Assembly: GCF_025699125.1 (NCBI RefSeq) | Contig: NZ_JAILWC010000004.1 | Span: 160,735 to 200,734, forward strand | Direction: 5' to 3' | Length of the DNA stretch: 40,000 nucleotides | From: Nitrosopumilus sp. | GTDB lineage: Archaea; Thermoproteota; Nitrososphaeria; Nitrososphaerales; Nitrosopumilaceae | Part shown: one piece after another, positions 1 through 40,000 of the stretch | Position numbering within the stretch: the stretch's first letter is position 1 | Layout of the letters: each line of letters begins with the position of its first letter | Program-made: the position numbers and the translations under genes | The notes under the pieces: generated by a model | Seen by the model: the letters and a program-made list of their open reading frames with translations, nothing else | What the model was told of the DNA's origin: nothing | The model's database searches: none

Positions 1-890
1 AAAATTGAAAATTAATTCCATAATGATTATGTAAAAAAGGATTATTTGTCATTTTAAGATATTTTTTACTTAAATTAATAATTGAAAAACTAAGAATACA
101 GACATGCGCAAGTTGTCTTCTAGCGGGGTTTAGTCAACTGGTTCATAGTTAATAAATAGAATTTGAATTAGTTAATCATGTTAAAGAACCTATTTGCAAG
201 ACTGAAATTGAAACAAGTCAAAACCGCACAGGACATTAATGCATCCAAAGAGGTTGAAAAAAAATCAGAGAACATAGAAAAATAATGAAATGCAATTGCA
301 GAGAGCGTAATTTCAAATGAGACGGATTTTCAGACACTGTCTACAAAGTCTTGCAGCATGAAACGATTCACAAAAAAATATTGATGAATAAGGCTTAAGT
401 TGTCATACATAGCAATAAATCAAGAAAAGTAAATCCTGCATCAATAAAATGCCTGGATTAAAAAATACTTAGAATCTTGCTGTTTTATAATAAATAAAAA
501 TTCAGAAAATGGAGTTAAAATAAAAAATACTTGATTGTTTTTTCATTATTTTTTCTTTTTATCCAAGATACTCACTCCACAACTAATTAGATTGGTTTGA
601 TAAAACCTGTATTTTTTTTGAATTGGCTTGGATTATTCATAACTAGTTGATAAAAAAAGTACAGGAAATCAATTGATTTGCAAAAAGTACCTTCATTGCT
701 AGTTTCCGCATTCGGTATCCACTACCATGAAAAGGGTTCTTTACGGCTTAAGCGAATAAAAGCGCCAGATAAAAGTAATTTTGATGATTGTAAAACGGGT
801 TCTGATGAAAACTAGGATCTAATCAATCTTTTTTATCATCCATTAATCTACAAGTTTTTATCTAAGAGTTACATTGCACGTCTGTCCTCG

Positions 891-2150
891 ATGGCACTTT
901 CATCCTCTGTAATCTATGCTTTAAAACTGCTAAAACCAGATTCAATTAATTCAGTATTTTTATCCTTTTTTGAATACTTCAAATATGATTCTGATGAAAT
1001 TCGCACTCAGCAAATTATTTTAAAAGAAGATATTCTTGAACAATTTAAAAAATCAGATAGGCAGAAAGGCAAAACTCTTCCAAAATCACTCTCAGAAGAT
1101 TTTGATGGATTAGTAAAGATCTTATCAAAACTTCGATTACTTGAAGAAGATGGCGATGTTTTACAAAATATAAAATGGGATAAAATTATAGATGTTTGTA
1201 ACATTCTTAGAAAAATTGAATCTAGTGATGAGAGAAAAGTCAGATGGGGATTGTTATATTTACTTTCTCACGATAAAGACGAAATTAATATCAACGAACT
1301 AAAATTATTGTTAAAAAATTTCAAATTAACTAATATTGATAAAATTCTTCAAAAAATTATTAAAATTGAATCAAATTCGGGTTTGATGATTACGAATGAC
1401 AACAACAAAATCAAATTTGAAACTGAACATAAGATAACAGATCACTATATCGCTGATGCAATTGAAGAAAAATCCAGAAGATCTCCTGGTGAAATTGAGA
1501 AAGACATTCTGGAATTGTTAGATGAGGGTTCTTATTCAAATCAAGAAATATCACGAATTTTAGAACTTGATGAAGCTGTTGTTTCTAGGACAATGACTAA
1601 ATTAAGAAATCAAAATAAATTAGTATTATCAAATTTTGGCACCAATGGATTTAGATATTATACAACAAATTGTCAAAACTGTCCTTTTGGAAAAACGATA
1701 TCATCGTGTAGAAAAGATGCTATTTCTTATATTGTTTCAGCATTCAAAGAAGCATATGATGTTGAACTGACATCTCAGCATTTTGATGACGTTGAATCTA
1801 ATCAGGCATTATTAAGTATTAAACGAATTACTAAAATGTCTAAAAAATACTCAATGACAAAATTTGAATCCAATCTTTATGAAAATTATGAAAAACTGTT
1901 ACAAATTGTAATTAAAAATTCAACTAAAAAAACTATGAACGCTGGAAATAATGACGAAATTGCTGTTTTGCCTAACTTGTCTAAATTACCAAAAATATTC
2001 CAAATTGGATTTAAATCTGGAATACAGTATGAAGTGCAATTGATGAAAAAAATGCTCAATGATCCTAAAAAGAAACAACAGGATTTTGGCTCATTTTTAT
2101 CCAAGTTGATTCAAGATAGTAACAAAATGCTTCATCTATTTGGTCATTAA
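891..2150 (+). CDS. hypothetical protein with a central winged-helix (MarR/ArsR-like) segment
   Basis: This 419-aa ATG ORF is the only long ORF in the interval. The segment EIEKDILELLDEGSYSNQEISRILELDEAVVSRTMTKLRNQNKLV has a helix-turn-helix-wing pattern. The rest is unrecognised. Confidence 0.6.
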   Translation: MALSSSVIYALKLLKPDSINSVFLSFFEYFKYDSDEIRTQQIILKEDILEQFKKSDRQKGKTLPKSLSEDFDGLVKILSKLRLLEEDGDVLQNIKWDKIIDVCNILRKIESSDERKVRWGLLYLLSHDKDEININELKLLLKNFKLTNIDKILQKIIKIESNSGLMITNDNNKIKFETEHKITDHYIADAIEEKSRRSPGEIEKDILELLDEGSYSNQEISRILELDEAVVSRTMTKLRNQNKLVLSNFGTNGFRYYTTNCQNCPFGKTISSCRKDAISYIVSAFKEAYDVELTSQHFDDVESNQALLSIKRITKMSKKYSMTKFESNLYENYEKLLQIVIKNSTKKTMNAGNNDEIAVLPNLSKLPKIFQIGFKSGIQYEVQLMKKMLNDPKKKQQDFGSFLSKLIQDSNKMLHLFGH

Positions 2151-2438
2151 TTATTCTAGTTGACTTTGAGAGTCAGAATAATCAAAAAAATACATGCGGT
2201 TATTTCCAAGTTTGCAATTTATCCTATGTTTGGCTTTTGGAAAAATTTTCGATTGGATTAATGATTGGTTTTAGATGTAATGAGCGAGGAATTTTTATCT
2301 AATTTAGAGTGCATGTTTGGAGATCGTGTTTTAAAAGCATATCCTAACGATGAACATTCCGGAAGTCATCTAAAGAAAAAGATGTTAGAGAAATGAAAAC
2401 AGGGTATTATACATTCTAACTTTATTTTGAATTTGGGA

Positions 2439-3125
2439 TTAGAGTTGATTTAACTTTGATTCCATCTGAGAATAAGTTGTTGCTGGAGAGGATGGGAATT
2501 TTTCTCCAATCCTATTTACTGCAATTACTGCAGCTTCTTTTAAAATGGCATCTGTTTCTTCATTTGAAGTATTACTCAATTCAAAGTCTCCTCCAAATGA
2601 ATCACCAGTTATTTCTCCCAATAAGCCAGACATTGCTTCAAATTCTGCACCTGCTTGTGGCATGAATTTACTTAATGCTGGCCCCATTGAACGTAGAACT
2701 GCAATTGCAGGTCCAATTGAAACCATAGCATCACCAAGTTCATTCATAGTCGATAGTCTGATCTGAATTTGCTCAAGTGCTAGTTTGATATTTGTTAATA
2801 CATGTTCATTTTTTCTAATTTCAATTAATTCGTTTGCTAAAACTTTACTTGTGTACTTATCATGTCTCTGTTGAGATTCAACAATTCTCTTGAAAATCTT
2901 TTTGTCCTTTTCTTGTAATTTTTTAAACATATAATCCATTTTTGAAATTGTTTGATTTAGTTTTCCTACTGATTGTTGTATACGGGGTTTGAGTGGGGGT
3001 TCTTTTTTAACTGCGTTAAGAATATGTTGATTTAACCCAACAGTTGGAGATTTATTCCAATTATCTTGAAATGTTGGCATAAGTTGTCTTTCAGAAATCT
3101 TTCTCAAATGATCCACAGTATACAA
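2439..3125 (-). CDS. cdvB: ESCRT-III (Snf7/CdvB family) cell-division/membrane-remodelling protein
   Basis: 228 aa with a basic coiled-coil N-terminal half and an acidic C-terminal tail. LKPRIQQSVGKLNQ...LQEKDKKIFKRIV...LANELIEIRK...LALEQIQIRLSTM matches the archaeal CdvB helix pattern from memory. The track start is TTG at 3125, and an in-frame ATG at 3080 (MPTFQDNW) is an alternative start. Confidence 0.6.
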   Translation of the reverse strand: MYTVDHLRKISERQLMPTFQDNWNKSPTVGLNQHILNAVKKEPPLKPRIQQSVGKLNQTISKMDYMFKKLQEKDKKIFKRIVESQQRHDKYTSKVLANELIEIRKNEHVLTNIKLALEQIQIRLSTMNELGDAMVSIGPAIAVLRSMGPALSKFMPQAGAEFEAMSGLLGEITGDSFGGDFELSNTSNEETDAILKEAAVIAVNRIGEKFPSSPATTYSQMESKLNQL

Positions 3126-3276
3126 AATTATACTAACAGAATAAACATTTTCGTATGGATTTTTTTATTTATATTTAGAATTGATTTGCATTGCACATCT
3201 GATCAACTAGTTATTGTAACGTGAATTATATTCAAAAAAATTCTAGTTAATTAGTAAACTTGACATTTTACAGTTT

Positions 3277-3906
3277 ATGATAAATAAAAAAACCATCACA
3301 TCGCATCTTGCAATTATTGCATCTTTAATTCTTTTATCATCAGTGTTATTTGGAAATAATGTATCTTTTGGTGATACAGCACAAGAACCAACAAAGGCAC
3401 AGATTACGAAACAACAGGCACAATTAAAGGCAGAATCAGAATTTTCAAACTCTGTTGCGGTGGCAAAATCCCAATACGCAGATGCGAAAATTGCTGCAAA
3501 AGATAATCCTGAAAAATTAAGGCAAGCCAAGATTTCTTATAATAAAGCAATTCAAATTGCTAAAGAAACATTGTATCAAAAACTTACTTTAGCTAATGAA
3601 CAATACAAACAATCAATTACTAAAAACAGCCCAGTTAAATCAACACCCACATCACCAGAAACCAAATCAGGAACATCTCAAGCAAAACTAGTATATACCA
3701 AGACAATAAAAGATGCAAAAAATTTTCTAGATAAGAATTTGGCTGCGATAAAATCAAATTATAAAAAAGCATTAGATTCTGCTAAAAATGAATTGGATGA
3801 AAACAAAGCTGAAAATAATTACAAACTTGCAACAAAGAAAGCAATAGACGAATATAATATGGCCATATCAAAAGCAAAAATTGCTTTAGATAAAAATACC
3901 AAATAG
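3277..3906 (+). CDS. secreted Lys/Ala-rich repeat protein (hypothetical)
   Basis: 209 aa with an N-terminal signal/anchor (ITSHLAIIASLILLSSVLFG). A repeated helical motif Y-x-K/A-A-x3-AK-x2-L follows. Confidence 0.6.
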   Translation: MINKKTITSHLAIIASLILLSSVLFGNNVSFGDTAQEPTKAQITKQQAQLKAESEFSNSVAVAKSQYADAKIAAKDNPEKLRQAKISYNKAIQIAKETLYQKLTLANEQYKQSITKNSPVKSTPTSPETKSGTSQAKLVYTKTIKDAKNFLDKNLAAIKSNYKKALDSAKNELDENKAENNYKLATKKAIDEYNMAISKAKIALDKNTK

Positions 3907-4170
3907 CCTATTTTAATCTAAATTCAATAGCCAAGAGTGTATGGAGTTGGAACCAGTAGATGAAAATATTCTATTTTTTAACAAAGGCACGTTGCAGAAG
4001 ATTTGAATTGTATATGGATTATTGTGATACATGTATGAAAGTTGTTCCAATAACCCATTTGTCATTTTTTGCAAATACAACAAGTAAAACAAATCCAACT
4101 AAAACAAGAAAACCACAGAATACTTCATAATGTATCTAGCATATGATTGAAAATGCTGGAGAATTACAAA

Positions 4171-4983
4171 TTATATTTTATCTAATGCTAACATGATGCC
4201 ATAAATTAGTGCCTGAGGTCGTGGAGGACATCCTGGTATGAACACATCAACAGGAACGATGCTATCAATACCCCCAGTCGTTGCATAATTTTTTCCAAAT
4301 ATTCCACCACTACATGCACACGCGCCAACTGCAATTACCAACTTAGGTTCTGGAGTAGACTCATATGCAATTTTTAATGCTTTTTCCATATTTTTTGATG
4401 CAGGACCAGTAACTAATAGAAGATCAGCGTGTCTTGGAGAAGCTACAAAATGCATTCCAAATCGCTCTATGTCATAAATTGGGTTGGTTAATGCAGAAAT
4501 TTCAATTTCACAGCCATTACATGAACCTGCATCAATTTCTCTAATTGCCAAAGATCGTCCAAATGTTTTGTTAATTTTATTTTTTAATTCATTTCCTATT
4601 TCTTCATATGTTTTTCCAAACGGAACAGATTCAGAAAATACTTCAAGAAGATGATTTTTTCTTTTCTTTGCCACGTCAAAATTATTGGATATTTTAATTA
4701 ATTGTGGTGCCTCTTGCTGACAATTTCCACAGAAAATACATTTTCCCACATCTAAAGAAATTGATTCAGGGGGATTTTTGTACGAAATAGCATTTGTAGG
4801 ACAGATATTTTCTAAATTCTGTCCAATGTGTGAATTTAACACAAAATCTTTATCAGGATCTAAGGAAATTTTTCCTCTGAAATTTCCGGGAATCATGTCA
4901 TTAGATTGCAATATTTTGTCAAGTGTTACTTTGTCCCATGATAGGATGTCACTTTTCTTAATTTTTTGATTATCTTCTGTCAT
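4171..4983 (-). CDS. NuoB/HycG-like small subunit fused to a degenerate NuoI/HycF-like ferredoxin domain (EhrS-like)
   Basis: The C-terminal half carries DAGSCNGCEIE, AVGACACSGG and IPGCPPRP, the four Cys of the NuoB/hydrogenase-small-subunit 4Fe-4S site. The N-terminal half has CIFCGNCQQEAP and ENICPTNA. Its ATG overlaps the upstream stop (ATGA). Confidence 0.85.
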   Translation of the reverse strand: MTEDNQKIKKSDILSWDKVTLDKILQSNDMIPGNFRGKISLDPDKDFVLNSHIGQNLENICPTNAISYKNPPESISLDVGKCIFCGNCQQEAPQLIKISNNFDVAKKRKNHLLEVFSESVPFGKTYEEIGNELKNKINKTFGRSLAIREIDAGSCNGCEIEISALTNPIYDIERFGMHFVASPRHADLLLVTGPASKNMEKALKIAYESTPEPKLVIAVGACACSGGIFGKNYATTGGIDSIVPVDVFIPGCPPRPQALIYGIMLALDKI

Positions 4984-6599
4984 AAGTCATTCCCTGAATA
5001 AGAAAAATCAAAACTCTTGTTAATTACTGGAAAATCAGCAACAATATTGTTTAAAACTGCATGTTCAATTACAGACCAGTTTGCAAAAGAAGCAGTTCTG
5101 ATTTTGTACCTGAAAATAGAATTATCTTCGCCCATCATAACCCAATGCAAGGTTTCGCCCCTATGAGATTCAGCATATCCCAAACCAGATGAAAAAGGAA
5201 TTAATTCGGATTCAAGTGGAATGTGGATTTCTCCTGTCTCTAAATTAGATATGGATTCTATCAGTTTCTTTGAGTATCTTAATTCATCTACTCTACTCAT
5301 AAATCTAGATAGTACATCACCTATTCGTTTTTGTAATTTTACTTGTTGTTCCATGTCTGCTCTAGGTGTTTGTTCAAAATTAATTGATGAATAATATCCA
5401 TAGGGATGATTTTTTCTAGTATCGGTATCTATGCCAGCACATATAGAAGAGAGGCCGACAATTCCCAAATCATTTACTGTTTGTTTTTCAATAATACCCG
5501 TATTTCTTAATCTATCAATTACAGACGAATTTGATTGGATATGTTCCAGAATCTTTTCAAAATTTTGAAATATGTCATTTAACATGGAATGGATATCAGC
5601 TAAGGATGTATTTGAAATATCTACTTTTACGCCGCCTATTTGATTGACTCCAAATAACAATCTACTTCCAGATAATTTTTCATTTAACTGCATCATGTAT
5701 TCTTTTAATATTTCCAATCTTGAAGCACCGTATGAAAATCCAACATCATTTAAAATGCCACTCAAGGTTCCAAAATGATTGTAAATTCGTTCTAGTTCTG
5801 CAAACAATAATCTTATCTGTTTAGATTTTTCTGGAATTTCTAATTGGGCAATTTTTTCTATGGCTTGACAAAATGCCATGGAATTTGCAATACTCTCATC
5901 ACCAGAAATTCGTTCTGATAAAAGTACAACATTATTAATTGACATGTTTTCTGCAATTTTTTCAATTCCTTTATGGGCATACCCAAGACGTGTTTCCATG
6001 TTCACTATATTTTCACCAAGAACACTGAATCGGAAATGACCTGGCTCTATTATTCCTGCATGTATTGGCCCTACAGGTATTTCACAAATTCCATCTCCTG
6101 TGATTGGTGTGAATTCAAATTTTCTAGGAGTGTAGTTTAACTCAGTATTTGCATGAAAATCTTTTCGCAGTGGGAAAATATTTTTCTGAAAATCATGTAA
6201 AAGTAAGGGTTTTAGAGTAGTATCTCCTTGTGTTTGGATTCCAAACATATCATTGATTTCCCTTTCATATTTTATCGAATATGGAAATACGTCAGATAAA
6301 CTAGGGAAATAGGCGTGTTTTTTATCAATAAATATGACTACAAAGAAAAAAACATCATCTGTATCTGAACCTAGCAGGTATCGTAAACTAAATGCATGGT
6401 TTGTTTTTCTCTCATCACAGTAAATCATTGTTAATAATCTAAGATTTATCTCTAGTTTCAAAATATTACAAAATTCTATTAATTTAGATGAATCCTCTAA
6501 TTCTATGTGTATTTCGTTGTTGTTTTGTACATGACTTTTGAATTTGAATTCCAGATGTTCTAGCTTAGACATATAATGTTCTATTGTTTTATTATTCAT
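4980..6599 (-). CDS. NuoC-NuoD fusion / HycE-like large subunit lacking NiFe-ligand cysteines (EhrL-like)
   Basis: 539 aa with an N-terminal NuoC-like part (IFPLRKDF) and a NuoD/HycE-like body. The position of the RxCGxCxxxH motif reads ERISGDESIANS, and the C-terminal DPCxxCxxR position reads FDFSYSGNDL. Confidence 0.85.
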   Translation of the reverse strand: MNNKTIEHYMSKLEHLEFKFKSHVQNNNEIHIELEDSSKLIEFCNILKLEINLRLLTMIYCDERKTNHAFSLRYLLGSDTDDVFFFVVIFIDKKHAYFPSLSDVFPYSIKYEREINDMFGIQTQGDTTLKPLLLHDFQKNIFPLRKDFHANTELNYTPRKFEFTPITGDGICEIPVGPIHAGIIEPGHFRFSVLGENIVNMETRLGYAHKGIEKIAENMSINNVVLLSERISGDESIANSMAFCQAIEKIAQLEIPEKSKQIRLLFAELERIYNHFGTLSGILNDVGFSYGASRLEILKEYMMQLNEKLSGSRLLFGVNQIGGVKVDISNTSLADIHSMLNDIFQNFEKILEHIQSNSSVIDRLRNTGIIEKQTVNDLGIVGLSSICAGIDTDTRKNHPYGYYSSINFEQTPRADMEQQVKLQKRIGDVLSRFMSRVDELRYSKKLIESISNLETGEIHIPLESELIPFSSGLGYAESHRGETLHWVMMGEDNSIFRYKIRTASFANWSVIEHAVLNNIVADFPVINKSFDFSYSGNDL

Positions 6600-6632
6600 A
6601 AATAATCTCCTCTAAAGCACAATACGTTACAA

Positions 6633-8150
6633 TCAATTGTGCAGATCACCTACCAGTAAAATTTGTGACGTATCTTCAATTAATGTTTGTAATGGTTCTG
6701 GAACATATACTCCCATGACAAATATGATTGATACTAAAATCAGCATTGGGATTATCGAAAGTATTCCAAGATCTCCTTTTTTTATGGTTTGTTTTGGATT
6801 TCCAAATATCATTTTAAGCAAATGCTTTCCAAAACCTGCAAATATTATTACAAGAAATAAAATCACCAACATATTTGGAAGAAAGTTTTCAGATTCAAAT
6901 CCAGAACTTAATACTAAAAACTCACTCATGAAAATATTAAATGGTGGCATTCCAACTATTGCCAATCCACCAATTAAAAATGCAAATCCCGTTATTGGCA
7001 TTATTCGTATAATTCCGCTTGTATCTGAGATTAATTTAGTTTCAAATTTTTGAGAAATTGATCCGCTTGCAAAAAATAACAGTGATTTTACAACTGCATG
7101 ATTAATTATGTGTAACAATGCTCCAAAAATACCAATAACACTTCCAAATCCAATTGCTACTGAAACTATTCCCATGTGCTCAACACTGGAAAAAGCTAAC
7201 ATGCGTTTCAAGTCTTTCTGGAAATAAATTGATGCAGCAGCTATTCCTATGGAAACTACTCCAAGAATCATCAAAAGTGTATTTGAGAAATGAGATCCTA
7301 TTGAATTACTGGTAATTATGTGAAATCGTAAAATTCCGTAAAATGCACAGTTTAACAGAACTCCTGACAAAAGAGCACTTATTGGAGATGGTGCTTCACT
7401 ATGGGCATCAGGCAGCCATGTATGCATGGGTGCAAGGCCGGCTTTTGTTCCAAACCCTACAATTATGAAAATAAAGGCTAGTTTTACAAGGTTAGGATCA
7501 AAGCCAGATGCGTTTTCTACCAAATTTGTCCAATCCATACCTAAAGCATCTTCTTCAAGAGGGACATCAGCGGTGTTAACATAGTAAAAGAAAATGGTTC
7601 CAAATAATGCCAATGACAACCCTACTGTTGCAATGAGTAGATATTTCCATGATGCTTCAATTGAACTTTGTTTGACATACAACATTATCAACAAAACAGA
7701 AACTAGCGTTGTAGCTTCAATTGCAATCCACATTATTCCCATGTTGTTAGATATTGGTACCAATAACATGGTAAACAAGAACATATTGAAACCTTGATAA
7801 TATCTCACAAGTTTTTTCTCATCAATGATTAATTTTTCATATTGCTTTCCCATGTAACTTATTGAATAAATAGATGAAAGAAATCCCACAAGTGAAATAG
7901 TGATGATAATTATTCCACTAAGTGAATCAACATAAAATATTCCATCAAACACAGATATTGTTTTATATTTTAGAATAGAATTTACCAAGATTAATCCTTC
8001 TATCAGAATTAGAAAAGATGAAAACACTGTAACAAGTTCAATAATTTTTTTCTTTTTTAGAAAAGTTACCAGTACGCCACTAATTATTGGAGTTATGATA
8101 AGAGCGAGAATCAATATGGATTCTAATGATGAAAATAATTCTAAAGACAT
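6633..8150 (-). CDS. NuoN/NuoM/HyfF-like antiporter-type membrane subunit
   Basis: This 505-aa polytopic protein has GLAPMHTWLPDAHSEAPSPISALLSG and AFSSVEHMG, motifs typical of Mrp/complex-I antiporter-like subunits. Confidence 0.85.
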   Translation of the reverse strand: MSLELFSSLESILILALIITPIISGVLVTFLKKKKIIELVTVFSSFLILIEGLILVNSILKYKTISVFDGIFYVDSLSGIIIITISLVGFLSSIYSISYMGKQYEKLIIDEKKLVRYYQGFNMFLFTMLLVPISNNMGIMWIAIEATTLVSVLLIMLYVKQSSIEASWKYLLIATVGLSLALFGTIFFYYVNTADVPLEEDALGMDWTNLVENASGFDPNLVKLAFIFIIVGFGTKAGLAPMHTWLPDAHSEAPSPISALLSGVLLNCAFYGILRFHIITSNSIGSHFSNTLLMILGVVSIGIAAASIYFQKDLKRMLAFSSVEHMGIVSVAIGFGSVIGIFGALLHIINHAVVKSLLFFASGSISQKFETKLISDTSGIIRIMPITGFAFLIGGLAIVGMPPFNIFMSEFLVLSSGFESENFLPNMLVILFLVIIFAGFGKHLLKMIFGNPKQTIKKGDLGILSIIPMLILVSIIFVMGVYVPEPLQTLIEDTSQILLVGDLHN

Positions 8151-8818
8151 TAGTCGTCCCTCAAACTTTCCAAGTTTTTAATATCAATACTATCAAACGT
8201 TCTACTCATTCTAAATAATAAAATACTTGAGATTATAACACCAAGTAAAATATCTGCCATCAATCCAATTTCAATTATCAATGAAAACCCATGTGTTAAT
8301 GACACGGCAAATAAGAACAACCCATTTTCAATAGTTAGCAATCCCACCATTTGATTTAGTGCTTTTCGTCGGCTTACAATTACGAATAATCCAATAAAGA
8401 ATAGCGCAAATGAAACTGGCAAGAAAACTTGTATTATTTCATTTGATTTTATATCTAAATATAAGAAAATAAAATACGACATTGCAACTAATAATGCTGA
8501 TATGATAACAGATAATTTCATACTGACATACGGATCAATTTCTAATTTTATTGGCGAATCTAGTTTCTTTGTTACATAAAATAGGATCTTTGGAATTATT
8601 ACTGCTTTGATTCCCAAGGTTAGTGCCGATACTATGTATAATTCCCATATGTTCGAGACAGACGCAATTAGTGCAACAATACCTGCAAGAACTATTGTTT
8701 GATATCTATATGCATTAACCCAATTTGAAAATCCTCTACTAACAATTAACCCAAAAGTTGCAACAAGTAAGATTACAGCTGATATGTCAAGTAAATTAAT
8801 TTCTGTTGGAAAGATCAA
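8150..8818 (-). CDS. HyfE-like (NuoK-related) small membrane subunit
   Basis: 222 aa, about 7 TM segments, TTG start, and a stop overlapping the next start by 1 nt. Its position between the NuoH-like and NuoN-like genes matches hyf/Ehr operons. Confidence 0.65.
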   Translation of the reverse strand: MIFPTEINLLDISAVILLVATFGLIVSRGFSNWVNAYRYQTIVLAGIVALIASVSNIWELYIVSALTLGIKAVIIPKILFYVTKKLDSPIKLEIDPYVSMKLSVIISALLVAMSYFIFLYLDIKSNEIIQVFLPVSFALFFIGLFVIVSRRKALNQMVGLLTIENGLFLFAVSLTHGFSLIIEIGLMADILLGVIISSILLFRMSRTFDSIDIKNLESLRDD

Positions 8819-8829
8819 ATCATCAACAC

Positions 8830-9777
8830 CTAGATAAAAAAGAAAATTACTCCTATCATAGAACTGGCAATTGAAATTGCAATTAGATCAGGAACTCTAA
8901 ATAATCTCCACTTTGCAATACGCGTTTCAATTAATGCAATCAAAATACCTAAAGAGATGATTTTTACGATGATTAAAACAATACCAAAACTAATTTCTGT
9001 CAATGAAAAATTATTTGAAATTCCCCACGGTATGAAAATATTTACAAACAGTGTTAGCAAAATTATCTGTTTAATTGATTGAGACCATTCTATGAGCGCT
9101 AAACTTTTTCCAGAATACTCTAGTACTGTAGCTTCATGAATCATTGTCAATTCTAAATGTGTTGATGGGTTATCAAATGGGAGTTTCCCTGTTTCAACCA
9201 TCAATATGATAAAAAATGCAATTAATGCAAATATCACTCCAGGGGATGCAAGAAAAGAAATGTCATTGGCAGATGCAACAATTGTGCTGATATTGGTCCC
9301 TCCATAAAAAATGGCAATTACAAAAATCGTTATTAACAATGCCGGCTCCACAAGTGTAGAAAACATAATTTCTCTACTGCTGCCTAATCCGCCAAAAGAA
9401 CTGGACACATCCAATCCTGCAAGTATTGTAAAAAATTTGCCTAATCCAAACAAGCCTATAACCAACAAAATATCACCCATGACACCAAAAGGAGAATAAA
9501 CGATTGATACCGGAATAAAAAATGCTGCAGATACTGTGGCTACAAAATTTACCCAAGGATTACATCTAAAAATCCATGAACTTTGATCAGAAACTACCTC
9601 CTCTTTTTTTACTAATTTTAAAATATCAAAATACGGTTGAATAATGGGAGCGCCTACTCTTTTTTGAGACTTTGCCTTTGTTTTTCTCATTATACCCACA
9701 ATTAAAGGGGACAAAACTACAAGTAACAAAACTTGAAATATTCCAAAAAGTGGTTCTGTAATGGAGAACTCATTCAA
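8830..9777 (-). CDS. NuoH/HycD/HyfC-like membrane subunit
   Basis: 315-aa polytopic protein. The motifs GLGSSREIMFSTLVEPALL and KLPFDNPSTHLELTMIHE resemble the NuoH family (PFD..E.E). It has a TTG start and an 8-nt overlap with the upstream gene. Confidence 0.8.
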   Translation of the reverse strand: MNEFSITEPLFGIFQVLLLVVLSPLIVGIMRKTKAKSQKRVGAPIIQPYFDILKLVKKEEVVSDQSSWIFRCNPWVNFVATVSAAFFIPVSIVYSPFGVMGDILLVIGLFGLGKFFTILAGLDVSSSFGGLGSSREIMFSTLVEPALLITIFVIAIFYGGTNISTIVASANDISFLASPGVIFALIAFFIILMVETGKLPFDNPSTHLELTMIHEATVLEYSGKSLALIEWSQSIKQIILLTLFVNIFIPWGISNNFSLTEISFGIVLIIVKIISLGILIALIETRIAKWRLFRVPDLIAISIASSMIGVIFFFI

Positions 9778-11809
9778 TTATTCCAGCCCCCATAGCAAAT
9801 AGAAGTGAAAGTAATGCAATCATAATGTACAAAATATATGCGTTGATTTTACCAGTCTGGATTTTTCGAATTTTATTTAGAATATACAAACTAAAAGATA
9901 GGGTTAAATCATAAAATTCGTCAAAAATATTCCTTGTAGTGTGACTCATCTCAATTGATTTTTTCAAATATTGATTTTGATCTGAATAAAAATAATTAAT
10001 TATTTCATTTTTAGGTTTGTAAAAAACAGCAAAAATTCTGCTTAGCGGCTCTGCTAATGATGTTGCAGTGTATTGGGTTCTCTCAGATAACCCACCAAAT
10101 CCACAATCCCATGTGTTGTATTTTTTTACACTTGTTTTACTTCCAATGATTTTAACAAGGACAAAAATAGATACAAAAGAGGATAATAAAATTATCAATA
10201 CAGTAGGCATCATTAAACTTGCAAAACTTTTTCCATCTTCAGTAATAATTGAAAGAGGTTCAAATGGATTTAGAGGAGTGTATGATAAATTAAAAGCAGT
10301 GGCAATTAGGTTTATTCCAATAAAGGGCAATATTCCCAAGACAATACAAGATGATGCAAGTATTGCTTTGCCTGCAAGCATAAATCGTGGTACCTCAACT
10401 GCATTTGCAGCTTTTAGGGTACGACTTTTAGATAGGAATGAAATTCCAAATAATCTTACAAATGTAGCAGCTGCAAGACCTATGGTAAGTGCAAGCGCCA
10501 AACTTGCAAATGCAAGAGACACTTGTAAAATAGTTGAAGGTATTTGGAAAACTGAAAGAAGGGATTGTAATATCAACCACTCACTGATAAATCCATTTAG
10601 TGGGGGTAGCCCGATAATTGCAATTGTTCCAATAAGAAACATCAATCCTGTCCAAGGCATTTTTTTGATTAAACCTCCAAGATCTTCAATGTTTTTTGTA
10701 TGGGTACTATAATGGATAGAGCCTGCAGTCATAAACAACAGCCCTTTGAAAATTGCATGATTCAATGTATGAAACATACTAGCTACAAAAGCCAAAACGG
10801 ATAGCGATGTAAGATTAAAAGATGCAAAAACTACAGAAAGTCCCAAACCAATAAGAATAATCCCAATATTCTCAATACTGCTAAAAGCAAGAATACGCTT
10901 GATGTCTCGTTCAACTAACGCATACAATATTCCAACTAATGCCGAAATAGAGCCAATTACAACAACCCCCAACCCCCACCAAAGATAATGAGATGAACCA
11001 TCAATGGAATTAAAATCAAATAGATATCTGACAATTCCATAGATTGCAATTTTTAGCATTACTGCAGACATTAGTGCCGATACGTGACTAGGGGCAGATG
11101 GGTGTGCTTGTGGTAGCCATATGTGCAGTGGAACCACGCCTGCCTTTGTGCCAAACCCTATGAAAGCCAGAATAAAGGCAATGTCTCGCACATAGTCCGG
11201 AATTATTCCTGCGTCCCTAAAAGAATCAAAACTAAAACTGCCACTTTGTGCATACATGAATAGAAATGATGCCAGAATAAAGGCAGTACCAAGATGGGTC
11301 ATTACAAGATACGTAAGACCTGACTTGAGATTGTTTTCATTGTCATGCTCATATATTACTAAAAAGAAGGATGTTAAGGACATCAGTTCCCAAAAGATCA
11401 AGAAAAAGAAAATATTGTTACTTGCAACTACTAACATCATTGAAATAATGAAGAGGTTAAACAACATTCCAAGATTAGAATTATTTTTTTTGTCATCGAA
11501 TTTTTTAGAATACGACAAAGAGTAAATAGAAACAGCAAATGAGATCAATCCAATTATTAAAATAAAGAAAGATGCAACCCCATCAATAAAAATTTCAAAA
11601 TTAAAAATTTGCTGTGAACTTAAAGTTATGTGTATATCTTCAGAGGTAAATACAACAATTGATAAAATAATTGCTAAAAAAGATCCAATGATGGAAGGTA
11701 TGTATGTTAAATACACATGTTGTGGTTTTCCTCTAGAGAATAATCCGAATATTGCACCTAAAGAAAAAAATCCTACAATAGCATATACAAGATAAAAATT
11801 TTCTAGCAA
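9770..11809 (-). CDS. NuoL/HyfB/HycC-like antiporter-type membrane subunit
   Basis: 679-aa polytopic protein with GVVPLHIWLPQAHPSAPSHVSALMSAVMLK and AFSSIENIG antiporter-like motifs. It is the first gene of the minus-strand operon and has a TTG start. Confidence 0.85.
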   Translation of the reverse strand: MLENFYLVYAIVGFFSLGAIFGLFSRGKPQHVYLTYIPSIIGSFLAIILSIVVFTSEDIHITLSSQQIFNFEIFIDGVASFFILIIGLISFAVSIYSLSYSKKFDDKKNNSNLGMLFNLFIISMMLVVASNNIFFFLIFWELMSLTSFFLVIYEHDNENNLKSGLTYLVMTHLGTAFILASFLFMYAQSGSFSFDSFRDAGIIPDYVRDIAFILAFIGFGTKAGVVPLHIWLPQAHPSAPSHVSALMSAVMLKIAIYGIVRYLFDFNSIDGSSHYLWWGLGVVVIGSISALVGILYALVERDIKRILAFSSIENIGIILIGLGLSVVFASFNLTSLSVLAFVASMFHTLNHAIFKGLLFMTAGSIHYSTHTKNIEDLGGLIKKMPWTGLMFLIGTIAIIGLPPLNGFISEWLILQSLLSVFQIPSTILQVSLAFASLALALTIGLAAATFVRLFGISFLSKSRTLKAANAVEVPRFMLAGKAILASSCIVLGILPFIGINLIATAFNLSYTPLNPFEPLSIITEDGKSFASLMMPTVLIILLSSFVSIFVLVKIIGSKTSVKKYNTWDCGFGGLSERTQYTATSLAEPLSRIFAVFYKPKNEIINYFYSDQNQYLKKSIEMSHTTRNIFDEFYDLTLSFSLYILNKIRKIQTGKINAYILYIMIALLSLLFAMGAGIIE

Positions 11810-11915
11810 AATACATCAGCCATAGGGTGGAATTAACAGATTTTTTGAAATCAATTAAACCTATGTTTAGTAACACATTGTACCACAAAATAGTTTTTTA
11901 AATTTCAACATAGTT

Positions 11916-12473
11916 TTATTTTCGATTTTCCGATTTTATTTCTAACATAATGGAATTTTCTGTATACTCTGACTGGACGTTTGCACCCAACTCAAAAAAT
12001 ACTGTCTTGTAATAAGTTTCAAAAAACAAAGACCAACGTTCTCCCATATCATGATACAATACCAGTCTAACCATATCCTTTTCTTTGTATTCTTTCAATG
12101 TAAAATCAGATGATTTTGCTCTGTTTTTCAAAATAGAAATCCACTCATCAACACCGTATTTACCACGCATGGATAGTGCAATTTCTTTGGATCCACCTTC
12201 TGCAGAATTTCTTGCAATTTGAACAATGGTTTCACTATCTAAATTTTTAATAATTTCCTTCATTGCAGATTTTAACATAACGACCCACCCTACTTCAGGT
12301 GCCAATAGATTCCAGTTCAAGTGAGAATCAAAAATACGATTAACATAGGTATTAAGACTCAGATGTTCTTCTCTTGAAATAGTTTTTAATGATTCAAGAA
12401 TTTTTTTGTTAATTCTAAAACTTGCATGTTCAGTTTCAGGCTTTTTGTTCTCATTTTTCACACCTGACTTCAA
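11916..12473 (-). CDS. ribbon-helix-helix (CopG/Arc-like) domain protein, paralogue of 17089-17637
   Basis: 185 aa. The N-terminal SFRINKKILESLKTISREEHLSLNTYVNRIF is a strand-helix-helix pattern. The C-terminal domain is shared with the 182-aa paralogue (SDF.L, HD.G..WSL). TTG start. Confidence 0.6.
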   Translation of the reverse strand: MKSGVKNENKKPETEHASFRINKKILESLKTISREEHLSLNTYVNRIFDSHLNWNLLAPEVGWVVMLKSAMKEIIKNLDSETIVQIARNSAEGGSKEIALSMRGKYGVDEWISILKNRAKSSDFTLKEYKEKDMVRLVLYHDMGERWSLFFETYYKTVFFELGANVQSEYTENSIMLEIKSENRK

Positions 12474-12697
12474 AAAATCACAAATTTTAATCTAGACATG
12501 AAAGTATCTTTTCTACAAGCATAGTCAATCGTTGTGTGACAATATGTCACAATGTATACCTAGTCATTATATTCATTAAAAAAGTACAGGATTTATGAAT
12601 AGATTAAATTTTGAGCAGATTTGTCTGTATGATCATTACGTATTCATATTAGAATCGCAGGCTTTGAGAAAATTCTAATTATCAATGAAGTGAAAAA

Positions 12698-13690
12698 ATG
12701 AGTTCCAATACGGTATTGAAATCTAATTTAAAATTTGAATGTCAAAGATGCTCTAAAAAACAAATTGTTACAGACTTGAGTATGGGTGAAATTTTTTGTG
12801 CTAGTTGTGGATTTGTAATTCATGAGAAGATAGAGAATTCAGGATACGAATCCAGTTCGGGTGATGATCAAAAAGACACTCGCAGAACTGGTGCACCAAT
12901 AACTTTATCCAGAAATGACTTTGGTCTTTCTACTGTAATTAGTTCTGAAAATATAGATGTTCATGGAAAATCCATCCCATTTGCTTTTTCATCAACAGTA
13001 AAACGAATAAGAATTCAAGATGCTAGAAGCAGATTAGCAAAACGTTCTGATGCAAGTTTCAATATGGCATTTGATTTTCTTGAACGCCTTCAAGACAAAC
13101 TAGGTGTGTCTAACAGCGTAAAAGAAACTGCAGCACATATTTACAGAAAGGTAGTGGAGAGAAAGATTACATCCGGAAGACCAACCTATTCAGTAGCTGC
13201 AGCATCAATGTATATTGCGTGTAGAAATACTCACACACTTCGAAATTTAAGTGATATTGCGACAGCTGCAAATATCAAAAGAACCAGCATCGCTCAAAGC
13301 TATAGGGCCATCGTAAAACGACTGGATTTAAAAATACCTCTTGTTAATCAGTCTGATTTTATTTTAAAAATATCAAACACTCTCAAAATATCTGCAGGGA
13401 CAACAAATCTTGCAATAGAAATTCTCAAAAAAGCAACCGAACTTGATATGATGGCAGGACGTGATCCTGTGGGAATGGCATCAGCGTCAATTTATTTTTC
13501 AAACGTGATAAGGCATGATGGATTCTCACAAATACAAATAGCGAATGCATCAGGCATAACTGCCGTAACCATCAGGAACAGATTTTATGAACTAAAGAAA
13601 AAAATCCAGATTCACAAGGATAAAAATGGAAAAAATTTAGTCGTATCTGATACCTGCAGTACATCAAACTCAATTTTGGAGAAAATCTAA
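12698..13690 (+). CDS. tfb: transcription initiation factor IIB (TFB)
   Basis: 330 aa. An N-terminal Zn ribbon CQRCSKK...CASCGFV is followed by a B-linker and two cyclin-fold repeats (AAHIYRK...SVAAASMYIACR and GRDPVGMASASIYF). Confidence 0.9.
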   Translation: MSSNTVLKSNLKFECQRCSKKQIVTDLSMGEIFCASCGFVIHEKIENSGYESSSGDDQKDTRRTGAPITLSRNDFGLSTVISSENIDVHGKSIPFAFSSTVKRIRIQDARSRLAKRSDASFNMAFDFLERLQDKLGVSNSVKETAAHIYRKVVERKITSGRPTYSVAAASMYIACRNTHTLRNLSDIATAANIKRTSIAQSYRAIVKRLDLKIPLVNQSDFILKISNTLKISAGTTNLAIEILKKATELDMMAGRDPVGMASASIYFSNVIRHDGFSQIQIANASGITAVTIRNRFYELKKKIQIHKDKNGKNLVVSDTCSTSNSILEKI

Positions 13691-13936
13691 ATGACAAATA
13701 CTTCCAGTATTGTGTTTGTTTTGATAATGTGTGCACACAAATCAATGACTAACATAATAAATCAATTAAAGGAAATTGATGTTGTAAAAGAAGCCACATT
13801 AGTAGATGGTCCATGGAGAATTATTGTAAAATTACAAGCAGATAACTTGGATCATTTACGTGATGCCGTGCAATGGAAGCTAAGGAAGATGGAAGGAATT
13901 GAATCTACTTTGTCATTAGTTGAATATATGAAATAG
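13691..13936 (+). CDS. stand-alone Lrp/AsnC-type ligand-binding (RAM) domain protein
   Basis: 81 aa. Its ATG directly abuts the TFB stop (taa-atg). The pattern IVFVLIMC...LKEIDVVKEATLVDGPWRIIVKLQADNLDHLRDAV..KLRKMEGIESTLSLV fits the beta-alpha-beta-beta-alpha-beta RAM fold. Confidence 0.55.
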   Translation: MTNTSSIVFVLIMCAHKSMTNIINQLKEIDVVKEATLVDGPWRIIVKLQADNLDHLRDAVQWKLRKMEGIESTLSLVEYMK

Positions 13937-14002
13937 AAAATTGATGGAAATCATGAAAGAAAACTCAAAAAATACTAATAAAAAAGAAACGTCGTATGCA
14001 TC

Positions 14003-14092
14003 ATGAGAACTTGTATTGTGTGTGGAAAAAAATTTGAGCATTGGTGTGACGATGTATGTTCTATAGAATGTTCAAATGAGTTAGAGCACTAA
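14003..14092 (+). CDS. possible 29-aa Cys-rich (zinc-ribbon-like) micro-protein
   Basis: Hand translation gives MRTCIVCGKKFEHWCDDVCSIECSNELEH. It is below the ORF-track length cutoff, and the CxxC plus three further Cys is the only support. Confidence 0.25.
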   Translation: MRTCIVCGKKFEHWCDDVCSIECSNELEH

Positions 14093-14119
14093 AACTTTCT
14101 ATGATAAAGTCATTAAGGT

Positions 14120-14393
14120 TCAATGTGTTTTGTTTATTTGATATTCAAGACCTTGTTCTGTGACAACATGCAATGTGATACTTGAAATGATGTCAGGCAT
14201 TTTTCGGATTGCCTTTGTAATGACATGATCCAATATCGTACTATTTGATGTCTCTACCTTACAAATTACATCATACAATCCAAAAACAACATCTGTCTCT
14301 GACTTCTGGAATGTGACTGAGATTCTTCAAAACTGCATATTCTTCACCTTTGATGCAATGGATCACAACATAAGCCTGAATGATGTTTCGCAT
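14120..14393 (-). pseudogene. frameshifted stand-alone RAM-domain gene (paralogue of 13691-13936)
   Basis: Hand translation of frame A from ATG 14393 gives MRNIIQAYVVIHCIKGEEYAVLKNLSHIPEVRD, then a stop at 14271. The +1 frame continues DVVFGLYDVICKVETSNSTILDHVITKAIRKMPDIISSITLHVVTEQGLEYQINKTH to TGA at 14120. The total of 274 nt is 3n+1, and the shift lies near 14292-14297. Confidence 0.5.
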
Positions 14394-14519
14394 CCATGAA
14401 TATTTTCAATAAAATAATTTCATTCATAGGTGTAAACTATGAATGAAATTGGTTCTACCAGTAACTCAAACATAGAATTCTTTATGAAGAATTACACTAG
14501 CTTCTTAACGTGAAAAAAT

Positions 14520-14693
14520 ATGATAACTGATGACGCAGGTTTAGTATTGGCGATCTTTGTTTTGGCAGTGGGTTTTATTGCTACTCTTATTGGCGTTGCA
14601 AATTTGTTTGATTCTGAACCCAATCCTCTGATCTTCGTCGGTGGAATTAGTGCGTTAATCATTGGCGGAATTCTTGTAAAGTTTTCCACTTGA
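14520..14693 (+). CDS. 57-aa two-TM small membrane protein (hypothetical)
   Basis: Hand translation gives MITDDAGLVLAIFVLAVGFIATLIGVANLFDSEPNPLIFVGGISALIIGGILVKFST, two clean hydrophobic helices. This is more plausible than the antisense 65-aa track ORF 14492-14689. Confidence 0.45.
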   Translation: MITDDAGLVLAIFVLAVGFIATLIGVANLFDSEPNPLIFVGGISALIIGGILVKFST

Positions 14694-14705
14694 TTTTACA
14701 AATTT

Positions 14706-15284
14706 TCATTTTACAATTTCCCCAAATACAGGAGTGTCAAAGTCATCAGGGGATCTCATCCAATGTGTTTTTCCAAATATTCCCTTAAACTCACAAAATT
14801 TTTCTTCTTGCGTGTTAAACTTGCCAGAAAATATACAGTTATCAACACATTCAGACTCGGTTGTTATTCCCTGCGAAGACGAACCGCTAAAATTACCATC
14901 ACCATTATAGCTTCCAGATTTTGTAATACACCCGCCTTGTTCCAGATGAGGGATGACATATCCGCTTGGCAATGCAACTGCAATAGTGGCAATTATCAAG
15001 ATTGAAACCAGGACAAGTTTTCTGTATTTTTCTTGTTGTGGAACAAGGGATGGCTTGACATGAACTAGTGCAAGATACAAAGACAACACCATGATTCCAA
15101 TTCTCACACTGTTAAAGAAAAAGTATGACGATACAGGGTCTGGCAATGGAGCATAGGATAGCTTATGATAAAGCAAACCTAACGGGATTATACCAAAATA
15201 AGATGCAAGAATTCCCAGAATTACAATGATTATTCTTTTTCGTAGATTCGCAGTGTTCAATCTTTTCTCAAAAGTTTTTCTCAT
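14706..15284 (-). CDS. membrane protein with Cys-containing extracytoplasmic C-terminal domain (hypothetical)
   Basis: 192 aa, ATG start, about four TM helices, then GGCITKSGSYNGDGN...CVDNCIFSGKF...CEF. Confidence 0.6.
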   Translation of the reverse strand: MRKTFEKRLNTANLRKRIIIVILGILASYFGIIPLGLLYHKLSYAPLPDPVSSYFFFNSVRIGIMVLSLYLALVHVKPSLVPQQEKYRKLVLVSILIIATIAVALPSGYVIPHLEQGGCITKSGSYNGDGNFSGSSSQGITTESECVDNCIFSGKFNTQEEKFCEFKGIFGKTHWMRSPDDFDTPVFGEIVK

Positions 15285-15290
15285 TAGAAT

Positions 15291-16748
15291 TTACTGACAT
15301 GATGCAGGTTCACCTTGTATTGTTCCAAACTTTTCAAGATCTTCTGCAATCATTTGGTATTGAATAGAATCACGATCCCACAAACCAGATATTGAAACTG
15401 TGTACCCTACAGAATTTTCAAAAACATCTATGATGCGTTCTTCAAGAAAATAGGTTTCTCCAAACTGTGCAATTGTGCTTTGAACTGAATTTTTAACATA
15501 CACCGTGTCTAGAACCTCAGTTGTTTCTATATTCCAACTAGTTTGACACAACATATCATTTTCATTTATCGCGTCAGGAACATTCACTGGAGATCGTTTT
15601 CCCTCAATCTCATGTGGTGTTTCTAGGACATCATCAATTTCTTCAACAAAATTTTTCCCATCAATTGTTCTGCATTGTCTTGGGTATGACTCCATAACAG
15701 AATTACCAGCTAAAACACATTCCTCAAAGCTTGCAATAGGTTCTGCTCTGTTTTGAATTTCTTGGAGGGCAACTATAAGTTCGGAGAGTTCTGGAATTTC
15801 ATCCCCATTTTCAAATTCAATTCTTTTTGTTTTATCATCATATGAAATTTCAATCCATTCAACTGGAGCATCAGCACAACCAGGGCATCCGATTTTGTCA
15901 GGAAGAGATCTAAATTGATCAAAATCAATCAAATCTATCAATCCATTCCATTCTGCTTGAGATAGTGTGAATTCTTTGGTTTTCTCAGGAAGATCGGACC
16001 ATTCATCAGAAACAAAATCACGACCATTTTGTGAAAAGATAATTTTATCAGGAGTTATCAGGAACTCTTTTGCACAATATCCAATGCAATGTCCCGCATA
16101 AGTTCCAGTTTTAATTATCGGATTAACGGAGATTGTATTTTCATCTATCCATCCACGTAAAGACAATTTTTCTGCAGTATTTGGCGTCACACATGCAGGA
16201 CTGAAATTACTTGACTTGATGACAAGTACAAGATCTGCCTTGCATTGAATATTGTTAATGGAAATTCCAATATTGAATTGTTTTAATGGGGCATCTATTT
16301 TCATTTCATTTATCTTAGAAACAAGAAATGTCATGACATAGTCAGAAGATTTGATTGGAGTAGTACTTGATGGATAAGGTTCCACGGTAATTAATTTAAC
16401 AAAATATCCATCAAAGATTTGTTTATCATCCCCACTTTCCCCTAACAGAATTGCATGATTGCCAAGATCTAGGTCATCTTTGATTAGATTAACTTGTACG
16501 GACACAGTACCTTCCCACACACAAGTAACATCAGAAGGACACCTGGAATCCTCGACAGCGTCAAGTACAGTAAGTTGTAACTCTGAATCTATTTTTGCAG
16601 TGTCTTCAATCTTTAGAGTAAAAGGTGAATCCAATGCAGCATCTTTTGGAGAAGCAGCAAAAACTGTTGGTTGAAAAACCAAACAAAATATTGCAAGTCC
16701 CATAAAGAATGCAATTTTGTTTCGGGTAAACTCGAACATCATTATCAA
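15291..16748 (-). CDS. secreted protein (hypothetical)
   Basis: 485 aa with a signal peptide IAFFMGLAIFCLVFQPTVFAASP and many paired Cys. The track start is TTG at 16748, and in-frame ATGs at 16742 and 16739 are likelier starts. Confidence 0.65.
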   Translation of the reverse strand: MIMMFEFTRNKIAFFMGLAIFCLVFQPTVFAASPKDAALDSPFTLKIEDTAKIDSELQLTVLDAVEDSRCPSDVTCVWEGTVSVQVNLIKDDLDLGNHAILLGESGDDKQIFDGYFVKLITVEPYPSSTTPIKSSDYVMTFLVSKINEMKIDAPLKQFNIGISINNIQCKADLVLVIKSSNFSPACVTPNTAEKLSLRGWIDENTISVNPIIKTGTYAGHCIGYCAKEFLITPDKIIFSQNGRDFVSDEWSDLPEKTKEFTLSQAEWNGLIDLIDFDQFRSLPDKIGCPGCADAPVEWIEISYDDKTKRIEFENGDEIPELSELIVALQEIQNRAEPIASFEECVLAGNSVMESYPRQCRTIDGKNFVEEIDDVLETPHEIEGKRSPVNVPDAINENDMLCQTSWNIETTEVLDTVYVKNSVQSTIAQFGETYFLEERIIDVFENSVGYTVSISGLWDRDSIQYQMIAEDLEKFGTIQGEPASCQ

Positions 16749-17088
16749 TCATGTGATAAAATATGAGATTATAATCTTTGATGAAAATCAAATTTTACCA
16801 AAAAGAATCAATGTGGCATTATTTTTACCGTCATAATGAGTGATTTCAGATTAAATTACAAAAAATCTACCAAAGGTTATGAACCCGTAAAGGCTTGAAC
16901 TGTTTATTGGGAGAAAAGATTCGATTCAGCATCACGAGGATTCAGATACCTTTTTGGGCATACTTCCATGTTCTTAATTATCATACAACTACATTATAGG
17001 TAGTAAACAACACGTTGCTCAGTCATAGGACAATCTTACAAATTGGATAAAGATTCTTCAAAATAGAACACATAATTAACTATCAATT

Positions 17089-17637
17089 ATGGTAAAGAAG
17101 CAATTGAGTACTGAACAAAAAAAGAAAACAGAGACAATGTCGTTTAGACTAGACAGTCAGATCTTAGACAAATTACGAACAGAATCAGAATCTCAAGGCG
17201 TTAGTTTGAACATATTGGCAAACAAAATTTTTTCAAGATATGTGGATTGGGGCATGTTTGAACCCAAAGTCGGAATGGTTCCAATAGCTAAGCCCATTGT
17301 AACTGCATTATTTCAGAAACTTTCAGAACAAGAGACTGTTGACCTGGCAAAACAAATTGGCAAAAGCATCGTATCAGACATAGCCACATTCATGAAAGGC
17401 TCACTTGACCTAGACTCGTTTGTATCATGGTTCATCACAAGAATGAAAATATCGGATTTTGAGTTGAACCACACGATAAAAAACTCAACGCATAGTTACA
17501 TAATAAAACATGATTTAGGATACAACTGGTCATTATATCACAAAACAGTGTTGGAATTAATTTTCAATGATGCGTTTGAGAAAAGGATTGACTTTAAGAT
17601 AAAAGACAGAATGACGGAATTGACTTTTGAAAAATAA
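17089..17637 (+). CDS. ribbon-helix-helix domain protein, paralogue of 11916-12473
   Basis: 182 aa. The N-terminal SFRLDSQILDKLRTESESQGVSLNILANKIF is an RHH pattern, and the protein is collinear with the 185-aa paralogue along its whole length. Confidence 0.6.
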   Translation: MVKKQLSTEQKKKTETMSFRLDSQILDKLRTESESQGVSLNILANKIFSRYVDWGMFEPKVGMVPIAKPIVTALFQKLSEQETVDLAKQIGKSIVSDIATFMKGSLDLDSFVSWFITRMKISDFELNHTIKNSTHSYIIKHDLGYNWSLYHKTVLELIFNDAFEKRIDFKIKDRMTELTFEK

Positions 17638-18990
17638 TCAAACAGTTTTGATTGTTCCAGTCATCCATGGATGAAGCATGCAATAATACTCATACAACCC
17701 CACACTTTCAAATGTCTGCTCAAATGTATCTCCAGGCATCATCATTCCAGAATCAAACAATTCATCATTGCTTGTTACAGTGTGAACTGAGATATCCTTG
17801 TTTGTCCACGTTACGGTGTCACCTACTTGAATCTGCGTTAGTTTAGGATAGTATGACTTGTTGGAAGATTTTATCGCAGAACCTTCTTCCACTTCGCAAA
17901 GAGTAGTTTCAACTATCTGTGACTCATCAGTGTTTTGTGCAAATGTGAGATGTTTCTCATGAGAAGATGTGTTTGCAGTAGTTTTTGTAATTTCTGCATT
18001 ATCAGGCATTTCCAAGTCTGTCAAGATTTGTTTTTGCCAATTCCACATGTCAATGGATTTAGTCTTTGCAATATCCACGCCATCAATTGCATCAGAGTGA
18101 GCATCTCTAACATCAAAGTATGCCATAGTACCCTTTTCTTCTGGGATACCATGCAAGTGGAAGAGATACCTTCCAGGATCTTTCCATTTTGCTTCAAATA
18201 TTGCAGCATTGCCAGGACCTACCTCCCATGTCTGAGTCTTGATGGGAGCATTCGCCCATATTCCTGAGACTATGGTCTCAAATATAGTACCATGAATATG
18301 AAATCCAAATGCAGGGATGGCACCCATGTCAACATAGTATAGCCTTACCAATTCATTTGTTTTTGCAGGTAATGGATTTGTCCAATATTGATCAGCATAC
18401 CCGTTAAAGAAAACATAATCAGGAGTCCATGTCTCTTGGTCTTCCAAGTCGTATTCACCTTTGACAAGCACATATTCACGTGCAGGTTCTAATCCTTCTT
18501 TAGGATCTACGATAAACGCACCATACAAGCCATTTCGGATATGTTCAGAGACGGGCATGACATGGCAGTGATACATGAATAATCCCGCAGGTTCTGCTGT
18601 AAAGTCATATGTGTAAGATTCACCTGGAAGAACTTCTTGGAACACACCATCATTTTTCTCATCATGATCTCCATGAAAATGCATTGTATGTGGAAGTTTT
18701 CCATTATTGATAAAATTGATAATTACCCTATCGCCTTCAGTTGCACGCAATGTTGGACCAGGAATTGTACCGTTATACGTCCAAGATTCAACCCTGAGAC
18801 CAGGTGAAATCTCCAAGGTTGTATCTTCTGCAACCACAGTATATGTACGAGTAACGGGGGAATTGTGGACAGAATTATCTTCAGCAAAAGACTGTAAAGG
18901 TATCTCTGCATTTAAGAAAAAAATACCAAGCGCCACTCCAAGAGAAACAACCCCTATAAGCATAACAGTAGTTCTGTCCACGAAAAGCAA
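17638..18990 (-). CDS. two-domain multicopper oxidase / NirK-family protein with C-terminal amicyanin/plastocyanin-like cupredoxin domain
   Basis: 450 aa with copper-ligand motifs HTMHFHGDH and YHCHVMPVSEHIRNGLYG and a second-domain HIHG/FHLHG. The C-terminal 100 aa carries VHTV...YYCMLHPWM (His, Cys-x2-His-x2-Met type-1 Cu site). An N-terminal membrane anchor is present. The track start is TTG at 18990 and an ATG alternative lies at 18963. Confidence 0.75.
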   Translation of the reverse strand: MLFVDRTTVMLIGVVSLGVALGIFFLNAEIPLQSFAEDNSVHNSPVTRTYTVVAEDTTLEISPGLRVESWTYNGTIPGPTLRATEGDRVIINFINNGKLPHTMHFHGDHDEKNDGVFQEVLPGESYTYDFTAEPAGLFMYHCHVMPVSEHIRNGLYGAFIVDPKEGLEPAREYVLVKGEYDLEDQETWTPDYVFFNGYADQYWTNPLPAKTNELVRLYYVDMGAIPAFGFHIHGTIFETIVSGIWANAPIKTQTWEVGPGNAAIFEAKWKDPGRYLFHLHGIPEEKGTMAYFDVRDAHSDAIDGVDIAKTKSIDMWNWQKQILTDLEMPDNAEITKTTANTSSHEKHLTFAQNTDESQIVETTLCEVEEGSAIKSSNKSYYPKLTQIQVGDTVTWTNKDISVHTVTSNDELFDSGMMMPGDTFEQTFESVGLYEYYCMLHPWMTGTIKTV

Positions 18991-19023
18991 TATCAGATAT
19001 TGTTTTTAATTAAGAGGTTTATT

Positions 19024-19041
19024 TTGCAAACAATTGCAAAC
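19024..19041. promoter_or_regulatory. tandem TTGCAAAC boxes in the divergent promoter region
   Basis: ttgcaaac occurs at 19024-19031 and again at 19034-19041, a 10-bp phase. The TTGCAA core is self-complementary. The boxes lie between the oxidase start (18990/18963, minus) and the 73-aa ORF start (19088, plus). Confidence 0.3.
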
Positions 19042-19087
19042 ACAACCATACGTTGTTCTTATGTACTTTGATTTTCTTTAATTTATC

Positions 19088-19309
19088 TTGGCCCCAAGAT
19101 GTAAAGGACATTGTGTTGATTTTGTAACAAAAAGATTTGAGAATGGATTAAAATATAAAAATGGATTAAAATGGTGTGCGACATGTTCCAGATTCATCAA
19201 AACAGAATCGATTAGATGTTCTTGTTGCAACACAAAACTACGAATTAGAGCAAAAAATAGAATATATCACAAGAAGTTAAACAATCAAGAAAATAATTTT
19301 GTTGTTTGA
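19088..19309 (+). CDS. small Cys-rich zinc-ribbon-like basic protein (hypothetical)
   Basis: 73 aa, TTG start, with CKGHC...CATC...CSCC spacing and a basic C-terminal tail. Confidence 0.4.
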   Translation: MAPRCKGHCVDFVTKRFENGLKYKNGLKWCATCSRFIKTESIRCSCCNTKLRIRAKNRIYHKKLNNQENNFVV

Positions 19310-19400
19310 GTGTTTGTATTGCGTTTCATCATATGATGATAAGCTAGAGTAAGCTAAGTAGCTTACCGCACTCTATCTGCAACTAGTTCTAAATAGAATT

Positions 19401-19550
19401 ATGAAAACACCACAAAACTCAAACTGGGATAGAATGGTTCATGCCCCTTTCAAAAAGGTCGTAAAGTTTGACCTCATCTGCATGGGAATCGGCGCAGTAA
19501 TTGGAATGGGTGCTGGAGCATATCTTGTTGCTAGTGGTTTGTTAGGCTAG
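19401..19550 (+). CDS. possible 49-aa single-TM micro-protein
   Basis: Hand translation gives MKTPQNSNWDRMVHAPFKKVVKFDLICMGIGAVIGMGAGAYLVASGLLG, with a Gly-rich C-terminal TM helix. It is below the track cutoff. Confidence 0.3.
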   Translation: MKTPQNSNWDRMVHAPFKKVVKFDLICMGIGAVIGMGAGAYLVASGLLG

Positions 19551-19690
19551 CAACAAAATTCCTTTTTTATGATTAACATGAATCACACCTTAGAAAATGA
19601 GAAGGGGTAATTGTCACGAAATTCATGCCCATGACTCTACGGGATACAACACCATTTCGAAGATAAAGATAGGCGCAGATAGGATGACAC

Positions 19691-21838
19691 TTAGAATTTT
19701 TTATTTTTGAAATTTTTCATTAGTTTCTCCTCACCATTAGTAATGTTGTAACGTTTTAGCATTGCAGAGTTTGCAATTACAGAAATAGAGCTTAGTGCCA
19801 TGGCAGCTGCTGCAATAATTGGACTAAGCAATCCGATTGCTGCCAATGGAATAGCTCCAGAATTGTATGCAAATGCCCAAAAGAGGTTTTGTTTTATTTT
19901 TTTCATAGTAGCTTGGCTTAGTCTTATGGCACGAGATACGTCCATGATATCATTTTTGATTAGAACAATTCCACCTGTTTCCTTTGCAATGTCAGAACCA
20001 CTTCCTATAGCAATACCAATGTCAGCTTGTGCAAGTGCTGGCGCATCATTAATGCCGTCACCCACCATTGCAACAATCTCACCTTTGGATTGCAATTTTT
20101 TTATCTCAGATGCCTTGTCAGAAGGAAGAACATTTGCAATTACCTTTTTGATTCCTACGTCTTCTGCTATTGCACTTGCAGTCTTTTCATTGTCACCTGT
20201 AATCATTATGCATTCAATTCCAAGATCTTTTAGTGCTGCAATTGCCATGGGAGAGGATTCTTTTAGAGAGTCAGCTACTGCAATAATTCCTTCAATTTTA
20301 TTATCAACTGCAACCATGATTGCAGTCTTTCCTTGAGATTCTAGTTGTTTTAATTTAGATTCAACATTTTCAGTTGAAATGTCGTATTTTTTCATCATCT
20401 TACGATTACCGCCATAGATTTGTCTACCGTTTACAATAGCCTGAACCCCAAGACCGTTTAGTGATTCAAAATCATTCAGAGATAAAGGTAAAGTTACCAT
20501 ATCTTTTGTTTTTTTGACAATAGCCTGAGCAATCGGGTGTTCAGAACCAGTCTCCACAGATCCACCCAATTCCATAATTTCTTTTTCAGAAAGTGTTCCC
20601 ACACATACAATATCTGTTACTTCTGGCTCACCCTTTGTCAGAGTACCAGTTTTATCAAATACAATAGTAGTGATCTTTTGTGAACGTTCCAAATATTCGG
20701 CACCTCGAATCAATATTCCAGACTCGGCACCTTTACCTACACCTACCATTAATGCTGCAGGGGTTGCAACGCCTAGTGCGCACGGACATGCTATGATTAA
20801 TACTGCAACAAAAGCCAACAGTCCTGAGATATAATCCTGCATTACAAAATACCACACCAAAAAAGTTACAGCAGATGCAGAAACCACTGCGGGTACAAAC
20901 TTTGCTGCAATTGAATCTGCCAACCTCTGAGCCTTTGCAGTAGATGCTTGTGCTTGTTCCACTACATGAATTATCTGGGATAGTGCAGTCTCTTTTCCTA
21001 CTTTTGTTGCCTTTACTTTGAGCAGTCCTTGTATATTCAAGGTTGCACCAATCACTTCATCGCCTGATTGTTTTCCTACTGGAAGACTCTCACCTGTAAT
21101 CATTTTTTCATCAACTGATGATTTACCTTCTATTACAGTTCCGTCAGTTGGGATTTTTTCTCCGGGTTTTACTATCATTACATCACCTTCAATTACCTGA
21201 TTTGACGGAATGTCAGTTTCTAATCCGTCTCGTATGACCCTAGCCATTGCAGGTTTTAGGTCCAGTAATTTTCTTACAGCAGCTGAGCTCTTCTTTTTGA
21301 TTGCCTCTTCCATGTACTTACCTAACAAAACAAATGCAATGATTACAGCAGATACCTCAAAGTAGACGTATTTTTCTTCTCCCGGAATTGCGTCTGGAAA
21401 GAACAGTACAACAGTGCTGTAAATGTATGCAGTTAGAGTTGCAATTGCAATTAAGAGATCCATGTTAGCTGTTCTGTGTTTTATGGAATGATATGCCCCT
21501 ACATAGAAAGACCATCCTCCAATAAACTGAACAGGAGTTACTATGATGAACAACAAAAGCCCGTATGAAAGAAAAGGGATTTCAGGAAAGGGAACCCAAG
21601 AAACCACCATTGCACCAGCAGCTACACTGAGATAAAGGGCAGCCCGAATTATTGCTAAAACTAGGGCACCAGATGCTGCAACATACATTCTCTTTTTCAT
21701 TTTGGCAAGTTCTTTTTCAGGCTGGACAAATGTCTGCTTGCACATGGGACTGCAAAAATAGAATAATCTTCCACCTACTTCAGAACTAATGCCTGTTTCT
21801 TCATTTACAACCATTCCACATACAGGATCTTTTGCCAT
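19691..21838 (-). CDS. copA: copper-translocating P1B-type ATPase with N-terminal TRASH/YHS metal-binding domain
   Basis: 715 aa with DPVCGMVV...[12 protein letters not shown] (TRASH/YHS), the TM CPC motif (IIACPCALG), DKTGTLT phosphorylation site, TGES-like ITGESLP, and [10 protein letters not shown]. Confidence 0.92.
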
Positions 21839-21874
21839 GATTATATTGCCAAAAACAGATGTATAACATCTTAC

Positions 21875-21888
21875 TTTACAAATGTAAA
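21875..21888. promoter_or_regulatory. palindromic operator candidate TTTACA-AA-TGTAAA in the copA / regulator divergent spacer
   Basis: The palindrome has perfect 6-bp arms (an outer C/G pair extends it to ctttacaaatgtaaag, 21874-21889). It lies exactly 37 bp from the copA start (21838) and 37 bp from the regulator start (21925). The same half-sites recur at 22559-22572 and 22613-22626. Confidence 0.5.
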
Positions 21889-21924
21889 GAGAACTCTAAA
21901 TACAAAATAGGGAATTGACATTGT

Positions 21925-22383
21925 ATGGGTTACGAGTTAGATCAACTAGATACATCAATTATCACTTCTCTAATGGAGGATGGAAGAAAATCCTTTCGTG
22001 CAATTTCTAGAGAATTGAAAATCAGTACGCCAACCATAAAGGCAAGATACGAACGACTAGTAAAAATAGGCTTGATAAAATCTGTGAGGCCTGAAATTGA
22101 TATAACAAAAATATCCAAGTCAAACAAAAAATCTCTTTCGGAGGATTTGCTTAATTCACTTAAAACAAACAAAAAACACTTTCATGTTAAAATTGATAAT
22201 CTTCAAGTAAAAATGAAATGCGATTTCTGTGAGGGTCCAATCAATGGAAGACCCAAATCACTAAAGTTTGCAGACATTGAACGATTTTTTTGCTGTACAT
22301 CTTGTAGAAATGATTACAAGGGAAAGTATGGTGGAAGAATACAGTCTCTAATAGAACAGTATAAAGAAAATAAAAAAAAATAG
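21925..22383 (+). CDS. Lrp/AsnC-type HTH regulator fused to a C-terminal TRASH metal-binding domain (CopR/CopT-like copper-responsive regulator)
   Basis: 152 aa. The N-terminal LDQLDTSIITSLMEDGRKSFRAISRELKISTPTIKARYERLVKIGLI is an HTH_AsnC pattern. The C-terminal CDFCEGPI...FFCCTSCRNDY is a TRASH pattern. The gene is divergent from copA. Confidence 0.75.
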   Translation: MGYELDQLDTSIITSLMEDGRKSFRAISRELKISTPTIKARYERLVKIGLIKSVRPEIDITKISKSNKKSLSEDLLNSLKTNKKHFHVKIDNLQVKMKCDFCEGPINGRPKSLKFADIERFFCCTSCRNDYKGKYGGRIQSLIEQYKENKKK

Positions 22384-22558
22384 TGATAAGAAAATTTTTT
22401 CCTTCTTGAACAGATTTTCTCATGATATAATATATTATTGGATATGTGCGTTGTTGTTTCTATTCGTAAATTCAATGAACGCTGTTCATAATTTGCATGG
22501 ATTGTCATATGTAATTTCATGAATTTGCATTAGATTGTTGGATAGATATTCGCTAGAC

Positions 22559-22626
22559 TTTACAATTGTAAATATTGGTTATGATGGATGTAGTGCAATT
22601 CAGATTTTTCATTTTACAATTGTAAA
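22559..22626. promoter_or_regulatory. two copies of palindrome TTTACAATTGTAAA upstream of the DoxX gene
   Basis: Perfect 14-bp palindromes lie at 22559-22572 and 22613-22626, which is 92 and 38 bp upstream of the ATG at 22664. Confidence 0.45.
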
Positions 22627-22663
22627 GTATACTGTTGATTTATCCTGCAGCATATGTAAATAC

Positions 22664-23089
22664 ATGATAAATTCACAACAACAAAAACAACAACTAAACA
22701 AAATCCAAGAATTAACCTATTGGGGAATCCGAGCCTCAGTTGGAGCAATCTTTTTTGTATATGGTATGCAAAAATTCGACCCGATATGGAAACAACATCT
22801 AATCAACTTTGGATTTCCTCCAGAACTGCAAATTCCTATTGCGTTAGCTGAAACCATAGGAGGAATATTCCTAATAGTTGGTTTTATGACAAGAATTACT
22901 GGTGCTGTATTTAGCATAATTCTGCTAGATGCAATATTTCACATCAGATGGGAAAATGGATTCTTCATAGCCCAAGGTGGATGGGATTATGATCTTGCAC
23001 TACTGACAATGATGCTATTTGTTATTGTAACAGGTACAGGAAAAATTTCCATCAATTCAAAATTGAAGATTCCAAAAATTCTTCAATAA
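22664..23089 (+). CDS. DoxX-family membrane protein
   Basis: GIRASVGAIFFVYGMQKF, LAETIGGIFLIVGFMTRITGAVFSIILLDAI and four TM helices fit DoxX. The track ORF starts at TTG 22535, but that leader holds the palindromes, so ATG 22664 (MINSQQQ) is the likely start. Confidence 0.7.
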   Translation: MINSQQQKQQLNKIQELTYWGIRASVGAIFFVYGMQKFDPIWKQHLINFGFPPELQIPIALAETIGGIFLIVGFMTRITGAVFSIILLDAIFHIRWENGFFIAQGGWDYDLALLTMMLFVIVTGTGKISINSKLKIPKILQ

Positions 23090-23114
23090 TTTTTTTTATT
23101 TAATTTGAACTCGA

Positions 23115-23366
23115 TCATGGATGCATCATCTTATCATCCATCATGTTTCCGCGTATAATTTCTTGCATCTGCCCCATTACCTCTGGGTTTTCTGACATGT
23201 GGCCCAACATCTGCAATATTATGTTTGGATCGTTAATCATTTCCATCATCATTTCCTGCATAAAATCATGATTTTTTCTCATCATAATTCCCATATCCTC
23301 TGCATGTTGAGTATTTTGCATCCATGTTCTTATTGCCTCTTGATCTTGTGTTGTTGATTCCATCAT
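23115..23366 (-). CDS. methionine/histidine-rich small soluble protein (candidate Cu(I)-binding protein)
   Basis: 83 aa with 19 Met (counted) plus 4 His, in clusters MMxxM, MQEMMMEM and MMDDKMMH. There is no signal peptide or TM helix. It lies inside the metal island. Confidence 0.6.
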   Translation of the reverse strand: MMESTTQDQEAIRTWMQNTQHAEDMGIMMRKNHDFMQEMMMEMINDPNIILQMLGHMSENPEVMGQMQEIIRGNMMDDKMMHP

Positions 23367-23624
23367 TTGTTGTCTGAATTGGGGGATCTCACATCATTGT
23401 AATCTTACAAAAAGAGATCTACTATGGGTGTTCTCAATAGCATTGTGTGGTGCAGTATTGCGCCAAGCCTGTATTTTGTTGGATTGACACATGCAAGTGC
23501 ATCTGATACCTGCTCTTATTGCAAATGGAGAAGTGGTCTTTTCAGTTTTACTTACAGTGATGCCAGATATTAAAGATGAAATTCCCAATATTGGCCCCAT
23601 ATGAAAATTAGATTTTGCATATAA

Positions 23625-24554
23625 CTATCGTTCAATTTCTACAAAAATATACTCTTTGTTGGAATTTGGCAGAATTTTCATAATTTCGTGTTCAATCACA
23701 TCAGTTACCACCTCAATTTTATCCGTATCCAACCCATCAATCAAATTTACTTCAATTCCAACTATGATGATAGTAGGACTAAGATGCATTGTTTTCATAG
23801 TGACAACTTTGTGGACTTCAGGTATTGCAGCAACAACACCTATAATCTGTTTTCTTTGTTCTGGGGAAATTGATTCTCCTATTAGCAGACCTCTGTTTTC
23901 TTTGGCCAAGAAAAAGGCAAACGACATCAGCAGTATTCCAATAATAATTGAGCTTATAGAATCATATACAGTATTTCCAGTTATGTCTGTAAGAAATATT
24001 CCTACAGCTGCAATTCCAATTCCTAACAATGCAGCAGTGTCTTCCACCACTACAGTTAGAATTGAAGTGTCCTTGCTATTTTTAAATTCATTATACAAAG
24101 TTGAAGGTCTTGTCTTTTCACCTCGTTCTTTAATTGGTTTTTTAAATTGAATTAGTGCAATTCTTAACGCATTTGCCTCAAAACCAAATGCAATTGCAAG
24201 TACAATGTAATTTATTACAGGATTTTCAAAATTATGCCCCTCGCCCAACAAAGATGAGAATCCCTGTTCAAGGGACAATATGCCAGATATTCCAAAGATC
24301 ATGGTAGCTACAACAAATGACCAGAAAAATTGGGACTTTCCAAAGCCAAACTGATGTAAATCAGTAGCAGGTTTTTTGCTTATTTTGATACCCAGCAACA
24401 ACAGAATTTGATTAACTGTGTCTGAAGCAGAGTGATAAGATTCTGCCCACATTGAAGCACTACCCGTCATTGCAGCTGCAATAAACTTTGTAACTGCAAT
24501 TCCCAGATTTCCAAAAAGTGCTGCGTAAACTGCGTTGGTAGATCCAGATGCCAA
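23625..24554 (-). CDS. cation diffusion facilitator (CDF) family metal efflux transporter
   Basis: 309 aa, six TM helices, with ESYHSASDTVNQILLLLG (TM2 metal site) and VVEDTAALLGIG (TM5). The C-terminal cytoplasmic domain contains VHKVVTMKTMHLSP. TTG start. Confidence 0.8.
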   Translation of the reverse strand: MASGSTNAVYAALFGNLGIAVTKFIAAAMTGSASMWAESYHSASDTVNQILLLLGIKISKKPATDLHQFGFGKSQFFWSFVVATMIFGISGILSLEQGFSSLLGEGHNFENPVINYIVLAIAFGFEANALRIALIQFKKPIKERGEKTRPSTLYNEFKNSKDTSILTVVVEDTAALLGIGIAAVGIFLTDITGNTVYDSISSIIIGILLMSFAFFLAKENRGLLIGESISPEQRKQIIGVVAAIPEVHKVVTMKTMHLSPTIIIVGIEVNLIDGLDTDKIEVVTDVIEHEIMKILPNSNKEYIFVEIER

Positions 24555-24556
24555 GG

Positions 24557-25387
24557 CTATTTTTCGATGGAATCCTTATTTGAATTAGTGTTTTCTTTAT
24601 CAATTTTTTTCTCTAGTTCATCTGTTTCTTTTTCTATCTTCTTTTCTAGATCTTCATGTTTTTCTTCAATTTGTTCTACATGAACTTTTATCTTCTCATC
24701 AATTTGTTTTTCAATTTGCTCCTCTAATTTTTCTTCAGCAACGGGCAAAATCTTTCGTTTTATCAAAAATAAAATTCGTAAAACAGCCTCAACTAGTATT
24801 GCATACATTACAAAGCCAATAATTTTACCTAAAAATGGAACAAATCCATATGCCCTATCCAATATATCATTTGGAGTAAAGAAGATGTTGCTAGTAAGAA
24901 AAATACCCAATAAAGCAAATGGAATTAGTTTGGCAAAGTCTTTTGCAAGATCTTCTTTGTAATATGCAGATATTCTTACTGTAACTACCAAAGAGATGAC
25001 AATCAAAAATACATGTTCGGTTGGCAAGTCAGGTGCCATGAAAAATAAAAATGTGGAATAAACAACAAACCAGACTAAAACGACTAATGGAAATATGATG
25101 ACGTATTTGAGAACATATGCTACGATCGAGGTAATCTTTTTCCCATCGGTTTGATATTTTTTTAATCCTAAAGGAATCATTTCACGTCTTGCAAGAAATC
25201 TATAGAAATTCCAGATGAAGATTCCATAAATTACCATTCCAACAGAATAACCAATCAAATCTGCAACTGACACATCAGTTCCAAATTGACTTGTAATGTT
25301 TTCAAAATCAGTAAATGCAGAAGTCAGATCATCATCAAATGTTATTCCCCCAATAGTCAAAAGACTAAAAAGAGCAAAGTAAAACAC
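24557..25387 (-). CDS. membrane protein with Glu/Lys-rich coiled-coil tail (hypothetical)
   Basis: 276 aa, GTG start, about six TM helices, then EEKLEEQIEKQIDEKIKVHVEQIEEKHEDLEKKIEKETDELEKKIDK. Its stop is 2 nt from the CDF start, so the two are probably co-transcribed. Confidence 0.6.
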   Translation of the reverse strand: MFYFALFSLLTIGGITFDDDLTSAFTDFENITSQFGTDVSVADLIGYSVGMVIYGIFIWNFYRFLARREMIPLGLKKYQTDGKKITSIVAYVLKYVIIFPLVVLVWFVVYSTFLFFMAPDLPTEHVFLIVISLVVTVRISAYYKEDLAKDFAKLIPFALLGIFLTSNIFFTPNDILDRAYGFVPFLGKIIGFVMYAILVEAVLRILFLIKRKILPVAEEKLEEQIEKQIDEKIKVHVEQIEEKHEDLEKKIEKETDELEKKIDKENTNSNKDSIEK

Positions 25388-25566
25388 TGAAAGTCATACC
25401 CCTTCAGTCTATTTAATTTGATGCATACTGTAAGTTAAACTAGGAATGATTCACAGACGCATAGTCGTTTTGCAAATATTGGTTTGAATCCACGGGGACT
25501 CTACCACCATTTTGGGGTGGAAATGGACGCAGATAAGTATCAAATAAGAAAAAATGTATTGTAAAT

Positions 25567-25743
25567 TTAATCACAGACTTTAATTTCTGATGATTCTGCT
25601 TTGAAACCAGATTTTGCATGTGAACCATCACAATTTGGTTTGTTTTCTGATGCAGTACATCTACATAATGCACATAGTCTCTTTCCATCAGTTTCTACAA
25701 TTAATGGACCATTTTCAATAGCTTTGATTGATACTTTGACCAT
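25567..25743 (-). CDS. CDGSH-type iron-sulfur domain protein (58 aa)
   Basis: Hand translation gives MVKVSIKAIENGPLIVETDGKRLCALCRCTASENKPNCDGSHAKSGFKAESSEIKVCD. It contains the diagnostic C-x-C-x2-S-x3-P-x-CDGSH signature and is below the track cutoff. Confidence 0.75.
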   Translation of the reverse strand: MVKVSIKAIENGPLIVETDGKRLCALCRCTASENKPNCDGSHAKSGFKAESSEIKVCD

Positions 25744-25915
25744 GTCACAATGTATTTTTTATCATATATTACATTGTCTTATTGGAGATTCTACTCCCAT
25801 TTTGGGGATAAATGTCAGTTACTTGAGCGAGATTTACAAGAATAATTCGGCACTCTAATTCTCTGAAGAATAACTGTCTCTTTGATTCAAGTCTCTAATT
25901 TCAAGTGTTAACGAG

Positions 25916-25936
25916 TTTATCGACAAACAGTAAAAA
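25916..25936. repeat. left copy of 21-nt direct repeat (target-site duplication) TTTATCGACAAACAGTAAAAA
   Basis: It is identical to 37314-37334 and immediately abuts the outer end of the left TIR. Confidence 0.8.
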
Positions 25937-25986
25937 CAGTATCCCCCCGAAATACGCGTAAATTCCTGACGGTTGTCGTAATGCTT
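25937..25986 (+). repeat. left terminal inverted repeat
   Basis: The sequence is cagtatccccccgaaatacgcgtaaattcctgacggttgtcgtaatgctt. Compared with the reverse complement of 37261-37311, the outer 12 nt and inner 14 nt are identical, with about 40 of 51 aligned positions matching overall. Confidence 0.8.
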
Positions 25987-26013
25987 TTCTGTTAAGATCA
26001 AAAATAACAATTA

Positions 26014-26835
26014 TTGTCTGAATCACAAAAGCCTAAAGAATTCAAGTATGTATTTCATGGCAGAGTTTTACCAGAAAGAGCAGATGTCGAAATCACAGGA
26101 GGTCCAATTATCGGAATACAAACTAGCACTGGGTATGATCTTAGAATATCTTTTGAAATTCGAAAATCTTTGATTTCAATACATGTAACATCTTTTGGAG
26201 AAATTACTGATTTTGCAGAAGTTAGAAATTTCTTACTGGATTTTGTTCGATTACATACAGATTCGTACGGATACATTAAGGGATATGCATATGATGCAGA
26301 AATCACATCTGTAAGTGGCGAGAACAATCAACCTTACATAATTTTTGGAGTAGGGATAAAGGAATTGACCGATGAAGAATCCAAACGCGCGTTTCAAAAA
26401 ATAGATAAAATTATCTTATTAGCAATACAAGACAAATATCGATTCATTTATGGCACATTAGCAAATCTTCGACTATCTATCAAATATCCTTCTGATACAG
26501 GAACCTTTTGTTATAGAGCCGTTGAAAGCATTAGACAATATTTTGGAGTTAAAGGCGATTCCAGAGATGCAAGAAAAAAAGCTTGGGAAAAATTAAATGC
26601 AGAGCTTAATGTTGATAAAAGTTGGACAGCTAGAATAGCTGATTTTGCATTAGATCCGAGACATGGAAAACAAAAATCAATCACACATGATGAACGGGTA
26701 GAGATAATGCAAAAAACTTGGGTGATAGTGGATAGGTTTTTGATTTATGCTCAAAATAATGAACAAACTTTAGACACTGCCTCGTTTCCATTACTAAAAT
26801 ACAATGACACAAAAGGGACAAAAGAATCACTATAA
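26014..26835 (+). CDS. casposon ORF, unknown function (273 aa)
   Basis: TTG start 28 bp inside the left TIR, with no in-frame ATG for about 230 codons. It overlaps the cas1 start by 32 nt. I recognise no motif. Confidence 0.55.
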   Translation: MSESQKPKEFKYVFHGRVLPERADVEITGGPIIGIQTSTGYDLRISFEIRKSLISIHVTSFGEITDFAEVRNFLLDFVRLHTDSYGYIKGYAYDAEITSVSGENNQPYIIFGVGIKELTDEESKRAFQKIDKIILLAIQDKYRFIYGTLANLRLSIKYPSDTGTFCYRAVESIRQYFGVKGDSRDARKKAWEKLNAELNVDKSWTARIADFALDPRHGKQKSITHDERVEIMQKTWVIVDRFLIYAQNNEQTLDTASFPLLKYNDTKGTKESL

Positions 26836-27805
26836 CGTAAAACTACTACGAGGCTACGGAGTATCCATATCTCTCAAAGACTCTAAAATTATTCTAAAAA
26901 ATGGAAGGCATGTTATCACAGGAGAACAAGAATCCGAAGAATGGTTTGTCAACAACATGCCATATGAAAAAATAATACTTTCTGGAAAAGGATATGTTAG
27001 TACGGAAGCATTATCATTATTATCTCAAAAGAACAGAAACATAATCCTAATTGACACATACGGTAAACCAATAATCTTCTGCAACTCTATGATGGATTCT
27101 CTAACGGCTACAAAATATCGAATGGCACAGTACGATACGTTCAGAGATCCTGAGAAATGTGAGTATCTGCGTAAGCAGATTATACAAAGTAAAAAAGAAT
27201 CTCAACTAAAACTGTTAAAACTAATTGGTAGTGATGTAACTTCTCTACCTGAAAAAGAACATCTTGCAAGTAAAGTCTATTTCAAAGAATTTGCCAAAGT
27301 CATTCCTGAAAGATATGGATTTAATTCAAGAAATCAATCGTTTATCCGAACATCAAAAAACAATGCAACTGATATCATCAATGCGTTACTAAACTATGGT
27401 TATTCTGTTTTGGCAGGGGAAATCTCAAAGTTTGTCTGCGGGTTTGGATTAGATCCTTATTTTGGATTTATGCACAAATCTCATACGGGATTTCAACCGT
27501 TGGTTTATGATTTGATAGAACCATTTCGATGGCTAGTTGATTATACTGTATTCAAAATTGCAAACCATCCAAATTATCGTTATAGAATCAAACTCAAGGA
27601 ATTTGTTCATACAAGGGAGGGGAATGTCGTGATGGATTCATCTTTGATCAAGAGGTTTTTGGAGATGTTAGAAAGACAGTTCCAACAGGAAAGAAAGTAT
27701 GATTTTAGGCATGGAAAGAAGACTGAATCGGGTTTGAAATCAGTTCAAGAAATTACTGTTGCAAAGATTATGATTCAAAAATTATCTGATTTTTGTAGCC
27801 AATAA
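26804..27805 (+). CDS. cas1: Cas1-family integrase (casposase)
   Basis: 333 aa with an N-terminal beta-rich domain (LLRGYGVSISLKDSKIILKNG). The catalytic alpha-domain motifs are ATDIINALLNYGYSVLAGEI and GFMHKSHTGFQPLVYDLIEPFRWLVD, carrying the conserved His and acidic residues. Confidence 0.88.
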   Translation: MTQKGQKNHYNVKLLRGYGVSISLKDSKIILKNGRHVITGEQESEEWFVNNMPYEKIILSGKGYVSTEALSLLSQKNRNIILIDTYGKPIIFCNSMMDSLTATKYRMAQYDTFRDPEKCEYLRKQIIQSKKESQLKLLKLIGSDVTSLPEKEHLASKVYFKEFAKVIPERYGFNSRNQSFIRTSKNNATDIINALLNYGYSVLAGEISKFVCGFGLDPYFGFMHKSHTGFQPLVYDLIEPFRWLVDYTVFKIANHPNYRYRIKLKEFVHTREGNVVMDSSLIKRFLEMLERQFQQERKYDFRHGKKTESGLKSVQEITVAKIMIQKLSDFCSQ

Positions 27806-27809
27806 TTTT

Positions 27810-28265
27810 TTATTTTTCTAAAACTTCTTCAACTGTAGAGCACTTACATTTAGAAACAAAACTATCTTCTTGAATAGCTTTTTTTAGATTTCCATCTGCA
27901 GTTACAAGGATTGCATTAGATTGTAATGTTACACCAACAAATTCAGTGTCACATTTTTTAACTCCTTCAAAATTATTTGAAATACCCTCTATTATACTCG
28001 TTTTCAATGGATCACTCATCACTCCTAAAAATCTAGGAATTATATGATTGTCTAATATCTCGTTATTGTATTTCTGTTCCACTTTTTTAGGTAATGCAAA
28101 AAACTTTTGTTGAATTTTCAAATTCATAAACTGTTTGTCTTTGTTTGAGAAAAATCCATAAAGAAATATTTTTTCTGTATCTGCATTTTTAGATTTATTG
28201 TTTGATGCTTTTTTTCCATGAATTGCATTTAAAACAACATTTTCATCAATTACATAATCAGTCAT
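27810..28265 (-). CDS. PIN-like domain protein (putative nuclease partner of the ATPase)
   Basis: The N-terminal MTDYVIDENVVLNA resembles the PIN first strand plus Asp. The C-terminal CDTEFVGVTLQSNAILVTADGNLKKAI resembles the PIN D..ia.A....a.LvT.D motif. The ATG at 28265 overlaps the ATPase stop by 8 nt (ATGACTGA). The track start is TTG at 28298, and a further in-frame ATG lies at 28280. Confidence 0.5.
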   Translation of the reverse strand: MTDYVIDENVVLNAIHGKKASNNKSKNADTEKIFLYGFFSNKDKQFMNLKIQQKFFALPKKVEQKYNNEILDNHIIPRFLGVMSDPLKTSIIEGISNNFEGVKKCDTEFVGVTLQSNAILVTADGNLKKAIQEDSFVSKCKCSTVEEVLEK

Positions 28266-29520
28266 TGGGTTCACCCACATATTTAGAAAACATTTCAAAA
28301 TCAGTTTCCCAAAATTCTTTTAATCCATTTTTGATTTGTCCATGTTCATTAATAGGTAAAGTCTCTATTTTTGAAACCCCTGTTTTTTCATCTTGATAAA
28401 ATGAATTTACTGTGACTCTAGTGGGGTTAATTTGCTGTTTGCTTGCAATTTTTGCTAAAAATGGATAGAGCATATGCTCACTATGAGTAGTAAAAATAAG
28501 CTGTTTATTGTCTTTGTTTGAAATTTCTATCATTAATTCTACAAGTTTTGATTGAGCTTTGGGATGCAAATGGATTTCAGGCTCATCTATGGCAATTACA
28601 GAACCTGAAGGACTTCCTACCAGTATTGTAAGTAACAAGATTACTTGATTAGGACCAGTTCCTTCGTTTGCAATAGCATTAGCAAATCCATTCTTTACAA
28701 ATTCCAAGGTCACTCCTTGCAGTTCAGATGAAAGAAGGTCTACATTTCTAGTACGAATCGTTTTACCCGTTAATTGATGGATAAATGAACTGATTTTACC
28801 TAGCAAATCGGTATCTTTGCTTAATTTGCTTAAAGTTACATCCATTAAAGATTCTGGACTACTTGAAAGTAAATCATCAGGTGTTCGTACCAATTTAACA
28901 CCATATTTTGTTGCAGAACGAAAAAATGGAATATAGAAAAACTCATCTAACAATTGTTCGGTAAATTCCCCATTTGCAAATATATTATTGATTCTAGTAC
29001 TTGTTTCACTCCCCTCCTTAGATGCTATTCGTGGGTGTAGTCCATTTATGGAACACTCTAACGTGGACTTTTCCTCTTGTCCTCTTCTAGAATTAATACG
29101 TGTTTTCTGATTTCGATAACTAAATTCAAAATCGTAGTGATCTACATTTACACCTAGATACACATCAGAAATACCCTTTTCCCCTTCTGTAACATAATAC
29201 CCGAAATCAGCTTTTGTTTTTCCTTCATAATCAATTCCGGTGGCGATTGTTTTTATCCCTTCTACCCCAATTCGTATTTTTCGTGTAAGGTCACCAAATG
29301 AGACAACATCTTTAAAATTTCCATAATCATAAGAGTCTGTTGAATATGTTAGATTATTGGTTCCTTGTTGTTTCAATGATGTTTTTAAAATTAAAAGAGC
29401 TTGAAGAATAGATGATTTTCCACTGCTGTTAGATCCTATGAGAATATTGAATTGACTTAATGGTATTTCCCAATTAACATGTGATTTAAAATTCTCTAGA
29501 CGTATTTTTTCAAGATACAC
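28258..29520 (-). CDS. ABC/SMC-like AAA_15/AAA_21-family ATPase
   Basis: 420 aa, GTG start. The N-terminus YLEKIRLENFKSHVNWEIPLSQFNILIGSNSSGKSSILQAL carries Walker A. The C-terminus VIAIDEPEIHLHPKAQSKLVELM...LIFTTHSEHML carries Walker B, D-loop and H-loop. Confidence 0.8.
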   Translation of the reverse strand: MYLEKIRLENFKSHVNWEIPLSQFNILIGSNSSGKSSILQALLILKTSLKQQGTNNLTYSTDSYDYGNFKDVVSFGDLTRKIRIGVEGIKTIATGIDYEGKTKADFGYYVTEGEKGISDVYLGVNVDHYDFEFSYRNQKTRINSRRGQEEKSTLECSINGLHPRIASKEGSETSTRINNIFANGEFTEQLLDEFFYIPFFRSATKYGVKLVRTPDDLLSSSPESLMDVTLSKLSKDTDLLGKISSFIHQLTGKTIRTRNVDLLSSELQGVTLEFVKNGFANAIANEGTGPNQVILLLTILVGSPSGSVIAIDEPEIHLHPKAQSKLVELMIEISNKDNKQLIFTTHSEHMLYPFLAKIASKQQINPTRVTVNSFYQDEKTGVSKIETLPINEHGQIKNGLKEFWETDFEMFSKYVGEPND

Positions 29521-29546
29521 TATTTACAATCGATCTGATAAAGAAT

Positions 29547-31445
29547 TTAAAGATCACTTTCAGGTTCATATACAAATTCATCATATCCTGACCAAATAAT
29601 CTCATTCTTTGAGATAATATCTCCTATAATATCAATAGGAATAGGCACAGAATCACACCATTTCTTGTCTTTTAATGATTCCAAATCGGATAACCAATGT
29701 CGCTTTCTATCTGAGTTTAGTCCAATTTTCTTGTCATACGTTTCAATCTTTCCAATATCATCAATTTTGTCATATACAATTCCTCCTTTGATATGGGTGG
29801 TTCTTGTAGTTGCAACAGTAATGTAGAGATTTCCTTCCTCATCAATCTTTGTTGCCAAATGTTCAATCTCTATCTTTCTTTCAGTGTCATATCCTATTCC
29901 ACGATTCTTCCATTTGCCATTGATATGATAGAATCCGTTAGAAAGAAAATACGTGTCAAAGCCATACTTGTCAAGTTTCATCCCCCCTAGTTTTTTACTA
30001 TCTAGATTTGGAATCTTTTTTCTGCATGCAATAGAGTCAGTTGCAAATGCCACTACATCTCTTTCAATGTTATTGTCTCTGACAAACTTGTACAGTTGTG
30101 CCCTTGCAAAACCTGTGATGTAAGATGCAATAATTGGATTAAACAAATTGCCCATAACACCATTTGTTCGCTGAGCCATCTTACCATAGACGGAATTTAG
30201 AATGATCTTGATTGCTCTCTCTAGCGAATTTCCTTCTTTTTGTAATTCCATTCTTTTCTCATATTGGGAATTTACAAAGTCTCTAAATGGATATGTACAG
30301 TTTTCATTTGCAATGAATTGCTGTGATTCTATTATTTTGTATTTTATTCTAGAGTCACCAATTACTGCCTTTAGTTCCTCTAGTGTGACAAATGTCTCAA
30401 ACTCTCCTGATGGGTAGATGATTCTATTATTTTTTGTTCTAAATGGAAATGGCGAAATTTTAACAGAATCAGAAACATATGCTCTGATGTGAAAGAATCC
30501 TAATGATGCTTTGGGGTTTATTCTAGTGGAATGAATCCATTTGCCATCAGTAATGTCTGGAAGAAATGTTAACGCATATGGATACGCTGAATTGATATCA
30601 TAGATGTAGCACTCTCCGATGAATCCGCGTTGAATTAGCTCAAATCGCCCTCCATAGAACGATTTCCACGCCAAATCCTGTATTTCATAGGGAATATCAG
30701 TAAACAATGCGATTTCCACGTCATTGAATATCAATACTTTTTCTGCCAGATATCCCGAACTTATCCAGTTTGCCGTGTAAAACTGGTATGCGTTAAAAAA
30801 AGTATCTAGCCAGTAATCTGCCAGTTCTTGAGTTAAAACACAATCCAAAAGACAATAGTCTCGGATCTTTTGCTTGTTTCTCATAAAGTATCGCAGTGAA
30901 AACTTTTTTCTCTTTTCTTTTGTTTCAAGATACTCTTGATCAAGAGTCTTTTTGATATGCTCAGAATATGCAACCTCGAGTCGTTTGTTATCATAGTATT
31001 GTGCAATATCATAGCATGAAATGGAATGCTTGTCTTTTCTAATTGTTAGTTGCTTTTTTGGAATGTATCTTATTTGATATCCGTTGTATTGAAAATCTAA
31101 TCTTTTACTAGTCTTGTAGGTTTTAAGAATGTCTTTGGGCAATAATTTTAAAATGCATTCAGCATCATATTGTAGATTGTAAAAAAATATCCAATACCCC
31201 TCATGCTTTAGAAGAAGTTTTGCAATGTTATCAAATGTTATGTCTGGATATTCTAGTTTAACACCATTTGACAACATGAAAAGAAAAATGTTTCCTTTAA
31301 CAGTTTCAGTGTCAGCCCCCAAAGTTTTTCTTCGTTGTGAGATGTTTGGATTTCTGTTCTGCTTTCTAGTTTTGATAAATGTCAGGTCTTTGGCATTTGA
31401 TTTCGGAGTGTAAACTTGCAATGTCATGGGCTTGGATTCCTCCAT
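29547..31445 (-). CDS. polB: family B DNA polymerase, protein-primed type
   Basis: 632 aa. The motifs are ExoI GADTET, ExoII FFYNLQYDAE, ExoIII YCLLDCVL, Pol A YIYDINSAYPYAL, Pol B KIILNSVYGKMAQ and Pol C VVAFATDSIA. Confidence 0.9.
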   Translation of the reverse strand: MEESKPMTLQVYTPKSNAKDLTFIKTRKQNRNPNISQRRKTLGADTETVKGNIFLFMLSNGVKLEYPDITFDNIAKLLLKHEGYWIFFYNLQYDAECILKLLPKDILKTYKTSKRLDFQYNGYQIRYIPKKQLTIRKDKHSISCYDIAQYYDNKRLEVAYSEHIKKTLDQEYLETKEKRKKFSLRYFMRNKQKIRDYCLLDCVLTQELADYWLDTFFNAYQFYTANWISSGYLAEKVLIFNDVEIALFTDIPYEIQDLAWKSFYGGRFELIQRGFIGECYIYDINSAYPYALTFLPDITDGKWIHSTRINPKASLGFFHIRAYVSDSVKISPFPFRTKNNRIIYPSGEFETFVTLEELKAVIGDSRIKYKIIESQQFIANENCTYPFRDFVNSQYEKRMELQKEGNSLERAIKIILNSVYGKMAQRTNGVMGNLFNPIIASYITGFARAQLYKFVRDNNIERDVVAFATDSIACRKKIPNLDSKKLGGMKLDKYGFDTYFLSNGFYHINGKWKNRGIGYDTERKIEIEHLATKIDEEGNLYITVATTRTTHIKGGIVYDKIDDIGKIETYDKKIGLNSDRKRHWLSDLESLKDKKWCDSVPIPIDIIGDIISKNEIIWSGYDEFVYEPESDL

Positions 31446-31801
31446 ATGACATCTGAGATGTCTGATTCAAGTCCTCGCCTTAATTTTGAGAATTCGCTTC
31501 TTATTTCTCTAAGTGATTTTCCAGTATCAAAATTCTTTTGTATAGATCTAAAGTAATTCCAGCTTCGTCGCATCTTTTGACTGCGATTCTTGTTTGCATC
31601 TGATCTTTTCTTTTGTCTTTCCTCTTCTTTTTGGTTTTTAGATTTTAGCAGTTTTTGAATCTGGTTCTGAATGTTCATGCGTTCGCCCATCAACTGTCTG
31701 AGAAATTTCTTGGTTTGAGCCGTCTGTCGAAATACCTGTAATTGCTCAATTTCCTTCTTGATAACTTCAATTTCTGAGCGCAATCGGTCGATTTTTCGCA
31801 T
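31424..31801 (-). CDS. highly basic coiled-coil protein upstream of and overlapping polB (hypothetical)
   Basis: 125 aa, rich in K/R/Q, with heptad-like EIEVIKKEIEQLQVF. It overlaps the polB start by 22 nt. Confidence 0.55.
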   Translation of the reverse strand: MRKIDRLRSEIEVIKKEIEQLQVFRQTAQTKKFLRQLMGERMNIQNQIQKLLKSKNQKEEERQKKRSDANKNRSQKMRRSWNYFRSIQKNFDTGKSLREIRSEFSKLRRGLESDISDVIWRNPSP

Positions 31802-31885
31802 ATCATAGGCATAAAACCATAGATTATCAGTTGGTAAGTAGATTTATGATGTTATGAGACATATGTCAAAAAAGGTAAAAATGAC

Positions 31886-32656
31886 ATGGTAAATGAAAAG
31901 AATCCTAAGTCTGTTCTTAAAAATCGCCTTTCACAAGAGTTATTTTTTGAGATATTCATGATGCCTGCATCAGGCTACAAACTGGCTCAAATTGTTCAGA
32001 ATACGACAAAGACCCCCAACACAAAATCTGTTTATCGAGTTTTGGCAAAATTGATAGAACACGGATACATCACATATAAAGACAAAAAATATCATCACAA
32101 TCCAAAAACACTTACTGATGAACTTGTAAAATATTTGAATTCGAAGGATGTTGTATTGGATAAGGCTGATATGAATTATCTTTTATTTCTGGTAACCAAT
32201 GCTGAATTTTTTAATCATTTTATAGTTGATCTTAATATTCATGTAAAACCAAAAAACTACCAAAATCTATTACAGGAAATCACAAACATGGTTGGCATGT
32301 GTGCTGCAATATTGTTGTATGGAATAAATACATCAACAACAAAGCCCATTCCAGTAAGAATTTCGCTTGAGAAAATCAATGAAAGGATAATGAAATTAAA
32401 AAAACATGTTAATGATGAAATACCTAAAAAAGTACGTGGTTCAAAATCACAACGAAAATTACAACAAAAACAATTAGAAAAATTGTATCATCATCTTCTG
32501 TCTTATGTTTTTTTATTTGTTGTACAAGAAAAAATACCTAAAAAAGCATTGATAAAATTTGCAACTCTTTGGAATCAATATGGAGGATTTAAAATTGGAG
32601 TCAAAGTTGGAAAGATTGATTTTAAAAATAATCCATTTAGAAAACACTTTGAATAA
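31886..32656 (+). CDS. winged-helix DNA-binding protein (hypothetical regulator)
   Basis: 256 aa. MPASGYKLAQIVQNTTKTPNTKSVYRVLAKLIEHGYITYKD fits a PadR/MarR-like wHTH. It is divergent from the polB operon. Confidence 0.55.
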   Translation: MVNEKNPKSVLKNRLSQELFFEIFMMPASGYKLAQIVQNTTKTPNTKSVYRVLAKLIEHGYITYKDKKYHHNPKTLTDELVKYLNSKDVVLDKADMNYLLFLVTNAEFFNHFIVDLNIHVKPKNYQNLLQEITNMVGMCAAILLYGINTSTTKPIPVRISLEKINERIMKLKKHVNDEIPKKVRGSKSQRKLQQKQLEKLYHHLLSYVFLFVVQEKIPKKALIKFATLWNQYGGFKIGVKVGKIDFKNNPFRKHFE

Positions 32657-32914
32657 AATATTTTTAAAAATATGTCTACTATAATCATTAATGTAATTTT
32701 AATTCAAATGGTAAAACTATAAAGAAAAATTAATGTTTTTACATAATTATATCATTACAATTCCATAATGAGTTACAGTTTAGGTTTAGTTTCATTGTAA
32801 CAATTCAGTAATGATTTTACTGATTTTGTGAATAACTAGCCATAATATTGTGAATTATTACAGAATCAGGCATAATATTCCATTTTGAATTCCAATTATT
32901 TATTCGTAGAAAAA

Positions 32915-32930
32915 ATTCCACATGTGGAAT
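32915..32930. repeat. perfect 16-bp palindrome ATTCCACATGTGGAAT
   Basis: Read directly from the sequence. It is flanked by two copies of aattccaattat (32888-32899 and 33003-33014). Confidence 0.7.
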
Positions 32931-33181
32931 AATTCCTAATGGAACTGTTACAGTTTCAAATTGTGTTTGTATTATCTTTTTTAATTCTAATTCGAATTGT
33001 AAAATTCCAATTATGATATTAATTCGGATAAAGCCCGTTCGAGTTATATCTTCGAATTTGCACTTTTCACGCCTAGTTAAACGGCAAAAGCATAGGAATT
33101 GACCTAATTCGAATCATCAAGTGAACCTAGTTTGTCGAATCGTAACCTTTTTGAATCGCCGTTGACATCAATGAACTTTTT

Positions 33182-33445
33182 CAGTAATTGGAGGGTATTT
33201 TTGAAAACCTGTTCATTTTGATACAGTAAAATTTACGAAAACAAGTTTACAGAAACCCCAGTAAAATTATGAATAAAATCATGAAAACAAGGAAAAATTT
33301 ACTGTTTTATGCCTAGTAAAATTCAGTAAAATCATAATTCTATGTATGAAAAATAACACCTTATCGGAGTAAAGTTTACTGATTATTTAGTAAAGTTTTC
33401 AAATGTAAAGTGGTGGACAAAACTATTCAATCAGGAAAGTAAAAT
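33182..33445. repeat. iteron array: at least 10 copies of (C/T/G/A)AGTAAA(A/G)T in both orientations
   Basis: Full 9-mer copies lie at 33224, 33259, 33314, 33324, 33367, 33388 and 33437. Shorter or variant copies lie at 33182 (cagtaat), 33297 (inverted, cagtaaat) and 33375 (inverted, cagtaaa). A related hairpin tcagtaa-N5-ttactga lies at 32805-32823. The array ends at the start codon of the TIR-like gene. Confidence 0.65.
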
Positions 33446-34790
33446 GGACAATGAATTACCATACAAAATTTTGAAAATAATGCGAGATCTTTACAATATG
33501 GACCCTATGAGTTACATGGGTATGGATTACTTTGAACCAGAACTTAAACTTCCTGAAGAAGTAATTCAAGGGGCGTTAATCTATCTGAAAGAAAAAGACT
33601 GGATAAGATCTTTCAAAGATGTTCATGGTGAATGGGTTCAACGAATCAACGCTAATGGAATGGATGAATTACTAAACTATGAAAAAGAACATGCTGATGA
33701 TAATGAGCCATTAGAATTTGATGTGTCTCATGAAGATCATACTGGTAAAATCAAGGTCTTTATCAGCCACAAATTTGTAAAATCAGACCAAAAATTAGCA
33801 AAAGCCTTAGAACACAATCTTAATGAAAATAACATCTATGGTTACTTGGCAGAACGAAGAAAAGAATATGATATTGTATTTGGAGAGAAAATAAAAAATG
33901 AAATTAAATCATCAGACTATCTAGTAGCCATTATTACTAAAAACTCTCATTTTGCACCATCAGTACATCAAGAAATAGGATACGCTATGGGAATTGGAGT
34001 TCCTGTCAGAGTAATGGCTGAAGAAAAAGAAGCAAAAGGAGTATTAGTAGAAGGCAAAGACATTGAAATTTTTACAAGATATGATTTTGAAAAATATCTA
34101 GGAAATATAATAAAAAATATTCAAAAAAATGGAATTAGAAAAAAACTATCTCAAAAAGAAAAAGATGATCTAATTACACATGTGTATCGTCCTTGTTTTA
34201 ACCAATTAATGAATATATATCCAAAACGAGATTTCATAACAGAAATTCCAGATAATGCGTGGAACAAACTTGAACCATTTTGGCAATTAAAATGTGAGCC
34301 TGAAATATCAAAACTTTTTCAGGAATACGAAAAAGAGAGAAATACTTGGCATCTAATGTGGATAGACTTTCAAAATAAATGCCAATCCAAACGAAAAGAA
34401 TTAGGAGAAATGCTTAGACCTATTTTTGAAAAATATCATTTGTTCAATTTGGATGGAACTCTTTCTTTTGGAGGATATGATCTTAATCCCGAAGAATGGA
34501 TTCATAACTGTCAGGATGTTCTGTTTAACCCTCAAATTCAAAATCGATTGGAGTTGTACGTAACATTAAAAGACTTTGCACTAAAGAAATGGGGCGAAAG
34601 ATATTCAAAATCATATGACAAATGGCATCAAAACAATCCGTTGATTTTTACTGAAATCTTAAAAATGATTCCCTATTTAATAGATAAACTAGATGCAGAA
34701 TTCCCATATAATAAAATCAATGATCAGAGAAACATTCTAAAAGAAAAAATCGAGATATTGACACTTGCTCTAGAAGAAAAATTGAGATGA
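33444..34790 (+). CDS. wHTH + TIR-like (DUF1863 / nucleoside 2-deoxyribosyltransferase-like fold) domain protein with unknown C-terminal helical domain
   Basis: 448 aa. Residues ~103-215 read KVFISHKFVKSDQKLAKALEHNLNENNIYGYLAERR...SSDYLVAIITKNSHFAPSVHQEIGYAMGIGVPV, matching the TIR-like pattern (FISH start, S.wv.qEig.A with a conserved Glu). The N-terminal ~80 aa looks like a wHTH. Confidence 0.6.
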   Translation: MDNELPYKILKIMRDLYNMDPMSYMGMDYFEPELKLPEEVIQGALIYLKEKDWIRSFKDVHGEWVQRINANGMDELLNYEKEHADDNEPLEFDVSHEDHTGKIKVFISHKFVKSDQKLAKALEHNLNENNIYGYLAERRKEYDIVFGEKIKNEIKSSDYLVAIITKNSHFAPSVHQEIGYAMGIGVPVRVMAEEKEAKGVLVEGKDIEIFTRYDFEKYLGNIIKNIQKNGIRKKLSQKEKDDLITHVYRPCFNQLMNIYPKRDFITEIPDNAWNKLEPFWQLKCEPEISKLFQEYEKERNTWHLMWIDFQNKCQSKRKELGEMLRPIFEKYHLFNLDGTLSFGGYDLNPEEWIHNCQDVLFNPQIQNRLELYVTLKDFALKKWGERYSKSYDKWHQNNPLIFTEILKMIPYLIDKLDAEFPYNKINDQRNILKEKIEILTLALEEKLR

Positions 34791-34791
34791 T

Positions 34792-35709
34792 ATGATGAAA
34801 ATTCCCAAAATTCCTTCGTCAGTTGAGAATTGGTCTATAGAAAAAATAGATGAGTTGATTCAATATGTGGGGATTGAATCAGATACTTTTGATTTTAAAA
34901 AAGAACCAAATCAATTAGAAGAACATATCTGTGCAATGGCAAATACCAAGGGAGGACATCTAGTATTGGGGATTGAACAAATTGATAGTGAAGATGGAAA
35001 GCAAATTGTAAAATTTGAAAAACGTGGGTTTAAACATGGTTTTGAAGATAACATTAAAAATCAAATCAGTAACAGTGTTCTTCTGATAGAACCAATACCT
35101 GATGTGGATATTATTCCAGTTCATGAAAAAGATAACAAAAAATTCTATATCGTAATCCAAATTCAAAATAATTTTTCAAATAAACCTTATTTTGTACGTT
35201 CAACTGACCAGTGTTTTGTAAGAATTCATAACTCAAAAATACGTGCAAATCGTTCAATTATTTTTAATTTATTTGGAACATCAATCGAACAGAGGAAAAA
35301 TCTTGAAAGTTTACGTTCTGCAAGTAGTATGGTGGAAGAATCTTTTAGACATGTTATTAGCAGAATTTATTTTGTTTCGCCTGAGTCAAACATGAAAATT
35401 TCTCTTCTAGAATTATCGTATTTACGAACTACTGCTGTTTCTTGTGATGCATTTCTAAAAGAAAGAGACTTGTGGGGCGAACATACTGGACAAGGCAGTT
35501 ACACTCATGGAATTAATTCTTTATTGCATGATTTAGAATTTATGAACACATACATCAAATCATACAACGATTCACATGATACTGATGAAAGACGTGATCT
35601 GAAAGGACAACTGTCGTCATACAGTTTGGGTAGCACGTTTGAGACACAAACATTAGAAATGTTTGATAAAATAATCTGTTCCGTAGATGTATTTCTTTCA
35701 AAAATATGA
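34792..35709 (+). CDS. Schlafen/AlbA_2 (divergent AAA_4) domain protein
   Basis: 305 aa. ESDTFDFKKEPNQLEEHICAMANTKGGHLVLGIEQIDSEDGKQIV matches the AlbA_2 signature (E..eFK....l...icAfaNt.GG.l.lGv). The start lies 1 nt after the upstream stop. Confidence 0.6.
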   Translation: MMKIPKIPSSVENWSIEKIDELIQYVGIESDTFDFKKEPNQLEEHICAMANTKGGHLVLGIEQIDSEDGKQIVKFEKRGFKHGFEDNIKNQISNSVLLIEPIPDVDIIPVHEKDNKKFYIVIQIQNNFSNKPYFVRSTDQCFVRIHNSKIRANRSIIFNLFGTSIEQRKNLESLRSASSMVEESFRHVISRIYFVSPESNMKISLLELSYLRTTAVSCDAFLKERDLWGEHTGQGSYTHGINSLLHDLEFMNTYIKSYNDSHDTDERRDLKGQLSSYSLGSTFETQTLEMFDKIICSVDVFLSKI

Positions 35710-35744
35710 TCATACCTTATTAGTATGAAAATAATTTGTTGGAT

Positions 35745-37262
35745 ATGAGTGATTTTAACTCAAATCGGATTTTTACAATTTTATTTTCACTAATATTGTC
35801 ATTATTAATTGCAAGTCAAATCACTGCAATAGTTTCGGTATATGAAAATATATTAAAACTAATTATTGATGACTATTCAGAAGAGTTATTAAAATCACTC
35901 ATTTTTAATCTTGGAAAAAATATCTTTTTTACATTAATTTTTGCCCTGTTGATTTTTGTTGGAATTAAAAAATTTCTAAAATTCAAACAAAAAGAATTCG
36001 GAACTGTGGATGAATTCAAACAAATCTTTCGTGTTATGATTACCAAGAAGCGTCTTTTCTTCTCATTTCTTCTAGCATCTATTATGCTTTGTTTAGGAAT
36101 TGCATCTTCTTATTATGCGACTGATATTTTGTCCACATTAATTAATGAAGGCGGACTTTCAAACCCCATTTCGAATGAACAGAAAAAGTTGTTAACTGAT
36201 TTAGCATTAGAACTTAGTTTTGGAGTCATTTTCATAATATGGGGCACATCTACAATTATTCGGATTTTTCAAACTGCATCTTCTTCTCTTCACGATAGCA
36301 AGATATCTGCAATAACTACAACCATTACTACAAAATACAGTGAGAAAAAAATCTCAAAACCATCTAGAATAAAAAATCAATTAATTCAAAATCCGATATG
36401 GAAAATTTTTCTATATGTCATAATTGTGCCGTGTATTTTTTTACTTTTAATTTTTTACAGTTCAGATATTCTTAAATCAATTAATTCCAATTTCGAAACA
36501 CCCATACTGCCTTTTGGACCATATGTTATCTATTTGATGATGATTTTCATTTCGATAGTTAATAACAGATATGTAAGCACATATAAAAAAACCAATGTTT
36601 CAAAACATTTTGAAATTTTAGGTTCAAAATACATAATTAAAGAAAATCGTATATTGGAAAAAATTTATCTTGTGACATTTATTCTCATGATTATTTCAGT
36701 AATCATCTTTGTAGCATACATTGTGATAAATCCTCAAAGCGATGACATAAATGCAGAACAATTGGATCCTATTGCTGTATTCTTTTTTTCATTATTCTTT
36801 GGGTTTATGCTCATGTTTACAATCACATCTGTAAAAATAAAAGTGGATCGTGATAAAGATGATTTTTTACTATGGATATCTGGGGGGTTTTTCGAAGAAG
36901 GATTAAAAAATAAAGATAAAATTAAAGAGTATTTGGATTATGGTTTACAATCATACAATACTTTTTTTAAAATACATCACAAGCAAAAAATTATTGATAT
37001 TCAACATATCATTATTGAGATTGTTTCTAAAAAAGAATCAGAAAAAATACAAATTATTCAAAAACTAATAGCGTCATTTAAATCCAATAACAATTATGAT
37101 GCACTGAATGAAATATGCAAACTAATGGGCGTGAAATCACATAATATCATTACATCTAACAAATTTGTTTTAAAAATAAAAGATTGGGGAACTTTCATCA
37201 TCTCGGTTTTGATATTAACATTAACAATTATGTGGTATTGGAAAGAAGGATTATTTTCTTAA
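35745..37262 (+). CDS. polytopic membrane protein with soluble C-terminal region (hypothetical)
   Basis: About 505 aa with at least 8 hydrophobic helices. The track start is TTG at 35736 and an ATG lies at 35745. The stop codon (37260-37262) overlaps the first 2 nt of the right TIR. Confidence 0.6.
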   Translation: MSDFNSNRIFTILFSLILSLLIASQITAIVSVYENILKLIIDDYSEELLKSLIFNLGKNIFFTLIFALLIFVGIKKFLKFKQKEFGTVDEFKQIFRVMITKKRLFFSFLLASIMLCLGIASSYYATDILSTLINEGGLSNPISNEQKKLLTDLALELSFGVIFIIWGTSTIIRIFQTASSSLHDSKISAITTTITTKYSEKKISKPSRIKNQLIQNPIWKIFLYVIIVPCIFLLLIFYSSDILKSINSNFETPILPFGPYVIYLMMIFISIVNNRYVSTYKKTNVSKHFEILGSKYIIKENRILEKIYLVTFILMIISVIIFVAYIVINPQSDDINAEQLDPIAVFFFSLFFGFMLMFTITSVKIKVDRDKDDFLLWISGGFFEEGLKNKDKIKEYLDYGLQSYNTFFKIHHKQKIIDIQHIIIEIVSKKESEKIQIIQKLIASFKSNNNYDALNEICKLMGVKSHNIITSNKFVLKIKDWGTFIISVLILTLTIMWYWKEGLFS

Positions 37263-37311
37263 GCATTACGACAAAGCGTCATAAAATCACGAGTAAAGTG
37301 GGGGGATACTG
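37261..37311 (-). repeat. right terminal inverted repeat
   Basis: The sequence is aagcattacgacaaagcgtcataaaatcacgagtaaagtgggggggatactg, and its reverse complement aligns with 25937-25986. Confidence 0.8.
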
Positions 37312-37313
37312 TT

Positions 37314-37334
37314 TTTATCGACAAACAGTAAAAA
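37314..37334. repeat. right copy of 21-nt direct repeat (target-site duplication)
   Basis: It is identical to 25916-25936. The 5 T at 37312-37316 could belong to either the TIR or the TSD. Confidence 0.8.
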
Positions 37335-37425
37335 GGGAACGCCCCCTCTTTGTGAGTAAAATTGTGCTAGGAACTAGGTAAATTTTGAGAGTCTGTTTAG
37401 TTTAAAATTATCTTGAGTAAATTAA

Positions 37426-38148
37426 TCAGCGAAAATTCTCTAATTCTATGGTGATCTTTTCAATTAGTTTTTCTAGTGGAGGTATGAGAAAATTAATGCT
37501 TTCTCTACTGATGATGTTTTCATAAATGCTAACACGATGTGTTTTGGTTATTTGAATAAACGCAAACAGACTATACAACGTATCTGAATCAATCACATCA
37601 TTAGATAATTCAATAACATGCTCGATGCTTTGAATTGGTTCCTCGATTGGATAATTAAGATAGGAGACATACGAATCTTGGTCATGTTCTGGATAGATAT
37701 ATTGTTCTCCTCCTTCTGGAATGGCTTGTCTAATCTGTTTTATACCATTAAGTACATTAAATAATTCAAGAATAATCTTGCGGTATGCAAAGTTTTTACG
37801 ATTATTTGTAAACAAAGATTGTTGTTCTATTGTCTCCAGTAGTTTTTTATCTAGATCCAATTGGGATTTTTCCATATTTTGAATCTCTATAACTAATTCA
37901 GAAATTTCACCTTGTTGAGATTTCATTTGTTTTTTGTATTTTTTATCAAACAATAACACTACTCCTGAAATAAATCCTGCAATACCTACTTCAATTACGA
38001 CTGCGGCCCAGTTCATGAAATCGTTTTCTGTTTTGTAATCTATTTGATAGATGCCAGAAATAACCAAAATTACACCTACGATTAACATTGATGTGGCAAC
38101 AACTAGAATTACAAACATATATGCAGACAGAAATTTTTCTTTGCTCAT
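37426..38148 (-). CDS. two-TM membrane protein with coiled-coil cytoplasmic domain (hypothetical)
   Basis: 240 aa, ATG start. Two N-terminal TM helices are followed by QQGEISELVIEIQNMEKSQLDLDKKLLETIEQQ. Confidence 0.55.
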   Translation of the reverse strand: MSKEKFLSAYMFVILVVATSMLIVGVILVISGIYQIDYKTENDFMNWAAVVIEVGIAGFISGVVLLFDKKYKKQMKSQQGEISELVIEIQNMEKSQLDLDKKLLETIEQQSLFTNNRKNFAYRKIILELFNVLNGIKQIRQAIPEGGEQYIYPEHDQDSYVSYLNYPIEEPIQSIEHVIELSNDVIDSDTLYSLFAFIQITKTHRVSIYENIISRESINFLIPPLEKLIEKITIELENFR

Positions 38149-38185
38149 AATTAATCCTCACCTAGTTTTTTTGGTAAGAATTGTA

Positions 38186-39109
38186 TTATTTGTTTTTCTT
38201 TTTTGTATTATTGTAATATCGCTTTGCTACAAATACAAAAAACCCAATAATGTATAATGTAACACTGGATATGGTTAAAACTTCAAACCAAGTAAGGTCA
38301 GGAGGAATAAAATCAGTCATTGCTACAATACTTGACAAAATCAAAATAGAAACAGCAGCAAAATATGTCACATGCAAAACGAATGTATCAGATCTTATCC
38401 ACAATGCATGACCAATCATTAGTAATATTGGCATTCCAGTTAAGACAAGATATGGAATAATTTTCTGTTGATAATTTTCAGCGTTTGCTATCTCAACATC
38501 AAATTGAAAAATCGTTGAATCTTCAAATTTTGGATTTATGTCTGGGACTAATTCTCGTATTTTCTCAAAACTGGTTTCATGTGGAGTTATCATTAGACTC
38601 CAACTAGGGTTTTGTGAAAAATCTCCTACCTTGTAAATATTAATATCACTACTAGCATCATCCCACTTGTCATAACATAATTTTACATCTTTATCAAATT
38701 CTAAAAATAATGGAAATTCGTATGTTTGATATGGCCACAGATTTGGAGAATCAAAAATAGGCGTAATTCTTCTTTCATGAATATGTTGATTTACTTCAGT
38801 TTCAAAATACCCTTTATCGTTTTTTTCAATCACATGAATAATCTGTGCTCCCAAGTAAGGATATCTTCTATGAATAACTTGAAAAGATTCTGTTTGTTTA
38901 TCTTCATCCTCTGCATCAAAATCAATAATAGCATACACTTGTTTGTTTAACACGTCAAATTCTTGCAATCCTACAGTATAATGAAAATTGAGTTCTCGAA
39001 TTCCATCTTCATTTAGACAAATTTTACCTAACGATGTAGAAACTGCATGTGCATTTAACGGTACCCAGATAACTAGCACAAATATGAATATCATAAGATA
39101 TTTTTTCAA
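38186..39109 (-). CDS. signal-peptide protein with extracytoplasmic domain and three C-terminal TM helices (hypothetical)
   Basis: 307 aa. The signal peptide is MKKYLMIFIFVLVIWVPLNAHA. TTG start at 39109, with an ATG alternative at 39094. Confidence 0.55.
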   Translation of the reverse strand: MKKYLMIFIFVLVIWVPLNAHAVSTSLGKICLNEDGIRELNFHYTVGLQEFDVLNKQVYAIIDFDAEDEDKQTESFQVIHRRYPYLGAQIIHVIEKNDKGYFETEVNQHIHERRITPIFDSPNLWPYQTYEFPLFLEFDKDVKLCYDKWDDASSDINIYKVGDFSQNPSWSLMITPHETSFEKIRELVPDINPKFEDSTIFQFDVEIANAENYQQKIIPYLVLTGMPILLMIGHALWIRSDTFVLHVTYFAAVSILILSSIVAMTDFIPPDLTWFEVLTISSVTLYIIGFFVFVAKRYYNNTKKKNK

Positions 39110-39213
39110 TGATTTTTTTGGTACAGTGCTCTATTTCAAAATTTGTGTCTCTAAAATTTCATATATTGAACAAATAAACAAAGATTCTGGAAAAAGAAGA
39201 AATAATCAAAAAT

Positions 39214-40000
39214 ATGGTGCCTATAATTCGGGAAATGTTTGAAAACAAAGAATCCTTTGTTAATCTACTAAATCTGGCATTGAGATTAAACATCTCAAAG
39301 AGGATATCCTATGACAAAATAATTGAAACTATGATCAATGACAATATGGAAAAAGAATTTTGCCAAAAATTAATGAATGCAGAAAGTTTTGAAGGAATTG
39401 TAAAACGATATTCCATTTGGAAAGCAACTGATTTTTTTTCAAAAGAAGAATTATTATTAATTGCAGACATATTGAGTGAAAAAGAGAAAAAATGGAAATA
39501 TGATTCTAAAAACATTGATTCATTAAGTTTACAAATTACACAAAATACAAAACCTGAAGATTTTGCTGAAATTTTACCAAAACTGATTTTAGAGCACAAA
39601 ATAGATCCATTGTCTCAAAAAGGAAAATGGGTTGTAGGTGCGTTGGGAATTACAAAATCTGTAACAACTAGAAAACAAACTGATGCTGATGATTTGATAA
39701 GTCTTTTGTTAAAATACTTGAATATTAATTCTGTTGAAAAGTTTATTGAAAAATCTATTTTCCTACCAAAGAATAACAATTATGATAGAACTGAGCCTAT
39801 AACATATCTAAAATATCTACAACTAATTCTAACATATGGTGAAGATGACGATATCCTTTCAATTTTGAATCAACTAATTGATGAATCCATAATCAATATA
39901 CATAATGACGAAGTGTTTTGGAATTACACCATAACCCCATGCGGGATATTTGAAGATTCAGTGTATGATCCTGTTGAAAGAATGACTGAAATTATTTTAA
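39214..40000 (+). CDS. hypothetical protein, 3'-truncated by window end
   Basis: Hand translation from ATG 39214 (MVPIIREMFENKESFVNLLNLALRLN...) stays open for 262 codons to the window edge, with an in-frame stop upstream at 39175. It is absent from the track because it has no stop, and it supersedes the antisense ORF 39309-39599. Confidence 0.6.
   Translation, partial: MVPIIREMFENKESFVNLLNLALRLNISKRISYDKIIETMINDNMEKEFCQKLMNAESFEGIVKRYSIWKATDFFSKEELLLIADILSEKEKKWKYDSKNIDSLSLQITQNTKPEDFAEILPKLILEHKIDPLSQKGKWVVGALGITKSVTTRKQTDADDLISLLLKYLNINSVEKFIEKSIFLPKNNNYDRTEPITYLKYLQLILTYGEDDDILSILNQLIDESIINIHNDEVFWNYTITPCGIFEDSVYDPVERMTEIIL

Follow-up and report, generated by a model that had tools for sequence, protein, structure and literature searches.

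Evidence for a structurally intact family-1 casposon outside its usual target gene in a Nitrosopumilus genome

Casposons are self-replicating transposons with a Cas1-like integrase. [quoted passage not shown] The window analysed here comprises 40 kb (40,000 nucleotides) of a 211,692-bp contig, and the searches for CRISPR arrays and for ef-2 cover this window. The best explanation, in which we have high confidence, is that positions 25932-37316 represent a structurally intact family-1 (thaumarchaeal) casposon of 11,385 bp (Table 1). Solo Cas1, pPolB, terminal inverted repeats and a target-site duplication were all verified, and every feature on which the original prediction had been built was found in its predicted position. 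Family-1 casposons are a catalogued kind of element with abundant close relatives, to which this locus adds a new copy; the new aspect is that the usual target sequence is occupied at a locus that differs from the usual target gene.

Casposase, polymerase and conserved backbone

The Cas1 homologue, which retains the motifs first noticed in it, is 76% identical to the casposase of Ca. Nitrosopumilus koreensis AR1, a biochemically characterised and experimentally proven family-1 enzyme (PMC8464041), and 84% identical to that of Nitrosopumilus ureiphilus. All residues mutated in the AR1 study (D110, R113, K117, K184, Y197 and Y234) are conserved, the best PDB match is the M. mazei casposase 6OPM and, among NCBIfam models, the protein passes the cut-off of the generic Cas1 model but of none of the subtype-specific CRISPR Cas1 models. 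The polymerase contains the six motifs quoted for it, matches phrog_11768 (DNA polymerase, 2.1e-60) and shares 62%, 50%, 51%, 46% and 45% identity with five casposon PolBs. A Pfam search with this PolB itself gave no match; PF03175 (DNA_pol_B_2) is matched by four of six casposon PolBs (best 1.2e-28), and by sequence comparison the present polymerase is orthologous to the PF03175-type casposon enzymes.

The gene overlapping polB is conserved among family-1 casposons, with 50% identity between its product and that of N. ureiphilus and 32-46% for AR1, L005, L006 and L007 (L-numbers denote comparison loci). A terminal-protein role has been proposed for the pre-polB gene (PMC4046053), and we regard the 125-aa product as a candidate terminal protein. 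The putative winged-helix protein is weakly conserved (24% identity over 144 aa to L003 15735-16631, within the N. ureiphilus casposon; E 1e-6).

Table 1. Features of the casposon and its landing site (window positions)
Feature	Position	Strand	Remarks
16-nt 'leader'	25903..25918	+	AAGTGTTAACGAGTTT; equals the ef-2 3' end in some Nitrosopumilaceae lineages (..GVNEF..)
Left 13-bp target-site duplication	25919..25931	+	ATCGACAAACAGT; homologue of the AR1 duplication mapped by experiment, ATTGATAAAGAGT
Left terminal inverted repeat	25932..25986	+	AAAAACAGTATCCCCCC ... TTGTCGTAATGCTT; architecture as in the N. ureiphilus casposon repeat
273-aa ORF	26014..26835	+	Overlaps cas1 start
Casposase, family-1 Cas1 homologue, 333 aa, no extra HTH domain	26804..27805	+	Pfam Cas_Cas1 2.4e-43
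162-aa partner of ATPase	27810..28298	-	Overlaps ATPase gene end, operon-like
ABC/OLD-type AAA_15/AAA_21 ATPase without Toprim domain, slot 1	28258..29520	-	Pfam AAA_15 4.7e-35, AAA_21 1.5e-24
Protein-primed-type family B DNA polymerase	29547..31445	-	Intact Exo I-III and Pol A, B, C motifs
125-aa basic protein	31424..31801	-	Directly upstream of polB, overlapping it
256-aa putative winged-helix (wHTH; PadR-like) protein	31886..32656	+	Pfam PadR 0.0039
Non-coding gap, 787 nt	32657..33443	.	27% GC
448-aa TIR-domain protein, defence-type, slot 2	33444..34790	+	Pfam TIR_2 2e-7; PADLOC ThsB 1.2e-5
305-aa Schlafen/AlbA_2 protein, slot 2	34792..35709	+	Pfam SLFN_AlbA_2 2.4e-14
508-aa hydrophobic protein, slot 2	35736..37262	+	Probably multi-pass membrane, from sequence
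Right terminal inverted repeat	37261..37316	-
Right 13-bp target-site duplication	37317..37329	+	ATCGACAAACAGT
Left-inverted-repeat-like end of second casposon-like element 'X'	37330..37400	+	AAAAAGGGAACGCCCCCTCTTTGTGAGTAAAATTGTGCTAGG..; landing site, outside casposon

The backbone is syntenic with that of the N. ureiphilus casposon (L003, CP026995.1), the closest relative seen. Both share the order ORF, cas1, slot 1, polB (reversed), 125-aa gene (reversed), wHTH gene and slot 2, as well as the architecture of the inverted repeats, including TTGTCGTAATGCTT. The N. ureiphilus element likewise lies outside ef-2, at a site whose leader resembles ef-2 in part and which has a AAAAAGGGAAAGCCCC flank. 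In N. ureiphilus, however, the same two slots hold a HEPN_AbiV protein and TPR proteins in place of the ATPase pair and the TIR-domain, AlbA_2 and membrane proteins found here, the orientation relative to the leader is opposite, and the arms are nearly perfect (55/56). Relative to NitAR1-C1, the AR1 casposon (Krupovic 2014; Beguin 2019; Wang 2021), the resemblance extends from the casposase, the pPolB (~50% identical) and the conserved pre-polB gene to an AlbA_2 gene near the right end (30% protein identity), ends of the form AAAAA-N6-CCCCCC, a target TTT-A..GA..AA.GAGT-AAAAA with identical essential positions, a 13-bp duplication that appears as a repeat of 21-22 nt, and an inverted-repeat-like remnant directly past the right duplication. 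In contrast, NitAR1-C1 lies at the real ef-2 3' end, has perfect arms (64/64 nt) and is smaller (~8.2 kb versus ~11.4 kb), while in the present element polB is inverted relative to cas1 and the ATPase pair, the TIR-domain protein and the membrane protein are carried as cargo.

Element ends and target-site duplication

The arms of the inverted repeat (55 and 56 nt) match in 45 of 56 aligned columns, and their outer 17 nt (AAAAACAGTATCCCCCC) are perfect. Their local alignment score of 33 far exceeds chance, as judged from 5000 random window pairs (7.9 +/- 1.8, maximum 18). Both CAGTATCCCCCC and TTGTCGTAATGCTT occur once at each end, in inverted orientation. Arms of comparable imperfection are found in L005, whereas those of the L007 casposon are perfect (57/57).

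The 21-nt direct repeat TTTATCGACAAACAGTAAAAA that had been taken to flank these arms is indeed perfect and present in exactly two copies (25916-25936 and 37314-37334), with no third copy when up to three mismatches were allowed (0.01 expected by chance). The duplication itself, however, is most likely 13 bp, as judged by homology with AR1. The repeat looks longer because the T3/A5 sequence flanking the target recurs at the ends of the element (AAAAA.../...TTTTT), and the 21 nt most likely consist of the 13-bp duplication plus TTT/AAAAA common to element ends and target flanks. The 2 nt (TT, 37312-13) by which the direct repeat was originally set off from the right inverted repeat disappear now that the boundaries are set by homology with the AR1 casposon. 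Aligned with NitAR1-C1, N. ureiphilus, L005 and L007, both junctions correspond base for base. All positions that experiments have shown to be essential (T-1, A1, A11, T13 and the spacer-side AAA) are present, as is the leader TTT; position 10 of the duplication is C in both copies, against G in the widespread consensus, and the 'ruler' ATAA of AR1 is ACAA here.

By analogy with NitAR1-C1, from which both the chemistry and the 13-bp stagger are taken, the casposase would bind the element at its 3'-OH ends (on both strands ...CTGTTTTT-3') and join them to staggered target positions 13 bp apart, at the boundaries of ATCGACAAACAGT with the preceding TTT and the following AAA. Gap fill-in would then yield the duplication. 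The excised element would be replicated from its inverted repeats by the encoded PolB, probably with the 125-aa protein acting as terminal protein.

Two other identities were weighed against that of a casposon. The cas1 gene might be left over from a CRISPR adaptation module, with the array and partner cas genes outside the window or lost; Pfam, NCBIfam and PADLOC all give the label Cas1, and database records read 'CRISPR-associated endonuclease Cas1'. As predicted, however, the 40 kb contain neither a CRISPR-like array nor other cas genes: Cas2, Cas4 and Rfam CRISPR repeats are all absent, the 35 ORFs scanned against Pfam include no further cas gene, and Rfam matches and tRNA genes are lacking across the window. 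Together with the passing of the generic Cas1 model only, the identity to a proven casposase and the placement of cas1 in a unit with pPolB, bounded by inverted repeats and a target-site duplication, this effectively refutes a CRISPR remnant, whose probability we consider negligible. Only slightly less remote is another integrated element, either a provirus or a His1/His2-type pPolB plasmid, whose direct repeats would be the attL/attR sites of a tyrosine or serine recombinase. The left flank does hold tRNA-3'-like fragments typical of att scars, and archaeal virus pPolBs are related to those of casposons (PMC4046053), but the element lacks any recombinase, capsid or packaging gene, its inverted repeats abut the direct repeat, and its ends and junctions match biochemically validated casposon junctions.

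Cargo and the non-coding gap

The original description of the element as mostly cargo is roughly right, the cargo share being ~55%. Cargo occupies two slots, one between cas1 and polB and the other following the wHTH gene, and its sequence matches point to a defence-like character. The slot-1 ATPase matches the PADLOC models NsnB (Menshen, 1.1e-45) and AriA (PARIS, 4.9e-39). For its 162-aa partner the only family match is phrog_28095, of unknown function, and an AF2 single-sequence model was unusable (pLDDT 32); the N- and C-terminal motifs VIDENV and VTADGN suggest a PIN-like fold. Family searches with the 508-aa protein gave no match, and the stop of its gene lies at the inner edge of the right inverted repeat. 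The 273-aa ORF is a member of a large protein family that lacks annotation (E<=1e-3, 1280 representative clusters); it matches nothing in Pfam, PADLOC or the PDB and has no homologue in other casposon loci. Not being common to other family-1 casposons, it is probably cargo as well. The 787-nt gap contains no ORF and no blastx or Rfam match. Seven direct copies of AGTAAA[AG]T lie at 33225-33445, against 0.07 expected and at most three in 2000 shuffles.

Landing site and mobility

Upstream of the leader ef-2 is absent; in-frame stops lie there, and the window contains no ef-2. The insertion is outside ef-2, with a 16-nt leader resembling the ef-2 3' end and the target lying beside ordinary chromosomal DNA. 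Since the right flank is another casposon-like left end, the insertion is tandem or secondary, leader-proximal and beside element X. Sequences similar to the X end occur in the flanks or inverted repeats at L003, L005, L007 and L008 and in those of many metagenome pads; in L061 the end recurs together with the adjacent ORFan gene, with no casposon between the pair and a target-like sequence. Decayed older casposons occur on the same side in L005 and L007. Repeated use of one target, with the new element between leader and older element, is also seen in the tandem NitNF5-C1/C2 of N. adriaticus and in tandem family-2 Methanosarcina casposons (Krupovic 2016, 2019). There, however, the leader is a real target gene (ef-2 or a tRNA gene), whereas here 16 nt of ef-2-like sequence precede the target and the neighbour X is known from its left end alone.

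A unit of leader, target and left inverted repeat also stands beside unrelated flanks in ~40 metagenome contigs. It is tentatively possible that the leader and the 13-nt target travelled with a casposon-like element and were not a pre-existing chromosomal site; if so, what moves in this lineage can be the element together with its landing pad. The leader is kept across 37 different flank contexts and conservation ends sharply at -17, all six extra sites found without requiring the leader carry it, the L037 pad leader differs from the naive ef-2 end of the same genome, and the unit forms arrays in L013, L019, L027 and L031. There is also a family-2 casposon that apparently brought its own target site to a new locus (Gehlert et al. 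2023). On the other hand, the search pattern itself prescribed 13 of the 16 leader positions, the metagenome contigs are short, no mechanism is known for a cut at -16, a model with a circular intermediate would account for transport of the duplication but not of the leader, and the pads could be ef-2 ends duplicated long ago, or the att cores of other kinds of integrative element. Whatever the origin of the pad, it is plausible from the sequence that the copy was, as first proposed, recently inserted or is still mobile. We think it unlikely that this genuine casposon is instead immobilised or chimeric, and kept in the genome as a defence island; it could, for example, have arisen by recombination of two different tandem casposons, one contributing the left end and the other the right end plus cargo. 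The interiors of the arms differ at 11 of 56 columns while the duplication is perfect, a divergence that could mark a chimeric or ageing copy, and arms are near-identical in most relatives. The locus is a tandem, multi-insertion site, over half the element is defence-like cargo, and the proposed search for an empty site recovered no exact one, the AAACAGT variant being found in 0/42 metagenome pads. Against this, the core ORFs are all full length with intact catalytic motifs, no mismatch occurs in the outer 17 nt, the part on which the casposase acts in vitro, the ef-2-inserted casposon of L005 has imperfect arms too, and the AR1 enzyme accepts very diverse end sequences (PMC8464041).

For a casposon still able to move, MetMaz-C1 provides experimental precedent: casposons have been shown to excise and reinsert in vivo, and one may take its own target site along to the new position (Gehlert et al. 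2023). Unlike the present element, MetMaz-C1 belongs to family 2: its PolB is RNA-primed, its duplication is 14 bp long and its targets are tRNA-like.

Identity and boundaries of the casposon

The element is a true family-1 casposon, complete in structure, and it belongs to a known and apparently abundant kind. Its insertion context is atypical in that it occupies a landing pad resembling the end of ef-2 rather than ef-2 itself, in tandem with another casposon-like end. To the family it adds one well-preserved member with an unusual, defence-type cargo (see the table for genes and repeats).

The Cas1 homologue is the gene on which this identification turns, and the motifs that had been picked out in it by eye are found in its translation; NCBI has the identical sequence as a protein of a Nitrosopumilus sp. 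MAG. Among the NCBIfam models the protein clears the cut-off of the generic TIGR00287 only. Of the solved structures it matches the Methanosarcina mazei casposase 6OPM best (1.3e-28), and every CRISPR Cas1 ranks lower. Its top 120 homologues are 289 to 351 aa long, and all of those with a source name come from Nitrosopumilales. Identity is 84% to the Nitrosopumilus ureiphilus protein and 76% to that of Ca. Nitrosopumilus koreensis AR1, a family-1 casposase with measured integration activity and specificity (PMC6614799, PMC8464041). With the AR1 casposase the window protein can be aligned from end to end; it has the compact form of family 1, with no fused HTH or zinc domain, and it keeps all of the residues mutated in the AR1 work (D110, R113, K117, K184, Y197 and Y234). 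By homology, it is a putative site-specific integrase of DNA ending in terminal inverted repeats. A CRISPR-Cas adaptation module is very unlikely in view of the failure of all subtype-specific CRISPR Cas1 models of NCBIfam, which score far under their cut-offs, and of the surroundings of the gene: array, Rfam and family searches of the 40-kb window, part of the 211,692-bp contig encoding MCV0411256.1 / WP_297474269.1, found no CRISPR-like array, Rfam family or tRNA and no other cas gene, including Cas2 and Cas4. Within these 40 kb, cas1 therefore stands apart from arrays and cas genes, as the original prediction had it and as is expected of a casposon.

The element also encodes a family B DNA polymerase of its own, and every exonuclease and polymerase motif anticipated for it is present in the translation. 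The PHROG family match covers almost the whole protein, which is 62, 50, 51, 46 and 45% identical to its counterparts in five other casposons. When the six were aligned, four proved to match PF03175, the organellar and viral protein-primed type (best 1.2e-28); that of the window misses the Pfam filter and has no Pfam match of its own, so its predicted membership of the protein-primed type, which is that of family 1, rests on orthology. The 125-aa ORF is 32-50% identical to the ORFs preceding polB in five other casposons and corresponds to the small gene expected of family 1; a terminal protein has been proposed at this position by Krupovic et al. 2014. At the other end of the backbone, the 273-aa ORF is a real gene. 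It belongs to a large unannotated family of proteins of about 250 aa (1280 representative clusters at 50% identity) sharing the motifs PER, GYDVEITS, DTGFFCYRAIES and RHG, for which profile searches of PDB, Pfam and PADLOC returned nothing, and it has no counterpart in the other casposons compared.

Genes and repeats of the element, in window coordinates
Feature	Position	Strand	Matches and remarks
21-nt direct repeat, left copy	25916-25936		TTTATCGACAAACAGTAAAAA
273-aa ORF	26014-26835		overlaps cas1 start
Casposase Cas1, 333 aa	26804-27805		Pfam Cas_Cas1 2.4e-43
Slot 1 (after cas1), ATPase			AAA_15/AAA_21 ABC-type; PADLOC NsnB 1.1e-45, AriA 4.9e-39
Slot 1, 162-aa ORF			overlaps ATPase gene
PolB, 632 aa	29547-31445	minus	all Exo and Pol motifs; phrog_11768 2e-60
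125-aa basic protein	31424-31801	minus	overlaps polB start; kept in all compared family-1 casposons
256-aa PadR-like (wHTH) protein	31886-32656		weakly common to N. ureiphilus element
Non-coding gap, 787 nt	32657-33443		
Slot 2 (after wHTH gene), TIR-domain protein			TIR_2 2e-7; ThsB 1.2e-5
Slot 2, Schlafen/AlbA_2 protein			2.4e-14
Slot 2, hydrophobic protein, 508 aa			
21-nt direct repeat, right copy	37314-37334		TTTATCGACAAACAGTAAAAA

The perfect 21-nt direct repeat reported at the outset is present in exactly two copies, and no third occurs in the window even with 3 mismatches allowed (0.01 expected by chance). A repeat search places inverted arms directly inside both copies, at 25931-25974 and 37274-37317. 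In a gapped alignment of 25932-25986 with the reverse complement of 37261-37316, 45 of 56 columns are identical, and the outer 17-mer AAAAACAGTATCCCCCC and the inner 14-mer TTGTCGTAATGCTT are the same in both arms. The local score of the pair, 33, lies far above a null of 7.9 +/- 1.8 with a maximum of 18 (5000 random window pairs), so the predicted inverted repeats are better than chance similarity within the window and represent the terminal inverted repeats expected of a casposon. GC content is 31.2% within the element and 33.1% elsewhere in the window.

Where exactly the element begins and ends can be read from AR1, in which an apparent 22-bp repeat holds a true 13-bp duplication (Wang et al. 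2021). The AR1 junctions (locus L002) run ...GAAGAG TTT ATTGATAAAGAGT AAAAA TAGAATCCCCCC... on the left and ...GGGGGGATTCTATTTTT ATTGATAAAGAGT AAAAA GGCAGTCCCCCC... on the right; those of the window run ...AACGAG TTT ATCGACAAACAGT AAAAA CAGTATCCCCCC and ...GGGGGGATACTGTTTTT ATCGACAAACAGT AAAAA GGGAACGCCCCC, and the two align base for base on both sides. AR1 integration depends on the leader TTT (especially T-1), A1, A11, T13 and the spacer-side AAA (Wang et al. 2021), each of which is found at the window target, and a T3-to-C change such as the window target carries is tolerated by the AR1 system in vitro (Wang et al. 2021). Because the junctions align and all of these essential positions are kept, we place the duplication at 25919-25931 and 37317-37329, its 13-bp length being taken by homology from AR1 biochemistry, and the element itself would then occupy 25932-37316 (11,385 bp). 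The limits first proposed for the block thus stand as far as the repeats are concerned, all of which are there, but not in treating all 21 nt as the duplication: a perfect 13-bp core lies inside the perfect repeat, which would be made up of 3 + 13 + 5 nt because the A5/T5 termini of the element repeat the T3/A5 flanks of the target.

In comparison with AR1, the only family-1 system studied in vitro, the window has C for T at position 3, a ruler reading ACAA rather than ATAA, a 16-nt leader and imperfect inverted repeats; as its natural ends and target depart from AR1 at defined positions, it offers a ready-made test of the determinants. The leader region itself is target-like at 25903-25916, where AAGTGTTAACGAGT has A first and GAGT last, as does the 13-nt target. 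Minus its first A this is the 13-mer AGTGTTAACGAGT, which agrees with the AR1 duplication ATTGATAAAGAGT at 10 of 13 positions, and the region may be a pseudo-target.

Cargo and neighbouring genes

The N. ureiphilus casposon has the same backbone order: an ORF, cas1, slot 1, polB and the 125-aa gene (both reversed), the wHTH gene and slot 2. Its slot 1 is occupied by one HEPN_AbiV and one TPR protein, whereas that of the window holds the ATPase and the 162-aa ORF. Two cargo slots round a conserved backbone are thus swapped between close relatives, as would be expected if casposons serve to carry defence genes. In AR1, too, an AlbA_2 gene follows polB. The estimate that most of the element is cargo is roughly right, since cargo together with the non-coding gap accounts for about 55% of it.

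Judged from its domains and gene neighbours, the cargo appears defence-like and a member of none of the three systems that its matches recall. Menshen (NsnABC) comprises NsnA (ParB/DUF262), the ATPase NsnB and NsnC (inPIN and nuclease), of which only an NsnB-like ATPase is present, with no DUF262 protein. PARIS (AriAB) is represented by the AriA-like match, with no adjacent Toprim/DUF4435 protein (AriB). The TIR-domain protein is a weak ThsB-like match with no ThsA (SIR2/Macro-SLOG) of Thoeris, its neighbours being the AlbA_2 and membrane proteins. The 162-aa partner of the ATPase matched no Pfam, PADLOC or NCBIfam model; PIN-like motifs were seen in it by eye only, and an AlphaFold model made with no alignment was discarded (pLDDT 32). 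Nuclease and defence cargo in family-1 casposons has already been reported in the form of OLD, HEPN and Cas4 (PMC6563490); the present set has not been described for the family.

Upstream of the TIR-domain gene, AGTAAA[AG]T occurs in seven same-strand copies within 220 nt (33225-33445, mostly within the non-coding gap; 0.07 expected); it recurs at 37292, inside the right inverted repeat, and at 37355, inside the neighbouring casposon-like end. The cluster looks iteron- or operator-like. A scan for bacterial-type promoters and terminators gave no enrichment, its models being bacterial and not meaningful for archaea.

Elsewhere in the window, 4171-11809 (minus strand) holds a six-gene cluster of complex-I/Mrp type in non-nuo order, with two antiporter-like subunits, NuoH-like and NuoK-like subunits, a fused 30/49-kDa subunit (weak NiFe-hydrogenase match) and a Fer4-NuoB-like subunit. 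By gene content it looks like a group-4 hydrogenase or Mbx-like module, which to our knowledge is unusual for Nitrosopumilus. Genes for TFIIB, a multicopper oxidase with a cupredoxin domain, a copper P-type ATPase with a YHS domain, an AsnC/TRASH regulator, DoxX and a CDF transporter follow at 12698-24554, which may be a metal-resistance island; such gene types are given as common in thaumarchaeal integrated elements by Krupovic et al. 2019.

Insertion context and mobility

Family-1 casposons usually sit at the 3' end of ef-2, a site that is typical and not universal, insertions outside ef-2 being already documented (PMC6563490). No ef-2 lies anywhere in the 40-kb window. Across the left repeat runs a frame ending ..SVNEFIDKQ and a stop, which stop codons close just upstream, and the likeness to ef-2 is confined to about 16 nt before the target, AAGTGTTAACGAGTTT; real ef-2 genes, in metagenome contigs L026 and L042, end ...CCAGGTGTTAACGAGTTTATCGACAAAGAGTAA. 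The left neighbour, about 530 nt off, encodes 276 aa and is a conserved Nitrosopumilus chromosomal gene of variable synteny. Since the adjacent gene is of this kind, an island between ef-2 and the pad is disfavoured as an account of the left flank. The non-coding stretch of 527 nt beside it contains two fragments like tRNA 3' ends, at ~25480-25510 (GGTTTGAATCCACGGGGACTCTACCA..) and ~25785-25805 (..CTACTCCCATTTTGGGG), and similar fragments stand directly upstream of the pads in three metagenome contigs (L014, L019, L043); they may be att scars that other integrative elements left behind.

The right flank opens with AAAAAGGGAACGCCCCCTCTTTGTGAGTAAAATTGTGCTAGG, which is like a casposon left inverted repeat and resembles flanks or inverted repeats at four other casposon loci (L003, L005, L007, L008) and in many metagenome contigs. 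In the rest of the flank, which spans 37330-40000 in all, three ORFan genes follow this end (240, 307 and 96 aa), the first with 3 matches in 5.8 billion proteins. Its single close homologue at the nucleotide level (80% identity over 748 nt) is on L061, a 1.5-kb Logan contig in which the 240-aa gene again lies beside an inverted-repeat-like end; that end abuts a target-like ATTGAGCCTCAGT and an apparent ef-2 end with no casposon between. From this resemblance, the right flank is probably the left end of a second casposon-like element, X, that runs off the window. On our reading the element lies between the leader and X, an arrangement known from N. adriaticus with its tandem casposons. Fragments of the PolB C-terminus past the spacer-side end of complete casposons at two loci (L005 8699-9112; L007 7413-7868) point to decayed older casposons at the same target and would indicate polarised, leader-proximal re-use; lying on the same side as X, they suggest that these sites, too, were used repeatedly while older copies decayed.

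The suggestion that the copy is recently inserted or still mobile is plausible. In its favour, the core ORFs are all intact, the outer 17 nt of the arms are perfect, and both copies of the perfect duplication share a private C at position 10, where 42 of 42 pads have G; the close relative in N. ureiphilus has a different locus and different cargo. On the other side, no exact empty site turned up, and the two arms disagree at 11 internal columns, in contrast to those of AR1, L007 and N. ureiphilus, although L005 is similarly imperfect. The AR1 enzyme can use ends of widely differing sequence (PMC8464041). In vivo transposition has been demonstrated for a family-2 casposon only.

An empty site would read AAGTGTTAACGAGTTT-ATCGACAAACAGT-AAAAAGGGAACG. 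Related genomes and metagenomes were searched by pattern and with both flank genes, as had been proposed; none of the 42 pad contigs has the window's AAACAGT variant or its flanks, and so none is an exact empty site. The 276-aa gene recurs in N. maritimus and two ENA contigs, in different surrounding synteny. L061 has the inverted-repeat-like end and gene with no casposon, but beside a different target and leader, and it is therefore not the orthologous empty site. Scans of viral contigs matched the terminal 17-mer at chance level only and the leader-plus-target pattern not at all. The Cas1 genome scan provided 6 loci for comparison of junctions, too few for statistics.

Landing pads in metagenomes

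The landing site is a more interesting lead than the element and merits a dedicated survey. The 42 contigs (L010-L051) were retrieved from metagenomes with the degenerate pattern TGYYAACGAGTTYATCGACARASAGTAAAAAGG, spanning leader, target and AAAAAGG. The pad directly follows ef-2 in just two contigs, L026 and L042; the other pads adjoin unrelated AT-rich flanks, 37 of them distinct. Leader positions -13 to -1 were set by the pattern and are conserved by construction, and over the 37 flanks conservation extends to A at -16 (36/37), a purine at -15 (34/37) and G at -14 (35/37), with nothing from -17 outward. A search of these contigs with just the target gave six more sites, and each of them has the leader. 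Casposon loci anchored on Cas1, and hence unbiased (L003, L006, L007), likewise lie away from ef-2, and their leaders are complete or partial.

Each pad is followed by diverse sequence like the left inverted repeat and, after that, in some by cas1 N-terminal fragments or PolB genes, in others by genes that look chromosomal from their N-terminal sequence. Several contigs have two or three pads 0.76-1.3 kb apart: L013 (360, 1318, 2636), L019 (394, 1610), L027 (40, 1391) and L031 (105, 869). In L013 and L031, the two arrays inspected, there is about one gene per pad unit, and L044 has pads head to head (820 reverse and 993). The edges of units repeatedly show CATCCTTCCCAAAAAATAATT, a motif of 25 nt, or the reverse complement of it.

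One conceivable, if rather unlikely, explanation is that the family-1 landing site is portable, a 16-nt ef-2-derived leader and 13-nt target travelling with casposon left ends to loci and genomes that are unrelated, there to create integration hot spots and leader-repeat-insert arrays whose units have a single gene and measure about 1 kb. Pads could arise in this way by target transduction with an element; MetMaz-C1 apparently took its target site along when it reached a new locus (Gehlert et al. 2023). They could equally be candidates for ancient, dispersed duplicates of the ef-2 end, or for att cores of other integrative elements. On the 6-kb contig L037, ef-2 (782-2989, minus strand) has a naive end, GGTGAGTTT ATTGACAAAGAAT AG, with no inverted repeat, and the pad at 5732, in opposite orientation, has a leader, TGTTAACGAGTTT, that differs from the contig's own ef-2 end (GAGTTT ATTGACAAAGAAT AG). 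A reading of the leader as the outermost stretch of a right inverted repeat that has diverged was rejected: only the 25-nt inner motif is inverted, and the outer 90 nt are at shuffle level.

Were the pads portable, the window element would occupy one of them, and the arrays would fall naturally between site-specific transposition and polarised arrays like those of CRISPR. Mobility of the pad units would bear on the spread of casposon targets and on the proposed casposon origin of the CRISPR leader-repeat architecture. The literature searched contained no description of leader-target-inverted-repeat pads or of this casposon copy. Downstream of the pad in contig L012, with no cas1 or casposon-type PolB near, an ORF at 2788-3882 (minus strand) contains YCDTDSVFV and seems to be a fragment of another kind of family B polymerase.

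Follow-up and report, generated by a model that had tools for sequence, protein, structure and literature searches.

On the minus strand of the 40,000-nt stretch of DNA analysed here (the window), an ATPase gene overlaps a gene for a small PIN-domain protein within a family-1 casposon, a self-replicating transposon, of 11.4 kb that carries terminal inverted repeats and a 15-bp target duplication and resides in an ammonia-oxidising archaeon. The element and the gene pair comprise the following features:

25916..25930: left copy of the target-site duplication TTTATCGACAAACAG, 15 bp, exact repeat
25931..25974: left terminal inverted repeat of the casposon, 44 nt, 77% complementary to 37274-37317
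26804..27805, plus strand: casposase Cas1 (Pfam Cas_Cas1, 2.4e-43), convergent with the PIN gene
27810..28265, minus strand: stand-alone PIN-domain protein of 151 aa, ATG at 28265 and stop at 27810, a putative Mg-dependent nuclease effector
28258..28265, minus strand: start/stop overlap of 8 nt, ATGACTGA, read from the sequence as ATPase/PIN translational coupling
28258..29520, minus strand: ABC ATPase of 420 aa with a GTG start (AAA_15/AAA_21), NsnB/HEC-03-type, with a C-terminal helical tail
29547..31445, minus strand: protein-primed PolB (pPolB) of 632 aa, 48.5% identical over 610 aa to the PolB of locus L013
37274..37317: right terminal inverted repeat of the casposon, 44-nt inverted repeat partner of the left one
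37314..37328: right copy of the target-site duplication TTTATCGACAAACAG, its first 4 nt overlapping the end of the inverted repeat

The first-pass annotation had described a 420-aa ATPase overlapping an ORF of about 151 aa, and we recovered the same coordinates, strand and 8-nt overlap; ATGACTGA is the reverse complement of 28258-28265 and places the PIN ATG 5 nt before the ATPase TGA. The ORF listing also offers a longer TTG start for the PIN gene that would give 162 aa; since 20 of 20 PIN homologues begin at M-[TS]-x-Y-V-I-D-E-N, the 151-aa ATG start is taken as correct. Because both ORFs have homologues (1454 for the ATPase at E<=1e-10; 21 for the PIN protein at E<=1e-3 in a search of 5.8 billion clusters, with one match among 185,579 species-representative genomes) and low dN/dS values against the closest relative (0.125 for the ATPase, 0.10 for the PIN protein), they are a genuine gene pair and no chance ORFs, and both genes are under purifying selection (dN/dS ~0.1).

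The carrier had been called a casposon, with the pair wedged between cas1 and polB, and its Cas1, PolB, terminal inverted repeats and 15-bp target duplication are all present, with cas1 (26804-27805) and pPolB (29547-31445) flanking the pair. The PolB of locus L013 carries Pfam DNA_pol_B_2 (PF03175), the motif CCCCCC...GACGG of the terminal inverted repeats resembles the published family-1 NitNF5 repeats, and TTTATCGACAAACAG occurs exactly twice in the window against 0.18 copies expected by chance. polB is read in the same direction as the ATPase gene and stops 26 nt before that gene starts, and from this arrangement polB and the pair are probably co-transcribed. At the other end, the stop codons of cas1 and the PIN gene are 4 nt apart. 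The casposon additionally encodes a TIR/ThsB-like gene and a Schlafen gene.

The ATPase and its PIN-domain partner

Assignment of the larger protein to the AAA_15/21-type ATPases, proposed in the first-pass annotation, is borne out by Pfam matches (AAA_15, 4.7e-35; AAA_21, 1.5e-24) and by a fold of SMC/Rad50/PtuA type: the top Foldseek matches of its AlphaFold2 (AF2) model (pLDDT 85.7) are retron-IA/PtuA ATPases and Rad50 and SMC heads (E~1e-13). The N-terminal IRLENFKS and GSNSSGKSS, the latter being the Walker A motif, and the C-terminal IAIDEPEIHLHP (Walker B) and TTHSEHML (H-loop) were all found where that annotation had pointed to them.

29413..29436, minus strand: Walker A, G29-S-N-S-S-G-K-S36, read from the sequence; G29, G34, K35 and S36 invariant in 24 homologues
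28582..28599, minus strand: Walker B, V-I-A-I-D312-E313, catalytic Glu intact; reverse complement GTAATTGCCATAGATGAG

Across the family alignment (24 homologues) the invariant positions are G29/G34/K35/S36, R201, G287xG289, E313-P-E315 and T345-H346-S347-E348; position 312 is D or E, and R201 places an invariant Arg at the Q-loop position in place of Gln. The protein has no coiled coil and no zinc hook. It ends in a conserved strand-plus-helix that is DUF3696-like (helix at 401-415 in the model); DUF3696 itself was detected in 20 of the 24 family members (best 5.7e-8), with no match in the window ATPase at E<=1. A beta-rich segment, Insert-1, is the least conserved part of the protein (0.35 vs 0.74 for the catalytic core). 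Judged from its intact motifs and modelled fold, the protein belongs with the SMC/Rad50-type ABC heads and is competent for catalysis.

When screened against PADLOC, the ATPase matched defence models and the PIN protein none. The best model was Menshen NsnB (1.1e-45, model positions 2-333 of 345), followed by PDLC02979 (4.9e-39), which is labelled AriA and is a generic AAA_15-type model of 373 positions, by the ATPase of HEC-03 (1.8e-35) and by PDC-M55A (2.4e-30); the Septu, PARIS, Gabija and OLD models were secondary, weaker matches. Pfam revealed no TOPRIM or HNH domain in the protein. We also checked whether it belongs to a housekeeping family and found none, as all NCBIfam model scores were far below their cut-offs.

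The small ORF had been judged PIN-like at both ends, and it does contain YVIDENVVLNA and DTEFVGVTLQSNAILVTADGNL. Its AF2 model (pLDDT 90.5, pTM 0.87) has a beta-alpha-beta topology (E3-6/H8-16/H29-40/E44-47/.../E119-122/E141-144) that agrees with the alpha/beta/alpha layering around a parallel beta-sheet that typifies the PIN superfamily, and the best 30 Foldseek matches of the model in the PDB are all PIN or PIN-like (PIN/NYN-type; 30/30), at probabilities of 0.7-1.0, TM of about 0.5 and E values of 4e-3 to 1e-1. Among them are 1o4w, 3ix7, PAE2754, Nob1, VapC and the protein-only RNase P HARP/PRORP, as well as Exo1, VapC21, VapC4 and FitB. PIN domains are marked by an Asp after beta1, a Glu in helix 2, an Asp starting the helix after beta3 and a fourth acidic residue, an Asp after beta4 that usually follows a Thr or Ser. 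In the AF2 model these canonical secondary-structure positions are occupied by D7, E31, D106, T122 and D124, whose acidic members map as follows:

28245-28247, minus strand: D7
28173-28175, minus strand: E31
27948-27950, minus strand: D106
27894-27896, minus strand: D124, accompanied by T122

D7, E31, D106 and T122 are invariant and D124 is at least 90% conserved in the 21 PIN homologues. When the set is extended to 33 family sequences, down to 26% identity, D7 and D106 remain invariant and E8, T122 and D124 are at least 90% conserved; E31 is conserved in the core family only and is not kept in the members that are most distant. Several homologues have weak Pfam PIN, PIN_2 or PIN_3 matches. 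Because direct searches with the window protein gave no match in Pfam, PADLOC (E<=0.1) or NCBIfam, and profile searches of its family against the PDB returned noise only, its assignment was made from the AF2 model, the Foldseek matches and where the motifs lie. On these grounds the small protein consists of a PIN domain alone and retains its metal-binding acidic residues, and the original PIN-like reading holds for both the fold and the conservation of the acidic positions.

Recurrence across archaeal loci

We found the ATPase-PIN pair in about 17 archaeal loci, hosted by low-GC Nitrososphaeria. In 16 of the 17 related loci the two genes adjoin and overlap by 4 or 8 nt, so the question of whether the pair co-occurs elsewhere is answered by a translationally coupled arrangement that recurs across related archaea. 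It is present in at least five casposons and, outside them, in integrase, restriction-modification (RM) and Shedu-type islands. The polB-ATPase-PIN-cas1 slot is identical in the window and in loci L022 and L009; L010 has the order polB, ATPase, PIN, with the sequence ending inside the PIN gene, and L013/L014 carry a 69-aa ORF between polB and the ATPase gene and an HNH gene after the PIN gene. In the casposons that share the window's slot, a convergent cas1 follows the PIN gene where sequence beyond it is available. Since several different casposons hold the pair in the same slot, it is a lineage-conserved accessory module of casposons and no one-off pickup. The label of casposon cargo given in the first-pass annotation is correct as to location, inside the element, and needs qualifying as to 'cargo' in view of this fixed slot.

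Elsewhere, the pair is accompanied by type II/IIG RM genes (L001), by AIPR and two tyrosine integrases (L012), by an integrase and MazE (L016) or by a Shedu SduA_C gene (L017), and L002 holds a decayed copy. No Cas1 or PolB lies near the pair in L012, where it sits between the tyrosine integrases, or in L003, L015, L016 and L017. Such surroundings are characteristic of mobile elements or defence islands, and the module moves between casposons and other islands.

Distances among the ATPases and among the PIN proteins correlate (r=0.59), and in neighbour-joining trees, which are crude, the casposon-borne copies cluster and the two proteins co-diverge. Between the window and L022, identity is 79% for the ATPase, 87% for the PIN protein and 54% for Cas1. 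A recent swap of the pair between these two casposons was considered; because blastn identity of ~78% is contiguous from the polB 3' end into cas1, there is no clear evidence of module exchange. A viral origin or carriage of the pair likewise found no support in IMG/VR, BFVD or PHROG: IMG/VR held no relatives, BFVD fold matches were generic PIN-like or DUF1308 proteins only, the single PHROG match of the PIN protein was weak and partial (phrog_28095, function unknown, 8.9e-5), and the ATPase matched several PHROGs of unknown function (best 2.3e-29).

Candidate functions of the pair

The pair most likely encodes an ATPase-gated PIN nuclease that would act in defence or in conflict between elements. 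By analogy with characterized systems, the two genes are probably joined by translational coupling into a single module with two components that serves conflict, be it defence or exclusion, and falls into the 'ABC ATPase + nuclease effector' class, with HEC-03 and the NsnB-NsnC core of Menshen as its nearest relatives. A mechanism can be sketched from Septu, PARIS, Gabija, the AlphaFold3 (AF3) models of Menshen and the genetics of HEC-03. The C-terminal tails of ATPase oligomers would grip the PIN nuclease and hold it inactive until an invading virus or competing element is sensed by the variable insert, by a change in the ATP cycle or by both. The PIN protein, then released or activated, would cut RNA (tRNA or mRNA, as VapC does) or the nucleic acid of the invader, and cleavage would stop either the invader or the infected cell. 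Because the pair belongs to the casposon's polB operon, host and casposon would be protected as one unit, which would favour retention of the element.

An addiction module, in which the PIN protein is a VapC-like toxin, the ATPase its proteinaceous neutralizer, and loss of the casposon frees the more stable nuclease to kill the cell, has several points in its favour: VapC-type and archaeal PINs are the nearest to the fold of the PIN protein, HEC-03 is toxic on induction, the pair is always found in the company of mobile elements or islands and has become fixed in one casposon sublineage, and the neutralizer-first order with overlapping genes resembles toxin-antitoxin operons. We nevertheless regard this as unlikely, as there is neither a small labile antitoxin nor a DNA-binding VapB, the 420-aa ATPase keeps hydrolysis motifs that a passive antitoxin would not need, and the variable Insert-1 looks like a sensor surface; moreover, the casposon is integrated in the chromosome, so post-segregational killing has little to act on. 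Many abortive-infection systems act as toxin-antitoxin pairs, and addiction is thus compatible with defence. Less probable still is an accessory role in replication or transposition, whereby DNA ends or flaps that arise as the casposon is excised, integrated or replicated by protein priming would be processed by a Rad50/SMC-like ATPase together with a PIN/FEN-like nuclease. The polB-adjoining slot shared by several casposons could indicate such a role, as could the start of the pair 26 nt past the end of polB in the same orientation, the match of the ATPase fold to Rad50 and SMC heads, and the 5'-exonucleases and flap endonucleases of the PIN superfamily, PAE2754 and Exo1 being among the Foldseek matches. 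However, the pair also occurs with no Cas1 or PolB nearby (L012, L003, L015, L016, L017), the searched tables of described family-1 casposons show ATPase+PIN adjacency only on integrative and conjugative elements (ICEs), the ATPase has no coiled coil or zinc hook, and its closest sequence families are defence rather than repair ATPases.

Weak N-terminal matches to RecF, Rad50 and SMC models could also suggest a host housekeeping DNA-repair pair (a RecF/Rad50-type ATPase with a nuclease) lying next to casposon genes by chance. This explanation has a negligible probability and is effectively refuted by the location of the pair inside an element bounded by terminal inverted repeats and target-site duplications, by the rarity of the family (21 PIN homologues in 5.8 billion clusters, one match in 185,579 species-representative genomes) and by its patchy, island-associated distribution; NCBIfam scores all far below cut-offs point the same way.

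The pair reveals no new mechanism. Little is known of the defence repertoires of ammonia-oxidising archaea, and casposons are thought to be the source of CRISPR adaptation. Alongside TIR and Schlafen genes, family-1 casposons repeatedly carry this immune-type module in a fixed slot by polB and cas1, an arrangement that bears on the idea that defence genes travel chiefly on mobile elements, and on the link between casposons and CRISPR. Current detectors would miss the pair, returning generic matches for the ATPase alone.

Comparison with known systems

Septu (PtuAB), retron-associated PtuAB, PARIS (AriAB), Gabija and OLD follow the same general logic of a small nuclease gated by an oligomeric ABC ATPase of the AAA_15 type, and the window ATPase is structurally nearest to PtuA and retron-IA ATPases. 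The effector is HNH or TOPRIM in Septu, PARIS, Gabija and OLD, whereas it is PIN in the window pair, and the ATPase tails and inserts differ. VapBC systems share a small PIN protein with an acidic tetrad as the second gene of an overlapping pair; their upstream gene, however, encodes a DNA-binding VapB of ~80 aa in place of a 420-aa ABC ATPase.

In the gene tables of described family-1 casposons that we searched, the only ATPase+PIN adjacency was that of arCOG03241 and arCOG03706, on ICEs. In the supplement of Krupovic et al. 2019 these are annotated as 'ATPase AAA family' and 'PIN domain containing protein' on the Nitrosocaldus ICEs NCAV2-E1 and NitIsl-E1, and the latter arCOG is assigned to category V, defence. 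The two genes (402 aa, then 154 aa) are adjacent and co-oriented on a thaumarchaeal mobile element, a likeness to the window pair that is one of description only, but they are separated by an 18-nt gap with no overlap and lie on ICEs rather than casposons.

HEC-03 (Hma-embedded candidate 03), a system of bacteria, likewise consists of two genes, one for an ATPase and one for a PIN protein; it protects E. coli against phage, requires both genes and is toxic if induced (Payne et al., bioRxiv 10.1101/2024.01.29.577857). We compared it using the PADLOC-DB v2 models PDLC04147 and PDLC04148; the preprint names the ATPase HEC-03A and the PIN protein HEC-03B, and the PADLOC model names are reversed. 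Both systems are two-gene operons of a co-oriented ATPase and an overlapping small stand-alone PIN, in which the ATPase is about 420-460 aa long with a DUF3696-type tail and the PIN protein, at about 150-165 aa, retains the acidic residues. Two bona fide HEC-03 loci, L020 and L021 (ATPase model 1e-181 and 1e-187, PIN model 4e-17 and 1e-47), show this overlapping order, and their ATPases are full-length homologues of the window ATPase; the HEC-03 ATPase P0138 is 26% identical to it at 97% coverage (E 2.6e-24). Against the HEC-03 ATPase model, the window ATPase scores 121 bits over two partial stretches, whereas the full-length matches of true members reach 603-622 bits. The PADLOC HEC-03 PIN model matched neither the window PIN (E<=0.1) nor its homologues in L012 and L016 (E<=0.01). 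An hhalign comparison of the window PIN family with a 28-sequence HEC-03 PIN alignment gave probabilities of 5.9% and 7.5%, which are not significant, although the alignment was colinear at the catalytic motifs. The motifs themselves differ between the two families (YVIDENV...CDxEFVGV...LVTxD in the window family; VVDTNVPIVANG...FDxSDRKF...LNATDSDW in HEC-03). Homology of the two PIN families is thus not demonstrable at an hhalign probability of 6-8%. The hosts of HEC-03 are bacterial, whereas the family of the window pair resides in Nitrososphaeria and is carried on casposons. Taken by analogy, the pair is credible as a defence module of known type, a distant archaeal relative of the HEC-03 design, itself related to Menshen. 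The archaeal ATPase+PIN branch (HEC-03/Menshen-core class) would carry a design validated by experiment in bacteria over into a second domain of life.

Menshen (NsnABC; Millman 2022) has been reported in bacteria only. Its NsnB is predicted to bind the PIN-like domain of NsnC (Li et al. NAR 2025, PMC12065111); in AF3 models this domain sits between two NsnB DUF3696 tails, and 35 of 35 NsnC inPIN families are without the PIN acidic residues (PMC12065111). NsnB and the window ATPase share an Arg at the Q-loop position (R201) and the GxG signature (G287xG289), a DUF3696 tail is found in both NsnB and the window ATPase family, and in both systems a PIN-fold domain opens the partner gene. The window family has a canonical Walker B (D/E-E), whereas that of S. 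silvestris NsnB reads 'EN'. Unlike Menshen, the window pair is without NsnA (ParB/DUF262), and DUF262, the mark of NsnA, was found neither in the casposon ORFs nor in the Pfam tables of ~12 related loci. NsnC combines an inactive PIN with a C-terminal effector (BECR, Toprim or PLD), whereas the window partner is a PIN alone, of 151 aa, and keeps the D-E-D-D residues that NsnC inPINs do not. Strict Menshen membership was rejected for the missing NsnA and for a partner without NsnC architecture. The pair offers a natural 'active-PIN, no NsnA' comparator for the Menshen mechanism, its PIN activity being predicted from sequence.

A more speculative proposal, which we hold only tentatively and think improbable, is that two-gene modules of a DUF3696-type ABC ATPase and an active stand-alone PIN (the archaeal family and HEC-03) represent the ancestral Menshen core and that, separately, in one thaumarchaeal family-1 casposon lineage the module became a fixed polB-operon exclusion system against viruses or rival casposons. 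The PIN protein would then have been the first effector held by the ATPase tails, and would later have lost its active site to become the NsnC docking domain, as Menshen gained new nuclease domains and the NsnA sensor. If the exclusion-system part were true, this would be the first conserved immune-type module of casposons.

The first-pass annotation had suggested an uncharacterised variant of the ATPase+nuclease logic. That suggestion stands for the divergent archaeal family and its residence on casposons, on which the family has not been described before; it gives way on the ATPase+PIN pairing, an architecture already known, with HEC-03 as its precedent.

The gene pair and its carrier element

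The pair, an ABC ATPase gene followed by a small PIN gene, lies within a complete family-1 casposon with the following features:

25916-25930 and 37314-37328: exact 15-bp direct repeat TTTATCGACAAACAG, the target-site duplication
25931-25974 and 37274-37317: 44-nt terminal inverted repeats, the casposon ends
26014-26835, plus strand: 273-aa ORF, overlapping the cas1 start by 32 nt
26804-27805, plus strand: cas1 (Pfam Cas_Cas1, 2.4e-43)
28265-27810, minus strand: small PIN ORF, 151 aa, ATG at 28265
28258-28265, minus strand: 8-nt overlap of the PIN start with the ATPase stop, since the reverse complement reads ATGACTGA
29520-28258, minus strand: ABC ATPase, 420 aa, GTG start
29547-31445, minus strand: protein-primed PolB, 632 aa, flanking the ATPase side of the pair
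33444-37262, plus strand, first gene: TIR-domain protein, 448 aa (Pfam TIR_2, 2e-7; PADLOC ThsB, 1.2e-5)
Same block, plus strand, second gene: Schlafen/AlbA_2 protein, 305 aa (SLFN_AlbA_2, 2.4e-14)
Same block, plus strand, third gene: 508-aa protein without a family match

Reading the sequence, we recovered both ORFs on the minus strand, with exactly the coordinates and overlap of the first-pass annotation, together with every peptide motif it had quoted and its placement of the pair between cas1 and PolB. The PolB, ATPase and PIN genes are co-oriented, with a 26-nt gap between the first two and the overlap between the last two, and cas1 is convergent with the PIN gene, their stop codons 4 nt apart. 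A 162-aa, TTG-initiated version of the small ORF was ruled out because all homologues begin M-[TS]-x-Y-V-I-D-E-N.

The terminal inverted repeats (TAAAAA...CCCCCC...GACGG) resemble those of NitNF5-C1/C2 listed in Krupovic et al. 2019, and the direct repeat occurs twice in the window vs. 0.18 copies expected. Searches of Pfam, PADLOC and NCBIfam gave no match for the 273-aa ORF; an uncharacterised gene likewise overlaps cas1 at the equivalent position in published family-1 casposons (NitNF5-C1). The co-oriented three-gene block, in which the Schlafen/AlbA_2 gene begins 2 nt past the stop of the TIR-domain gene, is further defence-like cargo of the same casposon. Krupovic et al. 2019 list OLD nucleases in NitNF5-C1 and NitDev-C1, with HEPN and Cas4 genes in the main text. 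Directly after the right copy of the target-site duplication, at 37329-37370, stands a second casposon-type terminal repeat (TAAAAAGGGAACGCCCCCTCTTTGTGAGTAAAATTGTG...) that resembles the published NitNF5-C1 repeat. It has no inverted partner within the window, and so would be either a lone leftover from a previous insertion here or the left terminus of a tandem casposon extending beyond 40000.

Conservation and genomic settings

Related loci were collected from PIN homologues and, separately, from ATPase homologues. Wherever upstream sequence sufficed, tblastn and hmmsearch placed an ATPase directly 5′ of the PIN, and this adjacency persists at identities to the window as low as 34% (ATPase) and 30% (PIN); the gene-neighbourhood comparison thus bears out the proposed pairing widely among related loci. 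The two genes overlap by 4 nt (ATGA) or 8 nt (ATGNNTRR) in 16 of 17 loci, a small set because the pair family is rare, the sole exception being a decayed copy (L002). Pairwise ATPase and PIN distances correlate at r=0.59, and between the window and its closest relative, L022 (ATPase 79%, PIN 87% identical), dN/dS is 0.125 for the ATPase and 0.10 for the PIN. Window GC is ~32% and the contigs of all relatives lie at 30-37%; their named sources are Nitrososphaerales or Nitrosopumilaceae.

The decayed copy occupies 8724-10460 of a 186-kb archaeal contig. Its ATPase is broken into 317-aa and 93-aa fragments and its PIN is truncated or frameshifted past residue 123, turnover of the kind expected of a dispensable accessory module.

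L022 and L009 repeat the order polB, ATPase, PIN and convergent cas1, and L010 has polB, ATPase and PIN, its sequence stopping within the PIN gene. In L001, ATPase and PIN are followed by a 424-aa ORF and then convergent cas1, with RM systems upstream. L013 and L014 run polB, 69-aa ORF, ATPase, PIN and HNH, adjoining the EF-2 gene, the classical target of family-1 casposons. The element there (L013 7712-12660, and L014) is casposon-like, with an HNH-domain gene (307 aa in L013; Pfam HNH, 4.3e-5) in place of the window's cas1; a tblastn search of the 10 kb to each side gave no Cas1. At non-casposon loci the pair is flanked by two tyrosine integrases with an AIPR gene near (L012), has an integrase gene and a MazE gene nearby (L016), adjoins a Shedu SduA_C gene (L017) or sits among uncharacterised genes (L015, L003).

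A rough NJ tree groups the casposon-borne copies into a single subclade, and the pair's conserved slot in one lineage of family-1 casposons is new to the literature consulted. In the thaumarchaeal casposon gene tables searched, those of Krupovic et al. 2019, the sole ATPase + PIN adjacency seen is arCOG03241 (‘ATPase AAA family’, 402 aa) with arCOG03706 (‘PIN domain containing protein’, 154 aa), located on Nitrosocaldus ICEs, not casposons (supplement; NCAV_1012/1013 and CRG89_RS04295/04300). Going by their descriptions, these genes could represent a further archaeal branch with this architecture.

Predicted folds and conserved residues

The small protein has no direct match in Pfam, PADLOC or NCBIfam, and several of its homologues give weak matches to Pfam PIN, PIN_2 or PIN_3. 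A search of 5.8 billion clusters gave 21 homologues, and one of 1.84 billion representatives gave 20 (E≤1e-3). The AlphaFold2 model derived from their alignment is confident (pLDDT 90.5, pTM 0.87) and alternates strands and helices; the 30 PDB structures that Foldseek ranks highest are without exception PIN or PIN-like (PIN/NYN-type) proteins, at probability 0.7-1.0, TM ~0.5 and modest E values (4e-3 to 1e-1). Among these 30 are AF0591 (1o4w), TTHA0540 (3ix7), PAE2754, PAE0151, Nob1, VapC21, VapC4, an archaeal helicase PIN domain (5f4h) and the protein-only RNase P enzymes HARP and PRORP. In alignment and model, conserved residues coincide with the expected PIN catalytic positions: D7 directly past strand 1, E31 where helix 2 begins, D106 where the helix following strand 3 begins, and T122-x-D124 past strand 4. 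Across a broader alignment (33 sequences, down to 26% identity), D7 and D106 are invariant and E8, T122 and D124 are each at least 90% conserved, with E31 conservation limited to the core family. Model, Foldseek matches and residue positions together identify the protein as a PIN domain with putative catalytic residues, a nuclease fold retaining its acidic residues as its PIN-like ends had suggested at first pass.

The core PIN family also has three conserved cysteines (C105, C140 and C142, in KKCD... and ...SKCxC...), one adjoining D106 and all absent from the most distant members; they could form a metal or redox site.

The ATPase matches Pfam AAA_15 (4.7e-35) and AAA_21 (1.5e-24). Invariant in a 24-sequence family alignment are Walker A (GxxxxGKS), Walker B ([D/E]312-E313, catalytic Glu intact), the H-loop (T-H346-S-E), a GxG signature (G287, G289) and R201 at the Q-loop position, which in ABC ATPases is normally Gln. 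AlphaFold2 models it (pLDDT 85.7) as a head of SMC/Rad50 type that lacks a coiled coil. A large Insert-1, rich in beta structure, spans about residues 82-167 and is less conserved than any other segment (0.35 vs. 0.74 in the catalytic core); residues 369-415 form a C-terminal strand-strand-helix tail. Among solved structures, the model most resembles the defence ATPases of retron-IA and PtuA along with Rad50/SMC heads (E~1e-13). The top PADLOC models are NsnB (1.1e-45), AriA PDLC02979 (4.9e-39; 373 positions, generic AAA_15 type), the HEC-03 ATPase (1.8e-35) and PDC-M55A (2.4e-30). Of the 24 family members, 20 match Pfam DUF3696, the tail found in NsnB and HEC-03; the window ATPase itself has no match at E≤1.

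Proposed function and relation to known systems

At the sequence level we take four points as established: an ABC ATPase predicted to be competent for hydrolysis, whose insert varies and whose tail is conserved; a PIN carrying putative catalytic residues; an obligatory coupling between their genes; and the pair's mobility among islands. By analogy with HEC-03 genetics, AF3 models of Menshen and the solved Septu, PARIS and Gabija complexes, we lean towards a PIN held by the ATPase and triggered by a virus or element. ATPase oligomers would sequester the PIN via their C-terminal tails; a trigger sensed via Insert-1 or the ATP cycle would release or activate it, and the PIN would then degrade RNA, possibly also invader DNA, leading to abortive infection or exclusion. 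A pure addiction module, itself compatible with defence, is a distinctly less probable account, and an accessory of casposon replication or transposition is slightly less probable again. A housekeeping repair pair is very improbable: every NCBIfam model falls far from its cut-off, placing the ATPase outside housekeeping families, so the ordinary cellular role that the first-pass annotation had allowed for finds no support.

The favoured reading, a sequestered PIN serving defence or exclusion, draws in part on two bacterial systems, HEC-03 and Menshen. HEC-03 combines an ABC ATPase with a VapC-like PIN, cuts coliphage plaquing by orders of magnitude, depends on both of its genes and proves toxic when induced (Payne et al., bioRxiv 2024.01.29.577857). 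The homology search that used the window ATPase also returned two bacterial DUF3696 ATPases (P0117 in L020, P0138 in L021), each overlapping the ORF that follows it, 162 or 165 aa long and bearing PIN motifs (VVDTNV...FDxDD...NATDSD); PADLOC calls both pairs HEC-03 (ATPase model 1e-181 and 1e-187, PIN model 4e-17 and 1e-47). Given this layout and the published descriptions of HEC-03 and Menshen, the window pair therefore shares the HEC-03 architecture, and its ATPase probably belongs to the same clade as those of HEC-03, NsnB and PDC-M55. Its PIN, however, forms a sequence family of its own: it goes undetected by the PADLOC model for HEC-03 PINs, and profile-profile comparison with HEC-03 PINs is not significant (probability 6-8%), the alignment being colinear with catalytic motifs matched.

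Menshen, reported in bacteria only, comprises NsnA (a ParB-DUF262 protein), NsnB (an ABC ATPase ending in a DUF3696 tail) and NsnC (an inactive PIN plus a nuclease domain), and in AF3 models two NsnB tails clamp the PIN-like domain of NsnC (Li et al. 2025, PMC12065111). The R201 and GxG of the window ATPase family are unusual features reported for NsnB, whereas the NsnB Walker B ‘EN’ substitution is absent from the family. Assignment to Menshen was rejected on three counts: NsnA is missing, the partner carries no effector domain, and the PIN seems to be active. At L018/L019 (6001-7742; ~42% GC, adjoining recG and rbfA), a bacterial ATPase relative (28% identity) precedes a 172-aa ORF with a weak PIN_9 match (0.026). 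With N at the first acidic position (VINEW), this ORF may be an inactivated PIN as in NsnC, yet stand-alone.

The idea of an uncharacterised variant therefore holds in part. New to the literature consulted are the divergent pair family in Nitrososphaeria, with a PIN partner missed by current PADLOC models, and what appears to be an NsnA-less relative of the Menshen core with a putatively active PIN; the ATPase + PIN design itself, however, was already known and experimentally validated in bacteria (HEC-03), so the pair adds a divergent archaeal branch, not a new type of system. Judged by its sequence, it is a divergent archaeal representative of that known design.

Follow-up and report, generated by a model that had tools for sequence, protein, structure and literature searches.

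The right arm of a casposon in an ammonia-oxidising Nitrosopumilus archaeon carries three closely spaced genes with a defence-like appearance, which raises the question of whether they form one antiviral system or several. The original prediction had suggested that they could form a single system of sensor, signal generator and membrane effector. We analysed the 40,000-nucleotide stretch of contig NZ_JAILWC010000004.1 that contains the element (the window, to which all coordinates refer), together with related loci, given as L numbers.

The cargo arm of a family-1 casposon

The element is a family-1 casposon of 11.4 kb located at 25931-37317. Its 18-nt termini (25931-25948 and 37300-37317) are perfect inverted repeats with an imperfect extension to ~58 nt, and an 11-nt direct repeat, TCGACAAACAG, constitutes the target duplication at the left (25920-25930) and right (37318-37328) ends. 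The Cas1 gene lies at 26804-27805. The ORF at 29547-31445 gave no match in its own Pfam search; it is 63% identical to the PolB of L003, which does match PF03175 (DNA_pol_B_2). With Cas1, a PolB-related ORF, perfect termini and a target duplication all present, the predicted casposon setting is confirmed, and the region corresponds to the variable cargo slot in the right arm of a casposon of the protein-primed PolB type. Three plus-strand ORFs occupy this arm (33444-34790, 448 aa; 34792-35709, 305 aa; and 35736-37262), with gaps of 1 and 26 nt, in agreement with the tight same-strand packing described earlier, and the stop codon of the third directly adjoins the right terminal repeat on its inner side. 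The features are as follows.

25931..25990, unstranded: left terminal inverted repeat, 18 nt identical to the right end, with imperfect extension to ...GTCGTAATGCTT
33225..33443, plus strand: conserved region 5' of gene 1 resembling a promoter/operator, with 7 copies of AGTAAA(A/G)T (homologue alignment)
33444..34790, plus strand: gene 1, TIR-CTD protein, 448 aa (Pfam, PADLOC, AF2, Foldseek, MilB alignment, family alignment)
33444-33692, plus strand: gene 1 wHTH, residues 1-83 (AF2 model and MarR-type Foldseek match)
33741-34133, plus strand: gene 1 TIR-type N-glycosidase domain, residues ~100-230 (Pfam TIR_2, Foldseek)
33972-33974, plus strand: gene 1 Glu177 codon (family and MilB alignments)
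34146-34787, plus strand: gene 1 helical CTD of ~215 aa, residues 235-448
34792..35709, plus strand: gene 2, prokaryotic Schlafen protein, 305 aa (SLFN_AlbA_2, motif conservation, Foldseek)
34858-35247, plus strand: gene 2 Slfn nuclease domain, residues 23-152
34876-34899, plus strand: gene 2 Ex4DxK motif, E29/D34/K36 (as defined in PMC13056530)
35251-35706, plus strand: gene 2 helical C-terminal domain, unannotated, residues 154-305
35710..35744, plus strand: short conserved element 5' of gene 3, CCTTATTAGTATGAAAATAATTTGTTGG, kept in L007 despite different upstream genes
35745..37262, plus strand: gene 3, polytopic membrane protein, 505 aa (hydropathy; one homologue)
37263..37317, unstranded: right terminal inverted repeat, beginning directly 3' of the gene 3 stop codon

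Gene 1 and its likely activity

Both the wHTH-like N-terminus proposed for gene 1 and its TIR-like core with a conserved Glu near residue 177 hold up. In the AlphaFold2 model (pLDDT 83.7) residues 5-68 form three helices and a beta-hairpin wing, with a MarR-type Foldseek match. Pfam TIR_2 matches residues 105-192 at 32.0 bits (gathering score 28), a span that includes the motif KVFISH...SVHQEIGYAMG, while Foldseek retrieves SPARTA TIR-APAZ, RPS4, SpbK, TIR-STING, BcmB and DNPH1 with probability 1.0 and PADLOC gives a ThsB match of 1.2e-5. Glu177 is invariant among the 28 aligned family members; the family alignment also has F106/S108/H109 in box 1 and S173/Q176/E177/G179/A181 as invariants. 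The CTD is predicted to be a novel helical domain from a small family (64 representatives among 1.84 billion, C-terminal in all), and the 34 CTD-family proteins scanned include 24 with TIR_2 and two with KAP_NTPase. Neither this CTD nor the C-terminal domain of gene 2 has a recognised fold match, so where we call either a sensor, we infer its role.

The substrate is less clear-cut. The best PDB sequence match is MilB (E = 0.003), with SVHQEIGYA aligned to GTHVEIGWA and E177 to the catalytic Glu, the residue replaced in 4ohb (THVAIGWA) compared to 4jem (THVEIGWA). Since the closest solved relative by sequence is thus a CMP N-glycosidase and not a TIR domain, the substrate could be a nucleotide other than NAD+. 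Taken further, the domain would be a nucleotide N-glycosidase of the NDT/MilB/DNPH1 type rather than an NADase, depleting or editing (d)NMP pools, for example modified viral nucleotides. The top BFVD matches (deoxyribosyltransferase and CMP hydrolase) and Pfam Nuc_deoxyrib_tr, which is below the Pfam threshold in gene 1 (1e-3) and matched in 16 of the 34 family members, point the same way. However, TIR_2 is the sole Pfam family above its gathering score, the top PDB structural matches are TIR domains, and ThsB_TIR (17/34), CAP12 TIR and TIR models match many family members. The box-1 motif VFISHKFxxxD is characteristic of TIR and not of NDT. We regard this nucleotide N-glycosidase reading as fairly unlikely.

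The AGTAAA(A/G)T motif has 15 matches in the window, 7 of which are packed into 214 nt upstream of gene 1, and this upstream region, including TTTAGTAAAGTTTTCAAATGTAAA, aligns with the sequence 5' of TIR-CTD homologues in L006, L034 and L001. The wHTH probably binds this array 5' of its own gene, which would make gene 1 autoregulated.

Genes 2 and 3

The AlbA_2/Schlafen signature attributed to gene 2 is genuine: FDFKKEPNQLEEHICAMANTKGGHLVLGIE lies inside a Pfam SLFN_AlbA_2 match of 54.3 bits (gathering score 25.3; 2.4e-14). All 33 sequences compared share E29, D34 and K36, the Ex4DxK motif is intact, and Foldseek matches SLFN14, SLFN11, SLFN5 and 2kyy; the PDB profile match to CbCash reaches an E-value of only 0.015. 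Comparison of the C-terminal domain with known nucleotide sensors and with the gene 1 CTD showed no similarity. Because homologues begin MKIP, translation may start at the second ATG (34795).

The gene 3 ORF is open from a TTG at 35736. Comparison with its homologue makes the ATG at 35745 the most likely start; the product then has the NCBI length of 505 aa, and the gap after gene 2 widens to 35 nt. Kyte-Doolittle hydropathy yields 9-10 hydrophobic segments, in line with the predicted protein of ~505 aa with at least 8 TM helices; a soluble stretch of ~110 aa (residues ~370-480) precedes a C-terminal TM helix. Family searches, Pfam and PADLOC among them, gave no match, and the only homologue, in L007, is 56% identical. 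The conserved element at 35710-35744 is a candidate promoter of gene 3's own, and in two different casposons a member of this family is the final gene ahead of the terminus.

Defence-type cargo recurs across related casposons

Members of the TIR-CTD family and, separately, of the Schlafen family turn up again in the right arm of diverged family-1 casposons, in the slot that they fill here. TIR-CTD genes occur with PolB, Cas1 or casposon termini in nine of 13 distinct contexts, and in L003, L014, L015 and L017 they come last or nearly last ahead of the right terminus; casposon contexts account for five of seven Schlafen homologues. Cargo and backbone are discordant: L011 has a PolB 83% identical in a locus with neither TIR-CTD nor Schlafen, and L012 combines a PolB 41% identical with a TIR-CTD 63% identical. 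Of the six elements examined, five carry a defence-type gene between Cas1 and PolB, namely an AriA/NsnB-like AAA_15 ATPase in the window (NsnB 1e-45, AriA 5e-39), TIR_2-TPR in L003, RelA_SpoT / PDC-S33 in L008, CAP12-TIR / PDC-S35 in L036 and a Dsr1-like gene in L011 (5e-39). Searches of phage and IMG/VR collections found no homologues. The defence flavour originally ascribed to the genes is upheld by their surroundings: homologues lie on casposons, have a type I restriction-modification system as neighbour or belong to an integrase-type element, and none sits in a housekeeping operon.

An alternative is that the genes benefit the casposon and not antiviral defence, working as addiction or toxin-like modules or as weapons against rival mobile elements such as other casposons with the same target site. 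In its favour, the two families hardly occur outside mobile elements, four loci hold tandem arrays of casposons at a single site, which implies that the elements compete for it, and an autoregulated wHTH-toxin architecture resembles toxin-antitoxin logic. Against this, there is no conserved antitoxin-like partner, the restriction-modification neighbourhood of one homologue is a typical defence-island context, and the pSlfn and TIR effectors studied experimentally respond to phage proteins (PMC13056530). An element-serving role in place of defence seems rather improbable to us, and the two roles are not mutually exclusive.

The three genes are found apart in most contexts

Synteny of the three genes had been set beforehand as a test of the single system, and that claim fails on it. 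Gene 1 homologues adjoin a Schlafen gene in two of 11 distinct contexts with downstream sequence (the window and L006), and Schlafen homologues adjoin a TIR-CTD gene in two of seven contexts, small counts that are drawn mostly from short metagenome fragments and biased toward what assembled. The gene 1 homologue in L034 is 73% identical, yet has no adjoining Schlafen gene, and the gene 3 homologue in L007 comes after a gene for an ArsR-like HTH protein and one for a 220-aa protein, with neither TIR-CTD nor Schlafen. In L006, a contig closely related to the window, TIR-CTD and Schlafen genes abut and are followed by a 4-TM protein unrelated to gene 3. A membrane protein lies 3' of the TIR-CTD gene in the window, L006 and L001; although the three proteins are mutually unrelated, this hints weakly at a TIR-plus-membrane theme. 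Gene 1 and gene 3 are each preceded by a conserved element of their own, the gene 1 family has no conserved neighbour that could act as a separate effector, and nothing links gene 3 to gene 1 or gene 2.

Functional coupling of genes 1 and 2 in this lineage would fit their 1-nt spacing, which L006 retains. In such a pair, restricted to this lineage, the TIR-CTD protein would make an NAD-derived signal that acts on the helical C-terminal domain of the co-transcribed Schlafen protein to switch on its nuclease, an arrangement resembling Thoeris and paralleling the cA4-activated CRISPR-associated Schlafen (Cash); signal-activated prokaryotic Schlafens do exist (PMC13462974). The gap of 1-4 nt in the window, the abutting genes in L006 and the absence from gene 2, in the window and L006, of the upstream element present beside stand-alone Schlafen homologues favour such a pair. 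However, it is limited to two closely related elements, members of the same Schlafen family (47-72% identical to gene 2) stand alone in other casposons without TIR-CTD, the TIR-CTD family is also mostly stand-alone, and the Schlafen C-terminal domain resembles neither known nucleotide sensors nor the gene 1 CTD, all of which makes a derived pair doubtful. One three-component system, with the TIR protein as sensor and source of a nucleotide signal, the Schlafen protein as binder of nucleic acid or of that signal and the membrane protein as abortive-infection effector, is highly improbable: despite the tight same-strand packing, the similar gene order in L006 and the established precedent of Thoeris-type TIR signalling with membrane effectors, TIR-CTD and Schlafen are mostly apart, the gene 3 homologue comes without the other two, the third gene of L006 is unrelated to gene 3, a conserved element of its own precedes gene 3, and neither gene 2 nor gene 3 showed a ThsA-like or other known signal-receptor domain (SLOG, Macro, SAVED, CARF or STING-type).

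Proposed mode of action

We consider it reasonably probable that the cargo consists of three independently mobile single-gene modules of abortive-infection type, stacked on a casposon that, together with the defence-type genes of its Cas1-PolB slot, would work as a small, mobile island of defence genes. Under this stacked-module reading, the products of genes 1 and 2 would be self-contained, each with sensor and effector in one chain. The gene 1 CTD, nearly always TIR-fused but fused to a KAP P-loop NTPase in two proteins, would be the regulatory or trigger-sensing module; upon activation the TIR domains would assemble and hydrolyse NAD+ via Glu177, arresting the infected cell. This would match the direct NADase effectors SpbK, SPARTA TIR-APAZ and TIR-STING, and gene 1 would need no partner gene. 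By analogy with bacterial pSlfn, the C-terminal domain of gene 2 would sense a viral cue and release tRNA cleavage, shutting down translation. In the window and L006 gene 2 has lost its upstream element; it is probably co-transcribed with gene 1, which we read as a secondary arrangement. The cargo presumably pays for the casposon's retention.

Comparison with known systems

Gene 1 resembles Thoeris in its ThsB-like TIR domain (the PADLOC and ThsB_TIR matches above). The locus differs in having no ThsA (SIR2-SLOG or TM-Macro) or other conserved partner, and is therefore not a Thoeris system. The best structural matches are stand-alone TIR NADase effectors. With SpbK of ICEBs1 (PDB 9phb), SPARTA TIR-APAZ, TIR-STING and ThsB it shares the TIR fold, the box-1 motif, a conserved Glu opening the helix after the third strand and carriage on a mobile element. 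It differs in its wHTH-TIR-CTD architecture, in matching no PADLOC model beyond the weak ThsB hit and, compared to SPARTA, TIR-STING and Thoeris, in having no Ago, STING or ThsA partner. Its catalytic-helix motif, SxxQEIGYA, looks closer to NDT/MilB enzymes. The alpha/beta fold and aligned catalytic-Glu motif (THVEIGWA versus SVHQEIGYA) are shared with MilB, BcmB, DNPH1 and nucleoside 2-deoxyribosyltransferase; unlike these, gene 1 has a subthreshold Nuc_deoxyrib_tr match and a TIR-like N-terminal strand motif, and its product is a multidomain protein borne by a mobile element rather than an enzyme of biosynthesis or salvage.

Gene 2 resembles the pSlfn defence nucleases RorSlfn5 and EcoSlfn7 (Perez Taboada et al. 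2026, PMC13056530) and Cash (PMC13462974, PDB 9ylu) in its SLFN_AlbA_2 domain, Ex4(E/D)xK motif (E29, D34, K36), fused C-terminal domain, length of ~300 aa and defence-type neighbours. In contrast to them it is archaeal and casposon-borne, and it ends in a helical bundle without annotation rather than in an Ig-like, HisKinase, DUF262 or Csx15 domain.

The casposon itself resembles the family-1 elements NitAR1-C1, NitNF5-C1/C2, NitDev-C1 and NitEve-C1 (Krupovic et al. 2014, PMC4046053; 2019, PMC6563490), with a Cas1 without HTH, a protein-primed PolB, small conserved genes 5' of polB, terminal repeats, an EF-2-like target, tandem integration and element-specific cargo that includes defence-associated nucleases. 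Unlike the cargo described here, TIR-domain or Schlafen cargo is not mentioned in those two papers or in PMC11551731, and our literature search found no paper connecting casposons with either. In PMC11551731, where pipolins are described as defence platforms, defence-gene density is lower in casposons than in pipolins, whereas the casposons analysed here carry defence-type genes in nearly every element examined.

Genes 1–3 occupy the right arm of a family-1 casposon

The window is AT-rich (~30–35% G+C), and proteins identical to the products of genes 1–3 are on record from a Nitrosopumilus sp. contig. The casposon has all the hallmarks of family 1: Cas1, protein-primed PolB, terminal inverted repeats and a target-site duplication, seen as an 11-nt direct repeat (TCGACAAACAG) at both ends.

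Backbone and right-arm features of the casposon in the window
25931–25948 and 37300–37317: terminal inverted repeats, perfect over 18 nt, with imperfect extension to ~58 nt
26804–27805: Cas1 (Pfam Cas_Cas1, 2.4e-43)
29547–31445: PolB, 632-aa ORF
33444–34790, plus strand: gene 1 ORF
34792–35709, plus strand: gene 2 ORF
35736–37262, plus strand: gene 3 ORF, likely true start 35745

A Pfam search of the window PolB itself returned no match; the protein is 63% identical to the PolB of the related casposon L003, which has a PF03175 (DNA_pol_B_2) match. Since the stop codon of gene 3 directly abuts the inner edge of the right terminal repeat, genes 1–3 fill the right arm entirely, in agreement with the three same-strand genes of the original prediction, which run up to the repeat.

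Gene 1 encodes a TIR-type protein with an invariant glutamate

TIR_2 is the sole Pfam family to exceed its gathering score in the gene 1 product (32.0 bits versus 28, E = 2e-7, residues 105–192). Nuc_deoxyrib_tr, TIR and DUF4062 matched below threshold, PADLOC gave only weak ThsB matches (1.2e-5), and NCBIfam only a weak match to a retron TIR domain. The family is a small one: 34 of 5.8 billion clusters belong to it. In an alignment of 28 members the N-terminus is variable (mostly a winged helix, at times with an extra insert, at times missing), and the TIR-like core is followed by a conserved C-terminal domain (CTD) of ~215 aa. Invariant in all 28 sequences are, among others, F106, S108, H109, K110, F111, D115 and Q116, which form a TIR box-1-like motif (VFISHKFxxxDQ), as well as S173, Q176, E177, G179 and A181. 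The AlphaFold2 model computed from the family alignment (mean pLDDT 83.7) comprises a wHTH (residues 5–83), an alpha/beta domain (103–229, with strands at 103–108, 131–135, 159–164 and 188–193) and an all-helical CTD (237–447), and places E177 in helix 172–184, past strand 159–164. In a Foldseek search of the PDB, the model matched SPARTA TIR-APAZ, RPS4, SpbK, TIR-STING, RUN1 and a Bacillus cereus TIR protein with a probability of 1.0, the target-normalised TM-scores being 0.5–0.6 for the first five. The N-terminal wHTH and TIR-like core of the original prediction are thus both recovered: the former in the model, and the latter through the above-threshold TIR_2 match and through its flavodoxin-like alpha/beta fold, which can be superposed on solved TIR domains.

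The same comparisons also raise the possibility that gene 1 encodes a nucleotide N-glycosidase instead of an NADase. The related N-glycosidases BcmB and DNPH1 appear in the PDB list, the matches among viral models are deoxyribosyltransferases, CMP hydrolases and TIRs, and the closest solved protein by sequence is MilB (E = 0.003), whose GTHVEIGWA aligns with SVHQEIGYA of gene 1. The MilB residue aligned to E177 is the one changed to Ala in entry 4ohb, i.e. the catalytic Glu. From this alignment and the family-wide invariance it follows that the conserved Glu originally placed near residue 177 is real and, judged by sequence, probably occupies the catalytic position of MilB's enzyme superfamily. 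The box-1 motif and the rankings in Pfam and by structure lead us to favour NAD+ (TIR-like) over a nucleotide (MilB-like) as the predicted substrate.

One homologue, P0020 (715 aa, alignment A1), has an N-terminal extension resembling the exonuclease region of casposon PolB (…YALDTETT…). It is a chimeric ORF, which may have been produced either by a deletion that fused polB to TIR-CTD or by an assembly or gene-calling artefact.

The CTD and the region upstream of gene 1

The CTD was found in 64 proteins, at the C-terminus in every one, when 1.84 billion representatives were searched exhaustively with HMMER using residues 231–448 as the query. Among the 34 scanned with Pfam, 24 have TIR_2 upstream of the CTD, and two have a KAP-family P-loop NTPase instead (P0108, 834 aa; P0115, 793 aa). 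By these architectures the CTD is a small portable module joined to different enzymatic heads, and for this reason we expect it to be a regulatory or sensing domain. Homology between the CTD and the C-terminal domain of gene 2, which would have meant one sensor with two effectors, was rejected (hhalign probability 0.3%).

Gene 1 is preceded by a 787-nt stretch without an ORF; in this gap and in the rest of the casposon, Rfam detected no RNA gene at E ≤ 0.1. Seven of the 15 AGTAAA[AG]T copies in the 40-kb window fall within 214 nt of this stretch (33225–33438), and the region upstream of gene 1 is conserved in four loci (the window, L006, L034 and L001). It is likely to be a promoter with an operator array, to which the wHTH of gene 1 itself could bind. 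The motif also occurs once in the right terminal repeat (37292) and once in a second terminus beyond it (37355). Between a 256-aa wHTH gene and the promoter region of gene 1, the ~570 nt at 32657–33224 have 26% G+C and contain neither an ORF of ≥45 aa nor an Rfam match; short repeats, inverted and direct, are numerous.

Gene 2 encodes a predicted Schlafen nuclease

The Schlafen/AlbA_2 signature first noticed in gene 2 holds at the level of profile, fold and motif. Pfam SLFN_AlbA_2 scores 54.3 bits (threshold 25.3), and Foldseek matches the AlphaFold2 model (pLDDT 88.3) to SLFN14, SLFN11-N, SLFN5 and the AlbA_2 domain 2kyy with probabilities of 0.99–1.0; the profile also touches CbCash, a CRISPR-associated Schlafen (PMC13462974). 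The family has 37 close members, each of ~300 aa. The stretch E29-SDTF-D34-F-K36, with E29, D34 and K36 invariant in 33 homologues, corresponds precisely to the catalytic Ex4(E/D)xK motif of Schlafen RNases, as established for prokaryotic and human proteins (PMC13056530). Substitution of the equivalent residues in RorSlfn5 (E15A/D20A) abolishes both phage defence and tRNA cleavage (PMC13056530).

Residues 154–305 form a confidently modelled helical domain (pLDDT ~90) that found no match in a Foldseek fold search. Prokaryotic Schlafens (pSlfns) have a presumed sensor domain as fusion partner in 97% of cases, with 17% of the fusions being unannotated (PMC13056530). Given its Ex4DxK motif, its Schlafen fold and an extra-domain fusion like those of pSlfns, the modelled gene 2 product is assigned as a new archaeal member of this known kind. 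Its neighbours within 6 kb are the TIR gene and an AriA/NsnB-like ATPase.

Gene 3 encodes a polytopic membrane protein

Gene 3 has nine to ten hydrophobic segments, in line with the at least eight TM helices first proposed, as well as a ~110-aa soluble stretch and a last TM helix. It has no family match in Pfam, PADLOC, NCBIfam or PHROGs, and a single homologue among 5.8 billion clusters (56% identity, on contig L007), which is likewise the last gene ahead of a casposon terminus. The genes ahead of it differ from those in the window, being an ArsR-like HTH gene and a 220-aa gene. The ~35 nt preceding the ATG at 35745 are nonetheless conserved between the two loci, which points to a separate promoter for gene 3 and to 35745 as its true start, giving 505 aa.

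The three genes are distributed independently

The original prediction interpreted genes 1–3 as one sensor, signal-generator and membrane-effector system. We gathered the genomic contexts of their homologues by exact-protein look-ups and one metagenome scan, and scored them using tblastn with the proteins of the window. Of the 11 distinct contexts in which sequence downstream of a TIR-CTD homologue is available, two have a Schlafen neighbour: the window and L006, a close relative with 80% (TIR-CTD) and 70% (Schlafen) identity and a similar terminal repeat. Elsewhere what follows TIR-CTD varies: in L034, which has the 73%-identical homologue, it is an unrelated 234-aa gene; in L001, a 4-TM protein and a NERD gene; in L002, a type I restriction-modification system; in L013, a double-wHTH gene; in L037, DUF8371 on an integrase-type element; and in L003, L014, L015 and L017, the casposon terminus itself. 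No partner gene for TIR-CTD is conserved across the family contexts. Conversely, Schlafen homologues adjoin TIR-CTD in two of seven contexts; the others have it alone, L008/L009 and L036 in different casposons, L032 in a deletion derivative of 2.3 kb, L033 in a further region that looks mobile and L030 beside housekeeping genes at a contig end. The gene 3 homologue adjoins neither TIR-CTD nor Schlafen, and the third position in L006 is held by a 4-TM protein unrelated to gene 3.

Upstream sequences tell the same story. Stand-alone Schlafen genes have a common upstream element, distinct from that of gene 1, which is absent from the window and L006, where gene 2 begins 1–4 nt past gene 1. Since neighbour contexts and gene-specific upstream elements agree, genes 1 and 2 are probably co-transcribed in the window as a secondary juxtaposition of two cassettes, and gene 3 is separate from both.

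A two-gene signalling pair is one alternative to this reading. The probable shared transcription unit in the window and L006 could mean that TIR-CTD and Schlafen were joined in this lineage because they now cooperate, a TIR-made NAD-derived second messenger activating the Schlafen tRNase through its helical domain; we consider this a long shot. If true, the pair would represent a Thoeris-like pathway with a Schlafen effector on a self-synthesising transposon akin to the ancestor of CRISPR adaptation. Membership of gene 1 in Thoeris was rejected, there being no ThsA-like gene: PADLOC and Pfam detected none of ThsA, SLOG, Macro and SIR2 in genes 2 and 3 or in the remaining casposon genes. The three-part system fares worst, as co-occurrence was not found across diverged loci and the three genes are syntenic essentially nowhere else, an outcome that the original prediction itself had named as refuting it; of the earlier interpretation, the domain calls and the casposon residence stand. 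A viral origin was likewise rejected, with no homologue in IMG/VR or GenBank phages and only a generic AlbA_2 ‘helicase’ match in PHROGs, for gene 2.

Casposons as carriers of defence-type cargo

Casposons, whose Cas1 integrase is thought to have seeded the CRISPR-Cas adaptation module, are usually described as carrying replication and integration genes, a few nucleases and little else. Of the 13 distinct contexts of TIR-CTD genes, nine include PolB, Cas1 or termini, and the gene is then in the right arm every time; Schlafen genes have such company in five of seven. Backbone and cargo are discordant: the PolB closest to that of the window (L011, 83%) belongs to an element without TIR-CTD or Schlafen, and in L012 a 41%-identical PolB fragment adjoins a 63%-identical TIR-CTD. 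This discordance indicates, from sequence comparison, that cassettes are exchanged between casposons. A scan of GTDB genomes with a single PolB sequence returned one locus only, L011.

Of the six casposons examined, five have a defence-type gene in a second variable slot, which is located between Cas1 and PolB.

Content of the Cas1–PolB slot
Window, 27810–29520, minus strand: AAA_15 ATPase (PADLOC NsnB 1e-45, AriA 5e-39) and an overlapping 162-aa ORF
L003, 3353–5296: TIR_2-TPR
L008, 1718–2623: RelA_SpoT-like / PDC-S33
L036, 2202–3443: CAP12/Pycsar-type TIR / PDC-S35
L011, 11945–15238: Dsr1-like 1097-aa protein
L015, 2124–3245: 373-aa gene without a family match

Family-1 casposons are known to carry OLD, NERD, HNH, Cas4 and HEPN genes (Krupovic et al. 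2019, PMC6563490), and casposons are poorer in PADLOC-annotated defence genes than pipolins (PMC11551731). TIR-domain and Schlafen cargo is absent from PMC6563490 and from the 2014 casposon paper (PMC4046053), and our literature search found no paper linking ‘casposon’ with ‘Schlafen’ or ‘TIR domain’. The pattern of casposons as defence shuttles has been noted only in part before.

Termini, targets and neighbouring regions

The terminus pattern TAAAAA-N6-[CG]CCCCC, which we used to delimit casposons, bounds complete elements in the window, L003 and L015, and also marks ends in L007, L008, L011, L014, L017 and L032. The integration target at 25910–25933 (...AACGAGTTTATCGACAAACAGTAA) resembles the final ~7 codons and stop of the EF-2 gene, whose end is the target of other family-1 casposons (L003 version: GACGAATATATCGACAGAGAATAA). 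EF-2 itself was rejected as the target in the window, which contains this mimic of the last ~7 codons only and no EF-2 gene.

A second casposon terminus (37329–37390; TAAAAAGGGAACGCCCCCTCTTTGTGAGTAAAATTGTGCT) begins 11 nt past the right end of the element. It closely resembles the terminus adjoining the gene 3 homologue in L007, which identifies it as a tandem array or solo remnant. Beside it are two minus-strand genes (37426–38148 and 38186–39109). Head-to-tail junctions with the 11-nt spacing also occur in L003 (9736), L011 (4767/4779) and L017 (1352); PMC6563490 describes just one tandem family-1 pair.

L032 contains a 2.3-kb miniature casposon (5942–8246) with both termini, in which a Cas1 fragment (residues 1–252) runs into a 5′-truncated Schlafen gene (residues 46–304). 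This deletion derivative may be a non-autonomous element. To the left of the window casposon, a metal-handling cluster (17638–24554) encodes a multicopper oxidase, a P-type ATPase with YHS/TRASH, an AsnC-TRASH regulator, DoxX and a cation-efflux protein. Multicopper oxidases are reported to be common on integrated elements of thaumarchaea (PMC6563490), so the cluster may be a mobile region as well.

A model of stacked single-gene modules

The established features of the locus (architectures, invariant catalytic-type residues, fold assignments, independent distribution, casposon residence and gene-specific upstream elements) are best described as immune modules of one gene each, independently mobile and stacked in the right-arm slot of a family-1 casposon. 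Under this model, gene 1 would be a self-contained abortive-infection-type protein: its CTD would sense a cue, upon which the assembled TIR domain would destroy NAD+ via Glu177, while the wHTH would autoregulate the gene through the AGTAAA(A/G)T array. Gene 2 could, by analogy, be a trigger-activated tRNase, and gene 3 would be a membrane protein unrelated to either. The cargo would help the host and hence the casposon; a rival account has the cargo serve the element selfishly, through addiction or competition.

Both cargo slots of thaumarchaeal family-1 casposons are repeatedly occupied by immune-type genes, and the elements also stack at one target site. Ammonia-oxidising archaea are globally abundant and, to our knowledge, their antiviral biology is almost unexplored. 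If a census confirms the pattern, family-1 casposons would be small mobile defence islands in these archaea.

Collectively, our results define two families. The TIR-CTD family resides mostly on casposons and combines an invariant catalytic-type Glu with a novel CTD, found also on KAP NTPases, and conserved operator-like repeats; the second is an archaeal Schlafen nuclease family with a new candidate sensor domain. Compared with known systems, gene 1 represents a new architecture among TIR effectors, and the two families introduce no new principle but widen the range of known effector families to include archaea and a new class of vector.
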